Part shown: positions 1-64,000 of the stretch, in pieces
How the letters are laid out: the number at the start of each line of letters is the position of its first letter
Numbering within the stretch: the first letter of the stretch is position 1
Assembly (NCBI GenBank): GCA_041651235.1
Contig: JBAZJQ010000002.1
Coordinates: 3,434 to 67,433 of the forward strand
DNA from: Candidatus Pacearchaeota archaeon
GTDB taxonomy: Archaea > Nanobdellota > Nanobdellia > Pacearchaeales > GW2011-AR1
Direction of reading: 5' to 3'
DNA: 64,000 nt
Program-made: the position numbers and the translations under genes
The notes under the pieces: generated by a model
The model's input: the letters and a program-made list of their open reading frames with translations, nothing else
Databases searched by the model: none
What the model was told of the DNA's origin: nothing

Positions 1-2
1 TC

Positions 3-134
3 TGGACTAGCCCTGCTGGAACTAAAATTAAAGGTAAAATTTCTGCGGCTCATGGAAATAAGGGACTTGTAAGAGCTATTTTCGAAAAAGGATTGCCTGG
101 ACAAGCAAGAAATACTGAGGTGGATGTAAACTAA
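3..134 (+). CDS. rpl35ae: ribosomal protein eL33 (L35Ae), C-terminal fragment; 5' end lies outside the window
   Basis: Frame 3 is open from the window edge to TAA 132-134: ...KGKISAAHGNKGLVRAIFEKGLPGQARNTEVDVN. This fits the GK(V/I)xxxHGNxGxVRAxF..LP..A tail of L35Ae as I remember it. It is absent from the ORF track because no start lies in the window. Confidence 0.55.
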   Translation, partial: WTSPAGTKIKGKISAAHGNKGLVRAIFEKGLPGQARNTEVDVN

Positions 135-147
135 TTAATACATTAAA

Positions 148-693
148 ATGGCAACAACAAGAAAAGCATTAGCATATTCAAAAAAACAGCCAGTAGTGAA
201 TACTAGACATTCTAGAAAACAGCAGTTTAGTTACATTAAAGCTGTTCCTGTTCAAAAGATTGTAAAATTTAATATGGGAGATATACAAGCTTATCAAAGA
301 GGAGATTTTGGAATTAAGATGACATTAAGCACAGAAGAAAATATTCAAATTAGAGATTTAGCTTTAGAATCTGTTAGACAAACTTTATTAAAGGATATTT
401 CTGTTTTATTCCAGAAAAACTTTTTCTTTAGATGCAATGTTTTTCCGCATAATATTTTAAGAAATAACAGAGTTTTTTCAGGAGCAAGTAAGGGAGAGAG
501 AGTTCAGACAGGAATGACATTAAGTTTTGGAACTCCTGAAGGAAGAGCTGCAATTGTTAAAAGAGGAAACCCTATTTTTACTGTTTATTTTAATGGGGAG
601 AAAAATATCGCTTTTATGAGAAAATTCTTTAGAAAAGCTGCACCAAAATTACCCTGCAAATCAAAAGTTAGTGTAGAGATAATGAAGAAATAA
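148..693 (+). CDS. rpl10e: ribosomal protein uL16 (L10e)
   Basis: 181 aa with a basic N-terminus, ...VPVQKIVKFNMGD... and a C-terminal ...EGRAAIVKRG... pattern typical of archaeal/eukaryotic L10e. It directly follows eL33. Confidence 0.85.
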   Translation: MATTRKALAYSKKQPVVNTRHSRKQQFSYIKAVPVQKIVKFNMGDIQAYQRGDFGIKMTLSTEENIQIRDLALESVRQTLLKDISVLFQKNFFFRCNVFPHNILRNNRVFSGASKGERVQTGMTLSFGTPEGRAAIVKRGNPIFTVYFNGEKNIAFMRKFFRKAAPKLPCKSKVSVEIMKK

Positions 694-840
694 TTCTAAT
701 ATTGATTATTATTGATATATTTATAATTTCAACTTATATTTGTTCTATTGATTAAGCTTAATCTTCATCCTCCTTGTTGTTTGCTTTAAGAGATTATAGC
801 AAATAATCAAAAATAATTCTTGTTTTTGACTAACACAAAC

Positions 841-850
841 TTTAAATATA
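841..850 (+). promoter_or_regulatory. TATA-like box (TTTAAATATA) 30 nt upstream of the ppsA ATG
   Basis: The same TTTAWATA motif at about 29-30 nt from the ATG recurs before several first genes in this window. That spacing implies short or absent leaders. Confidence 0.45.
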
Positions 851-870
851 ATTGCTGATTTTTTATTTAG

Positions 871-3699
871 ATGATAGCAAAAAAAGAAGTTGATTTCAGG
901 GATAAATATATTAAATGGTTTTCTGAATTAAGTAATAAAAATGTTGATATTGCTGGAGGCAAGGGAGCTAGTTTAGGGGAGATGTTTAATAATAAATTTC
1001 CAGTTCCTCCAGGATTTGTAGTGACTGCGCAATCTTTTGCCTACTTTTTAGAACATCATGGATTAGCTGATAAAATTAATAATATCATTCTTGGAATTGA
1101 TATGGAAGATACTGCAGAGCTAGATGAAAAAGCAAAAGAAATTAGAGAATTAATTTTGAAAACAGATATGCCAAGTGATTTGAAAACTGAAATTATTGAA
1201 GCATATAATATTTTAGGAACAGAAAAAATAGAAGGCAAAGGTGTTTCTTCTGATGCATTAACTATTTTAAGAAATGCGCAAGAACCAATTTTTGTTTCTG
1301 TTAGAAGCTCTGCAACTACTGAAGATTCAGCTGATGCGAGTTTTGCTGGACAGCAAGATAGTTTCCTTAATATTAAGGGAGGACATCAAGTTGTTGAGCA
1401 TGTAAAAAAATGTTTTGCAAGTTTGTATACTGCAAGGTCAATTTATTATAGAAAACAAAAAGGAATTCAGGAAGGACAATCTTTGCTTGCAGTTGTTGTT
1501 CAAAAGATGATTGATTCTGAAAAGTCTGGGATTATATTCTCTAGAAATCCAATGACAATGGAAGATGATATTGTTATTGAAGCTGTTTATGGATTAGGAA
1601 CTGGAATTGTTTCTGGATTAATAAAACCGGATAATTATGTAGTATCAAGAGATTTGAAGATAAAAAGCATGACTATTGTAGATAAATTAGTTGCAATTGT
1701 TAGAACTGGTTCTGGTTCAAATGAAAAAGTTAAATTAAGTGCAGAAAGAAGCAAGAGCCAAGTTTTATCTCATTCTCAGATATTAGAAGCTGCAAATCAG
1801 GCAATAAAATTAGAAGAACATTATGGAAAACCACAAGATATCGAATTTGCAGTTGAAGAAGAAAAAATTTATATTGTTCAATCAAGGCCGATAACTACTT
1901 TAAAAACAAATGTTAAAAAAACAGGAGAATTATCTGGAAATATTTTATTAAATGGATTAGGTGCAAGTCCTGGAATTGGTGTTGGAATTGTAAAGATAAT
2001 AAAGGGCATGGAGGATTTATCTAAGATAAAGAAAGGAGATGTTCTTGTTACTGAAATGACTGATCCAGATATGGTTGTAAGTATGCAGAAATCAACTGCA
2101 ATTGTTACTGATGAGGGTGGAATGACTTCGCATGCAGCAATAGTAAGTCGTGAAATGGGAATTCCTGCTATTGTTGGAACTGGAAATGCAACTAGTGTAT
2201 TAAAAGATGGAATGAAAGTTACTGTTGATGGAACTCATGGAAAGGTTTACGAAGGACAAGTTGCAGAAACAAGTGTTATTGAAATAGAACCAATTGTTGA
2301 AACTCATAAGATTAAATTAAAGTTAATTGTAGACTTACCTGAATTTGCTGAAAGAGCTGCTAAATCTGGTATTGATTCGGTGGGGTTATTAAGATTAGAA
2401 GGGATTATTGCAAGCTCAAATAAACATCCTTTATTGTATGAGAAAGAAAATACATTAGAAGATTATACTGAATTATTAAGAAATGGAATTGAAAAGATTT
2501 CCAGGCCATTTAAGTCTGTTTGGATTAGAAGCTCTGATGTGAGAACTGATGAGTTCAGTGGATTAAAGGGAAGTCCTGAAAGAGAAATTAATCCTATGTT
2601 AGGATTGCATGGAATTAGATTTAGTTTGAAGCATCCTAAAATATTTGAAGCTGAATTAAATGCAATTAAAAAAGTTGCTGAAGAGCATCCTAACAAAAAC
2701 TTTGGGGTTATGTTTCCACAAGTAATTTCAATTGAAGAAGTATTAGAGTCTAAGAAAATATTTAATGCAATTGCAAGTGAAAATATGGATTTTGGGGTTA
2801 TGGTTGAAACTCCTGCAGCTGTTCAGGTTATTGAGGACCTTGCAAAAGAAGTTAGTTTTATTAGTTTTGGGACAAATGATTTAACTCAGTTTACCCTTGC
2901 GGTTGATAGGGGGGATGATAATGTTCAGCATTTATATAATGAAATGCATCCTGCTGTTATAGCTCAGATTGAAAAAGTAATTAAAGCCTGCAGAGGAAAA
3001 GTTCAGACAAGTATTTGCGGACAAGCAGGAAGCAATCCAGAAATGGTTGAAAAACTTTTTAGATTTGGAATAGATTCTATTTCAGTTAATGCTGATGCTG
3101 CTAAAAGTATTTCTGAGTTAATCAAGAGCATGGAAGATAAAGGAATTAAACATGGAGCAGAAGGTTCATTAGCTAAAGCTAATGAAAAAACACAAAAGAT
3201 GGAAGTAGAGATGGAGAAGAAAAAATGGGGATTTGATATAACTTGTGATGAATGTGGAAAAATAGACAATGTTCCATTTAAGCCTAAAAAAGGCTGGCCT
3301 GTTTATTGCAAGGAGTGTTATAAAAACAAGAGAAGTAAAAAAAATAATCCTGAATTGCCAACTTTACCTGTTGAATCTCCTAATATAAAACAATATGAAG
3401 AAGACAATAAAAAGATTCAGAAACAATTATTAAATGAAAATATAGGTGCTATTGAGCCCATAAATAATCATAAGAGAATTAATGATATCGCAAATAATAT
3501 TATACAAGAAGTAGAACAAAAAAATAAAAAAGAAGCTGAAAAAGACAAAGAAAAAGATGATGATATTCTTATGGAGCCTGGAGATGATTTTAATTTAAGA
3601 GATAGTCTAGGAGTTTATAATCCTGATGAAGAAACAGGCAAAAGCCAGTATGATTATAGTTTTGAAGATGGGGAAGATGAGTATAGTGATGTGTTTTAG
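871..3699 (+). CDS. ppsA: phosphoenolpyruvate synthase (pyruvate, water dikinase) with a roughly 190-aa C-terminal extension
   Basis: N-terminal PEP/pyruvate-binding ATP-grasp region. Phosphohistidine swivel motif TDEGGMTSHAAIVSREMGIPAIVG. PEP-utilising TIM-barrel motifs SFGTNDLTQFTLAVDR and ICGQAG. The extra tail carries a CxxC...CxxC motif and K/E/D-rich low complexity. Confidence 0.85.
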   Translation: MIAKKEVDFRDKYIKWFSELSNKNVDIAGGKGASLGEMFNNKFPVPPGFVVTAQSFAYFLEHHGLADKINNIILGIDMEDTAELDEKAKEIRELILKTDMPSDLKTEIIEAYNILGTEKIEGKGVSSDALTILRNAQEPIFVSVRSSATTEDSADASFAGQQDSFLNIKGGHQVVEHVKKCFASLYTARSIYYRKQKGIQEGQSLLAVVVQKMIDSEKSGIIFSRNPMTMEDDIVIEAVYGLGTGIVSGLIKPDNYVVSRDLKIKSMTIVDKLVAIVRTGSGSNEKVKLSAERSKSQVLSHSQILEAANQAIKLEEHYGKPQDIEFAVEEEKIYIVQSRPITTLKTNVKKTGELSGNILLNGLGASPGIGVGIVKIIKGMEDLSKIKKGDVLVTEMTDPDMVVSMQKSTAIVTDEGGMTSHAAIVSREMGIPAIVGTGNATSVLKDGMKVTVDGTHGKVYEGQVAETSVIEIEPIVETHKIKLKLIVDLPEFAERAAKSGIDSVGLLRLEGIIASSNKHPLLYEKENTLEDYTELLRNGIEKISRPFKSVWIRSSDVRTDEFSGLKGSPEREINPMLGLHGIRFSLKHPKIFEAELNAIKKVAEEHPNKNFGVMFPQVISIEEVLESKKIFNAIASENMDFGVMVETPAAVQVIEDLAKEVSFISFGTNDLTQFTLAVDRGDDNVQHLYNEMHPAVIAQIEKVIKACRGKVQTSICGQAGSNPEMVEKLFRFGIDSISVNADAAKSISELIKSMEDKGIKHGAEGSLAKANEKTQKMEVEMEKKKWGFDITCDECGKIDNVPFKPKKGWPVYCKECYKNKRSKKNNPELPTLPVESPNIKQYEEDNKKIQKQLLNENIGAIEPINNHKRINDIANNIIQEVEQKNKKEAEKDKEKDDDILMEPGDDFNLRDSLGVYNPDEETGKSQYDYSFEDGEDEYSDVF

Positions 3700-3721
3700 A
3701 TTCTAAAATAAAAAAATAATT

Positions 3722-4585
3722 TTATTTCTGTTTATTATTTGCTATAAACATGACAATTCCTGCAGCCAGGGTTACTAATCCAAATAAAATTGCAGAAAGA
3801 CTTGAATTTGTTGAATTTCCTATAACTGCTCCAGTCATCTTATTTGTTGATAATAAAACTCCAAAACCTGTTAAGGTTAATATAGTGCCAGTTAATTTAG
3901 GAATATAACTTTCCAAAGTTTTGTAAGATTTCTCTTTTAGTTCGTTTACCCCTGCAATAATTGCAGTCTTAACTGCATGATACTTATTTTTATCTATTAC
4001 TCCTTTTTCATATAATACATTAAATGCTGCATCAGCAAATCTTGCTTTTTCTATTTGTTCAAAGGATTTTGCAAGTTGAGGAAGATTTTTTGAATAATTG
4101 CCTGATCTGATTAACGAGTATAATTTATTGAATGCGCCAAAGGTTTTGTCTAATTCTTTTTCTCCTTTTAATATTTCTCTTGCCCATCCCCCTGTCCAAA
4201 AGCGTTTAGAAGCCTCTCCTAAACTTTTTCTAAGAATGAATTCTTTTCCAAGTTCATTGAACATTTCCCCTGAAGATACATATCCTGCCAACTTTTCTAT
4301 AATTGCTTTTTTTGCTTTTTCAGGAGTTTTAAATTTGCCTCCAGTATATTTTCCTTCTTTTATATTCTGAACTTCTTCATTAACATAATTTTTTAGTGCT
4401 TTAGGATCAATATAACTTGCTATAAAGTTTTCCTGATTTGCAAATCTTGGATGCTCTTCAACAAGTGTTTCAATTCCCTCCTTTATTGCAGAATCAACAA
4501 TTTCTCCTAAATTAATTAAAGATTTTTTGTTAGGATTATTCCTTTTATCCTCTCTTTTATTACCTCTTCTTTGGTTTCTTGTCAT
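3722..4585 (-). CDS. hypothetical protein with a basic N-terminus and two C-terminal TM helices
   Basis: 287-aa ORF. The C-terminus LTGTILTLTGFGVLLS...LSAILFGLVTLAAGIVMFI is hydrophobic. It is last in a three-gene minus-strand cassette (RHH, Zn-ribbon, this gene). No family recognised. Confidence 0.5.
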   Translation of the reverse strand: MTRNQRRGNKREDKRNNPNKKSLINLGEIVDSAIKEGIETLVEEHPRFANQENFIASYIDPKALKNYVNEEVQNIKEGKYTGGKFKTPEKAKKAIIEKLAGYVSSGEMFNELGKEFILRKSLGEASKRFWTGGWAREILKGEKELDKTFGAFNKLYSLIRSGNYSKNLPQLAKSFEQIEKARFADAAFNVLYEKGVIDKNKYHAVKTAIIAGVNELKEKSYKTLESYIPKLTGTILTLTGFGVLLSTNKMTGAVIGNSTNSSLSAILFGLVTLAAGIVMFIANNKQK

Positions 4586-4636
4586 AAATATAATAAAATA
4601 AAGTATTATTTAAATTTAATTGAAAAAATAAAATAA

Positions 4637-4840
4637 TTAATTTTCTATTTTTCTTACTCTTCTATTGTTTTTGTCTAATTCAATAAAGATCGAAAAGTCT
4701 TTAGGAATAGATTTTCCTTCTTTAATTCTGAAATAATTGTCTTTGTTAATTAAATCGTAACAATCATTACAAACAGCTTTTTGTCTGATTATTCCCGTTG
4801 CTTTTCTTTTTTTGCATCTTTGGCATTTTGGGTGTTTCAT
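4637..4840 (-). CDS. small zinc-ribbon protein
   Basis: 67 aa with CQRC...CNDC. Its ATG overlaps the stop of the upstream RHH ORF (ATGA). Confidence 0.5.
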   Translation of the reverse strand: MKHPKCQRCKKRKATGIIRQKAVCNDCYDLINKDNYFRIKEGKSIPKDFSIFIELDKNNRRVRKIEN

Positions 4841-4977
4841 TTCTTGTTTTCTCCTAAGAATTTAGTTAACGAGTATTCTATAATATGACTTCTGTTTCTG
4901 AATTTGCTGTCTCTAAGGGCATTTTCCAGTAATCTGATTATTCTTTTGTCTATTGTAATTGATATCTTTTGTTTCAT
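4837..4977 (-). CDS. ribbon-helix-helix (CopG/Arc-like) DNA-binding protein, below the ORF-track cutoff
   Basis: Manual translation gives MKQKISITIDKRIIRLLENALRDSKFRNRSHIIEYSLTKFLGENKK (46 aa). The beta-strand (ISITID) followed by two helices is the RHH layout. It is a clear paralogue of the ORF at 14202-14345. Confidence 0.6.
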   Translation of the reverse strand: MKQKISITIDKRIIRLLENALRDSKFRNRSHIIEYSLTKFLGENKK

Positions 4978-5102
4978 TTTAAGTCGTTTCTTGTAAAATC
5001 ATACTATATCCTACCTTTATAAATGTTCCTATTTGTTACTACTAATTAGTTTCATCAATAGAAAGATTTATAAAGTTCATTTGAGCTATAAAATTAAGAA
5101 AA

Positions 5103-5648
5103 ATGGCAAAAGAAAACTTAGAAAATCTAGCAAATTATCAATGGGCACAATTAGCTGCTCAGAAATTAGAAAATAGGCAATTAGATATAGCTTTGCCAGC
5201 AATGCAAAAACATTATTCTCAATATGGATTAGAAAATGATCCTATTTTAGCAGGAGCCTTTAATGATGCTTATACAGGCATACAAACTGGAAATTTAACA
5301 AGTAGAGGATTATTAGAAGCAATCTCAGTTTATTCTAGTAAATATGAAAAAGCAAGAGATGAAACTATTGTTTCTGATTTAATAAAAGAATCAGGATATA
5401 AATTATCTGATGAAGCAAGAGCAGGATTAAGCAAATATGAAAATTGGAAATATAAGGATTTAATAAGTGCTGCTAAGGACAAAAAGAATAAAGATGATAA
5501 AGAATTAAAGAAAGCAGCTTCAACTGTACAAATACTTGAAAATTACAAATTTGAAGCAAGACTTACTCCTGAGATGATTACAGAAAATGTTGATAATCAG
5601 ATGGAAGCATTTTATCCTAAAAAAGAAGAGAAGGATAAGAAAGATTAG
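5103..5648 (+). CDS. hypothetical protein (helical, K/E-rich tail)
   Basis: 181-aa ORF with a TATA-like ATTTATAAAG about 37 nt upstream. No recognisable family. Confidence 0.45.
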   Translation: MAKENLENLANYQWAQLAAQKLENRQLDIALPAMQKHYSQYGLENDPILAGAFNDAYTGIQTGNLTSRGLLEAISVYSSKYEKARDETIVSDLIKESGYKLSDEARAGLSKYENWKYKDLISAAKDKKNKDDKELKKAASTVQILENYKFEARLTPEMITENVDNQMEAFYPKKEEKDKKD

Positions 5649-5672
5649 GAATTCATTTTTTTAATTTTATTT

Positions 5673-5792
5673 ATTGATAATCTATTAAGACATGAGCTTT
5701 GCAGATGAGTTGATTAAGATTTATTTGAATTTATGATTGAAGATTTTAATGAACAAATATCTTGTTATTTATTTTATAAGATTATTGATAAA
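5673..5792. repeat. intergenic MITE-like repeat, copy R2 (left arm + core, possible right arm)
   Basis: ttgataatctattaagacatgagctttgcagatgagttgattaagatt, with a possible inverted arm tttataagattattgat at 5773-5790. Boundaries are approximate. Confidence 0.55.
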
Positions 5793-5851
5793 TTTGTTTA
5801 GATTATTCCCCAAGAAACAATCTGATTTTTGTTTAATATTAATATAGTTAA

Positions 5852-6694
5852 TCAGATTATTTCTTCAATCAACTTCATGACAACTTTGAAGAATTCTTCT
5901 GCTTTATCTTGCCAGCCATCAATAATATCTCCATCTAAATTTTTTATATCTCCATGCATTATTCTTCTATGCAAATCATATAAATCTCTGAAATCAGTTA
6001 CACATTGTATTTTCATTAATTTCTTGTCTACAAAATGCTCTTTTAATAATAATGGTATGTGTTCTGGACTTGGTGGAAGAACTTTAATAGACATTAATAG
6101 TGCTTGAGCAGCATCAACAAATGCCCAATAACATCCTTCAATTGCAGATATTTCTGATAATCTGCTTCTTGTAATGTGATTAGGAACTCTATTTAGTGCA
6201 ATGTAAATTGCTTCTGGACTTGGTTTTATTTTTCCTTGTTCTAAAATTATTTTTAGTGGATTAAAAAATCCTCCGAAATCAATAATTGTTTCTCCATATC
6301 TTATTGCATTAATAATCACAGGATCTCCTCTAATTAAATCAGACCACCAAGTACTTAGTTTAATTGTATTGATATGAAGGTCTTGGCCATAGGGATTCCC
6401 TTGGATAATTTTTCCTAATTCTTCTCTATACCATAAAATTGTTTTTTCATCAAATTTAATTGATGCATCATCAACAATAATAATTATATCAATATCAGAA
6501 CCAACCACTTCTGTATTTTTTACTGTTGAACCAAAGAGAATTATTGATTTAATCAACTTATCAAATTTTTTGTAGACTTTTGTTGCAAAATCCATTGCAA
6601 TATCTCTTTCTGATTTTAAGTTTAACTGAGGCAATTGTTTCTTAGAAACTTTTTTATGAGCTTTTTCTTTTTTCATCTCTCTTATATAATACAA
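5852..6694 (-). CDS. nucleotidyltransferase (Pol-beta/MNT-type) fused to an all-helical HEPN-like C-terminal domain
   Basis: NTase signature ILFGSTVKNTEVVGSDIDIIIIVDD. The C-terminal 150 aa is helical, but I do not see a clean Rx4-6H HEPN motif. Confidence 0.6.
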   Translation of the reverse strand: MYYIREMKKEKAHKKVSKKQLPQLNLKSERDIAMDFATKVYKKFDKLIKSIILFGSTVKNTEVVGSDIDIIIIVDDASIKFDEKTILWYREELGKIIQGNPYGQDLHINTIKLSTWWSDLIRGDPVIINAIRYGETIIDFGGFFNPLKIILEQGKIKPSPEAIYIALNRVPNHITRSRLSEISAIEGCYWAFVDAAQALLMSIKVLPPSPEHIPLLLKEHFVDKKLMKIQCVTDFRDLYDLHRRIMHGDIKNLDGDIIDGWQDKAEEFFKVVMKLIEEII

Positions 6695-6823
6695 TATATA
6701 TTTTAGTTTTTAAATGTTTATTTTATTATGTTTTGCATATTATTGCAAATAAAAGTGTTAAGATAGTTATAAATTCTGTAGGGCTGTTTCCAAAAATATA
6801 CAAAATTTCTTTTAAATCAATTT

Positions 6824-6916
6824 TCATTTGAAAGCTTTTCCAGTTATGAATAAGTATCCAATTATAATTAAAAAAATTATTACAATTATCCACATAATTA
6901 TATCTTGTACTTTCAT
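6824..6916 (-). CDS. 30-aa single-TM micro-protein, below the ORF-track cutoff
   Basis: MKVQDIIMWIIVIIFLIIIGYLFITGKAFK. Its ATG lies 1 nt after the stop of the 588-aa gene, the same stop+1 nt+ATG coupling seen elsewhere in the window. Confidence 0.35.
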   Translation of the reverse strand: MKVQDIIMWIIVIIFLIIIGYLFITGKAFK

Positions 6917-6917
6917 T

Positions 6918-8684
6918 TTATTGATTAGGTGTTCCTGAAAACTGACTTGTATCTCCTGAACCTGGCATTGCTCCACCTAATTCAGTTGGAAGTCTCGCAA
7001 AACTTGCTCCCCAAGTTGAGTGATATATTGGGGGATTAATTGCTCCTGTTCCTGAAAAATATGCTCCTGGAACTCCTATCTGGTTCCAGTATGGACCTGC
7101 TCCTGTTGAATATATAGAAGAGCCTGTTGCTTCTAATACATAGGGGTGAGGACTTGTTTTAAATTGACTAAAAAATTCTCCTCCTTCAAAAACCTTTTTT
7201 CCTCTGAATTTTTTTTCTTCTAAAACTTCTAATACATCTCTTAGAGGAACATTTCCCATTCCAGGAGGAAGATCAGTATGAGTTGAACCTAGATTATCAT
7301 TGAAATGAACATGCTTCACATAAGGAGCAACATGTCTTGTTTCTTCAACGATTTTTTCATTTCCAAAACCTTGCTTTCTAATCATTCCTATATGAGATGT
7401 ATCCCAAGTAACTCCAATTAATTTTTCAGCTATTTTTTCTGCTTCTGATTTTGACTTTCCTTCTTCTGTTAATTTTTTAACAAATTGTTCTCTTGTTTGT
7501 ATAACTAAATCTTTTAAATCTTTTCCACTTGCAAGAGCAGCACCATAAGGAGGATTTTCAATACTTAATATAGGAGCATTATTACCAAATTCTTCATAAG
7601 CTTTGTATGCGACATTACTTAGTGTTTTACTTGCATTTTCTTTTGTAAATTTTTCAATGGATTCATAAACTTGAGGGGTATGTTGGTCTGTTACTGCTTG
7701 CATTGCTCCGATTAATTGCTGAATTGCTGATGAAAAACCAGATGGATCTCTTCCCATTGATTTTCTAATATTAGGACCTACTTCTTCTGCAACTTTTCTT
7801 AATTTTGCTCTTGTTTCTTCATCTGCATATTTATATGCTTTGTTGTATAACCCCTGCAAACTCTGATAAGTATTATTTAAAAATATCTGGGCATTATTAA
7901 CATCATTAATTGCAGTTATTTCCCTAGGATCTAATTTTTCTGGATCTTTTATACCTTGGGTTAATGCTTCTGCTGCAATAGGCAAAGCATTTCTTAATAT
8001 TTGATCTCCCCTGTCTTTATAAAAAACTAATTGAGATAGTTCATTATCCCAATAAGAATTATTAGCTATTTTTAGTTCCTCTTCAGGTTTGTATATTTTT
8101 CCTTCTGCTAATTCTTTTCCTTCATGGTGAGGATAATATCTAGTTTCTCTTGCTAATGGAATAAACTTTCCTGATTCTCTATCAACTGCAACCATTCTTC
8201 CAAGAACTTCTCCTTGTTCTTTATCTGGGATCATTTCTGAACCTGGTATCATTCCTGCTGCATGAATTGTTACAGGAATATTTCCATTAGGATTTAGTTC
8301 ATGCCCTCTTTCCACAACATTCCATATTTGTCTTTCTGCTAGTTCTCTATTTTCTTTGCTCCATCCTTGTTCCCCAATAAATCCGGCAGGGTCAATTATT
8401 GGAGAATGTAATGTAGATTCTGCACCTGTTAGTTCATTTAATCTTCTTATTTCTTCAAATTGGTTTTTAGGAATTGATTCAAAAACCTTCATATCAGTAA
8501 GAGAAACTTCTGTTGTTTTCATTCCTTGATTTAATAATTTGCTTACTTCTGATAATTGATTTGCAGTTTGGATGCTTGTTGTTCCTCCAAGTTCTCCTGC
8601 AGGAATCCTAAACCCAGTAAAATTTCCATAATTAGGATCAAGAAGATAAGTTGTTCCTGGATAGATATTTTCATAGTCTGCCAT
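6918..8684 (-). CDS. xylose-isomerase-like (AP endonuclease 2 family) TIM-barrel protein with a large internal insertion and a Gly/Pro-rich tail
   Basis: 588 aa. An N-terminal barrel-like segment (...ESTLHSPIIDP..., ...VTIHAAG...) and a C-terminal segment VKHVHFNDNLGSTHTDLPPGMGNVPLRDVLEVLEE are typical of sugar-phosphate isomerase/epimerase barrels. They are separated by about 250 aa of unrelated helical sequence. Confidence 0.5.
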   Translation of the reverse strand: MADYENIYPGTTYLLDPNYGNFTGFRIPAGELGGTTSIQTANQLSEVSKLLNQGMKTTEVSLTDMKVFESIPKNQFEEIRRLNELTGAESTLHSPIIDPAGFIGEQGWSKENRELAERQIWNVVERGHELNPNGNIPVTIHAAGMIPGSEMIPDKEQGEVLGRMVAVDRESGKFIPLARETRYYPHHEGKELAEGKIYKPEEELKIANNSYWDNELSQLVFYKDRGDQILRNALPIAAEALTQGIKDPEKLDPREITAINDVNNAQIFLNNTYQSLQGLYNKAYKYADEETRAKLRKVAEEVGPNIRKSMGRDPSGFSSAIQQLIGAMQAVTDQHTPQVYESIEKFTKENASKTLSNVAYKAYEEFGNNAPILSIENPPYGAALASGKDLKDLVIQTREQFVKKLTEEGKSKSEAEKIAEKLIGVTWDTSHIGMIRKQGFGNEKIVEETRHVAPYVKHVHFNDNLGSTHTDLPPGMGNVPLRDVLEVLEEKKFRGKKVFEGGEFFSQFKTSPHPYVLEATGSSIYSTGAGPYWNQIGVPGAYFSGTGAINPPIYHSTWGASFARLPTELGGAMPGSGDTSQFSGTPNQ

Positions 8685-8758
8685 TTTGTTTGTTTTGATG
8701 TTGATTTATTATTTAAACTAAATTTTGATATTTAGTTATAATTTAATTGGACATTATA

Positions 8759-8790
8759 TTGAGCTTCTGTTGTTTAGCTTAACATCAGTA
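8759..8790. repeat. intergenic repeat, partial copy R3 (core variant)
   Basis: ttgagcttctgttgtttagcttaacatcag resembles the cores at 34627-34650 and 38917-38940. Confidence 0.4.
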
Positions 8791-8883
8791 TTCAAATTTT
8801 AATGAATAAATGTTTTTTGTTGTTAATTATTAATGCTTTATATTTCTTCCCCTCTTTTATAATATTATATTATTTTTATATTA

Positions 8884-9426
8884 TTAAAACCTTCTTTTTC
8901 TTTGAAAAGGCAGTCTTCTATCTTCTTCTTCAGTTGCTTTTCTCATATGCTGATATGAATCTTCTTCTTGTTCAGGATAACCAAATTGCTGTTCAAATTG
9001 TCTTGGATTAATTGTTTGCTGTGAATTTTGAAAAGTTGTTAAATTTGGATTTGCTAGAGTTACATTAGGCATTGCTAAATCTCTTTCTTTTGGTATTTGT
9101 TCATAAGAAGGAGTAGAAGTGTATGGCAAAGAAGCATTAGAACTAGTATAAGGTTTATCTTGTATTTGTGTTTGAGATGTTTGAACATTTTCTAAATCTA
9201 TTTCTAAATCTCTAACTGGTTCTATTGTTTCAGGTTGAAGTATTGGAGAAACTCTTCTTATTGGAAAATCTTCAAAATTTCTTGATGTAATCGGAGTTAT
9301 CTCTTGATTATCCCAACCTAAACTCACTTTTTTCTCTTCCTTAGGTTCAATTATTTCTTTTTTGATAATTGGTTTAAATCCTTTTAATTTTCCTTTAATC
9401 TTATTTTTTTTAGATGATTTTTTCAT
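8884..9426 (-). CDS. hypothetical Pro/Gln/Thr-rich protein
   Basis: 180-aa ORF lying between the 485-aa and 588-aa genes on the same strand. Basic termini with a low-complexity middle. Confidence 0.4.
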   Translation of the reverse strand: MKKSSKKNKIKGKLKGFKPIIKKEIIEPKEEKKVSLGWDNQEITPITSRNFEDFPIRRVSPILQPETIEPVRDLEIDLENVQTSQTQIQDKPYTSSNASLPYTSTPSYEQIPKERDLAMPNVTLANPNLTTFQNSQQTINPRQFEQQFGYPEQEEDSYQHMRKATEEEDRRLPFQRKRRF

Positions 9427-9506
9427 AATCTTTTAAATAAAAAGAAGTATTAATATTTTGTGATTGATACTTTTCTTATTAATATTAAAAATCTAATTTA
9501 TAACTT

Positions 9507-10964
9507 TTATTTTAACCCAAACCATTTTTCAGGGGTTGTTCTTGGGGCTTCTGCTTCTGCTTCTTCTGAATAAGGGAATGAAGCCATTCCATGAGCTTTC
9601 TTATAAATATCAAAAACAGTAAAACAAGAATTTATTGCATTTGCTTCTGCTAAACTTCTGATATATTTTTCTGCATAACTGTCTTTTTTAAGATCTTTAA
9701 CATCTTTTAATTTATCTTCTTCTTTTTTATCTTTCTTTTCTTCTTTTTTAAAGAAATTAAATAATGCAGAAAATGGATTAATGTCCTCTTCTGTTTTTTT
9801 TGCATCTTCTTCTTTTTTCTTTTTTTCAGGTTCTAAAAAACTTTCTATATCTTCATTTAATTTTAATAAAGAATCATCTGTCATTCCCTGAATTAATTTT
9901 AATGCATCATTTAAATCAGAACTGTCTAATTTCTTTTTAAATAATTTTAATTCATCTTCATTTAATGCATAAGCTTTAAATGTAACATCTGCTCTTCCAG
10001 AAAAATAAGCTGGCTGTCCTGGGCTACTAGCACTTGACCTAAAATTAAAATCAATAATAACAATGGAATAATATTTTCTAAATTTTTTATCATTTATAAA
10101 TCCTGGAGGAAGATCTTTTGCAATAACTGCATCTTTTACATCTACAGGAGATTTTCCCATTAAAGTTAGTTCAAATAATAATGTATTAAACAATCCAACC
10201 ATTGCTGGATTTTCTCCTAGTTTCTCATCACCTTCTAATTTTTGAGCTGCTTTAAGATATGGTTTTGCCCATCTTGCATTTAATTTCAATGCATTAACTT
10301 GAGTTCTTAAATAAGTTTTTTCAATTTCAAATTCTCTTCTTAGTTGCTGTTCACTTCTTTTTCTCCATTCTATAAATTCTGAAACTCTTGGTTTTAAAAC
10401 TCTTTTAACTCTTTCATTTAAATCTAATCTATCAACATCTTCTGGTTTTTCACAATACATAAATGAATCTCTTAGTGTTACAAAATTTAATTGGCTTGTT
10501 GTCATAGCATGGATGCTTCCATTTCCTCTTTGAATATCTACCTTGTCTAGCCAGATTTGTTTTAGTGCTAAAATTCCAGATTCTTTTTTTGTTTTATCTT
10601 CTGAATTAGCATCATCATAATGAGACAATCTTATTTGAAATTCTTTTAAGTCATATAATAGCCTCATTACTCCCTGCAAGATTGTGCTTACTGTTCCTAA
10701 AACTCTTGAAGTTTCCTGCTGCATATAAGATTTGCTTCTTGAAATTTCTGCAAATTGTCCTGAACCAGGTGATGAAGAAAAATTATCAATTAACTTTGTT
10801 ACATCTCCTCCAAACATCCCATTCATGAAATCCAAAACCCAGTAATAAACTTGTTCTAATCTCCCCATTTGAAATTCATAAGTAAGTGTTTGCTGGTCTG
10901 AGGGGCCTTTTTTCTTTTGATAATAAGGACTAATTTCAGTTATTATTTTATCTATTTCACCCAT
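9507..10964 (-). CDS. hypothetical 485-aa protein (helical/coiled, K/E-rich insert)
   Basis: Long uninterrupted ORF and first gene of a four-ORF minus-strand unit. It has no P-loop or other motif I recognise. Confidence 0.55.
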   Translation of the reverse strand: MGEIDKIITEISPYYQKKKGPSDQQTLTYEFQMGRLEQVYYWVLDFMNGMFGGDVTKLIDNFSSSPGSGQFAEISRSKSYMQQETSRVLGTVSTILQGVMRLLYDLKEFQIRLSHYDDANSEDKTKKESGILALKQIWLDKVDIQRGNGSIHAMTTSQLNFVTLRDSFMYCEKPEDVDRLDLNERVKRVLKPRVSEFIEWRKRSEQQLRREFEIEKTYLRTQVNALKLNARWAKPYLKAAQKLEGDEKLGENPAMVGLFNTLLFELTLMGKSPVDVKDAVIAKDLPPGFINDKKFRKYYSIVIIDFNFRSSASSPGQPAYFSGRADVTFKAYALNEDELKLFKKKLDSSDLNDALKLIQGMTDDSLLKLNEDIESFLEPEKKKKEEDAKKTEEDINPFSALFNFFKKEEKKDKKEEDKLKDVKDLKKDSYAEKYIRSLAEANAINSCFTVFDIYKKAHGMASFPYSEEAEAEAPRTTPEKWFGLK

Positions 10965-11167
10965 TTTGATTTCCTATACTAAGATGTTTGGCTATATAAA
11001 TATAATAGTAATAAGCTGTTTAAAAAATCTTCTTTTTTGTTATTAATGCTAATAAATTTTTATAATGTGATATCTTTATACCTTTTGCAGAGGATATGAT
11101 TAAAATATTTATGAACAGATGTTTAATTGTTTATTTTTAATATATTATAGAGATATTTTTAATTATT

Positions 11168-11665
11168 TTACACTTTTTTCATAAAATCCATCATTGATTT
11201 TTTTTCAAATTTGATTATTTCTTCTGTATTTGCGTCAATTAAAATATGTAATATTGCTAGACTATCTAGCATGCAGGTTAAATTCCAAGTTTCTTTTCCT
11301 TCATGTTTTTGCAAAACAGCAATTATTTTCTGGAATTTATTTTGAATATTATAATCCAGGGCTGTTGTTTTTGCTAATTCAGGTATTTTATCTAAATCAA
11401 TTTTAATAGTTGTGTTTAGTTTTTGAAGAGGTGGTTGATTTGGAGAATCTATTAGTTTATCTTCTTGAAAAGTAATATCCTCATTTTCCAGAGAAAAAGT
11501 AAAGATCTTATGGTCTGTTTTATAATCTAGTGTTTGTTTTGAATCATTTCCTGTAAAATCCAATATAAAAAATCCTACAACAAGTTCCGCATCTGGATGT
11601 TCTGATTTAAATCTTTCGAATATCTTAGAAGATTCTATCTTTTTTAATAATTGAGTGAAGTTCAT
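11168..11665 (-). CDS. hypothetical protein translationally coupled to thrS
   Basis: 165 aa. Its start overlaps the thrS stop by 4 nt (ATGA). Confidence 0.5.
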   Translation of the reverse strand: MNFTQLLKKIESSKIFERFKSEHPDAELVVGFFILDFTGNDSKQTLDYKTDHKIFTFSLENEDITFQEDKLIDSPNQPPLQKLNTTIKIDLDKIPELAKTTALDYNIQNKFQKIIAVLQKHEGKETWNLTCMLDSLAILHILIDANTEEIIKFEKKSMMDFMKKV

Positions 11666-13350
11666 ATCTTCTCTTCAACTTCTTTTTTGATTTGTTTAAT
11701 AAATTCTTCTCTGTTTATTGTTGTTACTTTTCCTTGTTTTCTGACAGCTAAAGAATTAGATTTTTCTTCTTTATCACCAATAACGATGATGTAAGGAATT
11801 TTTTCCATTTCAGCTTGCTTGATTTTTCCTTGTAAAGGTTCTGAGGTTAAATCAATATCTGTTCTTATGTTTAAAGATTTTAATTCTTCTACTAGTTTCT
11901 CACATGCTTTATTATTTTTATCTGTGAAATTAATTACTCTACACTGTATTGGAGAGATCCATAATGGAAGTTTTCCTTTGTAATGTTCTAATAAAATTCC
12001 CATAAATCTTTCTAAACTTCCATAAATTACTCTGTGTAACATAACAGGTTGCTTCTTTTGATTTTTCTCATCAGTATATTCTAGTTCAAATCTTTCTGGC
12101 ATTGCAAAATCTAGTTGGATAGTTGCACACTGCCAGGTTCTGTTTAAAGAATCTTTAATATGAAAATCTATTTTAGGGCCATAAAAAGCACCATCTCCTT
12201 TATTTATTTTGAATTTCATTTTCTTTTTCTTTAAAACATCTTCTAAAGTTTTTTCTGCTTTGTCCCAAATTTTATCATCTCCAATCCTTTTTTCAGGACG
12301 TGTTGATAATTCTACATGATATTCAAAACCAAATAATTTGTAAAATTTATCTATTAAATCCATTATGTTTATTATTTCTTGCTCTAATTGTTTTTCTGTG
12401 CAGAAGATATGGGCATCATCTTGAGTAAATTGAATTACTCTGAATAATCCTGCTAAAACTCCTGAAAGTTCTTGTCTGTGAACAACTCCTAGTTCTCCAA
12501 CACGAAGAGGTAAGTTTTTGTAAGATTTTGGAGAGTTTTTATAAACCAGCATTCCTCCTGGGCAATTCATTGGTTTTACAATAAATGTTCTTTTTTCATA
12601 ATCTGATATAAAAACATTTTCTTTGTATTTCTCCCAGTGTCCTGAAATTAACCAGAGTTTTTTATCTAAAATTTGAGGGGTAGAAATTTCCTGGTAACCT
12701 GCTTTTTTATGTTCATGTCTCCAATATTCAATTAATTTGTTTCTTATAATTAATCCATTATTATGCCAGAAAACCATTCCAGGAGCAACTTCTGAAAATG
12801 AAAATAAATCCATTTGCTTACCTAAAATTCTATGGTCATTATCTTTTAGCTCTCTTGCATCTAGTTTAGATTTTGAGATTTCTCTAAGTAGTTGTTTAGG
12901 GTTTATATCTTCTTTAACTTCTCCATTATATTTTATTTCTCTTGATAATTCAGATAATGGATGTCCCTTGCATTTTAATTCAAATTCTTTGTAATATCCA
13001 AAAGGTGCTCTGCTTACTTGGAATTTTTGCTTAGTTAATTCTTTTTCAGCTTGCTCTAAAGTGCTTTGTGCAAAACTGGGGTTTGATAAACTGGGAGATA
13101 AATGAGCATAAGGATATAATACTATATTTTTAGAATTAACTTGTTTTGCAATATCTGCAATATTATCTACAAACTGTTTGATTATATTGGGGTTTTGTTC
13201 ATCAGTTTTTTCAACTGCTGTTAAAATTACTAATGGCTCTTTAATTTCTTCGCCTTTTTTTGCTTTTTCAGTTAATTCTTCAATGCTTTTTAGTGCTTTT
13301 TTTAATGGCTTGAATTTTATGAAGTCGCAATGCAATGATAGGAATTTCAT
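11662..13350 (-). CDS. thrS: threonyl-tRNA synthetase with the archaeal-type N-terminal editing domain
   Basis: The class II core is conserved (HRQELSG, FTQDDAH, and the GSLERF-type motif 3 region YGSLERFMGILLEH). The N-terminus MKFLSLHCDFIKFKP... resembles the DTD-like editing domain. I prefer the ATG at 13350 because a TATA-like TTTTATAAAT lies about 25-30 nt upstream. The track's longer start at 13395 adds a hydrophobic junk-like leader. Confidence 0.88.
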   Translation of the reverse strand: MKFLSLHCDFIKFKPLKKALKSIEELTEKAKKGEEIKEPLVILTAVEKTDEQNPNIIKQFVDNIADIAKQVNSKNIVLYPYAHLSPSLSNPSFAQSTLEQAEKELTKQKFQVSRAPFGYYKEFELKCKGHPLSELSREIKYNGEVKEDINPKQLLREISKSKLDARELKDNDHRILGKQMDLFSFSEVAPGMVFWHNNGLIIRNKLIEYWRHEHKKAGYQEISTPQILDKKLWLISGHWEKYKENVFISDYEKRTFIVKPMNCPGGMLVYKNSPKSYKNLPLRVGELGVVHRQELSGVLAGLFRVIQFTQDDAHIFCTEKQLEQEIINIMDLIDKFYKLFGFEYHVELSTRPEKRIGDDKIWDKAEKTLEDVLKKKKMKFKINKGDGAFYGPKIDFHIKDSLNRTWQCATIQLDFAMPERFELEYTDEKNQKKQPVMLHRVIYGSLERFMGILLEHYKGKLPLWISPIQCRVINFTDKNNKACEKLVEELKSLNIRTDIDLTSEPLQGKIKQAEMEKIPYIIVIGDKEEKSNSLAVRKQGKVTTINREEFIKQIKKEVEEKI

Positions 13351-13454
13351 AAAAACAATAAAGAAATGAGATTTATAAAAGTAACTCAAAAACACAATAT
13401 ATTTATAATTTCATTTTACTAATAAATAAAATGATAATCCAAGAAAATAATAAA

Positions 13455-13838
13455 TCACCAAACTTCTATTTTTATTCCTGTATTTTCAAAATGCTTTTTA
13501 TTTCGAGTAACTAAAATTAGATTATTCATTTTTGCAAAACAAGCTATCATCAAGTCTATATTCTCTGTAATTTTTCCAATTTTACTTAATTTTGCATATT
13601 CTTTTCCATATTCTATACAGATATTTTCATTAAATTCCAGCAAAGTAAATGTATCTGTAAATTCTTTTATTAATCTTACTTTGATTTCCGAGTCTGAAGA
13701 AAGATATGCTCCTCGAAATAACTCGCATAAAGTTAAGGGGGTAATGAATACTTCATTTGAGACATTATTAAATTTAGAAATCGTTTCTTTATCTCCTCTT
13801 AAATAGTTTACAATTATATTTGTGTCTAGGCAGTACAT
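13455..13838 (-). CDS. vapC: PIN-domain ribonuclease toxin VapC
   Basis: 127 aa. It has the MYCLDTNIIV N-terminal acidic motif and the distal D/E residues typical of PIN. Its start overlaps the antitoxin stop. Confidence 0.8.
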   Translation of the reverse strand: MYCLDTNIIVNYLRGDKETISKFNNVSNEVFITPLTLCELFRGAYLSSDSEIKVRLIKEFTDTFTLLEFNENICIEYGKEYAKLSKIGKITENIDLMIACFAKMNNLILVTRNKKHFENTGIKIEVW

Positions 13839-14065
13839 TAAAATTTCACCTCTCTCAACTTAAAATTTTTTCTGTCTTTTTCTATATTATCCATTATTTT
13901 TCCCCATTCTTCATCATTCTTAAAAATTCCTGCAAATTTGCTTATATCTCTTTTCTTTTTCTTGCATTCAATTAATTCTACAACTATCTCTGAAAATGAT
14001 TTATTATCTTTTATTGATTTCAATCTATCATAAGCATCATTGGATAATGAGATTACTTTAACCAT
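13838..14065 (-). CDS. vapB: VapB-type antitoxin (DUF217-like)
   Basis: 75 aa. MVKVISLSNDAYDRLKSIKDNKSFSEIVVELIE matches the archaeal ISxSDxxYxxLxxxKxxxSFSExIxxL antitoxin pattern. Confidence 0.7.
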   Translation of the reverse strand: MVKVISLSNDAYDRLKSIKDNKSFSEIVVELIECKKKKRDISKFAGIFKNDEEWGKIMDNIEKDRKNFKLREVKF

Positions 14066-14201
14066 ATAGGTATATGCATATGCACCTATATAAATCTTTT
14101 GTTATATCTCCAAATACTTGTCTTTTAGATATAGTCATCACTTTAAAATGACAATTATAGAAACATTTAAAAAGGGATAAAATATCATAAAATAGGATAA
14201 A

Positions 14202-14345
14202 ATGAAAACACAAATATCAATAACAATTGAAAGAGAAATGCTTGAAAAAGCTCAGGAGAAATTAAAAGAAGGCTTGTTTAGAAACCAGTCTCACTTGTTT
14301 GAATATTCATTAAAAAAGTTCTTGGAAGACGAGGAGGATAAATAA
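14202..14345 (+). CDS. ribbon-helix-helix (CopG-like) protein, below the ORF-track cutoff
   Basis: MKTQISITIEREMLEKAQEKLKEGLFRNQSHLFEYSLKKFLEDEEDK (47 aa). Stop at 14343-14345, and the next ATG is at 14347. It is a paralogue of 4837-4977 (shared ISITI..FRN.SH..EYSL.KFL). Confidence 0.6.
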   Translation: MKTQISITIEREMLEKAQEKLKEGLFRNQSHLFEYSLKKFLEDEEDK

Positions 14346-14346
14346 A

Positions 14347-14685
14347 ATGGAAACATTAGTAGAAACATTAAGAGACGAATTAACAGTAGAACAATGGAGT
14401 GAAGTAAATAGAAGAATGCATACTCCAGAGTATAGAACCCAAGTTAATTTTGTGGATTTAGATAATTATAATTATTCAGAAGTTCTTAATCAATGTATTC
14501 AGGATGTTTTAGCTGAAACAGCTGGAAAATGCAGATGGAGAAATGTAGCAAACAATGATACTGAAAAATGGCTTGATTCACAGCCTAATATTACATTAGC
14601 TCAGAATTCTTATTGCAATATTTGCTCGGGAAGTTATGAAAATGCTAAACAGATAAATTGCAAAAATTATGTGGAGAAAAAATAA
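14347..14685 (+). CDS. hypothetical protein (C-terminal Cys cluster)
   Basis: 112 aa, packed 1 nt after the RHH ORF. It contains ...CNICSGSYENAKQINC... Confidence 0.5.
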   Translation: METLVETLRDELTVEQWSEVNRRMHTPEYRTQVNFVDLDNYNYSEVLNQCIQDVLAETAGKCRWRNVANNDTEKWLDSQPNITLAQNSYCNICSGSYENAKQINCKNYVEKK

Positions 14686-14686
14686 A

Positions 14687-14914
14687 ATGAGAATACAAAC
14701 CCAAATACCTATATGTTACAATAAAGAAATAGCAAATGTAGATTTAATTGCATTGCAAAATGGAAAGTTTCTTTTATGGAATGATTCTCAAGAAAAGAAA
14801 GATGCGCATCCTAATTGGAGATATGTTATGTATAAATTAAATTCTGTTTGCCAGAAATGCCCCGGATATGATAATAAGTGTCCTTCATATATTACAAATG
14901 GAGAGTTAAAATGA
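14687..14914 (+). CDS. hypothetical small Cys-containing protein
   Basis: The ATG at 14687 lies 1 nt after the previous stop. MRIQTQIPICYNK...CQKCPGYDNKCPSY. Its stop overlaps the SLT ATG (ATGA). Confidence 0.5.
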   Translation: MRIQTQIPICYNKEIANVDLIALQNGKFLLWNDSQEKKDAHPNWRYVMYKLNSVCQKCPGYDNKCPSYITNGELK

Positions 14915-15630
14915 AATTTACTAATTATTTAACAAGAATTGGATTAGGAGTTGGATTGATTTTAGGTGGGGTTGGATTATTTAATGGAAATAGTTTAGAA
15001 GCTAAAGTTAATAAAACTGATAAAAAGGTTGTGAAATATGATGAATACAAATATGATTCATTAATTTTAAAAGAATCTCAAGAAACCTCACTAGATAAAT
15101 ATCTGATAAAGGGGCAAATAAAACAAGAATCTCGATTTAATCCTAATGCAAAATCTCCTGTTGGTGCAGTGGGATTATCTCAAATAATGCCAGATACAGC
15201 AAAAGAATTAGGATACAAACCAAATGAAATGTATGAACCTGGAAAAGCAATTGATGCTCAGACAAGATATATGAGGCAAATGTATGATTATAAAGAATTT
15301 GAAAAATATATTGGAGATGAAAAAACTAAACTTGCTTTAGCTTCTTATAATGCAGGTTATGGAAACATAAGACATGCAGTAAGAATAATTCAAAATGCAA
15401 GAAATGGAGAAAAGGAATATAAAATTACTAAAGGTTCTGGAAAAAAGAAAAAAGTAATCAGAGTTTTAAAAATAGAAAACTTAAAAGAATGTCCTGAAAA
15501 TTGGGATAATGGATTTTCAAAAGCATTAGAATTAGTTGCAGGAAAAAGAGCAGCTGAAACTCAAGATTATGTCAGCAAGGTAATAAGATACAGAGAAGAA
15601 TATTTGCTTGATGGCAAATCATTTAGATAA
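14911..15630 (+). CDS. secreted/membrane-anchored lytic transglycosylase (SLT domain, goose-lysozyme-like fold)
   Basis: N-terminal hydrophobic signal/anchor LTRIGLGVGLILGGVGLF. The catalytic-Glu motif IKQESRFNPNAKSPVGAVGLSQIMPDTA and a downstream ALASYNAGYGN are the classic family-1 SLT signatures. Confidence 0.8.
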   Translation: MKFTNYLTRIGLGVGLILGGVGLFNGNSLEAKVNKTDKKVVKYDEYKYDSLILKESQETSLDKYLIKGQIKQESRFNPNAKSPVGAVGLSQIMPDTAKELGYKPNEMYEPGKAIDAQTRYMRQMYDYKEFEKYIGDEKTKLALASYNAGYGNIRHAVRIIQNARNGEKEYKITKGSGKKKKVIRVLKIENLKECPENWDNGFSKALELVAGKRAAETQDYVSKVIRYREEYLLDGKSFR

Positions 15631-15648
15631 TTATTCTTATCTAAATAA

Positions 15649-16758
15649 TCACTTTAAATATTTATCAATATCTTTTTGAGATATTGATTTAAGTCTTTTT
15701 TGGTGTTCTATTAAAAATTTAGATATTTTATCAATAGCTATTTTTTTTAGTTCGCCTGTAAGCAATTCTCCTGATTTGTATCTGTTGTATATATTTTCTA
15801 ATTCTTTATCATCTTCTTCAAATAATCTTAAATATTGGAATGAAACATCCACATCTGGATTCCCGCCTTTTTTTCTGTGCTCTTCTAGTGTAGGCTGTCC
15901 ACCTGAAAATGCATATTTATTTATTTTATTTTGAATTTCTTTTGGAGAATCTGTCGGAGATATATAAGAAGTAGGATCAGATGCAGACATCTTTCCTCCT
16001 TTTAATCCTGGCAAAAAGATATTATATGTTGAAACTAGCTGTATAAAAGGAGGTTTTATTCTCTGAGAAATATCTCTTGCTAATCTTAAATGAGGGTCCT
16101 GATCAATTCCAACAGGAACAATAACAGGACAAGGCCCTTCAAATTCTTTTAATTGAGGATGAAGCATATCTGCTGTCTGTAATAAACCAGAAAGCATTTT
16201 TCCAGGACTTATTTCTCCATAAACTGCTTTGAATTCATTAAATGTAACATGTCTTGCTAATAAATTCTGCAATCGGTAATATGCATTTGATTTTTTTGAA
16301 TCTTTGCTTCTTTCTGACTGAAAATAAATTTCACAATTTTCTGGTTTTAATCCCAGAGCAATATAATTGGGAATATAATATTCTAATGCTATTTTTCTTG
16401 ATTCTTCTAAAGATTGTCCTCTTGCATTATATGCTTCTATATCTGCGACAGCAATATAAATTTTAGCTCCTAATTTTTGATAAAACACCATCTGCATAGC
16501 TACTAGCATATGCCCTAAATGAAATTTGCCTGTCGGCATTAAGCCAGTCATCATAACAAATTTCTTTTTGTTTTTAACAGCATCTAAAACTCTTTGGATA
16601 TCTCTGTGAGCAAAAATAAATCTTCTTCTAAATAAAATTTCTTTTTCAAATTCAGGAATATTTTTTAAAGGGGTTACTCCAAACTCCCTTATTAGTTTAT
16701 TATAATCTATTTTTCCAGATACTTCCCAGGGATTAATAACCTGTTTTTCTTTTGTCAT
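15649..16758 (-). CDS. trpS: tryptophanyl-tRNA synthetase (archaeal/eukaryotic type)
   Basis: Class I HIGH variant TGKFHLGH and KMSAS instead of KMSKS, as in eukaryote/archaeal TrpRS. The N-terminal INPWEV...IDYNKLIREFG pattern is also present. Confidence 0.85.
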   Translation of the reverse strand: MTKEKQVINPWEVSGKIDYNKLIREFGVTPLKNIPEFEKEILFRRRFIFAHRDIQRVLDAVKNKKKFVMMTGLMPTGKFHLGHMLVAMQMVFYQKLGAKIYIAVADIEAYNARGQSLEESRKIALEYYIPNYIALGLKPENCEIYFQSERSKDSKKSNAYYRLQNLLARHVTFNEFKAVYGEISPGKMLSGLLQTADMLHPQLKEFEGPCPVIVPVGIDQDPHLRLARDISQRIKPPFIQLVSTYNIFLPGLKGGKMSASDPTSYISPTDSPKEIQNKINKYAFSGGQPTLEEHRKKGGNPDVDVSFQYLRLFEEDDKELENIYNRYKSGELLTGELKKIAIDKISKFLIEHQKRLKSISQKDIDKYLK

Positions 16759-16873
16759 ATCTTAATTTATATATCAGAATATATAAAACTTGCTTATTTT
16801 GCTGAAGTTATCTATTCTGCAGGAGATATTTATAATCCATAAATTTTAAAAATAAAGTTAATTAACTGGGATT

Positions 16874-17053
16874 ATGAATAAAAAATTAAAAAAGGCAATG
16901 AAGATCATTTTAGTTATAGTTATTCTTGTCAGTTTACTTTTTTTTATAAGGTTTGTATTTGGAGGACCAGAAGATACTTGGATATGTTCTGCTGGAGAGT
17001 GGATTAAACATGGTAATCCTACAATGCCGATACCTAATGGCCCCTGTAATTAA
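16874..17053 (+). CDS. 59-aa signal/TM-anchored micro-protein, below the ORF-track cutoff
   Basis: MNKKLKKAMKIILVIVILVSLLFFIRFVFGGPEDTWICSAGEWIKHGNPTMPIPNGPCN, with two Cys. Confidence 0.4.
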   Translation: MNKKLKKAMKIILVIVILVSLLFFIRFVFGGPEDTWICSAGEWIKHGNPTMPIPNGPCN

Positions 17054-17087
17054 CTGATAAATCTTATTTATATTGTACACTAATAAG

Positions 17088-17099
17088 ATTTAAATATAC
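17088..17099 (+). promoter_or_regulatory. TATA-like box (GATTTAAATATA) about 30 nt upstream of the 17119 ATG
   Basis: Motif and spacing match the other putative promoters in the window. Confidence 0.4.
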
Positions 17100-17118
17100 A
17101 ATTTTGTTTAATTAGCTT

Positions 17119-19224
17119 ATGATGAAAAAAGAGATTGTCTTATTTATGATTGGAATATGTTTTTTATTGCCAGTTTTATCTGCAGGAGTTTATTTTTCTC
17201 AATTAAATGAAGTTTATAATCTCGGAGATACAATAAAAACAAGTGTGGAAGTTAGTCCATTAGAATTTGGCCCCCTTAAAGTTCAGTTAATTTGTGCGGG
17301 AAAATCAGTTCTTGCATTCTATGGAAATCCAAGTGCAAGTGAAGAAATTGAACTTCCTTTAAATTATCTATTTTTAGAAGATATTAAGGGCGGAGATTGT
17401 TATTTTTCAGCAGATTACAATAAACTAGAGTATCAAAGCAGGACATTTAAAATTTCAAATGTATTAAATATATTTTTAGATAAAAATAATTATGTTGTTA
17501 AACCTGGAGAAAATATAACTGTAAGTGGAACAGCAAAAAGAATAAATGGGGTTGGTATTAATGGAGATGTTGAAATAACTATTCCTTTATTGAGTTTAGC
17601 TGAAAATAATCTAGTGATCAATGATACGAGTACTAATGAAACAGAGACAAATGAAAGTGATATTGTAATCGAATCAAATACAGGAACTTTTCATGCAAAT
17701 GTTGTTGATGGTGTTTTTTCAAGGAATTTTGATTTGCCTTCTGATACTGCTGCAGGCAATTATAGAATAGATGTTAATGCATTTGAAATGATTGATGATC
17801 AGAAAACAAGTGAGGGTTTAGCTATGGCAGATTTAGAAGTATTGCAGATTTTAAAGGGAATTGATCTAGCAATTAATCTGAATAATATAAATCCTGGGCA
17901 AGTTTTTGATTTTAAGCCAAGTTTATTAGACCAAACAGGAACTATAATCTCTGATGAAGTCTCGATATTAATAACTAATGAAGAGCAGGAGAGAATTTAT
18001 GAGAAAATATATACTTCTGGTGAAACAGCAGGATATGATATCCCCACAAATTTCAGTTCTGGATATTATACAATAAAAGCATCTAGTGGAGAATTTGAAA
18101 CCTCAAAAACATTTTTTGTTAATGAAAAAACTATGCTTTCATTTGAGATAGTTAATGATACTTTAATTGTTACTAATATAGGAAATATCCCTTATAAAAA
18201 AGATTTTGAAATTGAATTAAATGGCAAGCCATTTGTTAGAAGTTTGAATTTAGATTTAGGAGAAATTCAGAAATTTAAATTAACTGGAGATGGGTTATAT
18301 GATGTAATAGTTAGTGATGGAGAAAATGAGATTATGCAAAATGGTGTTGCTTTAACAGGTAATTCAGTTAATGTTAAGGCAATTGGAGATGGTTCCGTGA
18401 TATTTAGCAGCCCGGTTGTGTGGATATTTTTAATTATAGTTTTGGGTGCAGGAATATTATTTTTATTTAGAAATATGCTAAAAAAGAAATCTTTTGCTTA
18501 TCCTTTTAGCAGAAAAAAGAAGATTATGGAGATAAAAGGTAATCCTGTTGTTAAAGAAGCTATAGCTAAACATGAAGAAGGAGCTATTGCTCCAAGATCC
18601 TTAGTTGCTCCAAAAAAAGCAGAACATGTTTTGGTTTTAACAGGTCCAAAAAATACTGTTAGTATGGTTGCATTAAAAGTTAAGAATGAGTTGTCTAAAG
18701 AATCTAAAATTAATTTAGGGTTAATAATTGAAAAAATAAAGGGAAATAAAGGAGTTGTTTATGAATCAAGGGATTATTACTTTATTATTTTTAGTCCTTT
18801 AATGACTAGAGTCAATAAAAATGAAGCTCATGCAGCAAAAACAGCAGAATTACTTGAGATATTATTAAAGAAATACAATAGAAAGTTTAAACACAGAATA
18901 GAATTTGGTATTGCAGTTGGAAGTGGAGAAATAATAAATAAAATTGAGGACCAAACTTTGAAGTTTACTCCTTTAGGCAGTTTCTTAGTATCTTTAAAAA
19001 AAGTTGCAGAGGCTTCTAAAGAAAAGGTTCTTATAACAAAAGAAGCTCATGAAAAATCAGGTGGAGAAATTAAAGGAAATAAAATAAGTGTTAACGGGAT
19101 AGATGCTTATGAATTAAAGAATGTTGTTGACTCTGAAGCAAATCAAAAATTCTTACAAAGTTTTATGGAAAGAATGAATAAAGAAGATAATAAAAATCCT
19201 AAGTTTAATTCTCACCAAAGATAA
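17119..19224 (+). CDS. receptor-like membrane protein: signal peptide, Ig-like/beta-rich ectodomain, one TM, and a cytoplasmic degenerate class III cyclase-homology-like domain
   Basis: Signal sequence FMIGICFLLPVLSA and TM segment VVWIFLIIVLGAGILFLF. The cytoplasmic part follows the cyclase-homology layout (IEFGIAVGSGEII..., KFTPLGSFLVSLKKVAEAS, KVLITKEAHEK, ...AYELKNV). The canonical metal-binding Asp positions are not evident. Confidence 0.55.
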   Translation: MMKKEIVLFMIGICFLLPVLSAGVYFSQLNEVYNLGDTIKTSVEVSPLEFGPLKVQLICAGKSVLAFYGNPSASEEIELPLNYLFLEDIKGGDCYFSADYNKLEYQSRTFKISNVLNIFLDKNNYVVKPGENITVSGTAKRINGVGINGDVEITIPLLSLAENNLVINDTSTNETETNESDIVIESNTGTFHANVVDGVFSRNFDLPSDTAAGNYRIDVNAFEMIDDQKTSEGLAMADLEVLQILKGIDLAINLNNINPGQVFDFKPSLLDQTGTIISDEVSILITNEEQERIYEKIYTSGETAGYDIPTNFSSGYYTIKASSGEFETSKTFFVNEKTMLSFEIVNDTLIVTNIGNIPYKKDFEIELNGKPFVRSLNLDLGEIQKFKLTGDGLYDVIVSDGENEIMQNGVALTGNSVNVKAIGDGSVIFSSPVVWIFLIIVLGAGILFLFRNMLKKKSFAYPFSRKKKIMEIKGNPVVKEAIAKHEEGAIAPRSLVAPKKAEHVLVLTGPKNTVSMVALKVKNELSKESKINLGLIIEKIKGNKGVVYESRDYYFIIFSPLMTRVNKNEAHAAKTAELLEILLKKYNRKFKHRIEFGIAVGSGEIINKIEDQTLKFTPLGSFLVSLKKVAEASKEKVLITKEAHEKSGGEIKGNKISVNGIDAYELKNVVDSEANQKFLQSFMERMNKEDNKNPKFNSHQR

Positions 19225-19540
19225 TTTTTCTTTGTTGTTCTGCATATCTAATTAATTTTCGTGCTGTTTTTCCATGCCAGCCTTTTGGCTGATATATTGA
19301 TTGATGAAAGTTATCCAGAGTTTGTTCTATTTCTCTGGTTAATTGTTTTAATTCTGAAGTATCTAATTCTGAAACATCTGTAGCAAATTCTTCTAAACTA
19401 AATCTCTCTATACCTAATCTTTCTAATTCCTGATGAATATATTCCTCTATCCAATACTCTGGGATTGCATAATCTTCACTTATTATTGTGTTATTAGGAT
19501 GACAATAAGTTTGATTTTCTAGATAATTATTTCCATCCAT
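19205..19540 (-). CDS. hypothetical acidic protein
   Basis: 111-aa ORF, convergent with the receptor-like gene and overlapping its 3' end by 20 nt. Confidence 0.4.
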   Translation of the reverse strand: MDGNNYLENQTYCHPNNTIISEDYAIPEYWIEEYIHQELERLGIERFSLEEFATDVSELDTSELKQLTREIEQTLDNFHQSIYQPKGWHGKTARKLIRYAEQQRKIIFGEN

Positions 19541-19588
19541 ATTTCAAGGATAAGAAACCTTTTTAAATAGGTTTTGGTTATTGATGTT

Positions 19589-19900
19589 ATGATAATCTCG
19601 ACTACAGAATATATTAATGGGAAACTTCCTAAAAAGACTATTGGATTGGTTAGAGGAAATACAGTAAGAGCAAGATGGTTTGGAAGAGATATTGCAGCTG
19701 CTTTTAAGAATTTTGTTGGTGGAGAAATTAAAAGTTATACTCAAATGATTTCTGATGCAAGAGAAGAAGCTGTCCAGAGAATGATTGAACATGCAAAAGG
19801 AATGGGTGCAACAGGAGTTACTTGTGTTAGATTCACAATTGGAGAAGTTATGCAGGGAACAACAGAGATATTAGCATTTGGGACTGCTGTTGTGATTTAA
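19589..19900 (+). CDS. YbjQ/UPF0145 family protein
   Basis: MIISTTEYINGK...GLVRGNTVRARWFGRDIAAAFKNFVGGEIKSYTQMISDAREEA...GATGVTCVRF... is the canonical YbjQ_1 pattern. The start was chosen at the MIISTT methionine. Confidence 0.8.
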   Translation: MIISTTEYINGKLPKKTIGLVRGNTVRARWFGRDIAAAFKNFVGGEIKSYTQMISDAREEAVQRMIEHAKGMGATGVTCVRFTIGEVMQGTTEILAFGTAVVI

Positions 19901-20421
19901 TCTATTCTTTCTTTTAGCTCTAAATTAGTTAATTTTGCTACTCTCTTTAATAAACTCCTTCCTTCTTCTGAATATTTCCAATAAAAAAGAATGGGGTTAT
20001 AAGTATTTTTAGTAATTCTATTTATTGCCTTAATAAATGCAGTTGTAGCTAATCCTTTTCCTCTATAATCTTCTCTTAAAACTGAAGCGCATAAATAAAT
20101 TGTTTCTGGTCTTTTGTTTAAATCTAATTTTTTAATATCTTCAAACATTTCCGCTTCATTTATTTTTTTGCTGAGAAAACTTGCCATTAATCTCTTATTG
20201 CATGGAAGCATAAATGCATATCCTATAACTTTTTTATTATGTTTTATTATATTCAAATAATCAGGAGTATTCTTATAAATCCAATCTCGTGTCTTCTTAA
20301 CTGTTGGGATCTGATTAGGGTCTTTTTGTGTACCAAAATAATCTTCACTAATTTTGCTTGTATCATCTAAATCTCTTCTTGTAAAATTTCCAGTATCTGA
20401 TGAAAAAGAAATGTTCCTCAT
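19897..20421 (-). CDS. GNAT-family N-acetyltransferase
   Basis: The acetyl-CoA motif-A-like segment REDYRGKGLATTAFIKAI sits within a 174-aa ORF. Confidence 0.6.
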   Translation of the reverse strand: MRNISFSSDTGNFTRRDLDDTSKISEDYFGTQKDPNQIPTVKKTRDWIYKNTPDYLNIIKHNKKVIGYAFMLPCNKRLMASFLSKKINEAEMFEDIKKLDLNKRPETIYLCASVLREDYRGKGLATTAFIKAINRITKNTYNPILFYWKYSEEGRSLLKRVAKLTNLELKERID

Positions 20422-20520
20422 TATGAGAATTATTATTTATATTTTATATAGTTTTCTTTCTGGATACCATATAATTTCGATATTTACAATTATCTAAATT
20501 AAGTTATTTCTAGTAATGTT

Positions 20521-20727
20521 TTACATTTCTTCTTCCCCAAAATATTGTTTTTCAACTTCTTCTGGGTCAAGTCCTTCTTCTTCAACTTCTTCTTCAAATT
20601 CAGCTTCGTTTTTGAAGTCAGGACAAAATTCTCTGCATTTATCTCTCATTATAATTAATTCATCAGTGTAACTAGGTTTGTTAGGGATTGGATCTTTTTT
20701 TGCACCAATAATTAATATTGCAGTCAT
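20521..20727 (-). CDS. hypothetical acidic small protein
   Basis: 68 aa with a Glu-rich tail. Its start overlaps the stop of the upstream Zn-finger ORF (ATGA). Confidence 0.4.
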   Translation of the reverse strand: MTAILIIGAKKDPIPNKPSYTDELIIMRDKCREFCPDFKNEAEFEEEVEEEGLDPEEVEKQYFGEEEM

Positions 20728-21116
20728 TCTATTTCTCCTAGCTCTTCAGCTTCTTTATAATATCCTTTATGTTCTAAATCAAAATTAAAGAAAATTAAAA
20801 ATTCTTTTAAGACTGTCTTGTTTACATTCATTTCTCTTAATTCATTTAATACAAACTCTGTAAAACAATAAGGACAGACAGAGGCTCTTTTTTCATTACA
20901 TTTAATGCACATGGCCCCATATTCTAAATTTTTTCTAAGAAATTTATTTACTTTAGGCATTAATTTTGCTCTTAACTGATGATAGTTAGGATAAATTGTA
21001 AGCCAAGCTTCTATTTGTGCTGTTATGCATGATGGGCATATGGGATTGGATACTGGCTCGTGACATAAGCTACATCCATAATATGATTCAAGAGTTGGAT
21101 AGTTTGTTTGTACCAT
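20724..21116 (-). CDS. hypothetical double CxxC zinc-finger protein
   Basis: 130 aa with CSLC...CPSC and CIKC...CPYC pairs. Confidence 0.5.
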   Translation of the reverse strand: MVQTNYPTLESYYGCSLCHEPVSNPICPSCITAQIEAWLTIYPNYHQLRAKLMPKVNKFLRKNLEYGAMCIKCNEKRASVCPYCFTEFVLNELREMNVNKTVLKEFLIFFNFDLEHKGYYKEAEELGEIE

Positions 21117-21145
21117 TTTAATTTTTTAAGAACACTGTATTCAAG

Positions 21146-21199
21146 TTGTTTGTTAAAACAAAAACTTAAATAAACGGGTTAATAAAACAAACAGGTTTG
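21146..21199. repeat. degenerate pair of repeat arms (R13) without the core
   Basis: gttgtttgttaaaac ... ttaataaaacaaacagg resembles the TTAAnACAAACAA arm of the repeat family in both orientations. Confidence 0.3.
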
Positions 21200-21391
21200 A
21201 CACAGTATAAACTATAAGAACACCAGAATACTGTTATCGAATTACACCTATTTATTTCCATATTTTATATAGGGGTTTGTTATTTAAATAATTTGTGGTT
21301 TTTAAGTTCATATAGCTAATCTTAAATAAAAAATAATTTTTTGTTAAAATTAACTAGAGTTACTGATTATTGGGGAGGATTTATATTAAGG

Positions 21392-21399
21392 TTTAAATA
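21392..21399 (+). promoter_or_regulatory. TATA-like box (TTTAAATA) 29 nt upstream of the ATG at 21421
   Basis: Motif and spacing. Confidence 0.45.
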
Positions 21400-21420
21400 G
21401 TTAAGGCCCTTTGTTTTTGA

Positions 21421-21705
21421 ATGGAAAAAGATAGATTAAAATCAGACAATGAAACTGCTTTTAAAAAAAGTGCAGAAGAGTATGCAAAAAAAGTTGGGAT
21501 AAAATTAAACTCAGATAAAAAAATAGTAGATCAGCTAGCATTTGCTTTTATGAAGAAAAAAGAAAAGTTTGGAGATATTTACTGCCCGTGCAGAGTTGTT
21601 ACAGGAAATAAAGAAAAAGATAAAGAGATTGTATGTCCATGTGTTTTCCACAGAGGGGAAATAGAACTGCAGGGGCATTGCAAGTGCAATTTATTTGTTG
21701 AATAA
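21421..21705 (+). CDS. ferredoxin:thioredoxin reductase catalytic-subunit-like protein
   Basis: CPCRVV-x14-CPCVFHRGE-x6-HCKC reproduces the CPC...CPC...CHC-type cysteine arrangement of FTR catalytic chains. Confidence 0.7.
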   Translation: MEKDRLKSDNETAFKKSAEEYAKKVGIKLNSDKKIVDQLAFAFMKKKEKFGDIYCPCRVVTGNKEKDKEIVCPCVFHRGEIELQGHCKCNLFVE

Positions 21706-21708
21706 AAT

Positions 21709-22620
21709 TTACATCCTTTCTAATATTTGTATTCTTTTATGAATTGGAGGATGAGTTGATAAGGCATTTTTAAAAGGATTTGATATAAATAATGGAGCAA
21801 CTGCTTTGCTTATTTTTTTGTTTTCTTGATTAATTCTTGTTGGAGTTAAAGATTCATTTTCAATTTTCTTTAAAGCTTTTATTAATCCTGTTGGACTTCT
21901 CGTGAATTTAACAGCAGAGGCATCTGCAACATATTCTCTTTTTCTTGAAATAGCTAGCTGAACTAGTTGAACAACTATTGGAGCCAGAATAGCAAGGGCA
22001 ACTCCTATAACCATTAAAATTGCACTTCCTTTGTTGTCTCTGTCATTTCCACCTCTAAACCACAGACTTCTTAAAAATATTTCAGAGATTATTGCAATCA
22101 TTCCAACCATAACAGCTGTTAGTGTCATAAATCTAATGTCATAGTTTGCGATGTGAGATAGTTCATGAGAAATAACTCCTTCTAATTCCTGCTTGTCTAA
22201 TTTTCTTAAAGCTCCTGTTGTAACACAGATAACAGAATGTTTTGGGTCTCTTCCTGATGCAAATGCATTAATCTGCCCATTTTCCATAACATATAATTTA
22301 GGTTTAGGCATTCCAGAGGCAAGACAGATTCCCTCTACAATATTATGATATTGTCCATATTCTGTTTCGGATGCTTGTTTTGCATTAACAGAAACTAGTG
22401 CAATTTTGTCTGCATTATAATAACTGATTAATAAATAAGATATTGAAACTATAATTGAAAGGATCATAATTATAAAGAAAAAATCTGGAGCAAATATCTT
22501 TCCAATTACATAGCCTAAAATTAAAAATATAATAAATATAACTGAAATTAAGAGAAAGCTTTTCCATTTGTTTCTAGAAATTTGGTCGTGAAATGAGATT
22601 CTATCCATTGTTTTTTCCAT
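21709..22620 (-). CDS. htpX: HtpX-family M48 membrane zinc protease
   Basis: Two N-terminal TMs, HExxH as VISHELSHIANYD, two further TMs, and a distal Glu region (REYVADA). Confidence 0.85.
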   Translation of the reverse strand: MEKTMDRISFHDQISRNKWKSFLLISVIFIIFLILGYVIGKIFAPDFFFIIMILSIIVSISYLLISYYNADKIALVSVNAKQASETEYGQYHNIVEGICLASGMPKPKLYVMENGQINAFASGRDPKHSVICVTTGALRKLDKQELEGVISHELSHIANYDIRFMTLTAVMVGMIAIISEIFLRSLWFRGGNDRDNKGSAILMVIGVALAILAPIVVQLVQLAISRKREYVADASAVKFTRSPTGLIKALKKIENESLTPTRINQENKKISKAVAPLFISNPFKNALSTHPPIHKRIQILERM

Positions 22621-22668
22621 AATATTATATTGTTAAATAGGTTTTAAAGTTTATCTTTAGTTGATATT

Positions 22669-22735
22669 TATAATCTATTAAGATAATCTAATATTTATTA
22701 AGACATAAGCAGATTGATGAGAGGATTAAAGTGTT
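22669..22735. repeat. intergenic MITE-like repeat, copy R4
   Basis: tataatctattaagataatctaatatttattaagacataagcagattgatgagaggattaaag. The left arm is internally duplicated. Confidence 0.5.
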
Positions 22736-22820
22736 TATGAGATTTATGGACATTATAATAAAATTATTGGTAATATGAAATCCTTATATGTTGATTTTAA
22801 GTTTTTGTTTATTTTTATTA

Positions 22821-23408
22821 TTAATTTTTATCAAAAAATCTTAAAGAGAAAAACAATATAATTAATCCTAAAACATATCCTGCAATTACATCACTGAACC
22901 AATGAACATTCAGGTAAATTCTGCTTAATCCTATTAATAATATTAAAATAATATTAACTGCTATGAATAATATCTTTAGAAATTTGTTTTTTATTTTATC
23001 TTTAAACAAATAAATAATTAGAGAGAAAAATATTAAAGAACCAAGAGCATGCAAACTTGGAAAACTAGGATCTGTTCTTTGAATTAAAGAGTTCAAAGGC
23101 CTTTGTCTTTGGATTATGAATTTAATTAGTTCTCCTAAACCTGCACTAAAAATTAAAATAACTGAACTAATAATCCCCTTTCTATATTCTTTTCTAAGAA
23201 CTAAAATAACAAACAAAATCAGACCTAATGTAATCATTGTATTTGTATTTCCAATGTAAGTTATTATTGAAAAAAAACCTGTTAAAAATGGATTCCATAA
23301 ACTAGGAATAGCTTTGCTTATTGAATTATCTAGTTGAAAACTAAATATGAATAATATAATTATTGATGCGATAGATAATAAGAATATAATAAGTTTATTT
23401 GATTTCAT
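22821..23408 (-). CDS. PAP2-family membrane phosphatase
   Basis: Motifs KFIIQRQRP, PSLHA and SRIYLNVHWFSDV correspond to PAP2 KxxxxxxRP / PSGH / SRxxxxxHxxxD. Confidence 0.75.
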   Translation of the reverse strand: MKSNKLIIFLLSIASIIILFIFSFQLDNSISKAIPSLWNPFLTGFFSIITYIGNTNTMITLGLILFVILVLRKEYRKGIISSVILIFSAGLGELIKFIIQRQRPLNSLIQRTDPSFPSLHALGSLIFFSLIIYLFKDKIKNKFLKILFIAVNIILILLIGLSRIYLNVHWFSDVIAGYVLGLIILFFSLRFFDKN

Positions 23409-23443
23409 GATATAATTAAATAATCGGAATATATAAAGTTTAA

Positions 23444-24112
23444 TTATGCAGATAAATAATCCATTATTTCCTGTCTTTGTTCTGGTGTAAAGGAGATAGA
23501 TAATTTTCTTAAAGCTTCATTTTGAATCTGTCTTATCCTTTCTTTAGTATATCCTATTTCTACTCCTAATTGTTTTAAAGTTTTAATTTCTTTTGCTAAA
23601 AATCTTTGTTGAATAACGTGTTGTTCTAAGAGAGATAAATTCTCTAATTTATCTCTAATTAGTTTTGTATGATCTTGATTTTCTAATAATTGAGGGATAT
23701 TGGATCCAAGATTTTTTTTATCTATCTTATCTAACCTTTTTTTTCTTAGATACTCTGTTTTTTCTTTAGACCTTAATCTTGATAATCTTTGGTCTATTAC
23801 TCTATAAGCAAGCCCTGAAAATTTAAACCCCCTAGTATAATCGTATTTTTTTGAAGCATAGAAGATAGCGTCTGCTGCTTCTGAAAGAGCTTCATTAAAA
23901 TCTACACATGGGCAAGATTTCAAAAAATAATAGGTTCTGCATACTAATAACCCTAAATAAGATTTTATTAGTTTTTCTTGAGCTAAAGTGCTAACTCCAT
24001 CTAATCCATATTTAATTAAAAAACCAAGTGCTAATTCTTCTTCTAATTTTAAATTTGGTGTTCTTTCTCCAGCAAATAGTTTTAATTCACTATTAAGATA
24101 TTTATTTTTCAT
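23444..24112 (-). CDS. sigma-70 family protein (regions 2 and 4 recognisable)
   Basis: Region-2-like DFNEALSEAADAIFYASKKYDYTRGFKFSGLAYRVIDQRLSR (compare DLIQEG..GL..A..KFD..RG.KFSTYA.WWIRQ.I.R). Region-4-like LSLLEQHVIQQRFLAKEIKTLKQLGVEIGYTKERIRQIQNEALRKL (compare TL.EIG...GVTRERIRQIE..ALRKL). Confidence 0.7.
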   Translation of the reverse strand: MKNKYLNSELKLFAGERTPNLKLEEELALGFLIKYGLDGVSTLAQEKLIKSYLGLLVCRTYYFLKSCPCVDFNEALSEAADAIFYASKKYDYTRGFKFSGLAYRVIDQRLSRLRSKEKTEYLRKKRLDKIDKKNLGSNIPQLLENQDHTKLIRDKLENLSLLEQHVIQQRFLAKEIKTLKQLGVEIGYTKERIRQIQNEALRKLSISFTPEQRQEIMDYLSA

Positions 24113-24154
24113 TAAATTATTTCTTAACTATTGCTTAAAAGTTTAACTATAGAA

Positions 24155-24715
24155 CTAATCCAACTCACTAAAGTTAACTTTAGGAACAACTCTCTCTGAT
24201 GCAGCTATTTCTAAATAAGGTTTTTCTTTAAATCCAAACATGTTAAAAAATAGTTTTCCAGGGAAAGTTCTGCTTGAATTATTATAATCCATTATGGAAT
24301 CGTTATAATATTGTCTTGCATAAGCAACTTTGTCTTCAATTGCTGATAATTCCTGTTGCAAATGTAAGAAGTTCTCATTTGCTCTTAAATTAGGATAGTT
24401 TTCAGAAACAGCAAATATTGTTTTTAATGCTGATTGCAGTTTATCTCCTGCTTTTACTTTAGAAGGCATATCTGTTGCTTTTAAGAAAGCTGTTCTAGCA
24501 GAAGTTACTGCAGTTAAAACTGATTTTTCATATTTAGCATAACCTTTAACTGTTTCCATTAAATTAGGAACTAAATCTGCTCTTTTCTTTAATTGAACAT
24601 CAATTTGAGCTAAAGAATTATCAATTCTATTTCCTAAAGTTGCAAATCTATTATAATAAGCAATAAAAATTATGATTATTAATACAACTAGTCCCCCAAT
24701 AATCCATCCTATCAT
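24155..24715 (-). CDS. lemA: LemA family membrane protein
   Basis: N-terminal TM followed by YYNRFATLGNRIDNSLAQIDVQLKKRADLVPNL...AVSENYPNLRANENF..., the canonical LemA pattern. Confidence 0.85.
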   Translation of the reverse strand: MIGWIIGGLVVLIIIIFIAYYNRFATLGNRIDNSLAQIDVQLKKRADLVPNLMETVKGYAKYEKSVLTAVTSARTAFLKATDMPSKVKAGDKLQSALKTIFAVSENYPNLRANENFLHLQQELSAIEDKVAYARQYYNDSIMDYNNSSRTFPGKLFFNMFGFKEKPYLEIAASERVVPKVNFSELD

Positions 24716-24777
24716 AATATTTTATAGACTAAATGATTTATAAATATTGTGGATAAATGGATATATTAGTAATAAAC

Positions 24778-24840
24778 CATCTAATGCTGCTGTTTTTGAT
24801 GATTAGGTTGAGTGTCTTTTGTTAAATTGTTTGTTAATTT
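24778..24840. repeat. intergenic repeat, copy R5 (core variant + right arm)
   Basis: catctaatgctgctgtttttgatgattaggttgagtgtcttttgttaaattgtttgttaattt. Confidence 0.45.
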
Positions 24841-24901
24841 AAATTATAAATATTTGAAAGATAACAGCAATATTTAAAAATAATAAATAGTTCTAAAACT
24901 T

Positions 24902-25285
24902 ATGGATGCTTTACAGAAAAGAGTTATTGCGACAGTATTAATAGGAGCAGTGTTAATTTTTTCTTTTTTTGCAATTACAGAGGCGATAACAAAATATACT
25001 GGATATTCTGTATTGCCTGATGAAAATGATTTTGAAAAGTGCTTAAAGGAACAAGATGTTGTCCTGTATATTAATACTAATGATGTTTCAGCAACATTAA
25101 ATACAATTCAATTAAGAGATAATATTAATGATTTTAAAATATTTAATTGCCTAAGGGATAATGCTCCGTGTATAGAAAAAGGAATAACCTCTTTTCCTTC
25201 ATGGGGAGTTAATAATAAAATTGTTTCTGAGGATATCTCTATGGATAGATTATTTGAGTTATCTGGATGTAAATTAGAAATCTAA
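24902..25285 (+). CDS. membrane-anchored thioredoxin-fold-like protein (degenerate)
   Basis: An N-terminal TM, then a layout resembling the VKOR-associated Trx-like domain (...FNCLRDNAPCIEKGITSFPSWGVNNK...LSGC). The CxxC is not canonical. Confidence 0.4.
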   Translation: MDALQKRVIATVLIGAVLIFSFFAITEAITKYTGYSVLPDENDFEKCLKEQDVVLYINTNDVSATLNTIQLRDNINDFKIFNCLRDNAPCIEKGITSFPSWGVNNKIVSEDISMDRLFELSGCKLEI

Positions 25286-25304
25286 ATTAATAAAAGGAGG
25301 AAAA

Positions 25305-25484
25305 ATGATTAGTGTTGATAAAAAAACTTGTATTGGATGCGGCGCATGTGCTTCAATATGTCCAGAAGTCTTTGAAATGAAAGAAACTGCTGATGGACTT
25401 AAATCAGTTGTTAAAAAGCAATCAAAAGCTTCTTGTGTAAAAGAGGCTGCAGATTCATGCCCAGTTAATGCAATCAATATTTAA
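25305..25484 (+). CDS. fdx: small ferredoxin (single [4Fe-4S]/[3Fe-4S]-type), below the ORF-track cutoff
   Basis: MISVDKKTCIGCGACASICPEVFEMKETADGLKSVVKKQSKASCVKEAADSCPVNAINI (59 aa). It has the CxxCxxC...CP motif plus a distal ...CP. A GGAGG lies 5 nt upstream of the ATG. The track only shows a spurious antisense ORF here. Confidence 0.75.
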   Translation: MISVDKKTCIGCGACASICPEVFEMKETADGLKSVVKKQSKASCVKEAADSCPVNAINI

Positions 25485-26088
25485 TTTTTAGTTTTTTACT
25501 TATTGCATATTTTTTATAATTATAACTCAGGGTTTTAGACAAAACAAACATCAAAGAGCTAAGAGTCCCAAGAATTAGATCTATCATAGTATCATCATTT
25601 CTATCCATTAAAATATTTAACTTTTCCAATCCCTGCATATCTCCTCTTAAAAAAACTCCCTGGAGCTTCCAATCAAATAACTTGTCTAAAGTAAATTCTC
25701 CTATTTCAAAAAAAGTTAGCAATGAAATTACAATTGAAATTGTTAAGAGAAGTTTCATATCTAATTTAATATCCAGCCGATTAATTAAAAAGAAAATTAA
25801 AATGCAGATCAATGCGGGAGTAACAAGATGCAGAATTTTATCATAATTCGGATAAATAAAATATGAGGGGCTCAATAAAATACCTGATGCTGAAATTAAA
25901 ATAAAAATAAAATAATGCCTTGTCCTGAAATTTAATTTGAAAAATACGTCGACAAAATAAAATAAGACTATTGAGAAAATAAATCCTGCAACTCTGGTAA
26001 AATAACTTGTATTTTTTAGAGTATATAAAATTAATAAGATTAAAATTCCTATTATAACTGTAATTAATTGTTTACGCCTCTTTATCAT
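25474..26088 (-). CDS. polytopic membrane protein, unknown function
   Basis: 204 aa with about 6 hydrophobic segments. Confidence 0.5.
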   Translation of the reverse strand: MIKRRKQLITVIIGILILLILYTLKNTSYFTRVAGFIFSIVLFYFVDVFFKLNFRTRHYFIFILISASGILLSPSYFIYPNYDKILHLVTPALICILIFFLINRLDIKLDMKLLLTISIVISLLTFFEIGEFTLDKLFDWKLQGVFLRGDMQGLEKLNILMDRNDDTMIDLILGTLSSLMFVLSKTLSYNYKKYAISKKLKIKY

Positions 26089-26139
26089 AACAAATTGAAT
26101 TTTATTTAGTATAAATATTTTTTGTTGAAAATAAAAAGA

Positions 26140-26147
26140 TTTATAAA
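26140..26147 (+). promoter_or_regulatory. TATA-like box (TTTATAAA) 29 nt upstream of the ATG at 26169
   Basis: Motif and spacing. Confidence 0.45.
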
Positions 26148-26168
26148 GAAGAAATATATAAATATTTT

Positions 26169-27626
26169 ATGAAAAGAGGATGGGAGTTATTGGGTGTTAT
26201 AATTTTGTTCAGTATTAGTTTGATTTTTGCTGCACATACCGTTCAGACCAACCTTGATGCAACTTCTTTTACTGCAAATGAAAGTATTGTTTTTATCTAT
26301 AATGTAAGTGTAAATAATACTGACACATTAATAACTGCAAATATTTCTCAAGTCAATATAACTTTCCCAAGTCAATTTATTTTTATTAATCTAACTAATG
26401 GAACTAATGCGCCGGTAACATTTACTAATACCTCATCAGTTTTAACTTGGAGTAATGATACTGGAGCAGTTATGAATATTACTAGAAAATACTTCTGGTT
26501 CACATTAAATAGTTCATTACCTGGCAATTATAATCTTACAATAACTACTACTAATGTATCTGGCACTTTTAATACTAATATTTCTATTAGAATAAATGAT
26601 ACAGGGGTTCCAAATACAGTTGAATTTGCAAGTCCAACTAATGTAACTCGTTCTAATTTATCTCAGACTTATATAGATTATAATATAAGTGCTCCTGCAA
26701 CTATGGCTGCTTTTAGTAGAATTGCTATTAATTTATATAATTCTACAAATGATGTAGCTAATAGTTCAGTAAATTCCAGTACTACTGCAACAGGTAGGTT
26801 TACAGGTTTAGCTGATGGGATTTATTATCTTAATGCAACAATTAATAATACTCATGCTGATAAAAATACAAGTATAACAAGAATAATAACAATAGATACT
26901 ACTGCTCCAACACTTACACATGCATGTACTCCTGGAACTCTTAATGAAGGAGATGTTTTAACTTGTACTTGCACTGGAACAGATGCTACTAATATATCCA
27001 TTGGACCAACTTATGTTGTTAATCCAGATACAGTAACAGCAGGAACTTATACTACAATTTGTAATGCAACAGATCATGCAGGAAATACTGCTTCTTCAAG
27101 TATAAGTTATGAAGTAGTGTCTTCTTCAGGAGCAAATACAGGTTCTTCTGGGGGAACAACCTATTCCAAAACAATTCTTGAGAATACCAAAGAGTTTAGT
27201 GAAATTAAAACATTAACACAAGAATTACAATCAAAAGAAAGAGTAAAACTTAAAATAAATGGACAAAACCATTATGTAGGTATTGCTTCATTAAGTACCA
27301 CTAGTGCAACAATTGAAATAACTTCAACTCCTATAAAAGAAGCATTTAATATTGGAGAAGAAAAGAAGTTTGACCTTAATGATGATGGATACTATGATAT
27401 TTATGTTAAACTAAATTCAATTACAGCAGGTAAAGCTAGTGTTACAATGAATTCGATATATGAAAAGGTAACTACAGAGACTTCTTCTACTTCAACTGAA
27501 CCTAGCGATAGTGACGGATTAAATGCAGAATCAGGAAGTATGGCTTGGATTTGGATTGTAATTGGCTTAGTAGTTCTTATTGCTGCTGGTGCAGGTTATA
27601 AATACAAAGATAAATTAGGATTCTAA
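26169..27626 (+). CDS. cell-surface glycoprotein-like protein (signal peptide, NxS/T-rich beta domains, HYR-like module, C-terminal TM anchor)
   Basis: Dozens of N-x-S/T sequons. DTTAPTLTHACTPG...CTCTGTDATN...CNATDHAGNTASSSISYEV resembles a hyalin-repeat-like domain. C-terminal anchor WIWIVIGLVVLIAAGAGY. Confidence 0.6.
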   Translation: MKRGWELLGVIILFSISLIFAAHTVQTNLDATSFTANESIVFIYNVSVNNTDTLITANISQVNITFPSQFIFINLTNGTNAPVTFTNTSSVLTWSNDTGAVMNITRKYFWFTLNSSLPGNYNLTITTTNVSGTFNTNISIRINDTGVPNTVEFASPTNVTRSNLSQTYIDYNISAPATMAAFSRIAINLYNSTNDVANSSVNSSTTATGRFTGLADGIYYLNATINNTHADKNTSITRIITIDTTAPTLTHACTPGTLNEGDVLTCTCTGTDATNISIGPTYVVNPDTVTAGTYTTICNATDHAGNTASSSISYEVVSSSGANTGSSGGTTYSKTILENTKEFSEIKTLTQELQSKERVKLKINGQNHYVGIASLSTTSATIEITSTPIKEAFNIGEEKKFDLNDDGYYDIYVKLNSITAGKASVTMNSIYEKVTTETSSTSTEPSDSDGLNAESGSMAWIWIVIGLVVLIAAGAGYKYKDKLGF

Positions 27627-27664
27627 TAAAAAGATTTAAAAACTTACTAGTTTTTGGGAAATTT

Positions 27665-28225
27665 ATGCATCACCATAAATCTTATCTTGGAAACATAGCA
27701 GGATTAGGAATGATTCGTCAGATTGACGATATGATTATTGCAGGGCAAGAGTCAATTAATGAGGAAAGATTAAGAGAAGATGTAGAGAAAGAGATGGAAA
27801 GAGAGAAGACCCATAGATTAAATCAAGCATATGTTCAAAAATCTGATTCTAACCATATAATTAGACTTGAAAATGATTCTATGTGGACCTATGCTTATGC
27901 TAAAACTGGAAAATATAATCAAATAACTCAGTATTCTTTTTATAAAAGTATGTTAAAAACAATGTTTTTGAATCAAGAGATTAGTAAACATATGTTAATG
28001 CATGTATCTCCAAAAAAAATAGATGGACAAAGAGAGATTGATTTTCGGTATGATGAATTCAATTATGGAGGAAATCTGTTTTTCAAAACTCCGGAAATAC
28101 ATTCAGAAATATGTTTTGGTCAAGGTTATGAGATTTTTAAAGACTTACTTGAATTAAAACATAATAAACCTAAAAAAGCTTGGCTTAGATTATCACAAAA
28201 TGAAAGTCTTGCTCAATTGTTATAA
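27665..28225 (+). CDS. hypothetical protein
   Basis: 186-aa ORF with no recognisable motif. Confidence 0.4.
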   Translation: MHHHKSYLGNIAGLGMIRQIDDMIIAGQESINEERLREDVEKEMEREKTHRLNQAYVQKSDSNHIIRLENDSMWTYAYAKTGKYNQITQYSFYKSMLKTMFLNQEISKHMLMHVSPKKIDGQREIDFRYDEFNYGGNLFFKTPEIHSEICFGQGYEIFKDLLELKHNKPKKAWLRLSQNESLAQLL

Positions 28226-28272
28226 ATTTAACTAAGTTTTTATCAATAATTATAGATTATAAATCCAAAAGG

Positions 28273-28280
28273 TTTATATA
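28273..28280 (+). promoter_or_regulatory. TATA-like box (TTTATATA) 29 nt upstream of the ATG at 28302
   Basis: The spacing favours the second ATG (MNNRTYHIFF...) as the arsR start. Confidence 0.45.
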
Positions 28281-28301
28281 GTCATATGAATTATGTTTCA
28301 T

Positions 28302-28610
28302 ATGAATAATCGTACATACCATATTTTCTTTAGCAAATTAGCTAATCCATTAAGGATAAGTATTATTTCAAGTTTAGATAAAAATCCTAAATCAGTTAGT
28401 GAATTAATTAAAGAGTTGAAAATTGAACAGAGTAAGTTAAGCCATGCTTTAGGAGAATTAAAAGAATGTAATATTGTTGGATTTGAACAAAAAGGAAAAC
28501 AAAGAATTTATTCGTTAAGCTCCACTATTAAACCCATTTTAAGAATGATTGATGTGCATAGCAAAGGATGCTGCAAAGCTAAATGTGCTGAATGTAAGGG
28601 GTGCAAATGA
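28302..28610 (+). CDS. arsR: ArsR/SmtB-family winged-helix regulator with a C-terminal Cys cluster
   Basis: LANPLRISIISSL...PKSVSELIKELKIEQSKLSHALGELKECNIV is the ArsR HTH pattern. The tail is GCCKAKCAECKGCK. Confidence 0.8.
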   Translation: MNNRTYHIFFSKLANPLRISIISSLDKNPKSVSELIKELKIEQSKLSHALGELKECNIVGFEQKGKQRIYSLSSTIKPILRMIDVHSKGCCKAKCAECKGCK

Positions 28611-29173
28611 AAAAAATTTATTTAATACATGGCTGGGGAGGATATCCTGAAAATAACTGGTTTCCATGGTTAAAAAAAGAATTAGAAAGAAGAAATTTTG
28701 AAGTTCATCCTTTAAAAATGCCAAATCCAGATGAGCCAAAAATAAATGAATGGATTGATTTTCTTATAAAAAATATTAATGTTAATGAAGAAACATATTT
28801 GATTGGACATAGTATGGGTTGTAGAGCTATTATTGGTTTCTTAGAACATTGCAATAAAAAGATAAAAGGAGTTATTTTTGTTGCAGGATGGATTGCATTA
28901 AATAATTTAGAAACTGATCAAGAAAAAGAAACTGCTAAACAATGGACAAATAAAATTATAGATTATAATAAAGTTAAAGAAAAAGCAGATAAATTCGTTG
29001 CTATTTTCTCTAATAATGATCCATTTGTTCCTTTTAAAATTAATTCAGATTTTTATAAAAATAAATTAAATGCAGAGATTATTAAGGAAAAAAATAAAGG
29101 ACATTTTGATGATGAAGCAGGAATAAAAGAATTACCTATTGTTGTAGATAAATTATTGGAGATGATGAAATGA
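28607..29173 (+). CDS. YdeN/RBBP9-family serine hydrolase (alpha/beta fold)
   Basis: IYLIHGWGGYPENNWFPWL and the nucleophile elbow GHSMG. The start overlaps the arsR stop (ATGA). Confidence 0.7.
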   Translation: MKKIYLIHGWGGYPENNWFPWLKKELERRNFEVHPLKMPNPDEPKINEWIDFLIKNINVNEETYLIGHSMGCRAIIGFLEHCNKKIKGVIFVAGWIALNNLETDQEKETAKQWTNKIIDYNKVKEKADKFVAIFSNNDPFVPFKINSDFYKNKLNAEIIKEKNKGHFDDEAGIKELPIVVDKLLEMMK

Positions 29174-30324
29174 AAAAAATTTATTTAGACAACGCTGCAA
29201 CAACGCAAGTTGATAACAAAGTTATAGATGAAATGATTCCATATTTCTCTGAGAAATATGGTAATGCCAGTTCTCAGCATTTAGTTGGGCAGGAAGCCAA
29301 AAGAGCATTAGAAGAAGCAAGACATGTGATTGCTAAGTCAATTAATGCGAAAGATGATGAAATTATATTTACTTCAGGTGGAACTGAATCAAATAATATG
29401 GTATTAAAGGGCTTGTTTTTTGCTAATAAAGATTCAGGAAAAAATCATATTATAACAACAAAAATAGAGCATGACTGCATTTTAAATGCCTGTAAATGGC
29501 TAGAAAGCCTCGGAGCTGATATAACTTATTTAGATGTAGACAATGAGGGGTTTATTGATTTAAATGAACTAGAACAAGCAATTAATAATAAAACTCTTAT
29601 TGTTTCTGTTATCCATGGCAATAATGAAATAGGAACAATACAGGATTTAGAAGCGATAGGAAGGGTTTGTAGAGAGAAAAATGTTTATTTTCATACAGAT
29701 GCCTGTCAGAGCTATACTAAAACAGAAATCAATGTTAAAAAGCAAAATTTAGACCTAGTTACCTTAAATTCTCATAAAATTCATGGGCCTAAAGGGGTTG
29801 GTGCTTTGTTTATTAGAAAAGAATTGAAAGATAAAATAACTCCTTTAATGCATGGAGGAGGTCATGAATATAAAATAAGAAGCGGTACTGAAAATGTATC
29901 TGGAATTGTTGGGTTTGCAAAAGCAGTTAAAATTGCAGATAACTCTGATATTAAAAAAATAACTAAATTAAGAGATAAATTAATTGAGGGAATCTTAAAA
30001 ATACCTAATACAAAGCTTAATGGGGCCAGAGATAAAAGATTATGTGGAAATGTTAATATCTCATTTAACAACATTGAAGGAGAAGCTATTGGGGGTTATT
30101 TGGATTCATATGGTATTTGCAGTTCAACAGGAAGTGCATGTTCTTCTCATACGCTGGCTATAAGCCATGTTTTGAAAGCTATTGGATTATCTGATTTAGA
30201 AGCTAATACTTCAATAAGATTAAGTTTAAGTAAATATAATACAGAAGAAGAAATTGACTATGTTTTGGATGTTTTAACTAAAACAGTTGAAAAACTAAGA
30301 AAAATTAGTCCAATTAAATTATAA
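29170..30324 (+). CDS. nifS: cysteine desulfurase (NifS/IscS type)
   Basis: SGGTESNN, PLP-lysine motif SHKIHGPKGVG, and active-site Cys loop SSTGSACSS. Confidence 0.9.
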   Translation: MKKIYLDNAATTQVDNKVIDEMIPYFSEKYGNASSQHLVGQEAKRALEEARHVIAKSINAKDDEIIFTSGGTESNNMVLKGLFFANKDSGKNHIITTKIEHDCILNACKWLESLGADITYLDVDNEGFIDLNELEQAINNKTLIVSVIHGNNEIGTIQDLEAIGRVCREKNVYFHTDACQSYTKTEINVKKQNLDLVTLNSHKIHGPKGVGALFIRKELKDKITPLMHGGGHEYKIRSGTENVSGIVGFAKAVKIADNSDIKKITKLRDKLIEGILKIPNTKLNGARDKRLCGNVNISFNNIEGEAIGGYLDSYGICSSTGSACSSHTLAISHVLKAIGLSDLEANTSIRLSLSKYNTEEEIDYVLDVLTKTVEKLRKISPIKL

Positions 30325-31061
30325 TGGAAAATAAAGAAATTAAAAAAATTGTAAAAGAAAATTATTCAAAAATAGCTAAGCAGGGATGTGGTTGCGGATG
30401 TGGATGTTCTAATGCTAAACAAATATCTAAAGAAATAGGCTATAGTGATGAAGAAATAAATCTGGTCCCTGAAGCTAATTTAGGATTAGGGTGCGGAAAT
30501 CCTCTTGCATTAAGTAATATCAAGCAAGGAGAGGTTGTATTGGATTTAGGGAGTGGTGCAGGATTTGACTGTTTTTTAGCAGCTAAGCAAGTTGGAGAAA
30601 AGGGAAGAGTTATTGGGGTTGATATGACTGAAGAAATGATAGACAAAGCAAGAAAAAATGCATTGAATAATGGATTTAATAATGTAGAATTTAGATTTGG
30701 AGATATTGAAGAATTGCCTGTTGAAGATAATTCTATTGATATTATAATTAGCAATTGTGTAATTAATCTTGCTCCTGACAAAGATAAGGTGTTTAAAGAG
30801 GGGCATAGGGTTTTAAAGAAAAATGGTAAGATGTATGTCTCAGATATCGTCTTATTGGGAAAATTAACAAAAGAACAAAAAAACAATAAGGAGTTATTAT
30901 CTGGATGTGTAGCAGGAGCATTACAAAAAGAAGATTATATTAAAAAAATAAAAAAAGCAGGATTTAAAGTTAAGATACTTCAGGAAAATAAAGAAATAAG
31001 CAAAACCCAATATCAGGGAATCTCATTAGAGAGTCTAAAAGTTGAAGCAATTAAATTGTAA
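30324..31061 (+). CDS. arsM: ArsM-like SAM-dependent methyltransferase (arsenite methyltransferase family)
   Basis: SAM motif VLDLGSGAGFD. Family-typical cysteines occur in GLGCGNP, SNCVINL and LSGCVAGA, plus an N-terminal GCGCGCGC run. Confidence 0.75.
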   Translation: MENKEIKKIVKENYSKIAKQGCGCGCGCSNAKQISKEIGYSDEEINLVPEANLGLGCGNPLALSNIKQGEVVLDLGSGAGFDCFLAAKQVGEKGRVIGVDMTEEMIDKARKNALNNGFNNVEFRFGDIEELPVEDNSIDIIISNCVINLAPDKDKVFKEGHRVLKKNGKMYVSDIVLLGKLTKEQKNNKELLSGCVAGALQKEDYIKKIKKAGFKVKILQENKEISKTQYQGISLESLKVEAIKL

Positions 31062-31073
31062 TTGGAGGTAAAA

Positions 31074-31157
31074 ATGACAAAGAAAAAAACAAAAAAATGC
31101 AAATGCTGTGGATGTAATCCATGTAAATGCGATCCTTGCAATTGCTGTAAATGCTAA
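31074..31157 (+). CDS. 27-aa Cys-rich, metallothionein-like micro-peptide, unannotated
   Basis: MTKKKTKKCKCCGCNPCKCDPCNCCKC has 10 Cys in the last 19 residues. GGAGG at 31064-31068 lies 5 nt before the ATG. It occupies the only gap in the operon. Confidence 0.5.
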   Translation: MTKKKTKKCKCCGCNPCKCDPCNCCKC

Positions 31158-31164
31158 GAATAAA

Positions 31165-31389
31165 ATGAAAAAAAGGAAAATAGAAAACAAGATAAATAAA
31201 AATATGACATTTTCTGAACTTATTGATAAATTCCCAGAATCAGTTGAAGTTTTACTTGAAAATGGAATGCATTGTTTCGGATGTCCAATGTCAGCTGGAG
31301 AAAGTTTAGAGCAGGGATGTTTAGCTCATGGATTAAATCCAGATAAGATTCTGAAAGACATAAATATAAAATTAAAAGGGAAAAGATAA
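31165..31389 (+). CDS. DUF1858-domain protein (ScdA/RIC N-terminal-like, hybrid-cluster-associated redox disulfide type)
   Basis: MTFSELIDKFPESVEVLLENGMHCFGCPMSAGESLEQGCLAHGLNPDKIL. The track's upstream start at 31108 would overlap the micro-peptide, so I use the ATG at 31165 (31204 is an alternative). Confidence 0.65.
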   Translation: MKKRKIENKINKNMTFSELIDKFPESVEVLLENGMHCFGCPMSAGESLEQGCLAHGLNPDKILKDINIKLKGKR

Positions 31390-31390
31390 A

Positions 31391-31696
31391 ATGAGAATGT
31401 GGAATATTAAACCAAGTAAAATGTGTGATAAACACCTATTAGGAGAACATGTAGAAACACATATGTTTGTTGGATGTTTGAATAAAAACAAATCTGTTAA
31501 AGGTTATTTAGACAAAGGATTATTAGAAGTTCATAATTTAAGAAAAAGACATGATAGATTAGTTAGTGAAATGAAAAAAAGAGGAATGAAACATAAATCT
31601 AAACTTCCTAACTACAAAATGCAAAAACTTGGAAAAATTAATATTAAATTAAATGAAAAAGATCTTTTTAATAGATGCAAGGAGTGTGGAAAATGA
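31391..31696 (+). CDS. pyrimidine-dimer DNA glycosylase-like / TIGR02328-like small protein
   Basis: The N-terminus MRMWNIKPSKMCDKHLLGEHVETH resembles the MRLW...L....LLGQHRE start of that family. The assignment is tentative. Confidence 0.35.
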   Translation: MRMWNIKPSKMCDKHLLGEHVETHMFVGCLNKNKSVKGYLDKGLLEVHNLRKRHDRLVSEMKKRGMKHKSKLPNYKMQKLGKINIKLNEKDLFNRCKECGK

Positions 31697-32370
31697 ATAA
31701 AGTAATTTTTGAATTTGATAAGAAAAAAGATTTATTTAATCTTTGGCAAACTTGCAATACAGACTGTAAATGGAATGATTTTAAAAGTAAATTATCTCCG
31801 AAAATGGTAAAACAATTAAAAGGAAGAGAATTTGCAGATTGTGTAAGATTGTTAAATAATTATTCAAAAAAAATTCATAATTCTAAAATAATTAAAATTA
31901 GTGAAAATGCAGTTAATCAAGCATGGGGACTGATTGAAAAAAAGTATTTTGCAAGACTTGAAAAAATAACAGGAAAAAAATTTGGAGATAGAAGAATTGA
32001 TGCATATCTAACTAGTGTTCCTAGATGTCCATACTACATTAATCATAATTGGTTTATGGTGAATTATTTTTCCGGTATTCCTCACATGCTGGCAACTGCA
32101 GGACATGAATTAATGCATTTTCATTTTCATAGAAATTATTGGGAGGAGATAGAGAGGCAGATTGGTAAAGAAAGGACTGGAGATTTAAAAGAATCATTAA
32201 CAGTTTTGCTCAACTTAGAGTTCAAAGATTTATGGGTAGTTGAGGATAGAGGATATGAACCTCATAAAAAATTAAGAGGATACATAGAAAGACAATGGAA
32301 CAATAAAAAAGATTTTGATGTTTTATTAAATAAATGTGTAAAATATATTAATAAAAATGGAATACAATAA
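31693..32370 (+). CDS. hypothetical HExxH metallopeptidase-like protein
   Basis: ATAGHELMHFHFH. The start overlaps the previous stop (ATGA). Confidence 0.45.
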   Translation: MNKVIFEFDKKKDLFNLWQTCNTDCKWNDFKSKLSPKMVKQLKGREFADCVRLLNNYSKKIHNSKIIKISENAVNQAWGLIEKKYFARLEKITGKKFGDRRIDAYLTSVPRCPYYINHNWFMVNYFSGIPHMLATAGHELMHFHFHRNYWEEIERQIGKERTGDLKESLTVLLNLEFKDLWVVEDRGYEPHKKLRGYIERQWNNKKDFDVLLNKCVKYINKNGIQ

Positions 32371-32770
32371 AAAAGTACTTGAGTTGTTTAGAAATCCTAA
32401 AAATATGGGAGAAATGAAAAATCCTGATGCTATTGGAGAAGTTGGAAATCCAAGATGCGGAGATATAATGAAAGTTTTCTTAAAGATAGATGAAAATAAA
32501 ATTAAAGATATTAAATTCCAGACAATGGGATGTATTGCAGCTATTGCAACTTCATCTATGACCACTGAACTAGCAAAAGGAAAAACATTAGAGGAAGCCA
32601 AAAAAATAACTAATAAAGATGTTGCAAAAGCACTAGGAGATTTGCCTCCAATTAAAATGCATTGTTCAAATTTAGCTGCAGATGCTTTAAGAAAAGCTAT
32701 TGAAAACTACGAGGGAAAACCTAAGATTAATAATGTTAAATCTAATAAATGCTGCATTTGTGATAAATAA
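32357..32770 (+). CDS. iscU: Fe-S cluster scaffold IscU/NifU N-terminal type
   Basis: Three ligand cysteines in context: NPRCGD, FQTMGCIAAIATSS and HCSNLAADAL. Confidence 0.85.
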   Translation: MEYNKKVLELFRNPKNMGEMKNPDAIGEVGNPRCGDIMKVFLKIDENKIKDIKFQTMGCIAAIATSSMTTELAKGKTLEEAKKITNKDVAKALGDLPPIKMHCSNLAADALRKAIENYEGKPKINNVKSNKCCICDK

Positions 32771-32777
32771 AATCTTA

Positions 32778-32845
32778 CTAATCTATTAAGACAAACAATT
32801 TGCAGATGAAATGATTAAAATTAGATATAGATTATTAATAAAGAA
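32778..32845. repeat. intergenic MITE-like repeat, copy R6
   Basis: ctaatctattaagacaaacaatttgcagatgaaatgattaaaattagatatagattattaat. Confidence 0.55.
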
Positions 32846-32868
32846 TAAATGAAGATTATACAACAAAA

Positions 32869-33351
32869 ATGAAAAATAAAAACGTTGGATATTTAATTGC
32901 AGGATTATCAGTTGTCATAATTGGCATAGTTTTGATTTTTAATTTAGGATTAAAAAATATTGTTGGACAAACGTGTTCTCATGGAACTAGTTGCACTATG
33001 TATGATACAATTGCTGTCCAGACTTATTTTAGTCTTGCAATTGCTGGAATTATTTTAATAATTGGTTTATTTTTTATTTTTTCAAAAGAAGAAAAAGAAA
33101 TTGTTATTAAAAAAATAAAAGAAAAAGTTGAAGTTAAAAGAAAACCTGTTGATTATTCTAAATTAGATAAAGATGAAAAAATTGTTGTTAAGATAATTGA
33201 AGACGCAGAAGGAACGATATTTCAATCAGATTTAGTTGAAAAATCTAATTTCTCTAAGGTAAAAGTATCAAGAATTCTTGATAAACTAGAAGGCAGACAG
33301 CTAATTGAAAGAAAGAGAAGAGGAATGACTAATGTTGTTTTATTGAAGTGA
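32869..33351 (+). CDS. membrane-anchored winged-helix regulator (two TMs + MarR-like wHTH)
   Basis: TMs YLIAGLSVVIIGIVLIF and LAIAGIILIIGLFFIF. The C-terminal IFQSDLVEKSNFSKVKVSRILDKLEGRQLIERKRRGMTNVV is a wHTH. Confidence 0.6.
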   Translation: MKNKNVGYLIAGLSVVIIGIVLIFNLGLKNIVGQTCSHGTSCTMYDTIAVQTYFSLAIAGIILIIGLFFIFSKEEKEIVIKKIKEKVEVKRKPVDYSKLDKDEKIVVKIIEDAEGTIFQSDLVEKSNFSKVKVSRILDKLEGRQLIERKRRGMTNVVLLK

Positions 33352-33414
33352 AACTAGTTTCAAACATAGGGTTAAAAGCTATTTCTTTTTGAGAATTTTA
33401 GGAGGTAAAACAAA

Positions 33415-33636
33415 ATGGATACAAAAGTAATAATTGCTGCAGTTATTGTAGGATTGTTAATTGTTGGAGCTGTAACAGCATCTGTTGTTACAAATAATCA
33501 AACAGTTGATGATAATGCTAAAACTACTACAACTGGATGTTCTAGTTGCGGCAATAGTTGTAGTGCAGAAAAAAATTGTGGTTTAGCAACTTGTGGTGCT
33601 GTTAATGGCGGAACCTGTGGTTGTAATAAAAAATAG
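33415..33636 (+). CDS. TM-anchored Cys-rich small protein
   Basis: N-terminal TM VIIAAVIVGLLIVGAVTASVV and tail TTTTGCSSCGNSCSAEKNCGLATCGAVNGGTCGCNKK (8 Cys). A GGAGG lies upstream. Confidence 0.5.
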   Translation: MDTKVIIAAVIVGLLIVGAVTASVVTNNQTVDDNAKTTTTGCSSCGNSCSAEKNCGLATCGAVNGGTCGCNKK

Positions 33637-33709
33637 TTCTTTTAAATTTTAATTTTTTTCTTTTTTCTTTTTCCAAAACATTTATATTCTATAACCTCTT
33701 ATAAGAGAT

Positions 33710-33928
33710 ATGAAAAAACAGATGATTGAAACACTAACTGCACTTCTAACTGCTGCATTTGGATTAATTGCAGCACTAGCATGGAATACAGCAATTCAGG
33801 CTATTTTTAAAAAGATTTTTGGAGAACAAAGCAGTATTTTAGCTATGGTTATTTATGCACTTGTTGTTACAATTATAGCTGTTATCTTAACTATTTGGAT
33901 TGGAAAACTAACACCCAAAAATGAATAA
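33710..33928 (+). CDS. small two-TM membrane protein (DUF5654-like)
   Basis: LTAAFGLIAALAWNTAIQAIFKKIFG...VVTIIAVILTIWIG. The family assignment is from memory. Confidence 0.5.
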   Translation: MKKQMIETLTALLTAAFGLIAALAWNTAIQAIFKKIFGEQSSILAMVIYALVVTIIAVILTIWIGKLTPKNE

Positions 33929-33940
33929 AAGGAGGTGAAA

Positions 33941-34159
33941 ATGGCAAGAAGAAAACCGAAACAAGATAAAGAAATGATGAAATGTAATATTGGTAAACAT
34001 TGTTCTTGCGGAGGAGTCTATGGAGTAGGATTTATTGGCTCTGTAATTTATTATATATCTACTGCAAGTGGATTCTGGATGGGAGTTTTAGGAATTTTAA
34101 AATCTCTTGTTTGGCCTGCGTTTTTAGTATTTGAATTACTTAAATATCTAGGAGCTTAA
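33941..34159 (+). CDS. small membrane protein with an N-terminal CxxxxxxCSC motif
   Basis: GGAGG lies 5 nt upstream of the ATG at 33941. MARRKPKQDKEMMKCNIGKHCSCGGVYGVGFIGSVIYYI... has two TMs. Confidence 0.5.
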   Translation: MARRKPKQDKEMMKCNIGKHCSCGGVYGVGFIGSVIYYISTASGFWMGVLGILKSLVWPAFLVFELLKYLGA

Positions 34160-34219
34160 TTTTTTATTTTTTTCTTTCTTAGATAATATAAACTAGATTA
34201 TTAAAATATAAACAAAGAA

Positions 34220-34513
34220 TTATCTTTTCTTCTTTTTTCTAGAAACTGATTTTGTTTTTCCCAAATTCATCTTTGAGAAAACATAAATGTAAAGTATTTC
34301 TAAAATACCTACTGTATTAACTATTAAAAATATTACAAACCAAATTTTATTATTTTTATTTGCTGATTTCCACAATGCCAATCCCTTCCAAATTAATGTC
34401 CAAATTGAAACAATAATAAATAATACTAAAATTGCTGTTGCTGAAATTCCTAAATAGTTTCCAATAACTGAATAAGGATCAGTTCCAGATAATATATTTG
34501 TTGTATCTACCAT
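34220..34513 (-). CDS. small membrane protein (DUF5652-like)
   Basis: WTLIWKGLALWKSANKNNKIWFVIFLIVNTVGILEILYIYVF matches my memory of the DUF5652 pattern that is common in small-genome lineages. Confidence 0.55.
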   Translation of the reverse strand: MVDTTNILSGTDPYSVIGNYLGISATAILVLFIIVSIWTLIWKGLALWKSANKNNKIWFVIFLIVNTVGILEILYIYVFSKMNLGKTKSVSRKKKKR

Positions 34514-34606
34514 CTTTTTATATTATACAAAATATATTTTAGTTTATAAATGTTTTTATTTTTATTTAAAACATTTATATGACTCTATACTAAACTAAAT
34601 ATCAAT

Positions 34607-34655
34607 ATCTTATTTAAACAAACAATTGAGCTTCTGTTCATCAAAACTTATCTCA
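34607..34655. repeat. intergenic repeat, copy R7 (left arm + core variant)
   Basis: atcttatttaaacaaacaattgagcttctgttcatcaaaacttatctc. Confidence 0.45.
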
Positions 34656-34749
34656 TAAACATTTTAATTTTATCCTATGTAAAACATATAAAGTTTTATA
34701 TTACGAAAATAATATAAAATATAGAAGAGAAAAAATAGATAAAAATTTA

Positions 34750-34765
34750 TTTCAATATCTTGTAT
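34750..34765. promoter_or_regulatory. degenerate third NrdR-box-like site
   Basis: tttcaatatcttgtat. Positions 34753-34765 are the exact reverse complement of 34851-34863 (13 nt). One arm is imperfect (TTTCAA versus ATACAA). Confidence 0.3.
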
Positions 34766-34785
34766 GCCATTTTATCACAGAAATC

Positions 34786-34793
34786 TTTAAATA
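34786..34793 (+). promoter_or_regulatory. TATA-like box (TTTAAATA) upstream of nrdR
   Basis: With the usual spacing it would place the TSS near 34815-34820, at the edge of NrdR box 1. Confidence 0.35.
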
Positions 34794-34819
34794 CTAATTA
34801 TTTTTCTATAATTTCGTTG

Positions 34820-34835
34820 CCACAATTTCTTGTGG
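34820..34835. promoter_or_regulatory. NrdR box 1 (16-bp palindrome CCACAATTTCTTGTGG)
   Basis: Perfect 6-4-6 palindrome matching the bacterial NrdR-box consensus acaCwAtATaTwGtgt. Confidence 0.6.
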
Positions 34836-34850
34836 GTAAAAAAAGAGGAT

Positions 34851-34866
34851 ATACAAGATATTGTAT
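34851..34866. promoter_or_regulatory. NrdR box 2 (16-bp palindrome ATACAAGATATTGTAT)
   Basis: Perfect 6-4-6 palindrome. It is 31 bp centre-to-centre from box 1 (15-bp gap), the canonical tandem spacing. It ends 14 nt before the nrdR ATG. Confidence 0.6.
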
Positions 34867-34880
34867 GTTCTTGCGATATC

Positions 34881-35312
34881 ATGAAATGCTTATTTTGCGC
34901 AGCAGATACTAAAGTTACAGATAAACGGGAGTCTCCTGAAGGTACTCGTAGAAGAAGAGAGTGCCTAAAATGCAAAAAAAGATTTACAACATATGAAAAA
35001 CCAGAAGAAAAAAATATTCTTGTTGTGAAAAAAGATGGGAGAAGAGAGCATTTCAATGATGAAAAATTAAGATTAGGAATAATCAAAGCCTGTGAGAAGA
35101 GGCCTGTATCAATTGAAAAAATTGATCTGATTGTTGAAGATATAAAAAATAAATTATTAAAAAAGGGTAAAGAGGTTAAAACTGATATGATAGGAAAATT
35201 TGTTATGCAAAAATTAAGAAAGCTAGATAAAGTTGCATATATAAGATTTGCTTCTGTTTACAAAGATTTCAAAGATGTTAAAGATTTCAAAAGAGAGGTG
35301 AGTGAGTTATGA
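34881..35312 (+). CDS. nrdR: NrdR transcriptional repressor (zinc ribbon + ATP-cone)
   Basis: MKCLFCAADTKVTDKRES...RRRRECLKCKKRFTTYE zinc ribbon, followed by the ATP-cone VVKKDGRREHFNDEKL...AYIRFASVYKDFKDV. The start was chosen at the MKC methionine. Confidence 0.85.
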   Translation: MKCLFCAADTKVTDKRESPEGTRRRRECLKCKKRFTTYEKPEEKNILVVKKDGRREHFNDEKLRLGIIKACEKRPVSIEKIDLIVEDIKNKLLKKGKEVKTDMIGKFVMQKLRKLDKVAYIRFASVYKDFKDVKDFKREVSEL

Positions 35313-38300
35313 ATAATGTTCTTGTTGCTGGTGATGAACTACCCAAGACAAGTTTAAAAGCAAAAAAATATTCTCCATTTCCATTAGATTCTTATGATGT
35401 ACAAAGACATATACCTTTAGAAAAAGCTTATTCATTAGTCAAAGATCAAAATAATTCAAATTTAAACCCAGAATTTATTAATCAAAGTATTCAAGGCGGG
35501 GATTTAGCTGTTTATAATTTTAATGGGCATGAATATGTAGATAGATTGGATATTGGAAGAGTTTATCATAGTCCAAAAGAAAGTAGAGGAGTTAAAGTTC
35601 AAAGATTTTTTTCAAGAGAAGGAGAAGATGTGTTTGAAAGTTTTGGTCGTTATGCTCCAAGAGATTTGGCAATAAAATCTAAAAGTGGAAAAAATATATT
35701 TGAGATGAAGGGGGCGTTATTTCCTGAACAATGGACAGATGAAGAAGCTAGAATTGTTGCACAAAAATATTTCTTTAGACCAAACAGAGAAGAATGGAAA
35801 GAAAAAATAAAGGCTAAAATAGGAAAAACAGAAGAAAATTCTCCTAAAGATTTAATTAATAGAGTTTCTAATTTCTTTGCAGATAAAGGATGGGAATTGG
35901 GGTATTTTGCATCTGAACAAGATAGAGAAAATTTTAGAGAAGAACTTAAATTTTTGCAAGCGCATAGGATGGCTGCATTTAATTCCCCTGTTTATTTTAA
36001 TGTTGGAATATATAATGAATATGGTATTGAGGGCCCTCCTGCAATAAGTTTTGTTAAAGACCCAATTACTGGAGAAGTTAGAGCAGATAAAGGAGGATGT
36101 TATGTTAATCCTGTTGGGCATGCTTGTTTTATTAGAGCAGCAAGAGATAATTTAGTAAGCATATTACAACAAACAGTTGATGAAGGAAGTATTTTTAGTC
36201 ATGGTTCTGGTTGTGGAGGAGATATTGGTGCATTAAGAGAAAAAGATTCTTCTCTAGGCGGGGGAGGAAAACCTTCGGGACCTAGAAGTTTTATGGATAT
36301 ATTTGATAAAGCTGCTGGAATAATAAAATCGGGAGGAAAGTCTAGAAGAGCTGCTAGAATGCAGACTATGTATTGTACTCATCCAGATATTGAAGAATTT
36401 GTAATCGCAAAAGTTGGCGAAGATAAAAAAGCCCTAACACTTATAAAAAATGGATATGAATCTGGAATGGATGGGGAAGCATATAGAACCGTTGCTTTCC
36501 AGAATACAAATTTGTCGGTAAGAGTTACTAAAGAATTTTTTGAGGCAATAAAAACAGGTAAAAAAATTCCATTAATAAGTGTTAATAGAGGAATTGAGAC
36601 AGAACAAATATCTCCAGAACTTCTTTTACAAAAAATTGCTTTTGGAGCTTGGAGAATTGGAGATCCTGGATTACAATATGATGGAGTTATCCAAGATTAT
36701 CATACTTGCCCATTATCTGGAAGAATAAATTCAAGTAATCCTTGTGGAGAATATATATTTGTAGATGATTCTTCATGTAACCTAGCGTCAACAAATCTTT
36801 TAGCATTCACAGACAAAAAAGGAAAATTTGATGCAAATAGTTTTTCAAGAGCAAACAGAATAATTGCAATAGCTCAAGATATAATGAACAGAATTGGAGC
36901 ATATCCGGTTAGAGATATTGCTGTGATTAGTCCTGAATTTGCAACTATCGGGCTAGGTTATGCTAATTTGGGTGCAGCATTGATGAGAAAAGGATTAGCT
37001 TATGATTCTGATGAAGGACGAGCTTTTGCTTCCTCAGTAACTGCATTAATGACTGGAACTGCATATGAAACCTCTACAGAGCTTGCAGAAAATCTTGGAA
37101 CTTTTGTTCACTTTGAATTAAATAAAAATCCTATGTTAAATGTTATTAAAAAACATAAGAAAAATTTAGAAGATATTGCTTGGAAACATGTTGATGAAGA
37201 TGTTAAAAAATCAATTTATAGTACCTGGACAAGATTAGAGGATAGAGGAGAAAAATTTGGATTTAGAAATGCTCAGGTTTCTGTAATCGCTCCTACTGGA
37301 ACAATATCTTATATAATGGGTTGTGATACAACCGGATGTGAATCTGCTTATGAATTAATTACTAGAAAATTTCTAGCTGGTGGCGGAGAATTAACTTTAG
37401 TAAATAAAGAAGTTCCAAATGCACTTGAGAATTTAGGGTATAGTCCAGAAGAAGTTGAATTAATACAAAGTCATATTATTCAAAATAATTCTGTTGTTGG
37501 ATGCCCGGATATAAAACCAGAACATAGAAAAATATTTGCAACAGCAAGAGTAGACCAAAATCAATCTGGATCAATTCCTTTTGAGGGACATATTAAAATG
37601 GTTGCTGCAATACAACCTTATGTTTCTGGAGGAATTTCTAAAACAATGAATCTTCCAGAACATGCAACTGTAAAAAACATTTATGATGGGTTTATGCTCG
37701 GATATCAGTTAGGATTAAAGGGATTAACTGCATTTAGAGATAATAGCAAACCTATTTCTGCTCTTGGCGATCAAAGATCATTTAAAGAATTAAAAAGGGG
37801 AGAGAAAGAAGATTTACCTGCATCAAGAGCAGCTCATGAATTTGAACTTACAATTGCTAATAATGGCGGAGAACCTCAACCTTTTCATATGATTGTTAGT
37901 GAATATCAAAACGGGAAGCCTGGACAAATTACATTTTTAGCTTATAAGGGGGGGTCTTCTTTAGGATCTTTATTAAAAACATCTGGGATAGTTGTATCTA
38001 AATCATTGAAAAGAGGGGTTTTTTTAGATGATATGGTTGAAGGATGGATTGGAGAAGAATTCAGACCTAATGGAATGGTTTGGGGACACAAACATGTACA
38101 TAATTGTAAATCTCCATTAGATCTTGCTGCAAAGATATTATTAATAGAATACATGGGTAGAACAGAGTTAGCAGATGATCCTAGTGCTGTGGATCTAACT
38201 ACATTAAGAGGATTCAAAAATGGAGCATTGAGAGCATATGAAAGAGAAAAAATAGATGACTGGAATTTTAATCAAGTTATGAAAGATGCGGAATTAGGAG

Positions 38301-38464
38301 GATTTGTTGAATCTACATCCAAAATTACTCTTGCAAAAAAAGGAGATGAAAAATCTAGAGAAACAATAAGATGTCCTAGTTGTGAGGGAAATACCCTAAG
38401 GAGGATTAGCTCAAATTGTTACGAATGTCCTTGTGGACATAAAATAGGTGGATGTACAAGTTAA
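35309..38464 (+). CDS. nrdJ: class II (adenosylcobalamin-dependent) ribonucleotide reductase
   Basis: Active-site motifs NPCGEY and SSCNLAS. There is no glycyl-radical or R2-type partner. The C-terminal Cys-rich tail is RCPSCEG...CYECPCGHKIGGC. The start overlaps the nrdR stop. Confidence 0.85.
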   Translation: MNNVLVAGDELPKTSLKAKKYSPFPLDSYDVQRHIPLEKAYSLVKDQNNSNLNPEFINQSIQGGDLAVYNFNGHEYVDRLDIGRVYHSPKESRGVKVQRFFSREGEDVFESFGRYAPRDLAIKSKSGKNIFEMKGALFPEQWTDEEARIVAQKYFFRPNREEWKEKIKAKIGKTEENSPKDLINRVSNFFADKGWELGYFASEQDRENFREELKFLQAHRMAAFNSPVYFNVGIYNEYGIEGPPAISFVKDPITGEVRADKGGCYVNPVGHACFIRAARDNLVSILQQTVDEGSIFSHGSGCGGDIGALREKDSSLGGGGKPSGPRSFMDIFDKAAGIIKSGGKSRRAARMQTMYCTHPDIEEFVIAKVGEDKKALTLIKNGYESGMDGEAYRTVAFQNTNLSVRVTKEFFEAIKTGKKIPLISVNRGIETEQISPELLLQKIAFGAWRIGDPGLQYDGVIQDYHTCPLSGRINSSNPCGEYIFVDDSSCNLASTNLLAFTDKKGKFDANSFSRANRIIAIAQDIMNRIGAYPVRDIAVISPEFATIGLGYANLGAALMRKGLAYDSDEGRAFASSVTALMTGTAYETSTELAENLGTFVHFELNKNPMLNVIKKHKKNLEDIAWKHVDEDVKKSIYSTWTRLEDRGEKFGFRNAQVSVIAPTGTISYIMGCDTTGCESAYELITRKFLAGGGELTLVNKEVPNALENLGYSPEEVELIQSHIIQNNSVVGCPDIKPEHRKIFATARVDQNQSGSIPFEGHIKMVAAIQPYVSGGISKTMNLPEHATVKNIYDGFMLGYQLGLKGLTAFRDNSKPISALGDQRSFKELKRGEKEDLPASRAAHEFELTIANNGGEPQPFHMIVSEYQNGKPGQITFLAYKGGSSLGSLLKTSGIVVSKSLKRGVFLDDMVEGWIGEEFRPNGMVWGHKHVHNCKSPLDLAAKILLIEYMGRTELADDPSAVDLTTLRGFKNGALRAYEREKIDDWNFNQVMKDAELGGFVESTSKITLAKKGDEKSRETIRCPSCEGNTLRRISSNCYECPCGHKIGGCTS

Positions 38465-38537
38465 ATCGCAACATTTATTAATGATTTAATTCTATGAAAT
38501 TTATGCATATGTTAAAAATCAGAGGCGACAATGAAAA

Positions 38538-38870
38538 ATGGTTGCAAGAAATGATTCAGCAATGGAAATTACAAATGAAGAATTTGATGAAATAATAAAT
38601 AATTCTCACGAATTAGTAGTTGTAGACTTTTATGCAGAGTGGTGCATGCCATGCCTGATGATGAGCCCAATTATAGAGGATTTAGCAGAACAAATAAAAG
38701 AAGTTAAGTTCACTAAAATTAATGTTGATGATAATCAGGCTTTAGCTGGAAGATATAATGTAAGTTCTATACCTTGCTTAATTATTTTCAAGAAAGGAAA
38801 AGAAGTTGGCAGAATAATCGGCTCAAGACCTGCTGATGAAATCGAAGAAAAAATCAGAGAGTATTTTTAA
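38538..38870 (+). CDS. trxA: thioredoxin (non-canonical WCMPC active site)
   Basis: VVDFYAEWCMPC...SIPCLIIFKKGKEV has the thioredoxin fold pattern. Confidence 0.85.
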   Translation: MVARNDSAMEITNEEFDEIINNSHELVVVDFYAEWCMPCLMMSPIIEDLAEQIKEVKFTKINVDDNQALAGRYNVSSIPCLIIFKKGKEVGRIIGSRPADEIEEKIREYF

Positions 38871-38910
38871 TTTTATTTTATAATTGAGGATTAGGAATAC
38901 CAAATTTTAA

Positions 38911-38980
38911 AACAATGAAACTTCTGTTGATTAAGCTTGATGTCAATAGCTTCTTTGTTTGTTCTTTAAGATTATTGATA
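38911..38980. repeat. intergenic MITE-like repeat, copy R8 (core variant + right arm)
   Basis: aacaatgaaacttctgttgattaagcttgatgtcaatagcttctttgtttgttctttaagattattgata aligns along about 60 nt with copy R1 (741-800). Confidence 0.55.
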
Positions 38981-39046
38981 TTTATGTTTCAAATCTATAT
39001 TATTTAATGATATAATCTATTTAAATGAATAAAAGTTTTTTATTTT

Positions 39047-39787
39047 ATGAAAAAAGAGCTGGAAGTTATTTTAATTGCACATCCTAAAAATATGGAACAG
39101 ATAGTTGCTTCTGCTGCTAAACTATGTTATTCTCCATCTGCAATTAAAGATATACTACATGTAAATTCTAAAGAAGCTAGAGAATTTATAAAATACTTAA
39201 TGAAATTAGGGCATGAATCTCCATTAGAACATGGGACTTATACATTTGGTGTAGAAGGTATTTCTCGAGCTTGTTCTCATCAATTAGTAAGACATAGAAT
39301 TGGATGTTCTTATTCTCAGCAGAGCCAAAGATATGTTGATGAGAGCAGTCAAAAAAATACAGGTGATTGTTTTGATTTTATTGTTCCTCCAAATATTTCT
39401 AAAATTGGAAGAGAGCAATGGTATACTGAAAAAATGCAGATAATGCAAGGTTGGTATGATGAAATTTCAGGGGCTTTAAAAAGTGCAGATATAACTGGAG
39501 AGGCAAATACTGAAGATGCAAGATTTTTGCTTCCTAATGCAACAGAAACAAAGATAATAGTTTCTATGAATCCAAGGTCTTTACTGAATTTTTTTAAACA
39601 AAGATTATGCAACAGAGCTCAATGGGAAATTAGAAGATTAGCTGAAAAAATGTATGATTTAGTTTTGCCAACTGCTCCTTCGATTTTTCAATATGCTGGC
39701 CCGCCTTGTGTATATGGAAGATGTAGGGAAGGAAAAAGGAGTTGTGGCAAATCTGAAGAGAAAAAAACAAAATTTCTAAAAAAATAA
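39047..39787 (+). CDS. thyX: flavin-dependent thymidylate synthase
   Basis: ThyX signature QLVRHRIGCSYSQQSQRY (RHRxxSxxxxSQRY). Confidence 0.9.
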   Translation: MKKELEVILIAHPKNMEQIVASAAKLCYSPSAIKDILHVNSKEAREFIKYLMKLGHESPLEHGTYTFGVEGISRACSHQLVRHRIGCSYSQQSQRYVDESSQKNTGDCFDFIVPPNISKIGREQWYTEKMQIMQGWYDEISGALKSADITGEANTEDARFLLPNATETKIIVSMNPRSLLNFFKQRLCNRAQWEIRRLAEKMYDLVLPTAPSIFQYAGPPCVYGRCREGKRSCGKSEEKKTKFLKK

Positions 39788-39843
39788 ACATTTTTAAACT
39801 AAATTCTTTTAGTGATTTTATCAGTTTTAATTAACTGAGCTAT

Positions 39844-39917
39844 GGGGCCATAGCTCAGCCCGGTTAGAGCACCTGCCTTTTAAGCAGGGTGTCGGGGGTT
39901 CAAATCCCCCTGGCCCT
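39844..39917 (+). tRNA. tRNA-Lys (anticodon UUU)
   Basis: Manual cloverleaf: acceptor GGGGCCA/UGGCCCU (G1-U72), D stem GCUC/GAGC, anticodon stem CCUGC/GCAGG with loop CUUUUAA, T stem GGGGG/CCCCC with loop UUCAAAU. Length 74 nt. CCA is not encoded and there is no intron. Confidence 0.85.
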
Positions 39918-39950
39918 ATTTTAAAATTAGAATTATTTATCTAAAAAAGT

Positions 39951-40018
39951 TAAAAATTATAATAAAGTTTTAAGAAAATTCCAAAAATATTGATTTATAT
40001 ACTTTATTATAATTTTTA
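39951..40018. repeat. 18-bp perfect inverted repeat with a 32-nt spacer
   Basis: taaaaattataataaagt (39951-39968) and actttattataattttta (40001-40018) are exact reverse complements. Confidence 0.6.
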
Positions 40019-40134
40019 GAACATAATAGAAAGATTTATAAATCCCCATTTAGATTTTATTATAACTATTATAAAGTTGTAAAGGTAATTATCTCATTTA
40101 TCTTCCCAGATATAATTATCCAAAATCCCAAAAA

Positions 40135-40344
40135 ATGCACATATTAGAGCCCACACACACAAAATTGAAACCTGAAGAGGTTAAGAGATTACTTGATGAG
40201 CTAAATATTTCTCTTGCACAATTACCCAAAATTAAAATTATTGACGCTGCATTACCTAAAGATGCAGAAATTTCTGATGTTTATAAAATTGAAAGAGCTG
40301 TTAATGGGAAGAAAACAATTTATTATAGGGTGGTGTCAGTATGA
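40135..40344 (+). CDS. rpoH: RNA polymerase subunit H (Rpo5)
   Basis: 69 aa. HILEPTHTKLKPEEVKRLLDELNISLAQLPKIKIIDAALP...YRVV is the RpoH/Rpb5 C-domain pattern. It overlaps the rpoB start. Confidence 0.85.
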   Translation: MHILEPTHTKLKPEEVKRLLDELNISLAQLPKIKIIDAALPKDAEISDVYKIERAVNGKKTIYYRVVSV

Positions 40345-43300
40345 GGCTAGAAAATTCTAAAGAGGAACATGTGCTTGTAAAAAAATATCTTAAAGACCAT
40401 AGTCTAGTTGAATCGAATATTACTTCTTTTAATAATTTTATAAAATTCAGAATGCAGGAAATTGTAAATGAAATCAGTGAGTCAATTCCTAAAGAAGACA
40501 CAGAAATCACCCTTGGAAAAATTAAGGTCGGAAAACCAGAGATTACTGAAGCTGATGGTAGCACAAATTTATTAACTCCTACTGAAGCAAGAATAAGAGG
40601 TTTAACTTATTCTGCACCGGTTTTCTTAGAAATAACAATAAAACAAGAAGGACAATTAGAAAGTCATGATGTTGAAATAGGAAGAATCCCTATTTTAATA
40701 AAAAGTGAAATTTGCAATCTTAATGGATTATCCAGAGAAGAATTAATAAAAGAATATGTTGATCCTTTGGATTTTGGGGGATATTTTATTATTAATGGAA
40801 ATGAAAGAGTGATGGTTATGACAGAAGATCTTGCAGAAAATCAGGCATTTATTGAAAATTCAAAAAATAAAATAATGCTTAGATTGTTTTCAAAAAGAGG
40901 AAGCTACAGAATTCCCATTTCAATAACAGAAACACCTGAAGGAATTGTAGAAGTTTCTTTTTCAAGATTTAAAAATATTCCAGTTATTATTATTTTGAAA
41001 GCATTAGGGTTAACAAAAGAAAGTGAGATTGCAGAACATATTGGAAAAGAAAATGATAGCTTAATTGTTAATTTATATGAATACACTGCTATCCAAAATC
41101 AGGAAGAAGCTATGATGGCTATTGCTGAACAAACTTCTTTACAAGGAACAAAAAAAGAAATTTTAGACAGAATAAAACAAAGACTTGATTCCTATTTCTT
41201 ACCTCACATTGGATTAAAAAAAGAAGACAGATTAAAAAAAGCAATTACTTTATGTAAATTTGTAAAACAGTTTTATATTGCAAAAGAAACTCCGGATAGT
41301 TTAACAGATAAAGATCATTATGCTAACAAAAGAGTTAGAATGTCTGGGGATTTACTATCTGATTTATTTAGAGTAAATCTTAATATCCTAGTAAGAGATA
41401 TACAGCACTCATTACAGAAAATTCAAAAGAGGAAAAAATTCTATTCTATAAAATCAATTGCGAAATCAACATTATTTACTCACAGAGTTGAAAGTGCAAT
41501 TGCAACTGGTAACTGGATTGGAGAAAGAACAGGAGTTACTCAGAATATGGATAAAACAAATTATCTTAAAATCTTATCACAATTACAAAGAGTTTCAAGT
41601 ATGCTTCCTGGAGAACAAGAAAATTTCTTAGCAAGAACATTGCATCCAACACACTATGGAAGATTTTGTCCTGTTGAAACTCCTGAAGGAACTGAAATTG
41701 GTTTAAGAAAAAATTTAGCATTATTAGCAAAAATTTCTACAAGAACTGATTTAGATGATGAAAGTTTAATCAAAATTCTAGTTAATCTTGGAATGAAAAG
41801 AGAGATTATTAAAGAAGTTGGTAAAGATGTTTTCTTCAATGGAAAATTTATTGGACATGTTGAAAATTATAGCAAATTAATAGGAGATTTAAAGAAAATG
41901 AGAAGAGATGCGCAATTGCCAATTGAATTAAGTATCAGATACGATAAAGTTTTAGGAATTGTTCTTTTGTCAACAGAAGAAGGAAGAGTAATGAGACCTT
42001 TGATTATTATTGAAAATGGAAAATCAAAATTAACAGAAGAACATCTTCAATTAGTAAGAGAAAATTCTTTAGCTTGGCAGGATTTATTGAAAGGCGGAAT
42101 TATTGAATATTTAGATGCTGCTGAAGAAGAAAATTCATTAGTTGCATTAAATCCTGAAGAGATTACCGAAGAACATACTCACCTTGAAATTGATAAAATT
42201 GATTTGTTTGGAGTTGTTACTTCAATTGTTCCTTATGCAAATTATGACCAGAGTTCAAGATTAATCAGGGGAAGCAAAACTCAAACTCAGTCATTAGGAC
42301 TATATGCTGCTAATTTCTTTACAAGAATAGATACTAATGTCTCTATACTGCACTATCCACAAAAACCAATTGTTAGAAGTTTTGTTTATGATACTTTAGA
42401 TATTCATCCAGCAGGACAAAATGTAGTTGTTGCTGTTATGACTCATGACGGATATAATATGGAAGATGCTTTAATATTAAATCAAGGTTCTTTAGATAGA
42501 GGATTAGGAAGAAGTACTTATTTTAGGCCCTATGGTTCTACTGAACTAAATTATGCTGGGGGATTAAAAGATCAGATTACAATACCTGAAAAAGATGTTT
42601 CAGGATACAGAACAGAGGATAGTTACAGATTCTTAGAAGATGATGGTATTACTTATCCTGAAGCTCAATTAACCTCTGGGGAAGCTGTTATTGGAAAAAC
42701 TAGTCCTCCTAAATTCTTGTCAGAAGTAAGAGAAATTTCAATTAAAGCAAGAAAAGAAGCAAGCTCGGTAATAAGACAAGAAGAACAAGGAACAGTTGAT
42801 AGCGTATTTATTACAGAAGATAATCAAGGAAATAAAATTATCCAAGTTAAAACAAGAGATTTAAGAGTCCCTGAACTGGGAGATAAATTTGCAACTGCAC
42901 ACGGACAGAAGGGAGTTATTGGTGCAATTATTCCTGAAAATGATGTTCCATTTACATCAAGAGGAGTTAAACCAGATGTTATATTTAATCCTCACTCAAT
43001 TCCTGGAAGAATGACTGTTGGCTTCTTAATTGAATTACTTGCTGGAAAAGTTGGAAGCTTATCTGGAAAAATTATGGATGGTACTGGATTCTCTGGACAA
43101 AAAGTAGAAAGTCTAGAAGAAGAATTAAAGAGTTTAGGATTTAGAGAAGATGGAAAAGAAACAATCTATCATGGAGTTAGTGGTAAGATGATGAGAGTTA
43201 AGATTTATGTTGGAAGTATGTATTATTTGAAACTTGGAAGAATGGTAAAGAACTTATTGCATGCAAGAGCATCTGGAAAAGTTACATTATTAACAAGACA

Positions 43301-43610
43301 ACCAATTGAAGGAAGATCAAAGGGAGGGGCATTGAGATTAGGAGAAATGGAACAACAGGCATTAGTTGCTCATGGAGCATCATTATTATTAAAAGAAAGA
43401 TATGATTCAGATAAAGTTATTATTAATATTTGCAGTAAATGTGGTGGAGTTGCAATTGAAGACACAATAAGAGGAAAAATGTTTTGCCCTCTTTGCAATA
43501 GCCAGGAAATTGAACCAATTGAATTATCTTATGCATTTAAATTATTAGCAGATGAAATTCAATCTATGCATATTAAAACTAAATTTAATTTGAAGAATAA
43601 GTACGAATAA
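40341..43610 (+). CDS. rpoB: RNA polymerase subunit B (unsplit)
   Basis: 1089 aa. Conserved blocks include GYFIINGNERV, RFCPVETPEG, GYNMEDA, KFATAHGQKG, LGEMEQQA and the C-terminal Zn ribbon CSKCGG...CPLC. Confidence 0.95.
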   Translation: MRLENSKEEHVLVKKYLKDHSLVESNITSFNNFIKFRMQEIVNEISESIPKEDTEITLGKIKVGKPEITEADGSTNLLTPTEARIRGLTYSAPVFLEITIKQEGQLESHDVEIGRIPILIKSEICNLNGLSREELIKEYVDPLDFGGYFIINGNERVMVMTEDLAENQAFIENSKNKIMLRLFSKRGSYRIPISITETPEGIVEVSFSRFKNIPVIIILKALGLTKESEIAEHIGKENDSLIVNLYEYTAIQNQEEAMMAIAEQTSLQGTKKEILDRIKQRLDSYFLPHIGLKKEDRLKKAITLCKFVKQFYIAKETPDSLTDKDHYANKRVRMSGDLLSDLFRVNLNILVRDIQHSLQKIQKRKKFYSIKSIAKSTLFTHRVESAIATGNWIGERTGVTQNMDKTNYLKILSQLQRVSSMLPGEQENFLARTLHPTHYGRFCPVETPEGTEIGLRKNLALLAKISTRTDLDDESLIKILVNLGMKREIIKEVGKDVFFNGKFIGHVENYSKLIGDLKKMRRDAQLPIELSIRYDKVLGIVLLSTEEGRVMRPLIIIENGKSKLTEEHLQLVRENSLAWQDLLKGGIIEYLDAAEEENSLVALNPEEITEEHTHLEIDKIDLFGVVTSIVPYANYDQSSRLIRGSKTQTQSLGLYAANFFTRIDTNVSILHYPQKPIVRSFVYDTLDIHPAGQNVVVAVMTHDGYNMEDALILNQGSLDRGLGRSTYFRPYGSTELNYAGGLKDQITIPEKDVSGYRTEDSYRFLEDDGITYPEAQLTSGEAVIGKTSPPKFLSEVREISIKARKEASSVIRQEEQGTVDSVFITEDNQGNKIIQVKTRDLRVPELGDKFATAHGQKGVIGAIIPENDVPFTSRGVKPDVIFNPHSIPGRMTVGFLIELLAGKVGSLSGKIMDGTGFSGQKVESLEEELKSLGFREDGKETIYHGVSGKMMRVKIYVGSMYYLKLGRMVKNLLHARASGKVTLLTRQPIEGRSKGGALRLGEMEQQALVAHGASLLLKERYDSDKVIINICSKCGGVAIEDTIRGKMFCPLCNSQEIEPIELSYAFKLLADEIQSMHIKTKFNLKNKYE

Positions 43611-43611
43611 A

Positions 43612-43776
43612 ATGGAAAATCAATGTCAATATCACCCTTGTATGAAATTAAAAGTATTAGCTCAATTAGGTATTGAAAAACCTGTAGAATGCCAACAATC
43701 ACATCAACAATGTGAAGAATATTGTAGAATAGAAACTTCACCAAGACAACCTATATTGGAAAGGGGAATTAATTAA
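43612..43776 (+). CDS. 54-aa Cys-rich ORF between rpoB and rpoA, below the ORF-track cutoff
   Basis: MENQCQYHPCMKLKVLAQLGIEKPVECQQSHQQCEEYCRIETSPRQPILERGIN (6 Cys). The ATG is 1 nt after the rpoB stop, and its own stop is 1 nt before the next ATG. Confidence 0.5.
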   Translation: MENQCQYHPCMKLKVLAQLGIEKPVECQQSHQQCEEYCRIETSPRQPILERGIN

Positions 43777-43777
43777 A

Positions 43778-44023
43778 ATGATACAACAAAATCAAACACA
43801 AACACAAACAACAGAGGCACGATGTCCCTATTTAGGATGTAAAACTTGGCAGAGATTATTTGATAGAGATGCTGAAGAAGCAAATAATCAGAAAGATAAA
43901 CGATGCACAACTCCATTACATAAAAGCTGTTCAACATACAGACAATTAGAAGAACAAAAAAGTTCAGATATAAAAAATTATGTTTATCAAACATATCCTC
44001 AATTAAATGGAGCATCTCAATAA
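43778..44023 (+). CDS. 81-aa ORF between rpoB and rpoA
   Basis: MIQQNQTQTQTTEARCPYLGCKTWQRLF...KRCTTPLHKSCSTY... (4 Cys). Its stop is 1 nt before the rpoA ATG at 44025. Confidence 0.5.
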   Translation: MIQQNQTQTQTTEARCPYLGCKTWQRLFDRDAEEANNQKDKRCTTPLHKSCSTYRQLEEQKSSDIKNYVYQTYPQLNGASQ

Positions 44024-44024
44024 A

Positions 44025-47000
44025 ATGGCAATTAAACCAATAAAAAAACAAGTTGAAAGTTTGCAATTTACTTTATTTAGTCCAGATGAGATTAAAAAAG
44101 TCAGCAAAGCAAAAATAATAACTCCTGAATTATATGATGTAGATGGTTATCCTGTTGATGGAGGATTAATGGATTTAAGATTAGGAGCAATTGATCCTGG
44201 AGTTAGATGCAGAACTTGTGGTGGAAGATTAAAAGAATGTTTAGGACACCCAGGAAGCATTGATTTAGCAAGACCTGTTCTCCATATAAAATATATTGCA
44301 GTAGTTGAATTATTTTTGAGAAGCTATTGTTCTGAATGCCATAGATTAATGATTAAAGATAAAGATATGGAAAAATACAAAACAGCTTCTGCTAGATTAA
44401 AAAGAGCAAGAGATGCAAAAAAATGTCCTCATTGTCAAGCAGAACAAGAAAGAGTTAAATTAGAAAAACCAAGTACATTCAGAATAGGTAAAAGGAGAAT
44501 TTTCCCTGGAGAAATAAGAGATAGATTAGTAAGAATTTCGGATGAAGAAGCTAAATTAGCTGGGATTAATCCAAAAATATTCAGACCTGAATGGTCTATT
44601 TTAACATTATTATTAGTTCCTCCTGTAACAGTAAGACCTTCAATTACTTTAGAATCAGGTGAAAGAAGTGAAGATGATTTAACTCATAAATTATCAGATA
44701 TTATAAGAGCTAATCAAAGACTTTGGGAAAATTTGAATGCTGGAGCTCCAGAAGTTATTATTGAAGATTTATGGGATTTATTACAGTATCATATTACAAC
44801 ATTTTTTGATAATTCTATTTCAAAAATTCCTCCTGCAAGACATAGAAGCGGACAGCCATTAAAAACAATAACAGAAAGAATTAAAGGTAAAGAAGGAAGA
44901 ATAAGGCATAACCTTGCTGGAAAAAGAGTTAATTTCTCTTCGAGAACAGTTGTAAGCCCAGATCCTTCATTAAAGATTAATGAAATAGGAGTTCCAATAG
45001 AAGTTGCAGAAGTTTTAACTGTTAATGAAAAAGTTAATTCAACTAATATTGAAAAACTAAAAGAAATAATTAGAAAAAAAGAATACCCTGCTGCAAATTA
45101 TGTAATAAGGCCTGATGGAAGAAGAAAAAGAATTACAGAAGAATTAAAAGAAGAAATTTTAGCAGAATTACAACCAGGTTATGTTGTTGAAAGACAATTA
45201 ATTGATGGAGATGTCGTATTATTCAATAGACACCCTTCTCTTCACAGAGCAAGTTTAATGGCTCATTTTGTAAAAGTTCTTCCTTATAGAACATTTAGAA
45301 TGCACCCAGGTGCTGCACACCCTTATAATGCAGATTATGATGGAGATGAAATGAATATTCATGTCCCACAAACAGAAGAAGCAAGAGCAGAAGCAAAAAC
45401 TTTACTAGATGTTAATCAAAATTTATTCTCACCAAAAGATAACAGCAACTTACTAGGATGTAATGTGGATGCAGTTACTGGAGGATATTTACTAAGCAAA
45501 GGCGATTTAACTAATCAAGATACTGCTCAATTATTATATCAATCAGGAATTGATGTAAGATTAGCTGGAAAAAATATTAAAGGTAATGACATTATTTCAG
45601 AAATAATTCCTAAAGTAGATTACAAAGGGAAAACAAAGACAGGAGAAAATTTTATTATTGAAAATGGAAAAATTAAAGAAGGGGTTGTTGATGAAAATGT
45701 GTTTGGTGTTGAAGCAGGAGAATTTATGAAGACTCTTGATAAAGAATTTGGAAGAACTAAAACAATTGAAGTTCTTGAAAATGTTTTTAGATTAGGAACA
45801 AAATATCTTTCAAATCATGGATTTACAATTGCTGTTAATGATTTAGGTGTTAATGAAAGAGTTAAGAAAGCTACAGAAGATATTGTTATTGAAGCTGAAA
45901 ATGAAACTAAAAGACTAATTGAAGAATGGAAATTAGGAAAAATTGAGACAATTCCGGGTAAAAGTCCTGAAGAAACAAGGGAAATTAAAATTATGCAGAT
46001 ATTAAACAATACAAGAACTCAGGTAGGTAAGGTAATTAAAAAAGAATTCCCTCAATCAAATCCTATTAGTATTATGATGAATGCTGGTGCTGGAGGAAAT
46101 GTTCTTAATATCAGCCAGATGGCTTGTTTTGTTGGACAACAATCATTATGGGCAAAGAGAATTGGAATTGGATTCAGCAATAGAACTCTTAGCTTGTTTA
46201 AAGAGGGAGATTTAAGCCCTAAAGCAAAAGGATTTATCTATAATTCATTCTTAAAAGGATTACAACCATATGAATTCTTTTTTGGAGCAATGACAGGAAG
46301 AGATGCTCTGATGGATACTGCACTGAGAACTCCTAAATCTGGTTATTTATACAGAAGATTAGCAAATGCATTACAAGATATAAGAATAGAGTATGATAAA
46401 ACAGTAAGAGATGGTGCAGGAAGTATTATTCAGTTTAAATATGGTGATGATGGAAAAGATGTTTCTGTATTACACAAAGACAAAGAGATTGCTCCTGGAG
46501 AAGCAATTGGGATTATTACTGCTCAATCATTTGGGGAGCCTTCAACACAGATGGCGTTAAGTACATTCCATGCAGCAGGAGTTGCAGAAATGCAGGTTAC
46601 TCAAGGATTACCAAGATTAATTGAGATATTTGATGCTAGAAGAACTCCTTCAACTCCTGAAATGGAAATTTATCTTGATAAAGAACATAATAATGAAAAA
46701 GATGCAAAGATTATTGCTGAAAAAATACAAGAAGTTAAATTAATTGACATAACAAAAGAGATAAAAATTAATTTCAGTGAAAAGAGAATTGAAGCTGTTA
46801 TTGATACTAATGCTGTTAAGAGAGTTCATTCTTCAATTGAAAGCATTGCAGAAAAATTAAAAGAAAAAGTTAAAGGGAAAATAAAAGCAAGCGGCAATTC
46901 AATTATATTTGGAGATAAAGAGTTAAATTTCAAAGAGTTATATAAATTAAAAGAAAAAATAAAAGATAGTATAATTTCTGGAATAAAAGGAATTGAACAA

Positions 47001-47549
47001 ATTCTAGTTGTTAATAGAGACAAAGATTATGTAATTTTAACTGCTGGAACTAATCTTAAAGAGATAATTGAGTTCAAAGGAATCGATAAAACTAGAACAG
47101 TAAGCAATGATATCCACGAAGTTTGTGATATTTTTGGAGTAGAGGTTGCCCGTGCAGTTATTATTAAAGAAATTGAAAAGGTTAAAAATTCTCAGGGACT
47201 AGAAATCAATGAGAGACATCTGAAATTAATTGCTGATGCAATGACCTCTGAAGGGGTTGTTAAGGGTATAACGAGAATGGGAATTATCTCGCAGAAATCA
47301 TCTATACTTGCAAGAGCAAGTTTTGAAACTCCAATAAAACAATTTATCAATGCTACATTAAAAGATAATAAAGATGAATTAAATTCAGTTATTGAAAATA
47401 TAATTTTGAATCAGCCAGTTCCTGTTGGTACTGGACTTCCTGGCTTATTAGTTGAAGTTACTGGTCCTTTATCAGACAAGAAACAAAAATCAATTAAAGC
47501 TGTTGAGAGTTTAACCAAGAAAACAAAAGAAACAACAGGAAAAAAGTAA
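44025..47549 (+). CDS. rpoA: RNA polymerase subunit A, fused A'+A'' in one ORF
   Basis: All of the following lie in a single frame: Zn motif CRTCGGRLKECLGHPG, catalytic NADYDGDEMN, bridge helix GRDALMDTALRTPKSGYLYRRLANALQD, and trigger-loop block AQSFGEPSTQMALSTFHAAGV followed by GLPRLIEIFDAR. An alternative start at 44007 would overlap the upstream ORF. Confidence 0.9.
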   Translation: MAIKPIKKQVESLQFTLFSPDEIKKVSKAKIITPELYDVDGYPVDGGLMDLRLGAIDPGVRCRTCGGRLKECLGHPGSIDLARPVLHIKYIAVVELFLRSYCSECHRLMIKDKDMEKYKTASARLKRARDAKKCPHCQAEQERVKLEKPSTFRIGKRRIFPGEIRDRLVRISDEEAKLAGINPKIFRPEWSILTLLLVPPVTVRPSITLESGERSEDDLTHKLSDIIRANQRLWENLNAGAPEVIIEDLWDLLQYHITTFFDNSISKIPPARHRSGQPLKTITERIKGKEGRIRHNLAGKRVNFSSRTVVSPDPSLKINEIGVPIEVAEVLTVNEKVNSTNIEKLKEIIRKKEYPAANYVIRPDGRRKRITEELKEEILAELQPGYVVERQLIDGDVVLFNRHPSLHRASLMAHFVKVLPYRTFRMHPGAAHPYNADYDGDEMNIHVPQTEEARAEAKTLLDVNQNLFSPKDNSNLLGCNVDAVTGGYLLSKGDLTNQDTAQLLYQSGIDVRLAGKNIKGNDIISEIIPKVDYKGKTKTGENFIIENGKIKEGVVDENVFGVEAGEFMKTLDKEFGRTKTIEVLENVFRLGTKYLSNHGFTIAVNDLGVNERVKKATEDIVIEAENETKRLIEEWKLGKIETIPGKSPEETREIKIMQILNNTRTQVGKVIKKEFPQSNPISIMMNAGAGGNVLNISQMACFVGQQSLWAKRIGIGFSNRTLSLFKEGDLSPKAKGFIYNSFLKGLQPYEFFFGAMTGRDALMDTALRTPKSGYLYRRLANALQDIRIEYDKTVRDGAGSIIQFKYGDDGKDVSVLHKDKEIAPGEAIGIITAQSFGEPSTQMALSTFHAAGVAEMQVTQGLPRLIEIFDARRTPSTPEMEIYLDKEHNNEKDAKIIAEKIQEVKLIDITKEIKINFSEKRIEAVIDTNAVKRVHSSIESIAEKLKEKVKGKIKASGNSIIFGDKELNFKELYKLKEKIKDSIISGIKGIEQILVVNRDKDYVILTAGTNLKEIIEFKGIDKTRTVSNDIHEVCDIFGVEVARAVIIKEIEKVKNSQGLEINERHLKLIADAMTSEGVVKGITRMGIISQKSSILARASFETPIKQFINATLKDNKDELNSVIENIILNQPVPVGTGLPGLLVEVTGPLSDKKQKSIKAVESLTKKTKETTGKK

Positions 47550-47600
47550 TTACTATTCTAGAATTATTTATATATCTCATAAAAATAAATAATAAATTAT

Positions 47601-47625
47601 CCGTTCATCAAGCTTAATCTTAAGG
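47601..47625. repeat. partial repeat core (R9)
   Basis: ccgttcatcaagcttaatcttaagg resembles tattgattaagcttaatcttcatc at 746-769. It overlaps the stop codon of the minus-strand gene. Confidence 0.3.
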
Positions 47626-48030
47626 TGCTACTTTCTTAAATTTTTTGTCTATAACTAATTCAAGATTTTGTAATTCTTCTGGAGAGATTTTATTAGAGTA
47701 TAATCTTTTTAAATTTCCAATAAATCTCATTAGATATGCTTGTTCTATATCTACTCCAAATTCTTCAGCAAGCCAAACTGAATAAACCAATAAATCCGGT
47801 ATTACTTTCGTCTTAATATCTTCATCTGAAATTTGTCTGTCCTCTTCAATATCATGAACATAACCCGCTAATCTTCCAAACAACTTACCCATATGAGCAT
47901 AGGTATGTCTTACTTTATCAAACCCAGAAAATCTCTGAGCTATAAATCTTTTATCATAACTTCCCTGAAGCTCCTGTAAATCTTTAATTGTTAAATTAGG
48001 ATTTCTTCTTAAAATATCTTCGAAACTCAT
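47620..48030 (-). CDS. MazG-like all-alpha NTP pyrophosphohydrolase family protein (tentative)
   Basis: 136 aa. The helical pattern ...HMGKLFGRLAGYVHDIEED...IPDLLVYSVWLAEEFGVDIEQAY... is reminiscent of MazG/DCTPP1-type domains. It is antisense to the surrounding operon. Confidence 0.4.
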   Translation of the reverse strand: MSFEDILRRNPNLTIKDLQELQGSYDKRFIAQRFSGFDKVRHTYAHMGKLFGRLAGYVHDIEEDRQISDEDIKTKVIPDLLVYSVWLAEEFGVDIEQAYLMRFIGNLKRLYSNKISPEELQNLELVIDKKFKKVAP

Positions 48031-48185
48031 TTATTTTTTTATTGAAATATGTTAATAAATATATGTGTTACAGGTCTTTCCATTGTAAGTTATTTAAAAC
48101 ACTTTTTCGAAGACAAAACATTTAAAAACTAATTATACAATTGTTTTTTAACAAGGTGAAAAACTTTTAAGAACTAAGATTTAAC

Positions 48186-48605
48186 ATGGTAAAAACTTTA
48201 GATATGCAATCAATAAGATATACAAATATTTTCAACAAAGTTACAGGAATAAGCAGCAATCATTGTTTTTCTTATAATAATGCTATTATTTTTGCTGTTC
48301 CGAGAGCATTAGTTGTTCGAGCAATTGGAATAGACAATAAAAATTTAAAAAAACTAAGTGAGATTATGCAGAAGAAAATAAAAATTGTTGCGATACCTAA
48401 TGGAAGAGAAGACATAGAAAAATTTGTTTCTGTAATAACTCATCCAGTTAAATTCAAAGATATTGAAATTAAAGATGATGAAGCGATAATAAATGCAAGT
48501 TCACAGAGCAAAGCATCTCTTATTGGAAGAAGAAAAATAAGGCTTGAAGAAATGGAAAATGTTCTAAAACAATATTTTGGAATCAAAAAAGTTATGATAC
48601 GGTAA
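48186..48605 (+). CDS. nusA: archaeal NusA-like termination/antitermination protein (two KH domains)
   Basis: 139 aa. Its position between rpoA and rps12 is conserved. It has KH-like GxxG contexts (AIGIDNKNLKKL, LIGRRKIRLEEM). Confidence 0.8.
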   Translation: MVKTLDMQSIRYTNIFNKVTGISSNHCFSYNNAIIFAVPRALVVRAIGIDNKNLKKLSEIMQKKIKIVAIPNGREDIEKFVSVITHPVKFKDIEIKDDEAIINASSQSKASLIGRRKIRLEEMENVLKQYFGIKKVMIR

Positions 48606-48751
48606 AGTTTGATAAAGATAGTTTATAATCCTTTAAAGGTCTCTCTGAGAAACCTTTAAAAACCCCTTTAATGATTAATTAATATCTCTGAGTATTGGTA
48701 AGATTTATAAGATTACTAAATAATATATTCATACTAAAAATAAAACAACAA

Positions 48752-49174
48752 ATGGGATTAAGAAGCGCTACAAAATTAATGAAAAATCGAAGAAAATTTC
48801 GATGGAAAGATAGAAAATATAAAGTTAAAACTCTAAACTTATTTAAGAAATCAGATCCACTTGGAGGTAAAAATCAAGCAAAGGGGATTGTTACTGAAAA
48901 AGTTCAGAAAGAAGCAAAACAGCCAAACTCGGCGATGAGAAAATGCTGCAAAGTTCAATTGATTAAAAATTCCAGAACAGTTACTGCATTTATTCCTGGA
49001 AATTTAGCTCAGAAATTTATTGATGAGCATGATGAAGTTATTATTGAGAGAATTGGCGGGAAACAAGGTAGAAGCAAAGGAGATATTCCGGGAGTTAGAT
49101 GGCAAGTTATAAAAGTAAATGATCAGCCTCTTTCAAGATTATGGATGGGCAAGATAGAGAAGGGAAGAAGATAA
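48752..49174 (+). CDS. rps12: ribosomal protein uS12
   Basis: ...[28 protein letters not shown]...[14 protein letters not shown]. The start was chosen at MGLRSA; the track start adds a hydrophobic leader. Confidence 0.9.
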
Positions 49175-49383
49175 TGGTAATAAAATTAATAACAAGAACT
49201 GAAGATATAACTGCAGATAATTTTAGAACTTATCAAACAATAGCTATAGCTCCTGCTAATCCTCAAATTATTCAAAGAACAGAAAATGTATTAACCTCCT
49301 TAGAAACATTAGAAAATATAAAATATAATATGAAAGGTATTGGAGAAGAAAAAAGATATATTGAATGTAGGAGAGCTGGATAA
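49174..49383 (+). CDS. 69-aa ORF wedged between rps12 and rps7
   Basis: [69 protein letters not shown]. The ATG overlaps the rps12 stop (TAATG). Its stop is 1 nt before the likely rps7 ATG. Confidence 0.4.
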   Translation: MVIKLITRTEDITADNFRTYQTIAIAPANPQIIQRTENVLTSLETLENIKYNMKGIGEEKRYIECRRAG

Positions 49384-49384
49384 A

Positions 49385-50071
49385 ATGGAGCAAGAATTTG
49401 AACAAATGGATGAAGATAATTTTGAAGGTGAAGAAGAATTATCTCAGATAGAAGAAATTGAAAAAGAAAAACAAAAAAATGGATTTAAATTATTTGGGAT
49501 ATTTGATGTTTCAGATATAAAATTAGAAGATCCTGGATTAAAAAGATATATCAATTTAGAGCCTAAGCTTGTTGTAAAAAGTCATGGAAAAAATAGAGAA
49601 AAATTCTCAAGAGGAAAAATTAATTTATTAGAATTATTTGCAAATTTAGTTGCAGTTCCAGGACACAGAGGAAAAAAACACAAAATTCAGACAAAATGGG
49701 CAACTGGAAAATATTCAAAAAATATGATGGTGGTTATTAAATGTTTAAAAATTGTTGAAGAAAGAACAAAGCAAAATCCAATCCAAGTTTTAGTTAAAGC
49801 AATTGAAAATGGAGCTCCAAGAGATGGAATTACTGTTATTGAATATGGTGGAGCAAGATATCCTCAAGCAGTTGATTTAAGTCCAACAAGAAGATTAACA
49901 ATGACATTAAGATATATTGTACAAGGAAGTTATGATAAAGCATTTAACAAGAAAACAAAAATTGAAGAAGCTTTAGCAAGTGAAATCATAAAAGCATATA
50001 ACAAAGAAGCAGATAGTTATTTGCTTGCAAAAAAGAATGATTCTGAAAAACAAGCTGATAGCGCGAGATAA
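49385..50071 (+). CDS. rps7: ribosomal protein uS7 with an acidic N-terminal extension
   Basis: The core is LFGIFDVSDIKLEDPGLKRYINLEP...VPGHRGKKHK...AIENGAPRDGITVIEYGGARYPQAVD... An N-terminal MEQEFEQMDEDNFEGEEELSQIEEIEKEKQ precedes the conserved part. Confidence 0.88.
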   Translation: MEQEFEQMDEDNFEGEEELSQIEEIEKEKQKNGFKLFGIFDVSDIKLEDPGLKRYINLEPKLVVKSHGKNREKFSRGKINLLELFANLVAVPGHRGKKHKIQTKWATGKYSKNMMVVIKCLKIVEERTKQNPIQVLVKAIENGAPRDGITVIEYGGARYPQAVDLSPTRRLTMTLRYIVQGSYDKAFNKKTKIEEALASEIIKAYNKEADSYLLAKKNDSEKQADSAR

Positions 50072-50115
50072 AAGCAAAAGCTTTTTGCGGAAACAAGTTT
50101 AAACAAAAAACAAAA

Positions 50116-52305
50116 ATGGCAAAAAAAGAAACATCATTGGAAAAAATCAAGAGAATATCTTCAAGTCAAGATGGAATCAGAAACATTGCTACTTCTGCGC
50201 ATATTCACCATGGAAAAACTGCTTTAACTGATAATTTACTTGCTGCTGCAGGACTTATGAGTGAAAAGCTTGCTGGAGATTTAGAGGGTGGAATGTCAAC
50301 CTGGCAGCATTCTGATGAACAAGAGAGATTACTAACTGTTGATGCTGCAAATGTTTCAATGGTTCATGAATTTGATGGAAAAGAGTATATGATTAACCTA
50401 ATTGATACTCCGGGGCATGTTGATTTTTCTGGAAATGTTACAAGGGCGATGAGAGCAATTGATGGGACAATTGTTTTAGTTTGTGCTTCAGAAGGAATTA
50501 TGCCTCAAACAGAAACTGTAATTAGGCAGGCATTAAGAGAAAGAGTAAAACCTGTTTTATTTATTAATAAAGTTGATAGAATGATCAAGGAATTAAAATT
50601 AACTCCTGAGGGAATGCAGGAAAGATTCATGAAAATTATTGAAAATTTTAATTTATTAATTGAACAAATTGCTGAGAAAGAATTCCATAGCAAATGGAGA
50701 GTTAATGTTGCTGATGGAAGCGTTGCTTTTGGAAGTGCAAGAGACAACTGGGCAATGTCAGTTCCTTTTATGAAGAAAAAAGGAGTTAGTTTCAAGGATA
50801 TAATTGATTTATATGATAAAACAGAAGAAGAAAGAAAAAAATGGGTTTGGGAAAAAGCCCCTTTATTTGAAGTGTTATTGGATATGGTAATTAAACATCT
50901 TCCAAGCCCTATTGAAGCCCAAAAATACAGAATCCCCAAAATATGGCAAGGAGATATTACCAGTGAATTTGGAAGAGGATTGTCTCATTGCGACAAAAAT
51001 GCTCAACCTGCTTTTGTTATTACAAATACTATTATTGATTCAAAATCTGGAAAAGAAATTAATGCAGGAAGATTATTTTCAGGGACATTAAAACCTGGAA
51101 TGGAAGTTTATCTTAATACTGCGAAGAAAAAGCAAAAAATTCAACAGGTTTTAGTTTACAATGGAATAAAACCAGAACAAATGGAAGAAGTTGTTGCTGG
51201 AAATGTTCTTGCTATTACTGGACTTATTTCTGAACCAGGAGAAACAGTTACTTTACAGCCAGAAGAAGCTTTCGAGAATATTAAGCATATCTTTGAACCA
51301 GTTATTACAAAATCGATTACTGTTCCAAAACCTCAAGACTTACCAAAATTAATTGAAGTTCTTAAAAAAGTTGCAAAAGAAGATCCTACCTTAAAAATTG
51401 AAATTAATGAAGAAACTGGAGAGAACTTGATGTCAGGTATGGGAGAATTACATTTAGAAATTATTGAAAATAGAATTAAGACAGAAAAGGGAGTTGATGT
51501 AAGAACTTCTGCTCCTATTGTTGTTTATAGGGAAACTGTATTTAAGCAAGGGGGAGTTGGAGAAGGAAAATCACCTAACAAACACAACTTATTTTTTATT
51601 CAGGTAGAACCTTTAGAAGATGAAGTTTACAAAGCAATTAAAGAAGGAAAATTACATGAAGGAAGATTTAAGAAAAAAGAAGAGGAAAAATGGAAAGTTT
51701 TGAATGAATGTGGGATTTCAAATGATGAAGCAAGACAATACAGAGAGATTTACAAAGATTGTGTATTCTTAGATAAAACAAAAGGAGAAGTTCATATTGG
51801 AGAAGTTATTGAGATGGTAATGGATGGGTTTGAACAAGTTATTAATGCAGGAGTTTTAGCAAGAGAGCCTTGCACAAAATTGAAAATCTCATTAGATGAT
51901 ATTAAACTTCATGAAGATGCGATTCATAGAGGGCCTGCTCAGGTTTACCCTGCTGTAAGAGATTCTATTAGAATGTCTATTGAATCTGCAACACCAGTTT
52001 TATTTGAACCAGTTCAGACTCTTTTAGTTGAAGGGCCTTTAGATAAAATGGGAGAATTAACTAAATTATTCCAAGGCAAGAGAGGACAGATTATTGATAT
52101 TCAGCAAACTGCAGGACAAATTGCAATGAAAGTAAAACTTCCTGTTGCAGAAATGATTGGATTAGCAAGTGATGTAAGAAGTTCAACAGAAGGAAGAGGT
52201 ACATTCTCTATGATTGATCAGGCATTTGAAAGAGTTCCTCCAAACATACAACCTAAAGTTATACAAGAAATCAGAAACAGAAAAGGTTTAGCTGCGAATG
52301 AATAA
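50116..52305 (+). CDS. fusA: translation elongation factor aEF-2
   Basis: G motifs AHIHHGKT, DTPGH and NKVD. Diphthamide-region motif HEDAIHRGPAQ. Confidence 0.95.
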   Translation: MAKKETSLEKIKRISSSQDGIRNIATSAHIHHGKTALTDNLLAAAGLMSEKLAGDLEGGMSTWQHSDEQERLLTVDAANVSMVHEFDGKEYMINLIDTPGHVDFSGNVTRAMRAIDGTIVLVCASEGIMPQTETVIRQALRERVKPVLFINKVDRMIKELKLTPEGMQERFMKIIENFNLLIEQIAEKEFHSKWRVNVADGSVAFGSARDNWAMSVPFMKKKGVSFKDIIDLYDKTEEERKKWVWEKAPLFEVLLDMVIKHLPSPIEAQKYRIPKIWQGDITSEFGRGLSHCDKNAQPAFVITNTIIDSKSGKEINAGRLFSGTLKPGMEVYLNTAKKKQKIQQVLVYNGIKPEQMEEVVAGNVLAITGLISEPGETVTLQPEEAFENIKHIFEPVITKSITVPKPQDLPKLIEVLKKVAKEDPTLKIEINEETGENLMSGMGELHLEIIENRIKTEKGVDVRTSAPIVVYRETVFKQGGVGEGKSPNKHNLFFIQVEPLEDEVYKAIKEGKLHEGRFKKKEEEKWKVLNECGISNDEARQYREIYKDCVFLDKTKGEVHIGEVIEMVMDGFEQVINAGVLAREPCTKLKISLDDIKLHEDAIHRGPAQVYPAVRDSIRMSIESATPVLFEPVQTLLVEGPLDKMGELTKLFQGKRGQIIDIQQTAGQIAMKVKLPVAEMIGLASDVRSSTEGRGTFSMIDQAFERVPPNIQPKVIQEIRNRKGLAANE

Positions 52306-52358
52306 AAGTTATTTTAGAATATAGATTTCTTTAAAAATAGATTATTTATTTTATTCTT

Positions 52359-52802
52359 ATGAATCCTGATTTAAAAAAGAAAATTGAACAAGTGAATGCT
52401 TCTTATCAAAGAAGAGAAAAAGAAGCAAGGAAAATCTGGAGAGGATATGATAATGAAGTTAGTAAATTAACTGGAATAGTAGCTAAAGAATTTAGAAGAG
52501 TCTTAGATGAAATTGATTTGCATGATTCTGCAAGCAGAAAAATAGAAATTCCAAAATTTAATGTTAATTATATCTATGAAGAAAAATGCTTTGATGTGGA
52601 GATACGAGAATGGGGGGTTAATGTTGATGGAACATTAATTTCTGATAGAAATAACCCTCATTATCAATATTGTGCTTATGAATATTTAAAACAAATAAAA
52701 GGGGCTCAAGATGAAATTAATCCTAAAATTATCCAATTCCAAAAAGATTTTAATGTTGGATATATATTTTATGATTGTCAGTGTGGAAGCGACCATAAGT
52801 AA
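52359..52802 (+). CDS. hypothetical protein
   Basis: 147-aa ORF with the C-terminal motif YDCQCGSDHK. Confidence 0.4.
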   Translation: MNPDLKKKIEQVNASYQRREKEARKIWRGYDNEVSKLTGIVAKEFRRVLDEIDLHDSASRKIEIPKFNVNYIYEEKCFDVEIREWGVNVDGTLISDRNNPHYQYCAYEYLKQIKGAQDEINPKIIQFQKDFNVGYIFYDCQCGSDHK

Positions 52803-52842
52803 TGAATAAAGTTTAAAAACATTAAAATAATTCTAAAATCCC

Positions 52843-53088
52843 ATGAAATTTAAATATGATCCAAAACATTTAGGAAAGGGATATTATAGTTGTAGAAGCT
52901 GTGGAAATGTATTTGCAGCTGGAATAAAACCATTTCATTGTGCAGATTGTTCTGATGCAGGAGAAGGATGGAATGTTGCTGTTTATAATTTTGGTAAAGA
53001 GGAATTAGAAGAAATTGAAGGGATAGGTCGAAGTTCTAATAATCCCGATTTAACAATAAGAGAATTAGAAAGTATAAAAATAGTTTGA
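52843..53088 (+). CDS. small zinc-ribbon protein
   Basis: 81 aa with CRSCG...CADC. Confidence 0.4.
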   Translation: MKFKYDPKHLGKGYYSCRSCGNVFAAGIKPFHCADCSDAGEGWNVAVYNFGKEELEEIEGIGRSSNNPDLTIRELESIKIV

Positions 53089-53130
53089 TATTACAATAAT
53101 CCTTTTATATTTAAGATAGATTGCAAGACT

Positions 53131-53325
53131 ATGGAAAAAAATGAGAAATTAGAAAGATTAAAAAGTTATGTAAGTAATGCTGGAAGAGGATTAAGTTTAG
53201 AATTAACTTCAACATATATAGTTGAGGCAATTGATTCTGGAGCTAATTCAACTGAATTAAGAAAAATATTTTTAGAATATGCCCCTACCCTCAATCATCG
53301 AATGCATGATCCTACTTATGGCTGA
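53131..53325 (+). CDS. hypothetical small protein
   Basis: 64-aa ORF supported only by its open reading frame. Confidence 0.3.
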   Translation: MEKNEKLERLKSYVSNAGRGLSLELTSTYIVEAIDSGANSTELRKIFLEYAPTLNHRMHDPTYG

Positions 53326-53343
53326 TAAATAAACCAAACTAAA

Positions 53344-53685
53344 TTAATTACAAACTAATTCTTCTTTAGAATCTACATCTAAGTTCTTTTTTGTAAGCAT
53401 CCAATCAAGCTTAATTAAGTTTTTAACAAAGTCATTGTCCATATTAAGTTGGTAATAATCAGATTTTCCTATCTTTCTTGTTTTAATTATAATCCCAGAT
53501 TTAACAAAATCAGAAAAAAACATTTTAAGAGAATTATAACTTACATTGCTTTCTTTAGCTATTTCTGTTAAAGGATAATCAAAAAAATGAAACCCTATTA
53601 AAAAGTCAAGGACTCTTAACTGAGGAGTATCTCCAAATTGCATAAGGAAAAAACTTTTAGTTTCTTTTATTTTCATTTCATTCAT
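53344..53685 (-). CDS. winged-helix transcriptional regulator
   Basis: PQLRVLDFLIGFHFFDYPLTEIAKESNVSYNSLKMFFSDFVKSGIIIKTRKIGKSDYYQL is a wHTH pattern. Confidence 0.55.
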   Translation of the reverse strand: MNEMKIKETKSFFLMQFGDTPQLRVLDFLIGFHFFDYPLTEIAKESNVSYNSLKMFFSDFVKSGIIIKTRKIGKSDYYQLNMDNDFVKNLIKLDWMLTKKNLDVDSKEELVCN

Positions 53686-53706
53686 TTCATTAATTTAATT
53701 ATAATC

Positions 53707-53907
53707 TTATTTATTAACAGATTCGAGCACTTTTTTAACATCTCCAGAAAAAACCTTGCTTGCTCTTAAAATTTCTATTCCTTTAATTTTACCATTTTTA
53801 TCTATGTCTATGATTATTCCATTAGGAAGTTCTATACTTTTCCAATATTCTCCTTCATTTATCTCTATGTTCAAAATATCTTCTTCTTTATCATACCATT
53901 CTTCCAT
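53707..53907 (-). CDS. DUF2283-family protein (antitoxin-like partner)
   Basis: YDKEEDILNIEINEG...IIIDIDKNGKIKGIEILRAS is the typical DUF2283 pattern. Confidence 0.7.
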   Translation of the reverse strand: MEEWYDKEEDILNIEINEGEYWKSIELPNGIIIDIDKNGKIKGIEILRASKVFSGDVKKVLESVNK

Positions 53908-53912
53908 TTTTT

Positions 53913-54143
53913 TTAATCAAGCCAAAAGGCAGTTATTATTTTAATTTTTCCTTGTTGTTTTTTGTAAACAACTTTCAAAATTCTTCCTGAGGGAGGAATT
54001 CTGCATATTGCATTTAGAGCGTCTTCCCAATGTTTATCTTTTAATTCATTGGAATTTTTAACAGCATATTCAATTTCATAATCAGTTATATCTTTTCTAT
54101 ATTTTCTTTTTCTTTTCCAATGCTCTGAATTAATCACCTCCAT
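53913..54143 (-). CDS. DUF4258-like small protein (toxin-like partner)
   Basis: 76 aa. HWKRKRKYRKDITDYEIEYAV...RILKVVYKKQQGKIKIITAFWLD. It lies immediately upstream of the DUF2283 gene, a commonly observed pairing. Confidence 0.55.
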   Translation of the reverse strand: MEVINSEHWKRKRKYRKDITDYEIEYAVKNSNELKDKHWEDALNAICRIPPSGRILKVVYKKQQGKIKIITAFWLD

Positions 54144-54221
54144 CTATTATTTAAACTTTTATGTATTATATATTTTTCGCATTACAATAATCCTTAAATA
54201 TTAGAAAAGGATTTAATTTTT

Positions 54222-54740
54222 ATGAATAAGAAGATATTTGGTTTGTTTATTTTTAGTATTTGTCTTTTAATTAGCTTGAATTTTGTTTCTGCTGCTGTTT
54301 GTTATGATGGAAAATATTACAAAGACTGCGATAAAGTAATTGCAGAAGAAAAAGGGAGATATTACTCTCCTTACTATAATAATGGGAATTATTACACTAG
54401 CTCAAATGATTATAATTATTATCCTTCTTATAGTTATAATAGAAATTATAATGAACCAAGATATTATTATGATTCAGATAAAAAATACAGAGTAGAGAAT
54501 TTTAAGGATGTAACTGAATATAATAGAGAAACTTCTTGGACAATAAAAGACCCTTGGAATTATGAAAAGTATACTACAACAACTTCTGAAAAAACTTCAT
54601 ATGAAAAAAATACAAAAGAGCCTATAAGATATTCTCCATATAGATATAATCTCTATGATAATAATGGTTGGGATAGTTGGAGCTGGAATAAAGACAGAGA
54701 TACTTTTGATGATGACTGCGATGGATGGAGAGGTTGCTGA
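54222..54740 (+). CDS. secreted Tyr/Asn-rich low-complexity protein with terminal Cys pairs
   Basis: Signal peptide IFGLFIFSICLLISLNFVSA. The mature part is very rich in Y/N/S/D (YYSPYYNNGNYYTSSNDYNYYPSYSYNRNYNEPRYYYD). Cysteines are confined to both ends. Confidence 0.55.
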   Translation: MNKKIFGLFIFSICLLISLNFVSAAVCYDGKYYKDCDKVIAEEKGRYYSPYYNNGNYYTSSNDYNYYPSYSYNRNYNEPRYYYDSDKKYRVENFKDVTEYNRETSWTIKDPWNYEKYTTTTSEKTSYEKNTKEPIRYSPYRYNLYDNNGWDSWSWNKDRDTFDDDCDGWRGC

Positions 54741-54745
54741 TAAAA

Positions 54746-55045
54746 ATGGCAGTAAAATTAACTGGATATACACTTGAATACAAAGAAGTTGAGACTTTAG
54801 AATTTCCTAAAATACTTGATCACCTTGAAATAAATGGATTTTATTATAATGTTCGTGATTGTGAAGCTAAAGAAGGAGTAGGATGCAAATTGTATAAGGA
54901 TAAAAAGCAAATTGCAATAATTGAATATAATGATAAGAATGGTGATATGATAATAAAAACAACTGAAACAAAAAAACAATCTTCTTTTGAAAATATTTCT
55001 GTATTAGAAAAATTAATTGATGAGTTTATTTCTAAGAGTAACTAA
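54746..55045 (+). CDS. hypothetical protein
   Basis: About 99 aa from the ATG at 54746, just after the previous stop. Confidence 0.35.
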   Translation: MAVKLTGYTLEYKEVETLEFPKILDHLEINGFYYNVRDCEAKEGVGCKLYKDKKQIAIIEYNDKNGDMIIKTTETKKQSSFENISVLEKLIDEFISKSN

Positions 55046-55049
55046 AGAT

Positions 55050-55868
55050 TTATTTTTGAATAATATAAAACAACTCGTTTTCTGTTTGGAATTTTTGATA
55101 TTGCAGATTGTTTCTTTCAAGCATTAATTCAAACCATTTTCTATCTGGATAATTCATGAATTTTCTTGTTATTGTTTTTGTTGCAAAACTTGCAACAATA
55201 TACCTTGTTTTATTTATTAATTCTTTTATTAGCTCTTCGCTGATTTTATGATTTTCTTTATCAAGAATATCAATTACTTTAAACAAAAGAACAATATCTG
55301 ATTTTGGAATTTTTTTTATTTTTTCTGTATTTCTTAAATCCAATATCTTTGCAATTCCATTCAATCCCTGGTTTTTCATTGTTAAAAAATATTCATTTAA
55401 AAAATTTATATCTTCTTCATCAATATCGTAGGCAAAATAATACACTTTTTTTAAATTCATATAAGGATAAGATAATGGATTAAATCCTGAACCCAAATCA
55501 ATTATTGTCTGAGGAGTATTAGTTATTGAAAATATTTTTTTATAAATTTCAGAATAATTTTTTAATCTCTCTTTTGTTGATAAAACCATTGATAATAATT
55601 TGTTAATTGTAGAAGTTTCTTTTTGATTTTGTTTTAATTTTTCTAAGTACTGATATCTTTTGTTTTTTTTCTTAGTTTGAAAACTTGAATAAGATTTATG
55701 GAGACTTGCTCTTATAATCTTAATATCTTCTTTATTTATCTCCTCTGTTTTATTTTTTTCTAGATATTTTTTAATTTCTTCGACGATGATTTCATCTGAA
55801 ATTGTTTTGTATTTTTTATTTTTTTTAATTTCATCTAAACTGTTTTTAAGTAAATTATTTTTGATCAT
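55050..55868 (-). CDS. ArmA/Rmt (FmrO)-family 16S rRNA methyltransferase homologue
   Basis: The N-terminus IKKNKKYKTISDEIIVEEI is followed by LSTKERLKNYSEIYKKIFSITNTPQTIIDLGSGFNPLSYPYM and then YYFAYDIDEEDINFL. This parallels the H(A/S)ST.ERL...FY..IF....(I/L)D.(G/A)CG(F/L)NPLA and AYDID blocks of ArmA/RmtB as I recall them. Confidence 0.6.
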   Translation of the reverse strand: MIKNNLLKNSLDEIKKNKKYKTISDEIIVEEIKKYLEKNKTEEINKEDIKIIRASLHKSYSSFQTKKKNKRYQYLEKLKQNQKETSTINKLLSMVLSTKERLKNYSEIYKKIFSITNTPQTIIDLGSGFNPLSYPYMNLKKVYYFAYDIDEEDINFLNEYFLTMKNQGLNGIAKILDLRNTEKIKKIPKSDIVLLFKVIDILDKENHKISEELIKELINKTRYIVASFATKTITRKFMNYPDRKWFELMLERNNLQYQKFQTENELFYIIQK

Positions 55869-55958
55869 ATATTCAAAAGAAACAAAACCTTTATAAACCC
55901 TATTTTTTATGATATATTACAAACGTTTTTATTAAAACGATTTTGATTAAAACATAAA

Positions 55959-57245
55959 ATGGCTGTCGAAAAACCAACAATGAATGTCGTATTTGTAGGT
56001 CATGTAGACCATGGAAAATCTACAAGCGTAGGTAGACTTTTGTATGATTCTGGTGTTTTACCTGAACAAGAAATGAAAAAGCTTAAAGAAGAAGCTATTA
56101 AACAAGGTAAAGCTGGTTTTGAATTTGCTTATGTTATGGATAGAGTTAAAGAAGAAAGAGAAAGAGGAGTTACAATTGACTTAGCTTATCAAAAATTAAT
56201 TACACCTAAAAGACAAATTACAATTATTGATGCTCCTGGGCACAAAGACTTCGTTAAAAATATGATTACAGGGGCTTCACAAGCTGATGCTGCTTTCTTA
56301 ACAATTGCTGCTAAAGAAGGAGTTCAACCTCAAACTAAAGAACACTTATGGCTATTAAGAACAATGGGTGTTGGGCAAATTGCAATTAATATCAATAAAA
56401 TGGATACTGTTGAATATAAAGAAGAAGCATTCAAGAAAGTTAAAGAAGAAGTTTCTGCTTTATTAAAAACAGTTGGTATTAATCCTGAAAAAACTGTTTT
56501 CTTAGCTACAAGTGGTTTAATGGGAGATAATGTTTACAAAAAATCTGATAAAATGCCTTGGTACAAAGGACCAACTTTATGGGAACAATTAGATTTGTTT
56601 GATGAACCTAAAAAACCAACTGATTTACCAATGAGAATGCCACTACAAGATGTTTATGATATCACAGGTATTGGAACAGTTCCTGTTGGAAAAATTGAAA
56701 CAGGGATTATGAAAGTTGGACAAAAAGTTATTGCTTTACCTGGAAGAAGCGGAGTTGGAGTTGTTGGTGAAGTTAAATCTATTGAGATGCACCATGAACA
56801 ATTACCTCAAGCTTTAGCTGGATACAATGTTGGTATTAGTGTTAAAGGAATTGGAAAGAAAGATGTTGCTAGAGGAGATGTAATCTGTGATGCAGCTCAA
56901 CCAGCTACAATCGCAGAAGAATTCACAGCAAGAATAGCTGTTATTGACCATCCTACTGTAATTGCAAAAGGGTATACACCAGTATTCCATGTACATACAG
57001 CTCAAGTTCCATGTCAATTTATAGAATTAATGCATAAAATTGATCCTGCAAGTGGACAACCAATGCCAGGAAAAGTTGATTTTCTTAAAAATGGAGATGT
57101 TGCTGTTGTAAGAATAAAGCCAATGGGTAACCTAGTTATTGAAGATTCAAAAATAAACCCACATATGGGAAGATTTGCTATCAGAGACGCTGGTAAAACA
57201 GTTGCTGCTGGTAACACTATGTCTATTGTTGCTAAAAAAATTTAG
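55959..57245 (+). CDS. tuf: translation elongation factor aEF-1alpha
   Basis: [14 protein letters not shown] and NKMD, with strong codon bias. Confidence 0.95.
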
Positions 57246-57402
57246 AGCTGATTTTCAATAAGTAAACTTAATTGAATTCTTAAAAATGTTATCCACTATT
57301 TTTGCATATGCTATTGAATTCATCACAACTCTTAGAAAAGTTGTTTTAAGTTTCTTAGAAATGAAAATTTATGGGTGAAGGAAAAGCTATAATTGAATTT
57401 AT

Positions 57403-57490
57403 CTATAATTTATTAAAATATCAGATATGCAAATGAGATGATTAAAATTTGGATGAACCGATAACTTATTGTTTGTTTTAATAAGATATC
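57403..57490. repeat. intergenic MITE-like repeat, copy R10 (both arms present)
   Basis: ctataatttattaaaatatcagatatgcaaatgagatgattaaaatttggatgaaccgataacttattgtttgttttaataagatatc. The ends are inverted (ataatttattaaaa / ttttaataagatat). Confidence 0.55.
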
Positions 57491-57994
57491 AAAAAGAATA
57501 AACTTTTATTTTTGAGTTTTTCAAATAATTAAATTATAAAAAAGAAAAAAAAGAAAAAATAAAAGTTTTAGTCGTCCTCGTCCAAATCCAACTCGTCGAG
57601 AGAGTCAAAATCAGAATCATCAGATGCATTATCCCTCTTCATTTTTAATTTAGTATTATACCGAGACTATTTAAAGGTTTTTGTCATATTTTTAGATATA
57701 CTGAAAATCAACAAAATTTAAAAACCAAAGATGTTTTGTTTAGAATATCGCCTTCTTATATTCTAACCATAAAATTTATAAAGGTTTTAAATGTAGGATT
57801 ATTATCATAAATCACAGAAAGATTATAGAATATTCAAGATCATTGATATCACATTGATTATTATTGATGTCACTCTTATATTCACTTATTTGAGAGATAC
57901 AGATAGAAAAAGAAAATAAGGAAGAAGAATTCTAGAATCTTTACAAACTTTTTTAGAAAAATAAGTTTGAACAAAAAAACGAATATACCACAAT

Positions 57995-59191
57995 ATGGCA
58001 AAAATAAGTCCAGTATCGATAAAATACATAATTCATGCTAGATTCCAGGCAGAAGGAGCTGTTGAAAAACCAGATATAATTGGGGCTCTATTCGGGCAAA
58101 CAGAAGGTTTACTTGGAGATGATTTAGAAATGAGAGAGCTTCAAAAAACAGGGAAAATAGGAAGAATTGAGGTTGGAGTTAATTCTGAAAATGGAAGAAC
58201 CAGCGGGGAAATAGAACTTCCAAGTGCAATGGATAAAACAGAAACAACAATTATTGCTGCTGCTTTGGAAACTATTGAAAGAATAGGGCCCAGTGATTGC
58301 AAGATAATTATTGATGAAATAGAAGATGTAAGAGGAAGCAAGAGAGATTATATCTTGGAAAGAGCAAAAAAATTAATGGAAAAATTAGGAGATTCTGGAA
58401 ATGGTATTGATGAAATGACTAGTGAAATTAAAACTTCATCTAGAACTTCTAAAATACAAACTTATGGTACTGAAAATCTTCCTTGCGGGGATATTTCTGG
58501 TGATGAAATAATTATAGTAGAGGGAAGAGCAGATGTTGTTAATATGCTAAAAAATGGAATAAAAAATGTTATTGCAATGAATGGTGTTAATTTACCTGAA
58601 ACAATTAAACCTTTAACTAGAGAAAAACCAGAAGTTACTTTATTTGTTGATGGAGATAGGGGAGGAAATTTAATTATAAAAAATGTAACTGAAAATGCTA
58701 AAATTGATTTTATTGCTATGGCTCCTGAAGGAAAAGAAGTTGAAGAACTGACAAGCAAAGAAATTTTGCAGGCTTTAAGAAAAAAAGTCCCTGCTTCAGA
58801 ATATATCGGGGATAAAAGAAGCAGAGGAGTTAGAGAATATAAGGAAAAAGAATCTTATGAATCTGCTCCCGCAGAAACAAAGGTACCTTCTGCAGAAAGG
58901 AAAATTAAAAAATTAACTGCAAAAGAAAAAGAGAAGATAAAAGAAAATATCTCTGATTTAGTCGGGACAAAGGGAGCTTTTATTTTTAATGATAATTTAG
59001 AAATTACAAGAAAACTCCCTATGGGAAGATTACCCTATTTGGAAATTAATGAAGAACCTTATGTTATTGCAATTGATGGGACTGCAACACCCAGAATGAT
59101 TGAAGTATGTGAAAATTTAGGATGTCATAATCTTGTTGCAAATAATTTTGTTGCTACCGATACTAATATTAATTTGGTGAGTCTGCAATAA
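57995..59191 (+). CDS. dnaG: archaeal DnaG-type primase (TOPRIM)
   Basis: The N-terminus AKISPVSIKYIIHARFQAEGAVEKPDIIGALFGQTEGLLG is typical of archaeal DnaG. TOPRIM motifs are IIIVEGRADV and LFVDGDRGG. Confidence 0.9.
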   Translation: MAKISPVSIKYIIHARFQAEGAVEKPDIIGALFGQTEGLLGDDLEMRELQKTGKIGRIEVGVNSENGRTSGEIELPSAMDKTETTIIAAALETIERIGPSDCKIIIDEIEDVRGSKRDYILERAKKLMEKLGDSGNGIDEMTSEIKTSSRTSKIQTYGTENLPCGDISGDEIIIVEGRADVVNMLKNGIKNVIAMNGVNLPETIKPLTREKPEVTLFVDGDRGGNLIIKNVTENAKIDFIAMAPEGKEVEELTSKEILQALRKKVPASEYIGDKRSRGVREYKEKESYESAPAETKVPSAERKIKKLTAKEKEKIKENISDLVGTKGAFIFNDNLEITRKLPMGRLPYLEINEEPYVIAIDGTATPRMIEVCENLGCHNLVANNFVATDTNINLVSLQ

Positions 59192-59196
59192 TTGAT

Positions 59197-59249
59197 TTAT
59201 TGATAATTTTTTAGGACAAAAGATATGCAGATGAGAAGAAATGAATTTT
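59197..59249. repeat. intergenic repeat, copy R11 (left arm + core)
   Basis: ttattgataattttttaggacaaaagatatgcagatgagaagaaatgaatttt. Confidence 0.45.
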
Positions 59250-59270
59250 CAACAAATTTAAATACTCCTT

Positions 59271-59786
59271 TTGTTATTTATTATTATGGGAATAAAGAGG
59301 GGTTTGAAAAATATTTTTAAGTTTTCTGAAATTGAAAATGCAAAGAAAAATGTAGGTATCGCATTAATGATTTTAATCTTAGGATTAATTATTTTTAGCA
59401 TCTATTTTTTAGTTTTTTATGCAAAACCCTGCTCTGATGATAAGTGCTTTGTTAGTTCAGTGGAAACCTGTAAATCTGTTTCATGGGTTAGGGAAGATGA
59501 ACAAGCATCTTGGATTTATATTGTTAAAGGAAATGCCGGAGGAGATGCATGCAAAGTAGAAGTTAGATTAAAAGAAATGAAACAAGGAACAATCGATAGC
59601 GAAGGCTTGCAGGGAAAACAAATGACTTGCATCTTTCAAAAAGGAAGCACTCAATTTCCTGAAAAAGATATTTCACAATGCACAGGGCCATTAAAAGAAG
59701 AATTACAGGATTTAATTATTCAGAGAATGCATAATTATCTTTTGGAAAATGTTGGAGAAATTAAACAGGAATTTACAGCTGTTTAG
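59271..59786 (+). CDS. hypothetical TM-anchored Cys-containing protein
   Basis: 171-aa ORF (the start is possibly a downstream Met). TM segment VGIALMILILGLIIFSIYFLVFY and 7 Cys in the ectodomain. Confidence 0.45.
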   Translation: MLFIIMGIKRGLKNIFKFSEIENAKKNVGIALMILILGLIIFSIYFLVFYAKPCSDDKCFVSSVETCKSVSWVREDEQASWIYIVKGNAGGDACKVEVRLKEMKQGTIDSEGLQGKQMTCIFQKGSTQFPEKDISQCTGPLKEELQDLIIQRMHNYLLENVGEIKQEFTAV

Positions 59787-59840
59787 AATAATTTATTAAT
59801 TCTTGATTGTTAGTAAGGATAATTAAAACTAATAAATATT

Positions 59841-59915
59841 AATAATCTATTAAAACATAAGCAGAGTTGATGATTAAGCTAATAAACTCATCTGCAAAGC
59901 TGTTGTTTTATTACA
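59841..59915. repeat. intergenic MITE-like repeat, copy R12 (full length, about 75 nt)
   Basis: aataatctattaaaacataagcagagttgatgattaagctaataaactcatctgcaaagctgttgttttattac. The internal hairpin is GCA-GAGTT...AACTC-ATC-TGC. Confidence 0.55.
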
Positions 59916-59931
59916 TTACCAAAAAATAAAA

Positions 59932-60699
59932 ATGATAATTCGATTTGGTCCAGCAGGACTCGGGCCTGTAAAAGATGCAATTGAAAATCTTAGGATATAT
60001 TCTAAATTAGGACTAAAAGCATGTGAAATTGCATTTACTTATGGAGTTTATATTAAAAACAAAGAAGATGTGGATGCAATCAGAAATGCTGCAAAGCATT
60101 TTGGGATAAGATTGAGTATTCATGCACCTTACTGGATTAATCTTAATTCAAAAGAAAAAATTAAAATAGAACAAAGCAAGAAAAGAATATTAGATTGCTG
60201 TGAGACTGCTGAGTATCTTGGTGCTGAAATTGTTGTTTTTCATGCAGGTTATTATTCTGATATGGATAAAGAAGAATCTTACCAGAATATTAAAAGAGAA
60301 ATTTTAGAGATTTTGCATGAAATTAAGAAAAACAAATGGAAAGTTAAAATTGCTCCTGAAACCACTGGTAAGAACAGTGTTTTTGGTTCAATTGAAGATA
60401 TTGCAAGATTAGCTGAAGAAACTAAATGCAGTTTTTGCATTGATTTTGCTCATATTTTAGCTAGAGAAAAGGAAATTAATTGGGAAAGAATAAATGAAAG
60501 TTTTGGAAAATATGATAAATGGCATTGCCATTATTCTGGAATTGAATATGGAGATAAGGGGGAAAAACATCATAAAATAACAACTAAAGAAGACTGGAAA
60601 AGAGTTTTAGATAATATTCCTAAACACAAAGATATAACAATAATTAATGAGAGCCCTTCACCTGTTGAGGATTCTGTCTTGGGTTTGAGATTGGTTTAA
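59932..60699 (+). CDS. endonuclease IV-like / xylose-isomerase-like TIM-barrel protein
   Basis: LSIHAPYWINLNS, VVFHAGYY, KIAPETTG and CIDFAHILAR follow the Nfo-type metal-ligand pattern. Confidence 0.65.
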   Translation: MIIRFGPAGLGPVKDAIENLRIYSKLGLKACEIAFTYGVYIKNKEDVDAIRNAAKHFGIRLSIHAPYWINLNSKEKIKIEQSKKRILDCCETAEYLGAEIVVFHAGYYSDMDKEESYQNIKREILEILHEIKKNKWKVKIAPETTGKNSVFGSIEDIARLAEETKCSFCIDFAHILAREKEINWERINESFGKYDKWHCHYSGIEYGDKGEKHHKITTKEDWKRVLDNIPKHKDITIINESPSPVEDSVLGLRLV

Positions 60700-61003
60700 T
60701 TTTTTTTAATTGAATTTCTTTAGGTTTTACTGGAATTTGAACTGGTTTTTCTGTTTGTTCTTTGGGTATATCTGAAGTATACTCGTGTTTTCTTGCTATA
60801 TTCCAGTCAATGTTTCTAAGTATACTCTTTGCTACTTCAGGTTTCTTTCTTATTTGATTTAAAATATGAAGAATTTTCTTAATTAATTCGTTATAAGTTT
60901 CTCTTTCATGCTCTTTTAGATTATCTAGTCTAATTTTTGTTTCTTTCTCTATTTTAATCGTCGTTATATTGTCTTTAATTGGCTTTTTTATTGCTTTGGT
61001 CAT
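60644..61003 (-). CDS. RHH-like small DNA-binding protein with a basic/Pro-rich tail
   Basis: TIKIEKETKIRLDNLKEHERETYNELIKKILHIL has the beta-strand/helix/helix layout. Its 3' end overlaps the convergent gene by about 56 nt. Confidence 0.45.
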   Translation of the reverse strand: MTKAIKKPIKDNITTIKIEKETKIRLDNLKEHERETYNELIKKILHILNQIRKKPEVAKSILRNIDWNIARKHEYTSDIPKEQTEKPVQIPVKPKEIQLKKIKPISNPRQNPQQVKGSH

Positions 61004-61131
61004 ACTTTAGTACACCAAAGTATACTATTTAAAGATTTATGATTTGTAATTATTATTAAGTTACTACACTATAGAAACCTTTATAAACAGGATATTGTTG
61101 CTGATATTAATTAAATTTTAAAAACCCTAAC

Positions 61132-62376
61132 ATGAAAACAAAAGTTATTTTGGTTTCTTTTATAGCATTATTTGCTATAGCTCTTAGCTTGAACGCAGTT
61201 TTAGCTACATGTTCTACTAGTAATAGTGGATTTGTAACTATTGATAGAGTAGTTGCTGATGGTGTGTTATACCTTGATTGTGAGGATATAGCTGTAACTG
61301 TTGGTAATTCTATTGATATTGAAGTAGTTTTTACTGCAAATGCTGATGTAGATAACGCAAGAGTTAAAGTTTATACAGAAGGTTATAAAAACGATGTTAC
61401 TGAAACAAGTTCTGAGTTCAGACTTGTTAAAGACAAAACATACGTTAAAAAGTTTACTTTGAATATGCCTTCAAGTATGGATCTGGATACAGACCCTGAA
61501 AACTTAGCTCTTAATGTAAGAGTGTATGCTAAAGATGTAGACGCAGTTGAAAAGTCTTACAAGATTAGCGTGCAAAAAGAATCTTACAGTTTAGATATTT
61601 TATCTATAGAATCAGATAGTGAAGTAGTTGCTGGAGATACATTAGCTTTAGATGTTGTTGTTGAAAACAATGGCGCTAATAGATTAGATAATGTATATGT
61701 TAAGGCTTCTATTCCTGAATTAGGAATTTCAAAGAAAGTTTACTTTGGAGACATTGAATACACTGAAGACGATAATGATGAAGACATCAATGACGCAGTA
61801 GAGAAAACAATCTATTTGAACATACCAAGAAATTCAATACCAGGTGTTTATAATATAGAAGTTGAAGCAAGCAATTATGACGAAACAGTTAAAGCAAAGA
61901 AAAGCATAACAGTACAAAGTGTTGAAGCTGGTGTAATCCCAACTGTTACAGCAAAAACTGTAGCTATTGGTGGTGAAACAGAATTCGAACTAGTTCTTGT
62001 TAATACTAATGATAGAATGGTTGTTTATTCAATAACACCAGGTGAATCAGAAGGATTAATTGTAGAATCTGGTCAATCTATTGTAACTGTCCCTGCTGAT
62101 TCTAGTACAACTGTAAAAGTAAGAGTTAAAGCAACAGAAAGTGCAACTGAAGGTACACATTTAGTAACTGTTAATGTTAACAGTGAAAGCGGACTTGTAA
62201 GACAAGTTACTTTCAGCGCTAATGTGGAAGGAACATCTAGTACAACTACTAACACAGTATTTGTATTAACTGTTGTTCTTGCAATAGTCTTCGTAGTACT
62301 TTTAATAGTTTTAATAGTGCTTTTAACTAAGAAACCTGCAGAAACTGAAGAATTCGGAGAAACAAGTTATTATTAA
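61132..62376 (+). CDS. S-layer/CARDB-like surface protein with signal peptide and C-terminal TM anchor
   Basis: Signal sequence LVSFIALFAIALSLNAVLA. CARDB-like module VVAGDTLALDVVVENNGANRLDNVYVKASIPELG. Anchor VFVLTVVLAIVFVVLLIVLIVLL. Its codon usage differs from neighbours (GTT/GTA/ACT-rich), consistent with high expression. Confidence 0.6.
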   Translation: MKTKVILVSFIALFAIALSLNAVLATCSTSNSGFVTIDRVVADGVLYLDCEDIAVTVGNSIDIEVVFTANADVDNARVKVYTEGYKNDVTETSSEFRLVKDKTYVKKFTLNMPSSMDLDTDPENLALNVRVYAKDVDAVEKSYKISVQKESYSLDILSIESDSEVVAGDTLALDVVVENNGANRLDNVYVKASIPELGISKKVYFGDIEYTEDDNDEDINDAVEKTIYLNIPRNSIPGVYNIEVEASNYDETVKAKKSITVQSVEAGVIPTVTAKTVAIGGETEFELVLVNTNDRMVVYSITPGESEGLIVESGQSIVTVPADSSTTVKVRVKATESATEGTHLVTVNVNSESGLVRQVTFSANVEGTSSTTTNTVFVLTVVLAIVFVVLLIVLIVLLTKKPAETEEFGETSYY

Positions 62377-62494
62377 ATTTTTTATTTTTTATTTTTTTTA
62401 TAATTTGTTTTTATGAAGAATTTTTTATTTATTTTAAATATCAATTATCCGCAAACCTTTTAAACGAATATTTATTATATGAACTCCAATAAAA

Positions 62495-62773
62495 ATGGAA
62501 AATCAAAAACAAGACAAAACATTAGAATCTCAAATAGATATTTTAGGTTTAGTTGGTCTTGTTAAAAGATTAAGAACTACTCCTGAAACTCAAAGAGAAA
62601 CTATAAATCAATTAATCACTCAATATAATGTTTTATTAAAACAAATTCAGGGTTATGTTGAAAGTATACAAAATTCTGATTGTTATGCAAGAAGAAGAAA
62701 ACAATTAATGGATCTCCAAGATATTGCTGGACGAGTTATAGGTGATCATCAGAGATTATACCATCAGATTTAA
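62495..62773 (+). CDS. hypothetical helical protein
   Basis: 92-aa ORF with no motif recognised. Confidence 0.4.
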   Translation: MENQKQDKTLESQIDILGLVGLVKRLRTTPETQRETINQLITQYNVLLKQIQGYVESIQNSDCYARRRKQLMDLQDIAGRVIGDHQRLYHQI

Positions 62774-62862
62774 ACTTCTAAGCTATTACAACTATAAAGT
62801 AGTAATAAATAGGAATATTTAAATAGTCTATTTATCTATATAAATTATGAGGTAAACCAAAA

Positions 62863-63756
62863 ATGGCTGAAATAAATACAAATCACAGAACAGATCACAA
62901 TCTTATTTGTCCTACTGCTAAATTAGTAGCTTATGCTAGAGCAAACTCAGATATTCCTTATTCAAGAGAGATCTCAGATATTGTTGGAGCAGAGCAAGTT
63001 TCAAAAGAGCTTTTAGGAGAAAATTTTGAATTTGGAAATGGTTTTTTAGCCCCTTATATGGAAGCTAGATTTAAAGCACAAAGTAAATATTTACATGGAA
63101 AAAGCATTCTTGAGCTAGCTGTAGGAATTTTACCAAGAGGCTTAATAGAAACTTCTAATCCTAGAATAACTTATGTTGGAACTGACCTCCAAGAAATGAT
63201 TGGGGAAACTAAATCTGTTATGAATAAAGTTATTAATAGAAATAATTTATCTAGACCAAATTTACATTTTGAAACTGCAAATGCCTTAGATTATGAACAA
63301 CTTAAAGAAGCATCAAAATATTTTAATGGAGGAGATTTCAGTGCAAGTTTTGAAGGATTATTTGTATATTTAAATAGAGATGAACAAAGATCGTTATTAA
63401 GTAATTTGAGAAAATTAGTAAATCCTGGACATGGGTTTGTTGTAACTCCCGATATAAGTGATTTAGAAACTAGTGTAAAACGTAGAGCAACATGGGATGA
63501 AGATTTTAAACAAAATGTAGTTAAAGTTTTACCTAAAATTACTAATGCAACTCAAAGAAATATCCTAGACAGTTTTTTTCCTACACAAAGTGAAGCAGAA
63601 AAATTTATAGGAGAATGTGGATTTTCTGCACAATTTTATCCCCTTTATGATGAAAGTTATAAATTGTCTACTGCACAAAATATTCCAGTGAAATATGAAA
63701 AGGATACTAATAATTTTGTTAAATCAATGAAAATTTGTGTTATGACTCCAAAATAA
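62863..63756 (+). CDS. class I SAM-dependent methyltransferase-like protein (LCM/TcmP-like N-terminus)
   Basis: CPTAKLVAYARANSDIPYSREISDIVGAEQ resembles the start of the COG3315 O-methyltransferase family. The motif I-like segment ILELAVGILPRG and YVGTDL follow. Confidence 0.45.
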   Translation: MAEINTNHRTDHNLICPTAKLVAYARANSDIPYSREISDIVGAEQVSKELLGENFEFGNGFLAPYMEARFKAQSKYLHGKSILELAVGILPRGLIETSNPRITYVGTDLQEMIGETKSVMNKVINRNNLSRPNLHFETANALDYEQLKEASKYFNGGDFSASFEGLFVYLNRDEQRSLLSNLRKLVNPGHGFVVTPDISDLETSVKRRATWDEDFKQNVVKVLPKITNATQRNILDSFFPTQSEAEKFIGECGFSAQFYPLYDESYKLSTAQNIPVKYEKDTNNFVKSMKICVMTPK

Positions 63757-63761
63757 GATAT

Positions 63762-64000
63762 TTAAACTTCCAGGCTTAATACTTTAGAAACTCCTTCTTG
63801 CATTGAAACTCCGTACAAAACAGAAGAAGATTCTGAAATAATAGAATCATTATGAGTAATAATAAGATATTGGCCTTCTTTCATGTACTTTTTTAATAGA
63901 TAAGCTAGTTTTTCTGAGTTTCTTCTATCAAGAGCTGCATCTATTTCATCAAATATATAGAAACAATAAGGCCTGAATTCCTGAATTGCGAAAATCAAAG
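63762..64000 (-). CDS. smc: SMC-family ATPase, C-terminal fragment (gene continues beyond the window end)
   Basis: Walker B/D-loop FYIFDEIDAALD followed by QYLIITHNDSII and VLYGVSMQEGVSKV, the typical SMC C-terminal head. Confidence 0.8.
   Translation of the reverse strand, partial: LIFAIQEFRPYCFYIFDEIDAALDRRNSEKLAYLLKKYMKEGQYLIITHNDSIISESSSVLYGVSMQEGVSKVLSLEV

Follow-up and report, generated by a model that had tools for sequence, protein, structure and literature searches.

The 239-aa protein encoded at the end of a tightly packed run of four plus-strand genes (14202-15630) is likely to be a functional GH23 enzyme that a Pacearchaeota-type DPANN archaeon exports for action on bacterial murein, and its gene appears to sit in an operon with three small genes at a chromosomal slot beside thrS. 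All coordinates refer to the window, i.e., the whole stretch of 64,000 nucleotides that was analysed. Murein-degrading enzymes of these archaea have already been published, so the SLT gene itself is no surprise. More tentatively, our comparison of related genomes suggests that Pacearchaeota may keep a dedicated murein-lysis site, divergent from thrS and refilled with non-homologous enzymes, and that a family of small proteins with a four-cysteine (Cys4) domain may serve these lysins specifically, as a regulator or accessory factor.

By its sequence, the 239-aa protein is a genuine family-1 lytic transglycosylase (SLT/GH23) of an exported type. Residues 62-170 match the Pfam SLT profile (PF01464) with E = 1.3e-22 and 80 bits against a cut-off of 21.3, and alignment to Pfam, PHROGs and PDB sequences extends the domain to residues ~47-233 (15049-15609, plus strand); the profiles phrog_669 (E = 1.6e-32) and phrog_2013 both match residues 46-233. 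The Glu73-Ser74 pair assigned as catalytic (codons GAA TCT, 15127-15132, plus strand) lies within IKQESRFNP. In the PDB sequences IKQESRF aligns with IRQESRF of LtgA and with the E-S of Slt70, and the pair is invariant across 15 archaeal SLT homologues. The earlier note had recognised a secreted protein with family-1 motifs by reading the letters and had proposed to check the alignment of the catalytic Glu; both the motifs and the alignment hold. Motifs II (G-L-x-Q), III (A-Y-N-x-G) and IV (conserved Tyr, E-T-x-x-Y-V) are all present. Among the 15 homologues the residues G88-x-x-Q91 and Y146-N147-x-G149 are invariant and Y220 nearly so, while in motif IV the stretch AETQDYVSKV aligns with SETRDYVKKV in the comparison with Slt70 and LtgA. 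Between motifs III and IV there is an insertion of ~45 aa, specific to the SLT subfamily formed by the window and the loci L001 and L003.

Residues 1-31 (14911-15003, plus strand) form, by hydropathy, a predicted signal or anchor consisting of a K/R n-region and a hydrophobic core of 15 aa, IGLGVGLILGGVGLF (mean Kyte-Doolittle 2.2), after which comes SLEA|K. An equivalent N-terminal segment is present in all the SLT homologues, and in P0002 it carries a RREFLK twin-arginine motif. By the same measure export-type N-termini were present on 30 of the 30 slot lysins tested and on none of the three small proteins, which have neither an export signal nor a hydrophobic segment. These features support export or surface anchoring of the SLT protein. 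According to Pfam it is a single-domain protein with no cell-wall-binding or adhesin domain, and its nearest non-archaeal matches are stand-alone bacterial SLT proteins of ~185 aa, with 41-45% identity over the domain. A search for expression data found this sequence only in two DNA runs, both of landfill metagenomes.

The contig is clearly archaeal, of the Pacearchaeota/Woesearchaeota type, in agreement with the earlier argument against a bacterial contaminant. It carries RpoB/RpoA', aEF-2 and aEF-1alpha, and its ThrRS shares 64-79% identity with those of 80 Pacearchaeota/Woesearchaeota MAGs. Positions 12967-15931 are matched without a single mismatch, at a uniform depth of ~70x, by a 2965-bp Logan contig from an independent assembly. 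The short joints (e.g., 13005 to 15866) stem from short related-strain contigs that match only conserved aaRS segments. One could suppose that a bacterial or phage fragment had been mis-assembled into an archaeal contig, or that the gene is a prophage endolysin, since the phage lysin match (phrog_669) is strong and the nearest non-archaeal relatives are bacterial. We give this reading hardly any credence and regard it as effectively refuted: the independent contig runs from thrS through the slot into trpS, the region has no composition break, its GC content remaining within 0.26-0.29, the same synteny recurs in many archaeal genomes and a comparison of the SLT protein with viral contigs returned no relatives.

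Neither does the locus look like an integrated mobile element or genomic island. The search for flanking repeats revealed only AT-rich chance repeats, none of the ORFs between thrS and trpS encodes a recombinase, and the sole tRNA is at 39843. The suggestion that the genes form a small mobile module was thus not borne out, the SLT gene being positionally conserved beside thrS. The related idea of an effector-immunity (polymorphic toxin-like) module, with the small Cys proteins providing immunity, fared no better. The small proteins lack an export signal and a murein-free organism needs no immunity against a muramidase, which makes such a role unlikely; as far as is known, and with 64 kb of its genome inspected, this archaeon makes no murein. 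Among the scanned ORFs no secretion, pilus or flagellum genes lie beside the SLT gene, whose neighbours are thrS, vapBC, trpS and a gene for a 701-aa surface protein.

The left anchor of the slot is thrS (11662-13395, minus strand), identified by PF08915, tRNA-synt_2b and HGTP_anticodon domains and by TIGR00418 (E = 3e-174). Its product is a ThrRS of archaeal type that carries the editing domain (PF08915) at its N-terminus, and its true start is probably the ATG at 13347, because the homologues begin with MKxLSLHCD. The right anchor is trpS (15649-16758, minus strand; tRNA-synt_1b E = 6.9e-43; NCBIfam trpS). Between them, vapC (13455-13838) and vapB (13838-14065) are encoded on the minus strand (PIN E = 1.3e-14 and VAPB_antitox E = 2.7e-15 in Pfam; NCBIfam VapC). 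They constitute a type II toxin-antitoxin pair, with a PIN toxin gene overlapping the VapB gene by 1 nt at 13838. This pair is slot cargo specific to the window, having no homologue in 83 related loci. The neighbours thrS, vapBC and trpS are therefore as the earlier note described them, and so are the four packed plus-strand ORFs. These are a 47-aa ORF (14202-14345), recognised by ORF calling with frame support, a 112-aa ORF (14347-14685) after a 1-nt gap, a 75-aa ORF (ATG at 14687, end at 14914) after another 1-nt gap, and the 239-aa ORF (ATG at 14911, end at 15630), which shares an ATGA overlap with the 75-aa gene. The 75-aa gene can also be read from 14669, as a longer open frame of 81 aa.

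SD-like GGAGG/GGAGA motifs precede the starts of the 112-aa, 75-aa and 239-aa genes. For the three small ORFs, under a coding model trained on the long genes of the 64-kb window, the annotated frame was the best of six, with 0.079, 0.125 and 0.011 nats per codon as against about -0.5 off-frame; these scores are similar to those of vapB and vapC. The plus strand contains no run of five or more T between 14066 and 15630. The divergent intergenic region between vapB and the plus-strand genes (14066-14201), examined by sequence and repeat search, contains a TATA-like box TTTAAAAA at 14166-14173, ~30 nt before the ATG of the 47-aa gene. Tandem 16-mers lie at 14168-14183 and 14188-14203, and a palindrome (14064-14095) is located at the vapB start. 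These elements may have promoter and operator roles, and the three small genes and the SLT gene are most likely co-transcribed from a promoter in this region.

For the 47-, 112- and 75-aa proteins no credible match was found in Pfam (E<=10), NCBIfam, PHROGs or PADLOC. The partner genes are indeed undescribed. The 47-aa protein is rich in basic and acidic residues and has a beta-alpha-alpha-like pattern that resembles RHH proteins by eye: QISITIE - EMLEKAQEKLKEG - RNQS - HLFEYSLKKFLE may be set against the strand, helix, G-x-x-x-N-x-S turn and helix that an RHH fold packs into ~45 aa. The same databases and the PDB sequences (E<=10) yielded no RHH match for it, and the label of RHH regulator that it had been given comes from this pattern, with no profile or PDB match behind it; the protein probably acts as a small DNA-binding regulator. 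The 75-aa cytoplasmic protein (14687-14914, plus strand) contains C10 and further on C-x2-C-x6-C, and a search of a word-indexed set of 5.8 billion proteins returned no homologue of it beyond itself. It may be a duplicate of the 112-aa protein's Cys domain that has since diverged. Local alignment with the C-terminal half of the latter gives z = 5.5, a score reached by 2 of 2000 shuffles, and the match to the Cys-domain HMM (E = 0.98) is not significant.

The 112-aa cytoplasmic protein (14347-14685, plus strand) has a helical N-terminal half and a C-terminal Cys4 domain (residues ~57-110) with the pattern C62-x27-C90-x2-C93-x11-C105, which probably binds metal. The proposed structure predictions were run for the small Cys proteins alone, and the AF2 models were too poor for a fold search both for the 112-aa protein (3-sequence alignment, pLDDT 57, i.e., low confidence) and for the 75-aa protein (single sequence, pLDDT 48). 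The word-indexed set of 5.8 billion proteins gave only a self-match for the 112-aa protein, and in an exhaustive search of 1.84 billion representatives its only relatives were P0092 and P0093, which brings the family to three members. A metagenome scan with the Cys-domain alignment produced nothing confirmable, and a degenerate Cys4 DNA pattern had no match in viral contigs. The one locus that this pattern did pick up, L086, was discarded as a chance out-of-frame match inside an oxidoreductase gene.

P0092 adjoins an anchored SLT protein (L084; E = 1.4e-17 to the archaeal SLT profile) outside the thrS slot. P0093 lies in the thrS/trpS slot of L085 together with a LysM+Hydrolase_2 protein, so that here the Cys4 domain is paired with a different enzyme family; the Hydrolase_2 and LysM matches in L085 are below the Pfam gathering scores and the L085 protein was itself used in the Hydrolase_2 cluster profile. 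An AlaE-type alanine exporter is also present in the L085 lysin cluster. In 3 of its 3 known occurrences, which may not be independent, the Cys4 domain has a gene for an exported wall-lytic enzyme beside it or close by. The 112-aa protein may be a fusion of the types represented by the 63-aa protein of L085 and P0093, a suggestion for which the N-terminal half gives weak support (z = 3.2). The Cys4 protein or proteins are probably metal-binding regulators or accessory factors of the lytic gene, and the family may be considered, on thin evidence, a candidate for the first accessory factor of archaeal lysins.

The interval just upstream of thrS contains a recognised muralytic gene in 29 of the 71 related reference genomes (~40%), and the other 783 kb of flanks of these 71 genomes contain none. 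This slot is divergent from thrS, and trpS usually forms its other border; thrS and trpS are adjacent in 42 of 83 related loci. The lytic cargo and the aaRS genes are always on opposite strands. The cargo families are the exported SLT, SleB-like Hydrolase_2, GH24 lysozyme and Amidase_3, the last three with same-slot profile matches of E = 2.6e-15 (Hydrolase_2), E = 1.7e-40 (Phage_lysozyme) and E = 1.4e-36 (Amidase_3). SLT ORFs are found beside thrS in 12 reference genomes, and in L031 Amidase_3 is paired with an SLT. In other species the slot is occupied by an alpha/beta hydrolase, peroxiredoxin, DapB, or VWA and AAA proteins, and in L039/L056 by an uncharacterised family, whose L039 member had no meaningful match in the PDB; under the broader reading this family, too, would be one of the enzymes with which the site has been refilled.

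The three slot SLT subfamilies are nearer to bacterial SLTs than to each other, and we therefore infer repeated replacement. Since the four unrelated enzyme families share only their substrate, selection would seem to act on peptidoglycan lysis itself. Their alternation at one site also strengthens the earlier proposal of the bacterial wall as the plausible substrate, which we consider to be the best reading. In the literature available to us, neither the slot pattern nor the linked Cys4 protein is mentioned in PMC8204110, PMC9723730 or PMC12352652, and a literature search for a thrS-anchored slot or for Hydrolase_2/lysozyme in Pacearchaeota gave nothing relevant, which is not proof of absence.

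The idea of a four-gene cassette survives in part. The spacing of the genes is tight, but the closest SLT orthologues, L001 and L003, show the thrS-SLT-trpS synteny without the three small genes, and the RHH-like, 112-aa and 75-aa genes are likewise absent beside L001-L003 as a whole and beside 11 further slot SLTs; a conserved cassette these four genes are not. It is possible, although not the account we favour, that only the SLT gene matters here and that the three small genes are unrelated cargo, either toxin-antitoxin-like or left over from some element, that landed with vapBC in a variable intergenic slot, their proximity to the lysin gene being accidental. The slot does hold miscellaneous cargo in other species, vapBC stands directly beside the small genes and their coding scores are atypical in the same way as those of vapBC. 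What such an accident leaves unexplained is the recurrence of the Cys4 domain near a lytic enzyme in all three occurrences, one of them outside the slot (L084) and one with another enzyme family (L085), as well as the 1-nt gaps, the ATGA overlap and the lack of a terminator-like T-run before the SLT gene. Of the notion of partner genes, the part that concerns the 112-aa Cys4 protein survives; most of the slot SLTs do without such small genes.

Other readings concern the target of the enzyme. It is rather unlikely that the SLT protein serves only to digest free peptidoglycan debris, e.g., in landfill leachate, for a biosynthesis-poor organism with no specific host or prey. A single-domain enzyme devoid of cell-wall-binding or adhesin domains would fit this role, the Amidase_3 and SLT pair in L031 would suit stepwise degradation and the alanine exporter of the L085 cluster would agree with it, whereas no anhydro-muropeptide uptake or catabolic genes lie beside the SLT gene. 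The sequence data do not separate scavenging from attack, and the literature leans to host or prey interaction (PMC8204110, PMC9723730). Action on the cell's own envelope or on a non-murein glycan such as chitin-like GlcNAc, for instance as a specialised transglycosylase that, like VirB1 or IagB, clears space for a surface machine, appears very unlikely. The size and single-domain build do recall the ~185-aa specialised bacterial SLTs. The GH23 family includes chitinases, and some of its enzymes cleave chitin-like GlcNAc polymers. However, no secretion, pilus or flagellum genes adjoin the SLT gene among the scanned ORFs, the alternation of a MurNAc-L-Ala amidase, a SleB-type hydrolase and a GH24 lysozyme in the slot points to murein, and murein synthesis is not reported for the lineage (PMC8204110).

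Under the reading that we prefer, a bacterial-wall enzyme, the archaeon would export or surface-anchor the SLT protein through its N-terminal signal, and outside the cell Glu73 would act as the acid/base in cleaving the MurNAc-beta-1,4-GlcNAc bonds of bacterial peptidoglycan. Such cleavage may serve either to break through the wall of a bacterium that is host or prey, or to free fragments of that wall. Besides the SLT gene, the slot of this strain has acquired vapBC and the three small cytoplasmic genes. No member of the Pacearchaeota or Woesearchaeota has been cultivated. For the question of their hosts and lifestyle, the slot pattern provides population-level evidence that murein lysis is selected in the lineage, as well as a comparative marker, and the 239-aa SLT protein offers a small, easily expressed enzyme for a direct test of activity on bacterial walls. 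If the broader reading is true, attacking or tapping bacteria would be central to a major DPANN lineage and would long have been under selection there, and the slot with its cargo would become a simple genomic marker for predicting bacteria-dependent species.

The earliest mentions of murein transglycosylases in DPANN archaea are reportedly those of Rinke 2013 and Castelle 2015. SLT domains in this lineage have since been described (PMC8204110, PMC9723730, PMC12352652), including the DPANN GH23 enzymes reported by Vigneron et al. 2022 (PMC9723730), and bacterial peptidoglycan has been proposed as their target, in attachment, predation or episymbiosis (PMC8204110, PMC9723730). The large extracellular murein-transglycosylases of DPANN (fam00969, PMC8204110) share with our 239-aa protein the lineage, the catalytic domain, the extracellular location and the proposed target, but they are multi-domain proteins of up to ~3000 aa, while the present one is a minimal signal plus SLT domain and so departs from their architecture. 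Archaeal peptidoglycan hydrolases kill bacteria, and Nanoarchaeota are rich in such genes (Strock et al. 2025, PMC12352652). The concept is the same, i.e., secreted archaeal enzymes of bacterial or phage ancestry acting on bacterial walls; the hydrolases of that work, however, are modular, with catalytic and binding parts, and SLT is absent from its main text, whereas the 239-aa protein is known from sequence.

With Slt70, LtgA, MltC/E and the bacterial SLTs of ~185 aa (e.g., that of Aliarcobacter) the protein has in common the four motifs, including the catalytic Glu-Ser, but it differs in occurring in an archaeon without known murein, in lacking the superhelical U/L domains of Slt70 and in carrying the ~45-aa insertion. 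The specialised transglycosylases of the VirB1, IagB and FlgJ type are linked to the genes of their machines, a linkage that is missing here among the ORFs scanned. The phage virion-associated and endolysin transglycosylases (phrog_669, phrog_2013, phrog_342) provide the best profile matches, which nearly span the mature SLT protein; unlike these lysins, it is encoded at a positionally conserved chromosomal site with no phage context, and has a secretion signal instead of a holin partner. The slot as a whole may be compared with hotspot loci such as defence islands and effector or polymorphic-toxin loci, which it resembles in its conserved flanks, in the swapping of non-homologous enzymes with the same target and in the presence of a toxin-antitoxin pair. 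It differs from them in having no recombinase, repeats or immunity gene, and in being dominated by one functional class, the muralytic enzymes.

In Pacearchaeota related to the source of the window, the interval just upstream of thrS, usually between thrS and trpS, behaves as a slot whose opposite strand often carries an exported lytic gene. In our comparative panel of 80 reference thrS neighbourhoods, about half have trpS upstream, in the same orientation as thrS, at distances of 10 bp to 5.9 kb, and by profile search 12 reference loci have SLT-domain ORFs lying directly upstream on the strand opposite thrS. The largest cluster of non-SLT slot proteins is of the SleB/CwlJ-type Hydrolase_2 family (E = 2.6e-15 in locus L016), while the slot of the closest ThrRS relative (L017, 79%) holds a GH24 phage-type lysozyme (E = 1.7e-40) and that of L031 an SLT followed by an Amidase_3 (E = 1.4e-36). 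Profiles for these four families were run on all loci; of the 71 that extend 700 bp or more upstream of thrS, 29 have a recognised muralytic gene: Hydrolase_2 in 16, SLT in 11 (one of them together with Amidase_3), and Amidase_3 alone and GH24 lysozyme in one locus each. The same profiles gave no match in the 783 kb of these loci outside the slot, and N-terminal hydrophobic segments are carried by all the slot lytic proteins.

The simplest reading of these sequences is that one exported murein-lytic enzyme would have been repeatedly replaced in situ by another. What unites a transglycosylase, a SleB-type enzyme, a muramidase and a MurNAc-L-alanine amidase is their substrate alone, which argues indirectly but fairly strongly that this substrate is murein and that selection acts on its lysis. 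The suggestion of the earlier note that the enzyme of a host lacking murein is directed at bacterial walls, although already published, is supported, and is strengthened by the four lytic families.

The remaining slots contain miscellaneous genes (alpha/beta hydrolase, peroxiredoxin, DapB, VWA and AAA proteins). In two of the 71 loci, L039 (7079-7747, minus strand) and L056 (7275-7964, minus strand), the lysin position and strand between trpS and thrS are occupied by an N-terminally anchored, uncharacterised family of about 225 aa with no Pfam match or meaningful PDB match, a candidate fifth wall-lytic family. An anchored esterase/lipase-like alpha/beta-hydrolase fills the slot in L014 (6547-7449, minus strand) and L009 (5997-7013, minus strand); since a bactericidal alpha/beta-hydrolase from an archaeon is described in a 2026 preprint (10.64898/2026.06.10.730825), by analogy this one may be another antibacterial cargo. 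The contig of L016 (JAFCCB010000031.1) is titled Candidatus Dojkabacteria bacterium (CPR); it holds an archaeal-type ThrRS 76% identical to that of the window, together with trpS and the slot Hydrolase_2, and is probably mis-binned.

In the window the slot enzyme is the 239-aa product of 14911-15630 (plus strand), and its annotation as a family-1 SLT proved correct. The protein matches the Pfam SLT model with E = 1.3e-22 (80 bits, threshold 21.3) and, over the domain region only, several NCBIfam lytic transglycosylase models. In alignment with the solved structures of Neisseria LtgA and E. coli Slt70 the catalytic Glu is matched, IKQESRF corresponding to IRQESRF of LtgA, and AETQDYVSKV pairs with SETRDYVKKV. 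Across 15 aligned archaeal homologs there is no variation at E73, S74, G88, Q91, Y146, N147 or G149 and almost none at P110 and Y220; this conservation and the structural alignment indicate that all four family-1 motifs are intact. The signal or anchor ascribed to the protein is also borne out, with a K/R-containing start, a 15-residue hydrophobic core and then SLEA|K; a comparable segment is present in all homologs, and P0002, one of the relatives, carries an RREFLK twin-arginine motif. PHROG phage virion/endolysin transglycosylase families cover almost all of the mature protein (phrog_669, residues 46-233, E = 1.6e-32).

Among 5.8 billion clusters the protein has only two close relatives, P0002 (53% identity) and P0003 (48%), whose contigs are L001 and L003, and in the 15-homolog alignment an insertion of about 45 residues between motifs III and IV is restricted to the subfamily of the window protein and the L001 and L003 SLTs. 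At least three subfamilies can be told apart among the slot SLTs. The window type is 43-48% identical to bacterial SLTs (about 90 bits), a set of best hits to the window protein and thus selected for closeness to it, against 28-33% (39-56 bits) to other Pacearchaeota slot SLTs. Just downstream of the L001 SLT lies a gene for a 141-aa anchored protein (L001:3732-4157, plus strand), homologous (z = 10) to the N-terminal extension (residues ~20-125) of the 375-aa L003 SLT (L003:513-1640, plus strand), which we read as fusion or fission of an SLT-associated domain.

The four packed plus-strand ORFs between vapB and trpS are present exactly as described: a 47-aa ORF (14202-14345), the 112-aa p112 (14347-14685) and a 75-aa ORF (14687-14914; an alternative 81-aa reading is open from 14669), each separated by 1 nt, and the SLT gene, which overlaps the third by ATGA. 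GGAGG/GGAGA motifs precede the starts of the last three. Under a three-periodic Markov model trained on 21 long genes within the window, the annotated frame of each small ORF ranks first of six (0.079, 0.125 and 0.011 nats per codon, other frames about -0.5), comparable to the adjacent vapB and vapC, and the plus strand has no T-run of five or more within 14066-15630. With this spacing, these motifs and these scores, the four have the appearance of genuine genes whose translation is coupled. At the vapB start there is a palindrome, TATAGGTATATGCATATGCACCTATA (14064-14095), and tandem 16-mers, TAAAAAGGGATAAAAT and TAAAATAGGATAAAAT, 20 nt apart (14168-14203), overlap a TATA-like box and the 47-aa start codon; they are possible operators for VapB and the RHH-like protein.

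An assembly artefact at the thrS/vapBC/cassette/SLT/trpS junctions is ruled out by a 2965-bp Logan contig, assembled independently from a landfill metagenome run, which matches 12967-15931 with zero mismatches at a uniform depth of about 70x. A bacterial contaminant contig, likewise, is ruled out by gene content and composition: the thrS product bears the archaea-specific editing domain, Rpb2- and Rpb1-type RNA polymerase subunits, aEF-2 and aEF-1alpha are also encoded, the ThrRS shares 64-79% identity with its counterparts in 80 reference MAGs labelled Pacearchaeota, Woesearchaeota or Nanoarchaeota, and GC stays at 0.25-0.35 with no break at the cassette. The archaeal assignment thus stands, and the host is a DPANN archaeon. 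The interpretation as a mobile module fared worse, as no repeats flanking the region, no recombinase among the ORFs between thrS and trpS, no relative in viral contigs and no GC break were found. Of the contigs with the two close relatives, L001 has thrS(-), SLT(+) and trpS(-), and L003 thrS(-) and SLT(+), both sharing the window backbone without vapBC and the three small genes; a tblastn search of 83 related thrS loci gave no match to any of the small proteins, and other slot SLTs occur alone or beside other secreted proteins. The SLT is therefore a positionally stable chromosomal gene, and the small genes with vapBC a strain- or lineage-specific addition upstream of it. Little of the proposed four-gene effector cassette survives beyond a thin but intriguing link of the Cys domain of p112 with archaeal lysins.

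Several observations concern the surroundings. The mechanical thrS ORF begins with GTG at 13395 (minus strand); homologs begin 16 codons further on (MKFLSLHCD), which makes the ATG at 13347 the probable true start and would widen the thrS-vapC gap. In the landfill run (X1) depth is two- to three-fold higher at 12947-13093 and 15887-16033, conserved parts of thrS and trpS where many short contigs of 85-95% likeness end, suggesting that several related Pacearchaeota strains with differing slot contents share the sample. A pyruvate phosphate dikinase/PEP synthase-type protein (871-3699, plus strand) has a C-terminal treble-clef zinc finger (PF23477, E = 1e-13). The signal-bearing 701-aa protein at 17119-19224 (plus strand), with a sub-threshold MG2 (macroglobulin-like) match, is kept beside trpS in 43 of 83 related loci and probably serves the lineage as a surface protein.

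A word-indexed protein search found no relatives of p112. When 1.84 billion representatives were scanned exhaustively with HMMER, two came up, P0092 (62 aa) and P0093 (61 aa), each about 44% identical to residues 57-110 with four invariant Cys (the Cys4 family). Further scans of metagenomes and viral contigs found no more members. The P0092 gene, at an archaeal locus outside the thrS slot, lies 1 nt downstream of the gene for a membrane-anchored 296-aa protein, which the archaeal SLT profile built here identifies as an SLT (E = 1.4e-17; 0.028 with Pfam alone). P0093 is in a thrS/trpS slot (L085; identity to the window 46% for thrS, 37% for trpS and 41% for the downstream 701-aa protein), inside a run of small plus-strand genes terminating in an anchored LysM+Hydrolase_2 protein, whose Pfam matches are sub-threshold (E = 5e-5 and 2e-4) and which was grouped with the slot Hydrolase_2 family when that profile was built. 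All three known members of this very rare family thus adjoin or neighbour an exported wall-lytic gene, at loci differing in enzyme family, gene order and, once, genomic site. At L085 the ThrRS (12-1235, minus strand) has only 407 aa and no N-terminal editing domain, a 148-aa zinc-ribbon-like protein (1270-1716, minus strand) adjoins it, and the lysin run includes a homolog of AlaE-type L-alanine exporters (2411-2893, plus strand; E = 3.7e-31).

p112 is collinear with a 63-aa L085 protein plus P0093, the N-half similarity being weak (z = 3.2). The 75-aa protein resembles the p112 C-half (z = 5.5, a score reached by 2 of 2000 shuffles; the HMM E of 0.98 is not significant) and could represent a further, diverged copy of the Cys domain. 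AlphaFold models of both were unusable. The 47-aa protein has a ribbon-helix-helix look by sequence, and neither a profile nor a PDB sequence match upheld the regulator label. No hydrophobic segment was found in the small proteins, which are therefore cytoplasmic; this makes the suggested immunity role implausible, and so does the lack of murein in the host. The most economical guess for the Cys proteins, and it is no more than a guess, is that they act as a metal-binding regulator or accessory factor.

A targeted literature search found no description of the thrS-anchored slot, the four-family alternation or the Cys4 family, which is weak evidence of novelty; the papers cited below make no mention of them either. 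The central idea of an archaeal lytic enzyme acting on bacterial walls is already known: Castelle et al. (PMC8204110) proposed binding and degradation of bacterial walls, citing earlier sightings (Rinke 2013, Castelle 2015); Vigneron et al. 2022 (PMC9723730) reported GH23 genes in Woesearchaeota and argued for predation on bacteria; and Strock et al. 2025 (PMC12352652) found that about 5% of archaeal genomes, prominently those of Nanoarchaeota, encode peptidoglycan hydrolases, and showed that such archaeal enzymes kill bacteria. Beside these, the 239-aa SLT is a small, newly found representative of known archaeal SLTs and a convenient test object.

Follow-up and report, generated by a model that had tools for sequence, protein, structure and literature searches.

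An optional, divergent sigma-70-family gene at a fixed position between lemA and htpX in Candidatus Pacearchaeota

The sets of transcription initiation factors used by bacteria and archaea are unrelated. A selected sigma gene in cells that have only an archaeal RNA polymerase therefore raises the question of what use is made of the sigma fold without its enzyme. This question is posed by a sigma-70-family open reading frame (ORF) in a 64-kb stretch of a Candidatus Pacearchaeota (DPANN) genome (the window), within which the only polymerase genes are the archaeal rpoH, rpoB and rpoA (40135..47549). Sigma-70 genes in DPANN archaea are not new in themselves, as they were previously reported on verified archaeal contigs as family fam00359 (Castelle et al. 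2021, Front Microbiol; PMC8204110). In that study they were described as 'particularly prevalent in Woesearchaeota'; the expected archaeal factors were present, no anti-sigma factor was found for them, and how they work was called unclear. The gene studied here belongs to a neighbouring lineage, Pacearchaeota, and matches that description, as its product is classified as sigma-70 and its DPANN contig carries archaeal markers. LemA, HtpX and M48 are not mentioned in the main text of PMC8204110, and, within a limited literature search, three features described here appear to be new: the slot that the sigma gene occupies between lemA and htpX, its pattern of presence and absence, and the extreme divergence of its alleles. 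An earlier note on this DNA contained neither the published precedent nor the conserved slot, the optional presence or the divergence faster than that of the neighbours.

The ORF (Table 1) encodes an intact sigma-70-family protein that is cut down to regions 1.2-2 and 4 and lacks the sigma3 domain. The identical protein is listed at NCBI as 'sigma-70 family RNA polymerase sigma factor [Candidatus Pacearchaeota archaeon]', and both peptides quoted in the earlier note are present in it (KKYDYTRGFKFSGLAYRVIDQRLSR, aa 88-112; TLKQLGVEIGYTKERIRQIQNEALRKL, aa 178-204). The NCBIfam model TIGR02937 (sigma70-ECF superfamily) covers aa 44-205 with 47.7 bits (cut-off 42.9), and Pfam Sigma70_r4 (PF04545) scored 38 bits (cut-off 24.1). 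The profile search suggested in the earlier note thus succeeded for region 4 and for the superfamily model, while Sigma70_r2 (PF04542) alone stayed under its cut-off of 24 (19.3 bits, E=1e-3). A Pfam search gave no match to Sigma70_r3 (PF04539) in the ORF. In a phmmer search against PDB chains, the ORF matched SigA and RpoS in regions 2 and 4, with aa 41-115 aligning to SigA region 2. Likewise, the AlphaFold2 model (mean pLDDT 87.7) returned sigmaS, sigmaA and sigma32 from holoenzyme structures as top Foldseek matches, whole sigma chains among them, and its helices at aa 146-207 support region 4 beside the PDB sigma4 matches. Together, these searches bear out the earlier assignment to the sigma-70 family with regions 2 and 4.

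Table 1. Features of the sigma gene, its surroundings and the archaeal polymerase genes, in window coordinates
Feature	Position	Strand	Remarks
htpX, M48 zinc metalloprotease, 303 aa	21709..22620	-	conserved right flank of slot
PAP2 phosphatase, 195 aa	22821..23408	-	extra slot occupant with own TATA element
sigma-70-family ORF, 222 aa	23444..24112	-	ATG-to-stop; stop codon 23444-23446
C-terminal tail helix, aa 206-222	23447..23497	-	phmmer, structure model
sigma4 domain, aa 151-205	23498..23662	-	region 4.2 helix-turn-helix TKERIRQIQNEALRKL; profile, phmmer, structure model
linker at sigma3 position, aa 118-150 (33 aa)	23663..23761	-	structure model
sigma2 domain, aa 41-117	23762..23992	-	regions 2.1-2.4; profile, phmmer, structure model
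region 1.2-like helix, aa 21-36	24005..24052	-	LKLEEELALGFLIKYG; mean pairwise identity 0.52, nine alleles
putative archaeal BRE/TATA of sigma gene	24133..24144	-	AAAC TTTTAAGC; TATA part begins -28 from ATG
lemA, 186 aa	24155..24715	-	conserved left flank of slot
127-aa ORF + 59-aa 4Fe-4S ferredoxin	24902..25484	+	divergently transcribed
rpoH	40135-40344	+	archaeal RNA polymerase gene
rpoB, Rpb2-type	40341-43610	+	archaeal RNA polymerase gene
rpoA, Rpb1-type	44007-47549	+	archaeal RNA polymerase gene

The best sequence and structure matches of the ORF are primary-like sigma factors of groups 1-2 (RpoD/SigA, RpoS), with which region 1.2, regions 2.1-2.4 and 4.1-4.2 and the C-terminal tail (..IMDYL in the ORF, ..LRDYL in primary sigmas) can all be aligned. 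The region 4.2 residues E585, R586, R588 and Q589 are kept. Unlike these factors, the ORF has neither region 1.1 nor sigma3/3.2, and its linker is made up in the AlphaFold2 model of the tail of a long helix (aa 98-134) and a low-confidence loop (aa 135-143). Its equivalog scores lie far below the cut-offs (RpoS, 60.7 versus 378.7 bits; RpoD_Cterm, 56.5 versus 354), the equivalents of Q406, N409, Y430, W433 and W434 are changed, and the window encodes no bacterial core enzyme.

The small two-domain sigma2-linker-sigma4 architecture and the match to the TIGR02937 superfamily model resemble ECF (group 4) sigma factors, and the position beside membrane protein genes recalls ECF sigma/anti-sigma/protease modules. 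In contrast to ECF factors, however, region 4 of this allele matches PF04545 and not the ECF-type PF08281, and the sequences closest to the ORF are not ECF. Furthermore, no anti-sigma domain was found among the LemA, PAP2 and M48 neighbours, and separate predicted promoters take the place of an autoregulated operon.

In an exhaustive search, the nearest non-archaeal group (E = 1e-13 to 1e-9) was an uncharacterised bacterial sigma2-sigma4 family, one named member of which comes from Phycisphaerae, Planctomycetota. Its region 2.3 reads 'RGFKFSTYACRAILKSFSR' and its region 4.2 'TKERVRQIQNKAL'. Like the archaeal ORF, these proteins lack sigma3 and the WW pair and carry an 'RQIQN.AL' signature; they differ in an N-terminal extension of ~100 aa, in keeping Y430 and the region 2.2 Asn, and in their ordinary bacterial contexts (L014). 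When the 149 best hits were placed in a neighbour-joining tree, this family was not sister to the archaeal group, with weak support. The phylogeny proposed in the earlier note as a route to the donor clade did group the ten archaeal sigmas together, albeit in only 6 of 40 bootstraps and next to no stable sister group.

The gene is of bacterial ancestry and is fully adapted to the Candidatus Pacearchaeota genome. Its codon usage is host-like, and its GC3 (0.135) is that of rpoA (0.136). The tetranucleotide correlation of 3-kb windows with the whole window is 0.947-0.972 near the sigma gene, within an overall range of 0.939-0.987. Besides the polymerase genes, the window encodes aEF-2, aEF-1alpha and an archaea-specific ThrRS editing domain, and the archaeal genome and host-like composition claimed earlier are thereby confirmed. 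Two further contigs, one from ENA (104 kb) and one from Logan (8.4 kb), which may share one source population, are 100% identical to the window over the sigma-gene junctions. An assembly or binning chimera with a bacterial fragment on an archaeal contig, for which the earlier note would have expected a break near 21.7-24.7 kb, is effectively refuted, since there is no compositional break, the junctions are identical in these two other assemblies, and independent samples and lineages show the gene order again. Archaeal-type promoters on both sides of the sigma gene also speak against a chimera, and no point was found in its favor.

The sigma gene has a fixed slot between lemA and htpX, two conserved genes of membrane quality control. 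The earlier note had correctly placed it on the same strand between lemA and the PAP2 gene, which among the loci examined occupies the slot in this genome only. The order lemA, sigma, htpX was found in eight loci, although the relatives' sigmas are merely 26-47% identical. It occurs in the window, in L004, L005/L006 and L026/L027, and in L012/L013 (P0030), where synteny with the window is extended. The LemA-sigma part is visible on the P0143 contig and in L023, and L007 has the sigma gene, an 89-aa ORF and then M48. The 127-aa ORF and the ferredoxin neighbour the cluster in most related loci. A six-sequence alignment was too diverged for pattern scanning; the scan of GTDB species representatives returned two bacterial loci only and not the source genome itself, and that of JGI metagenomes mostly bacterial primary sigma factors plus the one new LemA-sigma fragment, L023.

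Among close relatives, the sigma gene is optional. In four loci with strong synteny and an HtpX 76% identical to that of the window (L033-L036), a 106-aa membrane ORF stands in place of sigma, and in the DPANN loci L028-L032 HtpX directly follows LemA and the slot is empty. A profile of the nine sigma alleles detected no sigma elsewhere in the L033-L036 loci or elsewhere in the window. The slot contents seen thus comprise nothing, a membrane ORF, sigma, sigma with PAP2, and sigma with the 89-aa ORF. The lemA-htpX pair also exists without sigma in bacteria: in Streptococcus pneumoniae, htpX (SPD_1138) and lemA (SPD_1139) carry consecutive locus tags and show similar fold changes within one expression table. 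As relatives that lack sigma keep the same pair, the pair does not need sigma.

These neighbours were considered as partners of the sigma protein. Neither LemA as an anti-sigma factor nor HtpX as a dedicated sigma protease is supported, as in the pair L012/L026 LemA is 95% and HtpX 96% identical while sigma is 29% identical, and both also occur without sigma. Variation in sigma is not mirrored in LemA or HtpX, so that a specific protein-protein partnership is unsupported. A literature search found no mechanistic account of LemA function.

All genes in the slot have their own predicted archaeal-type BRE/TATA promoter, and ordinary TATA promoters precede all neighbouring genes. A TTTWWAWW motif begins at -29/-30 in 11 of the 38 genes of the window. 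As the putative element of the sigma gene is of this host type and is spaced from the ATG as is usual for leaderless transcripts, the gene is probably transcribed by the archaeal machinery. The bacterial pattern TTGACA-N15-19-TATAAT had no match across the window (0.28 expected); the sigma ORF may have a specificity of its own. No shared operator or sigma-type promoter was detected upstream of lemA, sigma or htpX in six sigma-bearing loci, a weak test in AT-rich DNA, and a motif search upstream of lemA returned low-complexity or coding-sequence k-mers only.

The sigma alleles are much more diverged than the genes flanking them. Between L012 and L026, blastn homology ends ~20 nt short of the sigma start codon and picks up again at the sigma stop codon. 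Synonymous sites are saturated in every available pair, the flanks of L012/L026 excepted, and codon identity at conserved residues was therefore used in place of dN/dS. Codons differ at 53% of identical residues in sigma, compared with 24-27% in the flanks (Fisher p = 2.5e-5) and 43% expected at saturation. This pattern suggests replacement by a deeply diverged allele, a turnover argument drawn from this one closely related pair of loci. The tree of the sigmas is star-shaped and disagrees with that of HtpX. Pairwise dN/dS was 0.4-0.7 for sigma, a rough value given its saturated dS, and 0.05-0.27 for the flanks.

Weak constraint of this kind could indicate that the gene is left over from an old transfer, has no function and drifts neutrally in an intergenic slot that tolerates it, and the absence of the gene from close relatives and its relaxed canonical residues (see below) agree with such a reading. 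However, all 10 archaeal sigmas recovered are open, the nine complete ones measuring 203-242 aa. All alleles keep the motifs of regions 1.2, 2.3, 4.1 and 4.2; the 'ALGFLIKYG' motif of the region 1.2-like helix, for example, is common to the orthologues P0032, P0074 and P0152. Each gene also has a well-placed putative promoter, and codon usage is host-like. To judge from these alleles, full-length with a shared motif set although they have diverged to the neutral level or past it, the sigma gene is maintained by selection, and we consider a remnant very unlikely. The 'decaying transfer' of the earlier note is likewise contradicted by intact orthologues (200-240 aa) in the same slot at no fewer than eight loci, in a genome of ~29% GC, for which base composition gives an estimate of one stop codon about every 12 codons of random sequence.

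Variable cargo between conserved flanks and extreme allele divergence would also be expected of a conflict-driven cassette, in which the sigma-like protein helps to fend off viruses or mobile elements or is itself part of one; both the presence/absence pattern and the divergence would follow from an arms race. The MZA anti-phage system includes a sigma-70 domain, and there are weak matches between the ORF and MzaA. These are limited to the shared sigma regions, however, the MzaA models spanning 683-726 positions and the ORF just 222 aa. PADLOC gave no match for LemA, HtpX, PAP2 or the 127-aa neighbour. Phage sigmas (PHROG 351), to which the ORF has a profile match with E = 1.7e-18, are compact, fast-evolving sigma2-sigma4 proteins like the archaeal ORF, and P0003, its best relative by word index, comes from a phage-like contig and is nearly identical in region 4.2. 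In contrast, the context of the archaeal gene is cellular: among called genes with Pfam assignments, no integrase, viral or defence genes occur within 10 kb on either side. Two IMG/VR scans returned no relatives, and tblastn against GenBank phages one weak match only, to region 4. Targeted hypermutation by a diversity-generating retroelement is likewise not indicated, as no template/variable repeat pair was found within 21-26 kb. We consider a conflict-driven cassette unlikely.

Which of the functional surfaces of bacterial sigmas persist was assessed by comparing the 10 archaeal sequences (one partial) with 139 other top hits. In the ORF, the equivalents of sigma70 Y430, W433 and W434 are L101, R104 and V105, in agreement with the earlier note that the region 2.3 aromatics are missing. 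The core-binding motif of region 2.2 (D403, Q406, E407, N409) is not retained, the equivalents being E, S, E and A. Across alleles, the N409 equivalent is present in 1 of 10 archaeal sequences versus 77 of 139 others, that of Y430 in 4 of 10 versus 137 of 139, and that of R441 in 3 of 10 versus 119 of 139. In region 4.2, the Q589 equivalent is invariant among archaeal sigmas and that of R586 is found in 8 of 9; in some alleles, base-contacting residues are altered. Within sigma2, region 2.3 is the most conserved segment and regions 2.1, 2.2 and 2.4 are variable, helix 2.2, which binds core in bacteria, having a mean pairwise identity of 0.33. Positions that hardly vary in bacterial sigmas, where they serve core binding and -10 melting, are thus relaxed, whereas the fold and the helix-turn-helix motifs persist.

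This relaxation bears on whether the protein could be an effector that is delivered to, or acts on, a bacterial host cell and redirects its RNA polymerase as phage sigmas do. The protein is complete from sigma2 to sigma4 and akin to the compact phage sigmas, its hypervariability would be compatible with host-parasite co-evolution, and many Pacearchaeota are assumed to live as symbionts of unknown hosts. The known hosts of DPANN, however, are archaea, and neither a signal peptide nor a secretion-linked neighbour was seen on reading the sequence and the gene lists. Given also the relaxed core-binding and promoter-melting positions, such an effector is highly improbable. The earlier note had listed action on a bacterial partner's polymerase among possible roles, and this proposal gains no support from the N-terminus or from these positions.

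The same surfaces are relevant to a second proposal, that the archaeal polymerase uses the protein as an alternative initiation factor, sigma2 docking on the structurally universal clamp coiled-coil of Rpo1 and sigma4 guiding the enzyme to special promoters. It would make a natural hybrid of a bacterial sigma and an archaeal RNA polymerase. The clamp coiled-coil is the docking site of sigma2 in bacteria and is conserved in the archaeal polymerase, where TFE and Spt4/5 bind it. Sigma2 and region 1.2 are found in all alleles, region 2.3 being the best conserved segment, and the polymerase genes seen in the 64-kb window are archaeal only. On the other hand, conservation of helix 2.2 is poor, the equivalent of N409 has been lost, neighbouring genes all have ordinary TATA promoters, and close relatives dispense with the sigma gene. 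To our knowledge, the archaeal polymerase also has no beta-flap tip helix for sigma4. We therefore regard an initiation factor of this kind as quite unlikely. A more specific version seems improbable: in Pacearchaeota and Woesearchaeota, the lemA-htpX slot would carry sigma cassettes that can be exchanged, and their products, with sigma2 on the archaeal clamp coiled-coil, would redirect the polymerase to allele-specific promoters, a hybrid initiation system whose specificity could be swapped.

The explanation we favor, tentatively and with somewhat less than even confidence, is a domesticated accessory DNA-binding regulator that is not a canonical sigma factor, with allele exchange at the slot. 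The gene would be read from its own BRE/TATA by the archaeal transcription machinery, and its product would act inside the archaeal cell as an accessory sequence-specific transcription regulator and would not serve a bacterial core enzyme in canonical initiation. DNA would be bound by the sigma4 helix-turn-helix, and the sigma2/1.2 surface might help. Retention of sigma2/1.2, superfluous for a plain helix-turn-helix regulator, hints at contact with RNA polymerase or single-stranded DNA, which the DNA-binding-regulator model does not explain. The fixed position of the gene suggests a link to membrane/envelope homeostasis; the protein may control, or be controlled with, genes such as lemA, htpX and PAP2. 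Alleles would pass between lineages by recombination at the slot. Among the roles named in the earlier note, a 'repurposed DNA-binding regulator' would fit best.

As sigma genes of DPANN archaea have already been published, the present gene alone leaves the overall picture unchanged. What it adds are starting points: a fixed lemA/htpX address, optional presence, alleles that are swapped or diverge at the neutral rate or faster with fold and helix-turn-helix motifs preserved, and an ordinary archaeal promoter. The existence of natural sigma-plus and sigma-minus relatives makes a comparison possible. If the protein is a plain helix-turn-helix regulator, it would represent domain-level domestication after inter-domain transfer; if its target is the archaeal polymerase, it would connect the two initiation systems in a way rarely met in nature.

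The 222-aa ORF runs from ATG to stop and includes both peptides on which the earlier note had based its assignment to the sigma-70 family. In a Pfam search, it passed the curated cut-off for Sigma70_r4 (38 versus 24.1 bits) and fell slightly under that for Sigma70_r2 (19.3 versus 24 bits; E = 1e-3). The NCBIfam sigma-70 superfamily model TIGR02937 was passed (47.7 versus 42.9 bits) with a single alignment spanning aa 44-205, while the top equivalog models, RpoS, RpoD and RpoH, each scored far under their own cut-offs. Using phmmer against PDB sequences, aa 41-115 aligned with region 2 and aa 140-220 with region 4 of SigA/RpoS. An AlphaFold2 model built from a 51-sequence alignment (mean pLDDT, 87.7) was helical throughout, with a long helix (aa 98-134) followed by a low-confidence loop (aa 135-143) at the expected position of sigma3, and its top PDB matches were sigmaS, sigmaA and sigma32 in holoenzymes. 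Based on these profile, PDB and model matches, the ORF is a genuine sigma-70-family member with regions 2 and 4, as proposed, cut down to regions 1.2-2 and 4. Its C-terminal tail and region 1.2 resemble those of primary sigma factors.

The host is archaeal, as the earlier note had also claimed from its RNA polymerase: rpoH, an unsplit, Rpb2-type rpoB (1089 aa) and rpoA (1180 aa) are all encoded in the window, together with aEF-2, aEF-1alpha, S12, S7 and a ThrRS with an archaea-specific editing domain. In many archaea, rpoA is split into A' and A''; here, Rpb1 domains 1-5 lie within a single ORF. The spacing between rpoB and rpoA is about 400 bp. Neither the G+C nor the tetranucleotide profile of the window showed a break at 21-25 kb. 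GC3 was equal in the sigma gene (0.135) and rpoA (0.136), confirming the host-like composition reported previously, and contigs from ENA and Logan were 100% identical to the window over 20.7 and 8.4 kb, respectively. A chimeric contig is therefore effectively ruled out, the observation stands, and the chance of an assembly artefact is negligible. An identical protein is present in NCBI on a 146-kb contig ('MAG: sigma-70 family RNA polymerase sigma factor [Candidatus Pacearchaeota archaeon]').

Coordinates of features in the window
Feature	Position	Strand	Remarks
Pyruvate phosphate dikinase/PEP synthase-type enzyme	871-3699	+	C-terminal treble-clef zinc finger (PF23477)
VapB antitoxin/PIN-domain toxin pair	about 13455-14065		20048-20658 in L001
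SLT lytic transglycosylase	14878-15630	+	bacterial-looking
htpX (M48)	21709-22620	-	
PAP2 protein	22821-23408	-	bacterial-looking; resembles undecaprenyl-diphosphatase
Sigma ORF	23444-24112	-	222 aa
lemA	24155-24715	-	
LemA N-terminus	24698-24715	-	MIGWII
485-aa protein	26169-27626	+	N-x-T/S sequon-rich; N-terminal signal-like helix; C-terminal membrane anchor
NrdR repressor	34830-35312	+	bacterial-type; Zn-ribbon and ATP-cone
Class II ribonucleotide reductase	35309-38464	+	start overlapped by nrdR
rpoH	40135-40344		
rpoB	40341-43610	+	
rpoA	44007-47549	+	
FmrO-family 16S rRNA methyltransferase	55050-55868	-	bacterial-looking

When 1.84 billion cluster representatives were searched exhaustively by phmmer with the window sigma as query, 4925 matched at E <= 0.001; apart from the query itself, only P0030 (35% identity) was better than 1e-15. 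About ten of the top matches were archaeal-type relatives: short (198-242 aa), lysine/asparagine/isoleucine-rich, and 24-47% identical to the query and among themselves. Every one of these with a sufficiently long contig occupies the same address. In the loci of P0030 (L012/L013), P0074 (L005/L006) and P0137 (L026/L027), one strand carries a ferredoxin gene and a ~128-aa ORF, and the other lemA, sigma and M48/htpX, in that order. P0032 (L004) has lemA, sigma and M48, with RtcB and archease replacing the ferredoxin pair upstream; LemA-sigma (P0143), LemA with the sigma N-terminus (L023) and sigma followed by an 89-aa ORF and M48 (P0037, L007) were also found. L012 and the window share a longer gene order (NifU, DUF1858, cysteine desulfurase, HTH_5 regulator, DUF2238, ferredoxin and the 128-aa ORF), and the window alone has an extra PAP2 phosphatase between sigma and htpX.

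The nearest non-archaeal relatives belong to an uncharacterised bacterial sigma2-sigma4 family (region 2.3, 'FSTYACRAIL'; region 4.2, 'RQIQNKAL'), with one named member from Phycisphaerae and another on a 252-kb bacterial contig; one further relative lies on a phage-like contig. The ten archaeal proteins grouped in a neighbour-joining tree, but in 6 of 40 bootstraps and with an unstable sister group, and a single ancestry among these archaea is better supported by the common slot between lemA and htpX than by the tree.

The lemA-htpX pair also occurs without sigma. In Streptococcus pneumoniae D39, htpX (SPD_1138) and lemA (SPD_1139) carry consecutive tags and have similar fold changes in one expression table. 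A search with the window HtpX yielded >120 clusters at 66-77% identity, the named ones being Pacearchaeota, Nanoarchaeia or Nanoarchaeota, and slot content was inspected for two. P0407 (69% identity; widespread, TARA ocean samples included) has LemA followed directly by HtpX across a 24-bp gap, and P0300 (Pacearchaeota; 76% identity and, in a small tree, the nearest relative of the window's HtpX) carries a 106-aa three-helix membrane ORF in place of sigma. A profile of nine sigma alleles found no second sigma in the P0407 or P0300 loci or in the window. The sigma gene is thus optional and the cargo of the slot variable. In the sigma-less marine relatives L028-L032, a shorter, 756-aa version of the window's dikinase-type enzyme adjoins lemA-htpX.

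The sigma alleles are extremely divergent. Between pairs of loci, LemA is 55-77% and HtpX 62-76% identical, sigma only 26-40%, and the sigma tree is star-like and at odds with the HtpX tree. L012 and L026, which are found together in JGI sample 3300005915 and were each assembled from other samples as well, share 95% (LemA), 96% (HtpX) and 29% (sigma) identity. Homology between their DNA sequences ends about 20 nt short of the sigma start codon; none is detectable within the ORF, and it returns at the sigma stop codon, which directly adjoins the TATA element of htpX. Nei-Gojobori estimates were dS 0.49-0.65 and dN 0.03 for the flanks and dN 0.70 for sigma; as such figures are inflated by alignment error, codons were counted at identical residues instead. 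These differed at 53% (32/60) in sigma and 24-27% in the flanks (Fisher p = 2.5e-5), with about 43% expected at saturation. Synonymous saturation at conserved residues implies that the two alleles diverged before their flanks split, which for this single close pair makes replacement by a deeply diverged allele more likely than accelerated amino-acid change by itself. A conflict-driven cassette, which such alleles in a variable slot bring to mind, appears unlikely; no template/variable repeat indicating targeted hypermutation was present.

The first ~240 nt of htpX adjoining the non-homologous ORF (L012 8748-8972) are 96-98% identical between L012 and L026, and the remainder of the gene 82-92%; the explanation may be a recombination tract or 5'-end constraint. 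In trees covering the window, L012, L026, L004, L005, L029 and L033, the LemA of L033 is nearest L012/L026 (69%) and its HtpX nearest the window's (76%), a mismatch hinting at a recombination event between these flanks of the slot.

Among the nine alleles, mean pairwise identity was highest in region 2.3 (0.56), the region 1.2-like helix (0.52) and region 4.2 (0.42), and low in regions 2.1 (0.26), 2.2 (0.33) and 2.4 (0.19) and the linker (0.16). In the archaeal set (ten sequences, one partial), constraint is relaxed at canonical positions (sigma70 numbering) that are near-invariant in 139 other top matches: equivalents of N409 (1/10 versus 77/139), Y430 (4/10 versus 137/139), R441 (3/10 versus 119/139) and K597 (4/9 versus 128/139) are often lost. 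The substitutions first noticed in region 2.3 are real, the equivalents of Y430, W433 and W434 being L, R and V in the window protein. The fold and HTH motifs are retained, with Q589 invariant and R586 kept in 8/9. This pattern is consistent with release from the constraint of a bacterial core enzyme; a hybrid initiation factor acting with the archaeal polymerase, for which the retained sigma2 and region 1.2 might speak, seems rather improbable. Each of the ten recovered archaeal sequences has an open frame, and nine are full-length. At the G+C content of these genomes, about 29%, random sequence would by our estimate contain a stop about every 12 codons. Selection therefore maintains the protein. 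The 'decaying transfer' of the earlier note is inconsistent with these frames and, even with the relaxed positions, a neutral remnant is improbable.

In all loci, a BRE/TATA-like element (AAAC TTTWWAWA) lies about 28-30 nt before the ATG of each slot gene; the putative promoter of the sigma gene is AAAC-TTTTAAGC, with its TATA part at -28. In 11 of 38 window genes, the TATA-like motif TTTWWAWW begins at -29/-30 relative to the ATG, a spacing characteristic of leaderless archaeal promoters that indicates mostly leaderless transcripts and tight promoter phasing. The window contains no TTGACA-N15-19-TATAAT site. An effector aimed at a bacterial partner is very improbable. We tentatively prefer, at somewhat less than even chances, a gene transcribed from an archaeal promoter whose product would be an accessory DNA-binding regulator, working in the archaeal cytoplasm and using sigma4 as its HTH; the position of the gene suggests that it is connected with membrane or envelope homeostasis. 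Against this regulator, the lemA upstream regions showed no common operator-like motif, the lemA/htpX flanks do not co-vary with sigma, and the retention of sigma2 and region 1.2 is unaccounted for.

The window's LemA has positive charges after a single N-terminal hydrophobic helix, which suggests an N-out, C-in topology with a cytoplasmic helical domain. Its N-terminus, MIGWII, is also that of Listeria LemA, where this hexapeptide is known as an H2-M3-presented epitope. The sequon-rich 485-aa protein had no Pfam match and is probably a glycosylated surface protein. This archaeal genome thereby encodes, in NrdR, a second transcription regulator of bacterial type, here located beside the gene that it usually controls; NrdR is likewise paired with a reductase in L012, there of the NrdD type.

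Sigma-70 genes of DPANN archaea have been reported, as 'particularly prevalent in Woesearchaeota', with mis-binning excluded, no anti-sigma factors found and the mechanism called unclear (Castelle et al. 2021, PMC8204110); the main text of that paper makes no mention of LemA, HtpX or M48. The finding is thus real and correctly identified, yet its headline, a sigma-70 gene in a DPANN archaeon, is already published. What appears to be new is the behaviour of the sigma gene's locus, and interest would be much higher if the protein turned out to contact the archaeal polymerase.

Follow-up and report, generated by a model that had tools for sequence, protein, structure and literature searches.

Between rpoB and rpoA, the genes of the two catalytic subunits of the RNA polymerase (RNAP), which are among the most conserved and syntenic genes in archaea, a Pacearchaeota contig carries two small open reading frames, termed here ORF-a and ORF-b. 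The stretch of DNA that was analysed, referred to as the window, is 64,000 nucleotides long, and the features of the locus are collected in Table 1. The 3' end of rpoH overlaps the start of rpoB by 4 nt, and the translations show the C-terminal Zn ribbon of RpoB (CSKCGG...CPLCNS) and the N-terminal clamp Zn motifs of RpoA to be intact. The N-terminus of ORF-b is a low-complexity, Gln/Thr-rich segment encoded by a CAA/ACA-rich stretch at 43784-43813. In the current annotation both ORFs appear only as 'hypothetical protein', and they belong to no database family.

Table 1. Genes, junctions and candidate ribosome-binding motifs of the locus, in window positions
Feature	Position	Strand	Description and basis
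rpoH	40135..40344	+	opens the operon; 69 aa; called gene matches Pfam RNA_pol_Rpb5_C; ORF list
rpoB	40341..43610	+	1089 aa, unsplit; stop TAA 43608-43610; translation, Pfam RNA_pol_Rpb2_1 to _7
Junction 1	43608..43614	+	TAAAATG: rpoB stop + 1 nt + ORF-a start; sequence
ORF-a	43612..43776	+	54 aa, 5 Cys; core CQYHPC-x16-CQQSHQQC-EEY-C (codons 43624-43725)
SD-like AGGGGA	43762..43767	+	11-16 nt 5' of the ORF-b ATG; inside the last codons of ORF-a (..ERGIN*)
Junction 2	43774..43780	+	TAAAATG: ORF-a stop + 1 nt + ORF-b start; sequence
ORF-b	43778..44023	+	81 aa, 4 Cys; core CPYLGC-x21-CTTPLHKSC-STY (codons 43823-43939)
SD-like GGAG	44009..44012	+	13-16 nt 5' of the rpoA ATG; inside the last codons of ORF-b (..NGASQ*)
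Junction 3	44021..44027	+	TAAAATG: ORF-b stop + 1 nt + rpoA start; sequence
rpoA	44025..47549	+	unsplit A'+A'', 1174 aa from 44025; translation, Pfam RNA_pol_Rpb1_1 to _5

The initial annotation had placed the end of rpoB, both ORFs and the rpoA ATG at these positions and had translated them correctly. It had also described three junctions of a stop codon, one nucleotide and an ATG, all of which read TAA+A+ATG, and had noted the same coupling elsewhere in the genome, which is borne out by +1 junctions at 31389/31391 and 49383/49385 in two other gene pairs of the window. The count of four Cys in ORF-b (C16, C21, C43 and C51) was right, but ORF-a has five (C5, C10, C27, C34 and C38) rather than the six first reported. 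The gene caller starts rpoA at an in-frame ATG at 44007, 5' of 44025. The start at 44025 is better, given that relatives align from residues 1-6 and that a stop, one nucleotide and an ATG make the commonest rpoB-rpoA junction of the clade (29 of 58 empty loci). The commonest junction sequence among empty relatives is GAATAAAATG (16 of 58), which is also the sequence of junction 1 here.

Coding status and homologues of the two ORFs

Dinucleotide-preserving shuffles of the 414-nt gap never generated two same-strand ATG-initiated ORFs filling 411 nt (0 of 5000), and an ORF of at least 246 nt arose in 0.5% of them. The codon-usage log-odds of ORF-a (0.357) and ORF-b (0.368) compare with 0.53 +/- 0.17 for true in-frame chunks and -0.43 +/- 0.29 for off-frame chunks. 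No off-frame chunk scores as high as either ORF, and the other five frames of the ORFs score at or below 0. Cys makes up 5 of 54 residues in ORF-a and 4 of 81 in ORF-b, compared with 0.92% in the long ORFs of the window (binomial P of 1.4e-4 and 6.7e-3, respectively), and both products are Gln-rich relative to the proteome. No RNA family matched the gap region in an Rfam scan. The shuffles and the codon usage agree with the initial view of two real, translationally packed, same-strand genes in the core RNAP operon, and ORF-a and ORF-b look like genuine protein-coding genes.

Pfam and NCBIfam scans of both products (E <= 10) gave nothing meaningful and PDB families gave no match, in keeping with the earlier remark that neither protein resembles RpoN, RpoP or other small subunits. 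Word-seeded searches of 5.8 billion proteins retrieve each ORF only as itself. An exhaustive phmmer search of 1.84 billion proteins returned the one true homologue of ORF-b, P0011 (E = 1.8e-4), and the pairwise comparison gives 46% identity over 48 aa (E = 5e-13). The two proteins have in common all four Cys, W24, a TT-LH motif and CST[YF]. Their subfamily motif is C-x-Y-x-G-(x)-C-x-T-W-x-x-L ... C-T-T-x-L-H-x-x-C-S-T-[YF], in a gene directly before rpoA, and ORF-b fits it.

P0011 is encoded on another Pacearchaeota contig (locus L163/L164) in the order rpoB, a second 4-Cys ORF, P0011 and rpoA. The layout is the same as in the window, the flanks are 85-86% identical, and L163 also has GGAG 5' of rpoA. 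Against the possibility, raised in the initial annotation, that frame and sequence are unconserved in relatives stand this layout and a dN/dS of ~0.33 for the ORF-b core versus P0011 (dN 0.34, vs 0.09-0.10 in the flanks). The hunt for closer orthologues for dN/dS, in which the RpoA N-terminus was used to scan genomes and metagenomes, produced 160 loci, none of which has ORF-a or ORF-b and none of which lies above about 92% RpoA identity. Both ORFs are dispensable accessories, and their rate of evolution is several times that of the polymerase genes on either side.

ORF-a shares CxYH.C and a weak full-length similarity with P0011, and the Smith-Waterman score of 59 (z 6.5, shuffle p <= 3.5e-4) is significant; BLASTP finds no match of ORF-a to ORF-b or to P0011. 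The weak but significant resemblance suggests that ORF-a and ORF-b are probably tandem paralogues, with ORF-a a probable divergent member of the ORF-b/P0011 type that is an orphan at ordinary search sensitivity.

Across homologues, both in ORF-b/P0011 and in a second set of gap proteins described below as family A, the four Cys are invariant. AlphaFold2 models ORF-b poorly (pLDDT 51) and family A with moderate confidence (pLDDT 63 overall, 70-79 in the core), and Foldseek finds 0 matches of the family A model in the PDB and BFVD. ORF-a and ORF-b are probably metal-binding mini-proteins, as predicted from the four-Cys core kept in P0011 and in line with the Zn binding initially proposed as possible. 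Such products would be small and mostly helical, with four spaced Cys (C-x4-C ... C-x6/7-C-xx-Y) that may hold one metal centre, either Zn or Fe-S.

A hypervariable cassette slot between rpoB and rpoA

That an insert between rpoB and rpoA is unexpected, as first noted, is supported by the comparison of 146 related loci, in which direct adjacency of the two genes is the commonest single state (65 loci, 45%). The remaining loci contain, besides the Cys-rich genes considered below, orphan ORFs, a membrane-protein family, a restriction-modification system and a CsrA-like gene. Singletons account for 73 of 120 gap ORFs, the membrane-protein family has six members, and signal-peptide proteins are also present. 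One locus (L161) carries an N6_N4 methylase with a BsaWI-type endonuclease, a type II restriction-modification pair, and another (L016) carries CsrA with an HTH protein. The slot thus tolerates cargo of unrelated kinds.

Occupancy changes often, and the insert is often missing even in the closest sampled relatives (RpoA 84-89% identical). The presence of a Cys ORF requires 27 changes on the RpoA tree by Fitch parsimony, compared with 30.8 when labels are shuffled, so that the distribution has almost no phylogenetic signal. For one pair of cassettes, P0005 and P0006, dS is 0.19 vs 1.0-1.1 in the flanks, which shows a recent horizontal exchange of a cassette younger than its flanks. In short, the rpoB-rpoA junction in Pacearchaeota, a group for which we know of no cultured representatives, is a hypervariable cassette slot with frequent gain, loss and exchange. 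No description of ORF-a, ORF-b or an rpoB-rpoA hotspot was found in the literature. Cassettes may enter by homologous recombination through the very conserved 3' end of rpoB and 5' end of rpoA, and could leave scar-free via microhomology between the repeated TAAAATG junctions.

Elsewhere in the window, rps12 and rps7 are separated by an orphan ORF of 80 aa, so that the insertion of small ORFs into conserved operons may be general in this genome.

The single commonest occupant of the slot is a class of 4-Cys gap ORFs, defined as at most 140 aa with at least four Cys, which is present at ~34 of 146 unique loci. Within it, an unnamed family (family A, alignment A1) has 18 members with the four invariant Cys, and every significant match to its HMM, in ~1.1 Mb of loci plus the window, is located in the gap. 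Family A is distinguished from a family B of the CxxC type. At 28 of 30 loci the Cys ORF stops no more than 28 nt from the start of rpoA and directly precedes that gene, whether or not the slot holds other cargo. The window has the same arrangement, with ORF-b on the same strand ending 1 nt from rpoA and ORF-a preceding ORF-b. Tandem Cys pairs are also found at L104, L110, L123, L088 and L163.

The pattern C.{4,7}C.{8,22}C.{6,8}C..[YF], with limits set post hoc to take in ORF-a and ORF-b, matches both of them and occurs in 12 of 113 gap ORFs vs 0 of 2969 other ORFs; its frequency in shuffles is 0.15% for ORF-a and 0.04% for ORF-b. The family A local HMM does not match ORF-a or ORF-b at E < 10, hhalign gives P of 0.16 and 0.18, and jackhmmer from either ORF does not reach the family. 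The central helix motif of family A, A-[RK]-D-P-x-x-F-x-x-x-C, is absent from both, and the linkers between the second and third Cys (16 residues in ORF-a, 21 in ORF-b) are longer than the ~12-13 typical of the family. Given that the two ORFs have no statistical link to family A, what places them in the class is their Cys spacing, their position and a single score based on shuffles. The family A profile itself returned only five proteins out of 5.8 billion, all without names or domains. Its matches to PDB sequences (E >= 0.84) and the Pfam scans of 20 members gave noise, no fusion of the Cys domain to rpoB was seen in related loci, and tblastn against phage genomes gave no credible match.

Expression and role of the gap genes

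ORF-a and ORF-b would be transcribed within the rpoH-rpoB-rpoA operon. Because no SD-like motif precedes the start of ORF-a, it is probably initiated by termination-reinitiation. As read from the sequence, the AGGGGA within ORF-a may serve ORF-b, and the GGAG within ORF-b may serve rpoA. Among related loci, an SD-like motif precedes rpoA at 39 of 75 loci where rpoA follows a gap ORF, vs 0 of 58 where it directly follows rpoB, against a background of 8.7%. The junctions and embedded motifs together suggest that each cassette re-creates the TAAAATG coupling and brings along a ribosome-binding motif that serves the gene after it.

The best overall explanation, to which we give a probability of about 45%, is that ORF-a and ORF-b are genuine, diverged tandem 4-Cys paralogues in the hypervariable rpoB/rpoA slot, that their expression is coupled to that of their neighbours, that the products are probably metal-binding, and that they may act as a factor of the RNAP clamp. 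The clamp consists of the C-terminus of RpoB and the N-terminus of RpoA, whose coding segments flank the cassette on its two sides, and such 4-Cys ORFs lie almost only just upstream of rpoA. The position of the genes makes a link to the polymerase plausible, and the likeliest role would be that of an optional factor acting on, or assembling with, the clamp. The two proteins are optional extras and not core polymerase subunits, given that the slot in relatives is empty or holds other small genes. The initial proposal of lineage-specific RNAP-associated subunits holds insofar as these are real genes in the RNAP operon, but not as a lineage-wide trait, since the closest sampled relatives are often insert-free; also at odds with it as first stated are the cargo that has no plausible role in the polymerase and the nearly absent signal of the Cys ORFs on the tree. 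A screen of RpoA and RpoB for residues that covary with the presence of a Cys ORF gave nothing convincing. The best, RpoA His106, is borderline and confounded by phylogeny (p = 5.6e-5, uncorrected for phylogeny and for the 571 tests).

It is possible, although we hold this more tentatively, that the genes and their expression are as described above and that the proteins are unrelated to RNAP, the junction being a recombination and insertion hotspot in which small genes of whatever function settle, hitch-hike on the expression of the operon and pass from one lineage to another. The flanks are among the most conserved sequences of the genome, and the operon is constitutively expressed. The extreme diversity of the contents, from singletons and membrane proteins to the methylase with its endonuclease and CsrA with its HTH partner, is as expected of a hotspot, as are the large share of empty loci, the near-random distribution on the RpoA tree, the recently exchanged cassette and the orphan ORF at rps12-rps7. 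Random cargo would not be expected, however, to show the order and exclusivity of the 4-Cys class, which is the commonest occupant, keeps its place as the last gene before rpoA with or without other cargo, and is found nowhere else in the ~1.1 Mb sampled, a sample of only about 7 kb per locus.

The clamp-factor reading can be taken further, to a new class of optional, fast-evolving mini-proteins that bind a metal and the RNAP clamp. They would shield the polymerase or tune its transcription, and lineages would trade them as self-contained, translation-coupled cassettes within the core RNAP operon, with ORF-a and ORF-b as one such pair produced by duplication. We consider this rather unlikely as a whole; if true, the trading of cassettes would be what one expects of an arms race, in which RNAP inhibitors of viral or host origin might be the adversary.

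It is improbable that the peptides are translated but unimportant, as young proto-genes or translated spacers, with the selected role being the flow of ribosomes into rpoA, by stop-start reinitiation and an embedded SD motif, so as to tune the RpoB:RpoA ratio. Such a role is suggested by the uniform TAAAATG junctions here and by unrelated gap ORFs, which typically end in Gly-rich codons that spell GGAG or GAGG 8-16 nt before the next ATG, the ending counted above at 39 of 75 loci and at none without an insert. Most gap ORFs are orphans, both ORFs of the window are Gln-rich, and ORF-b opens with a microsatellite-like Gln/Thr run. Against this, the four Cys and several other residues are kept between ORF-b and P0011, at the dN/dS given above, while the rest has diverged, and the four Cys are invariant in the 18 members of family A. 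The retention of the Cys, together with their enrichment far above the proteome level, indicates selection on a folded product.

A non-coding spacer with two chance open frames is very improbable and strongly disfavoured: the word-seeded search without homologues and the lack of domain matches speak for it, but stops are frequent at 29% GC and yet two ORFs fill 411 of 414 nt, the codon usage is coding-like in-frame only, a homologue lies in the same frame and position, and Rfam has no match.

Least credible of all is that ORF-b is what remains of a decayed ankyrin-repeat protein. The exhaustive search did return four ankyrin-repeat proteins, with E down to 1.2e-9, and residues 26-55 of ORF-b (LFDRDAEEANNQKDKRCTTPLHKSC) resemble the junction of two repeats, LL..GA..N..D..G.TPLH.A. 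These scores are sums over 3-5 repeats of one match of ~16-30 residues, however, and a single stretch aligned to designed ankyrins is worth no more than about 4.6 bits. ORF-b contains less than one 33-residue repeat, which cannot fold as an ankyrin, and the homologue P0011 is less ankyrin-like (TTELH). The ankyrin reading was rejected, given that the Pfam Ank models have no match to ORF-b at E <= 10 and that the E-values from the large library arise by repeat summation.

Comparison with known systems and significance

Rpo13, a lineage-specific small RNAP subunit of Crenarchaeota, offers a precedent for an optional add-on to an archaeal RNAP. It is about 80-100 aa long and mostly helical, lies near the clamp head and RpoH, has no eukaryotic orthologue, is conserved within its lineage and has been seen physically in RNAP crystals (Korkhin et al. 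2009, PMC2675907; Wojtas et al. 2012, PMC3479171). The predicted gap proteins resemble it in being small, mostly helical and limited to one archaeal lineage. Rpo13 differs in that it lacks a Cys motif and its gene lies outside the rpoB-rpoA gap, and in that its lineage-wide conservation and place in RNAP are established, whereas ORF-a and ORF-b are patchy, hypervariable and Cys-based, and known here from their genes. No sequence similarity of ORF-a or ORF-b to Rpo13 was found.

Several universally conserved components of the transcription machinery, namely RpoP/Rpo12, RpoN/Rpo10, Spt4, TFS and Elf1, carry CxxC zinc knuckles (zinc ribbons, or CX2C...CC in RpoN). Like the gap proteins, they are shorter than 110 aa with four metal-ligand Cys. 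The spacings in ORF-a and ORF-b are C-x4-C and C-x6/7-C, in contrast, with no CxxC and no Pfam or NCBIfam match to these proteins. Archaeal zinc-finger micro-proteins, often regulatory, include the C(P)XCG proteins of Haloferax volcanii, such as HVO_2753, and Brz of Halobacterium. These are also small (less than 80 aa), with two Cys pairs, and often orphan or narrowly distributed, but they have C(P)XCG-type knuckles and are scattered over the genome, whereas ORF-a and ORF-b have no such knuckles and occupy a fixed operon slot.

The slot itself can be compared with variable genomic islets or integration hotspots, a general concept in which conserved core genes form the flanks and homology facilitates the exchange of cassettes. 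Conserved flanks, presence or absence among close relatives, unrelated cargo and one cassette younger than its flanks are common to both. The slot differs from islets in lying inside the essential core RNAP operon, between the genes of the catalytic subunits, in having co-oriented cargo with stop+1+ATG junctions and embedded SD motifs, and in the absence of integrase, tRNA or repeat boundaries.

A hypervariable, horizontally exchanged slot exactly between rpoB and rpoA, and integrated into their translational coupling, is unexpected, and indicates that streamlined DPANN genomes can gain genes even in their core transcription operon. Should the recurrent 4-Cys mini-proteins turn out to bind the polymerase, RNAP would have accessory factors of a new, dispensable and lineage-specific type. 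Otherwise, the slot would still be a clean natural system in which to follow how orphan micro-genes originate, keep their translation and spread via conserved flanks.

Coding status of ORF-a and ORF-b and layout of the locus

The window sequence matches ENA metagenome contig ERZ27247363 k141_458516, and in the MAG deposit ('Candidatus Pacearchaeota archaeon') the two small Cys ORFs between rpoB and rpoA, ORF-a and ORF-b, are hypothetical proteins WC438_04420 and WC438_04425. The gene order is RNR - thioredoxin - ThyX - tRNA-Lys - rpoH - rpoB - ORF-a - ORF-b - rpoA. The coordinates proposed in the initial annotation hold, as do its junctions of stop + 1 nt + ATG, with TAA-A-ATG at all three; ORF-a, credited there with six Cys residues, has five. 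Automatic gene calling places the rpoA start at an upstream in-frame ATG (44007), but the start listed in the table is preferred, given that homologues and the clade-typical junction support it. The unsplit form of rpoA is apparently common to all related loci checked. Downstream, a 136-aa ORF on the minus strand (47620-48030; no Pfam match) breaks the usual continuation of the operon from rpoA to NusA-like and rps12 genes.

Features of the window locus and members of the membrane-protein family found between rpoB and rpoA in related loci (L-numbers)
Feature	Locus	Position	Strand	Remark
tRNA-Lys(TTT)	window	39843-39919	+	directly upstream of rpoH-rpoB operon
rpoB	window	40341-43610
ORF-a	window	43612-43776		54 aa
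AGGGGA	window	43762-43767		within ORF-a end, ahead of ORF-b
ORF-b	window	43778-44023		81 aa
GGAG	window	44009-44012		within ORF-b end, ahead of rpoA; same GGAG in L163
rpoA	window	44025-47549		unsplit, A'+A'' fused, ~1174 aa
Membrane protein	L008	2450-2734
Membrane protein	L017	2387-2674
Membrane protein	L087	2736-2999
Membrane protein	L107	2450-2704
Membrane protein	L112	282-593
Membrane protein	L130	2762-3004

The window is 29% GC, and stop codons are therefore frequent. Two same-strand ORFs covering the 414-nt gap arise in 0 of 5000 dinucleotide-preserving shuffles, and an ORF as long as ORF-b in 0.5% of 5000 such shuffles of the gap. A codon-usage log-odds score trained on the 40 longest ORFs of the window is 0.36-0.37 in frame for the two ORFs, inside the spread of real genes (0.53 +/- 0.17; 0.41 for rpoH), and at or below 0 in their five other frames, and no off-frame chunk of a real gene attains their in-frame score. 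Cys is strongly enriched (5/54 in ORF-a and 4/81 in ORF-b versus 0.92%), as is Gln, and an Rfam scan of the gap region matched no family. Together, these results indicate that both ORFs are real genes, with a probability of about 0.9.

The rpoB-rpoA junction as a cassette slot

Related loci were fetched by the RpoA N-terminus, giving 160 labeled Pacearchaeota, Woesearchaeota or Nanoarchaeota, in which RpoA identity is 71-92%; counts are based on the 146 non-redundant loci with both rpoB and rpoA. The two genes are directly adjacent in 65 of these, in keeping with the initial view that an insert is unexpected, and in the other 81 the gap contains 60 to 2500 nt of ORFs that are closely packed and run in the same direction. 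When 120 of these gap ORFs are clustered by BLAST, they fall into a Cys family of 18 members, a CxxC-type Cys family of three, ORF-b paired with a single homologue (P0011), a 6-member family of membrane proteins of roughly 90 aa, a few small groups and 73 singletons. The membrane proteins (80-103 aa, 40-56% identical, motif F/W-G-x-SP-S/T-D-L, no match in a Pfam scan) are encoded just upstream of a Cys ORF in three loci (L008, L107 and L112). Other cargo includes a complete type II restriction-modification pair (L161 1506-2991) and a 2.5-kb insert (L016 468-2945). The pair couples an N6_N4 DNA methylase of 266 aa to a BsaWI-family endonuclease of 227 aa on the same strand, with a stop+1+ATG junction between them; the insert encodes a repeat-containing HTH protein and a CsrA-like ORF (Pfam CsrA, E = 5e-12). 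CsrA is unusual in archaea.

Of the empty loci, with no ORF between the two genes, 29 of 58 have a stop+1 nt+ATG junction, its most frequent form being GAATAAAATG. A Shine-Dalgarno-like motif, defined as GGAG, GAGG or GGTG at -20 to -5 of rpoA, occurs in 0/58 of them, and their rpoA probably starts by termination-reinitiation. After a gap ORF, the motif precedes rpoA in 39/75 loci, against a background of 8.7%, and it is spelled by the final, Gly-rich codons of gap ORFs that are not otherwise related. No such motif lies ahead of ORF-a in the window. With each cassette, then, come a new TAAAATG junction and a ribosome-binding motif for the next gene, an arrangement that would keep rpoA translated.

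Elsewhere in the window, an orphan 80-aa ORF (49141-49383, plus strand; no Pfam match) lies between rps12 (end 49174), which it overlaps by 34 nt, and rps7 (ATG 49385), which it joins via stop+1 nt+ATG. This genome may thus be generally prone to gaining small ORFs at conserved operon junctions, a possibility relevant to how specific the rpoB-rpoA inserts are to the polymerase.

The 4-Cys class, its selection and its exchange

About 34 of the 146 loci have a gap ORF of at most 140 aa with at least four Cys. Of the 30 loci that could be scored, 28 have this ORF finishing no more than 28 nt from the start of rpoA, which makes it the final gene of the slot, whether or not other cargo is present. 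Tandem pairs as in the window occur in L104, L110, L123, L088 and L163. In the 18-member family four Cys are invariant, with the consensus W-x-x-I-C-P-x-A-x-x-G-C-x-G-A-[RK]-D-P-x-x-F-x-x-x-C-x(6,7)-C-x-x-Y, and all significant matches to its HMM, in about 1.1 Mb of sampled sequence, fall within the gap. The Cys spacing and trailing aromatic residue of the class are present in both ORF-a and ORF-b, a pattern that, as defined post hoc, is found in 12/113 gap ORFs and 0/2969 other ORFs. HMM, jackhmmer and hhalign comparisons do not connect either of them with the 18-member family, and they are therefore treated as a subfamily of their own within the same positional and structural class, to which they likely belong. 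Two adjacent small ORFs on the plus strand (14347-14685 and 14669-14914; 112 and 81 aa), ending C-x2-C-x(8-11)-C..Y, may be another tandem small-Cys-protein pair, unrelated in sequence to ORF-a and ORF-b.

Domain libraries contain nothing for either ORF, and word-seeded searches of 5.8 billion proteins return only self matches. Exhaustive phmmer against 1.84 billion representatives finds one genuine relative of ORF-b, P0011 (75 aa), with 46% identity over 48 residues (pairwise E = 5e-13) that keeps all four Cys, one Trp and a CTT-LH--CST[YF] block. Ankyrin-repeat matches to ORF-b are regarded as spurious, being sums of several weak (~4.6-bit) matches that all fall on a single short segment; no Pfam Ank model matches ORF-b. 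The P0011 gene is found in a second contig of the window's own metagenome (L163) and in a JGI metagenome (L164), directly before rpoA and joined to it by stop+1+ATG, with a further 4-Cys ORF of 70-73 aa (CELVKTC...CSDEFKRCNIY) between it and rpoB. Given that the RpoB C-terminus and RpoA N-terminus of that genome are 85-86% identical to those of the window, the rpoB-Cys-Cys-rpoA layout is conserved across two clearly different species.

Over 44 alignable codons, with dS near saturation, the ORF-b core has a dN/dS of 0.33 versus P0011, compared to 0.16 for rpoB and 0.12 for rpoA, and its dN is about 3.5 times that of the flanks, so ORF-b is a fast-evolving protein under purifying selection. The synteny and selection on which the initial annotation made its proposal depend are therefore both seen for ORF-b. 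BLASTP of ORF-a detects neither ORF-b nor P0011; Smith-Waterman alignment to P0011 spans nearly all of ORF-a (MEN..C.YH.C...; z = 6.5, shuffle p <= 3.5e-4), so ORF-a and ORF-b are probably old tandem paralogues.

On a poorly resolved neighbor-joining tree of 250 residues of the RpoA N-terminus, Cys-ORF state requires at least 27 changes for 34 positive tips, where shuffled labels average 30.8; phylogenetic signal is almost nil on this tree. Some of the window's nearest relatives are empty at this junction (L004, L007, L009 and L013), and others have different cargo. For one family pair of Cys proteins, P0005 (L144 2656-2958) and P0006 (L165 3501-3806), cassette dS is 0.19, with dN/dS 0.64, against dS 1.0-1.1 for rpoB and rpoA on either side. 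The cassette is thus much younger than its flanks, which indicates that diverged genomes recently exchanged it horizontally and that its protein evolves fast. Exchange could use the strongly conserved rpoB 3' and rpoA 5' ends (~90% DNA identity, window versus L163) as homology arms, and the repeated TAAAATG junctions would permit scarless loss. The window itself gives no sign of recent acquisition, given that gap GC (30.4%) resembles that of the genome (29.2%) and that ORF-b core dS versus L163 is not reduced.

Possible function and relation to RNA polymerase

The family profile finds nothing in the PDB (E >= 0.84), Pfam scans of 20 family members yield nothing above noise, Foldseek against PDB and BFVD returns no match, and a search for phage homologues found none. 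AlphaFold2 pLDDT is 51 for ORF-b and 63 for one family member; the modeled family core (pLDDT 70-79) is helical, with Cys at helix ends. The odds somewhat favor metal binding by ORF-a and ORF-b, and four invariant, spaced Cys in a cytoplasmic protein of 50-100 residues would be most simply explained by one Zn or Fe-S site. The spacings C-x4-7-C and C-x6-8-C are unlike those of zinc ribbons, Spt4, WhiB-like proteins and C(P)XCG micro-proteins, and also of RpoN and RpoP, in line with the initial annotation.

Action on RNA polymerase is a tentative, positional proposal, given somewhat less than even odds. It draws on the apparent tie of the 4-Cys class to this slot, on the adjacency to rpoA in those 28 of 30 loci, and on the clamp, built jointly by the RpoB C-terminus and RpoA N-terminus encoded on either side. 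However, the slot also accepts unrelated cargo, no insert at all is present in 45% of relatives, and Cys-ORF presence does not convincingly covary with RpoA or RpoB residues. The best case, and the sole candidate seen, is RpoA His106 (44340-44342), directly after the second clamp Zn knuckle (CSEC-H): a Cys ORF is present in 12/19 loci with this residue versus 18/110 without (p = 5.6e-5, uncorrected), an association that is probably phylogenetic.

A search of the published literature found no description of these ORFs, the 18-member family or the hotspot, and databases list only hypothetical proteins with no domain. Precedents exist individually for small Cys4 micro-proteins, for lineage-specific polymerase add-ons (Rpo13) and for variable islets flanked by conserved genes. 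The novelty lies in their combination: the two catalytic-subunit genes enclose a cassette slot that is translation-coupled and exchanged horizontally, with an undescribed 4-Cys class as its dominant occupant.
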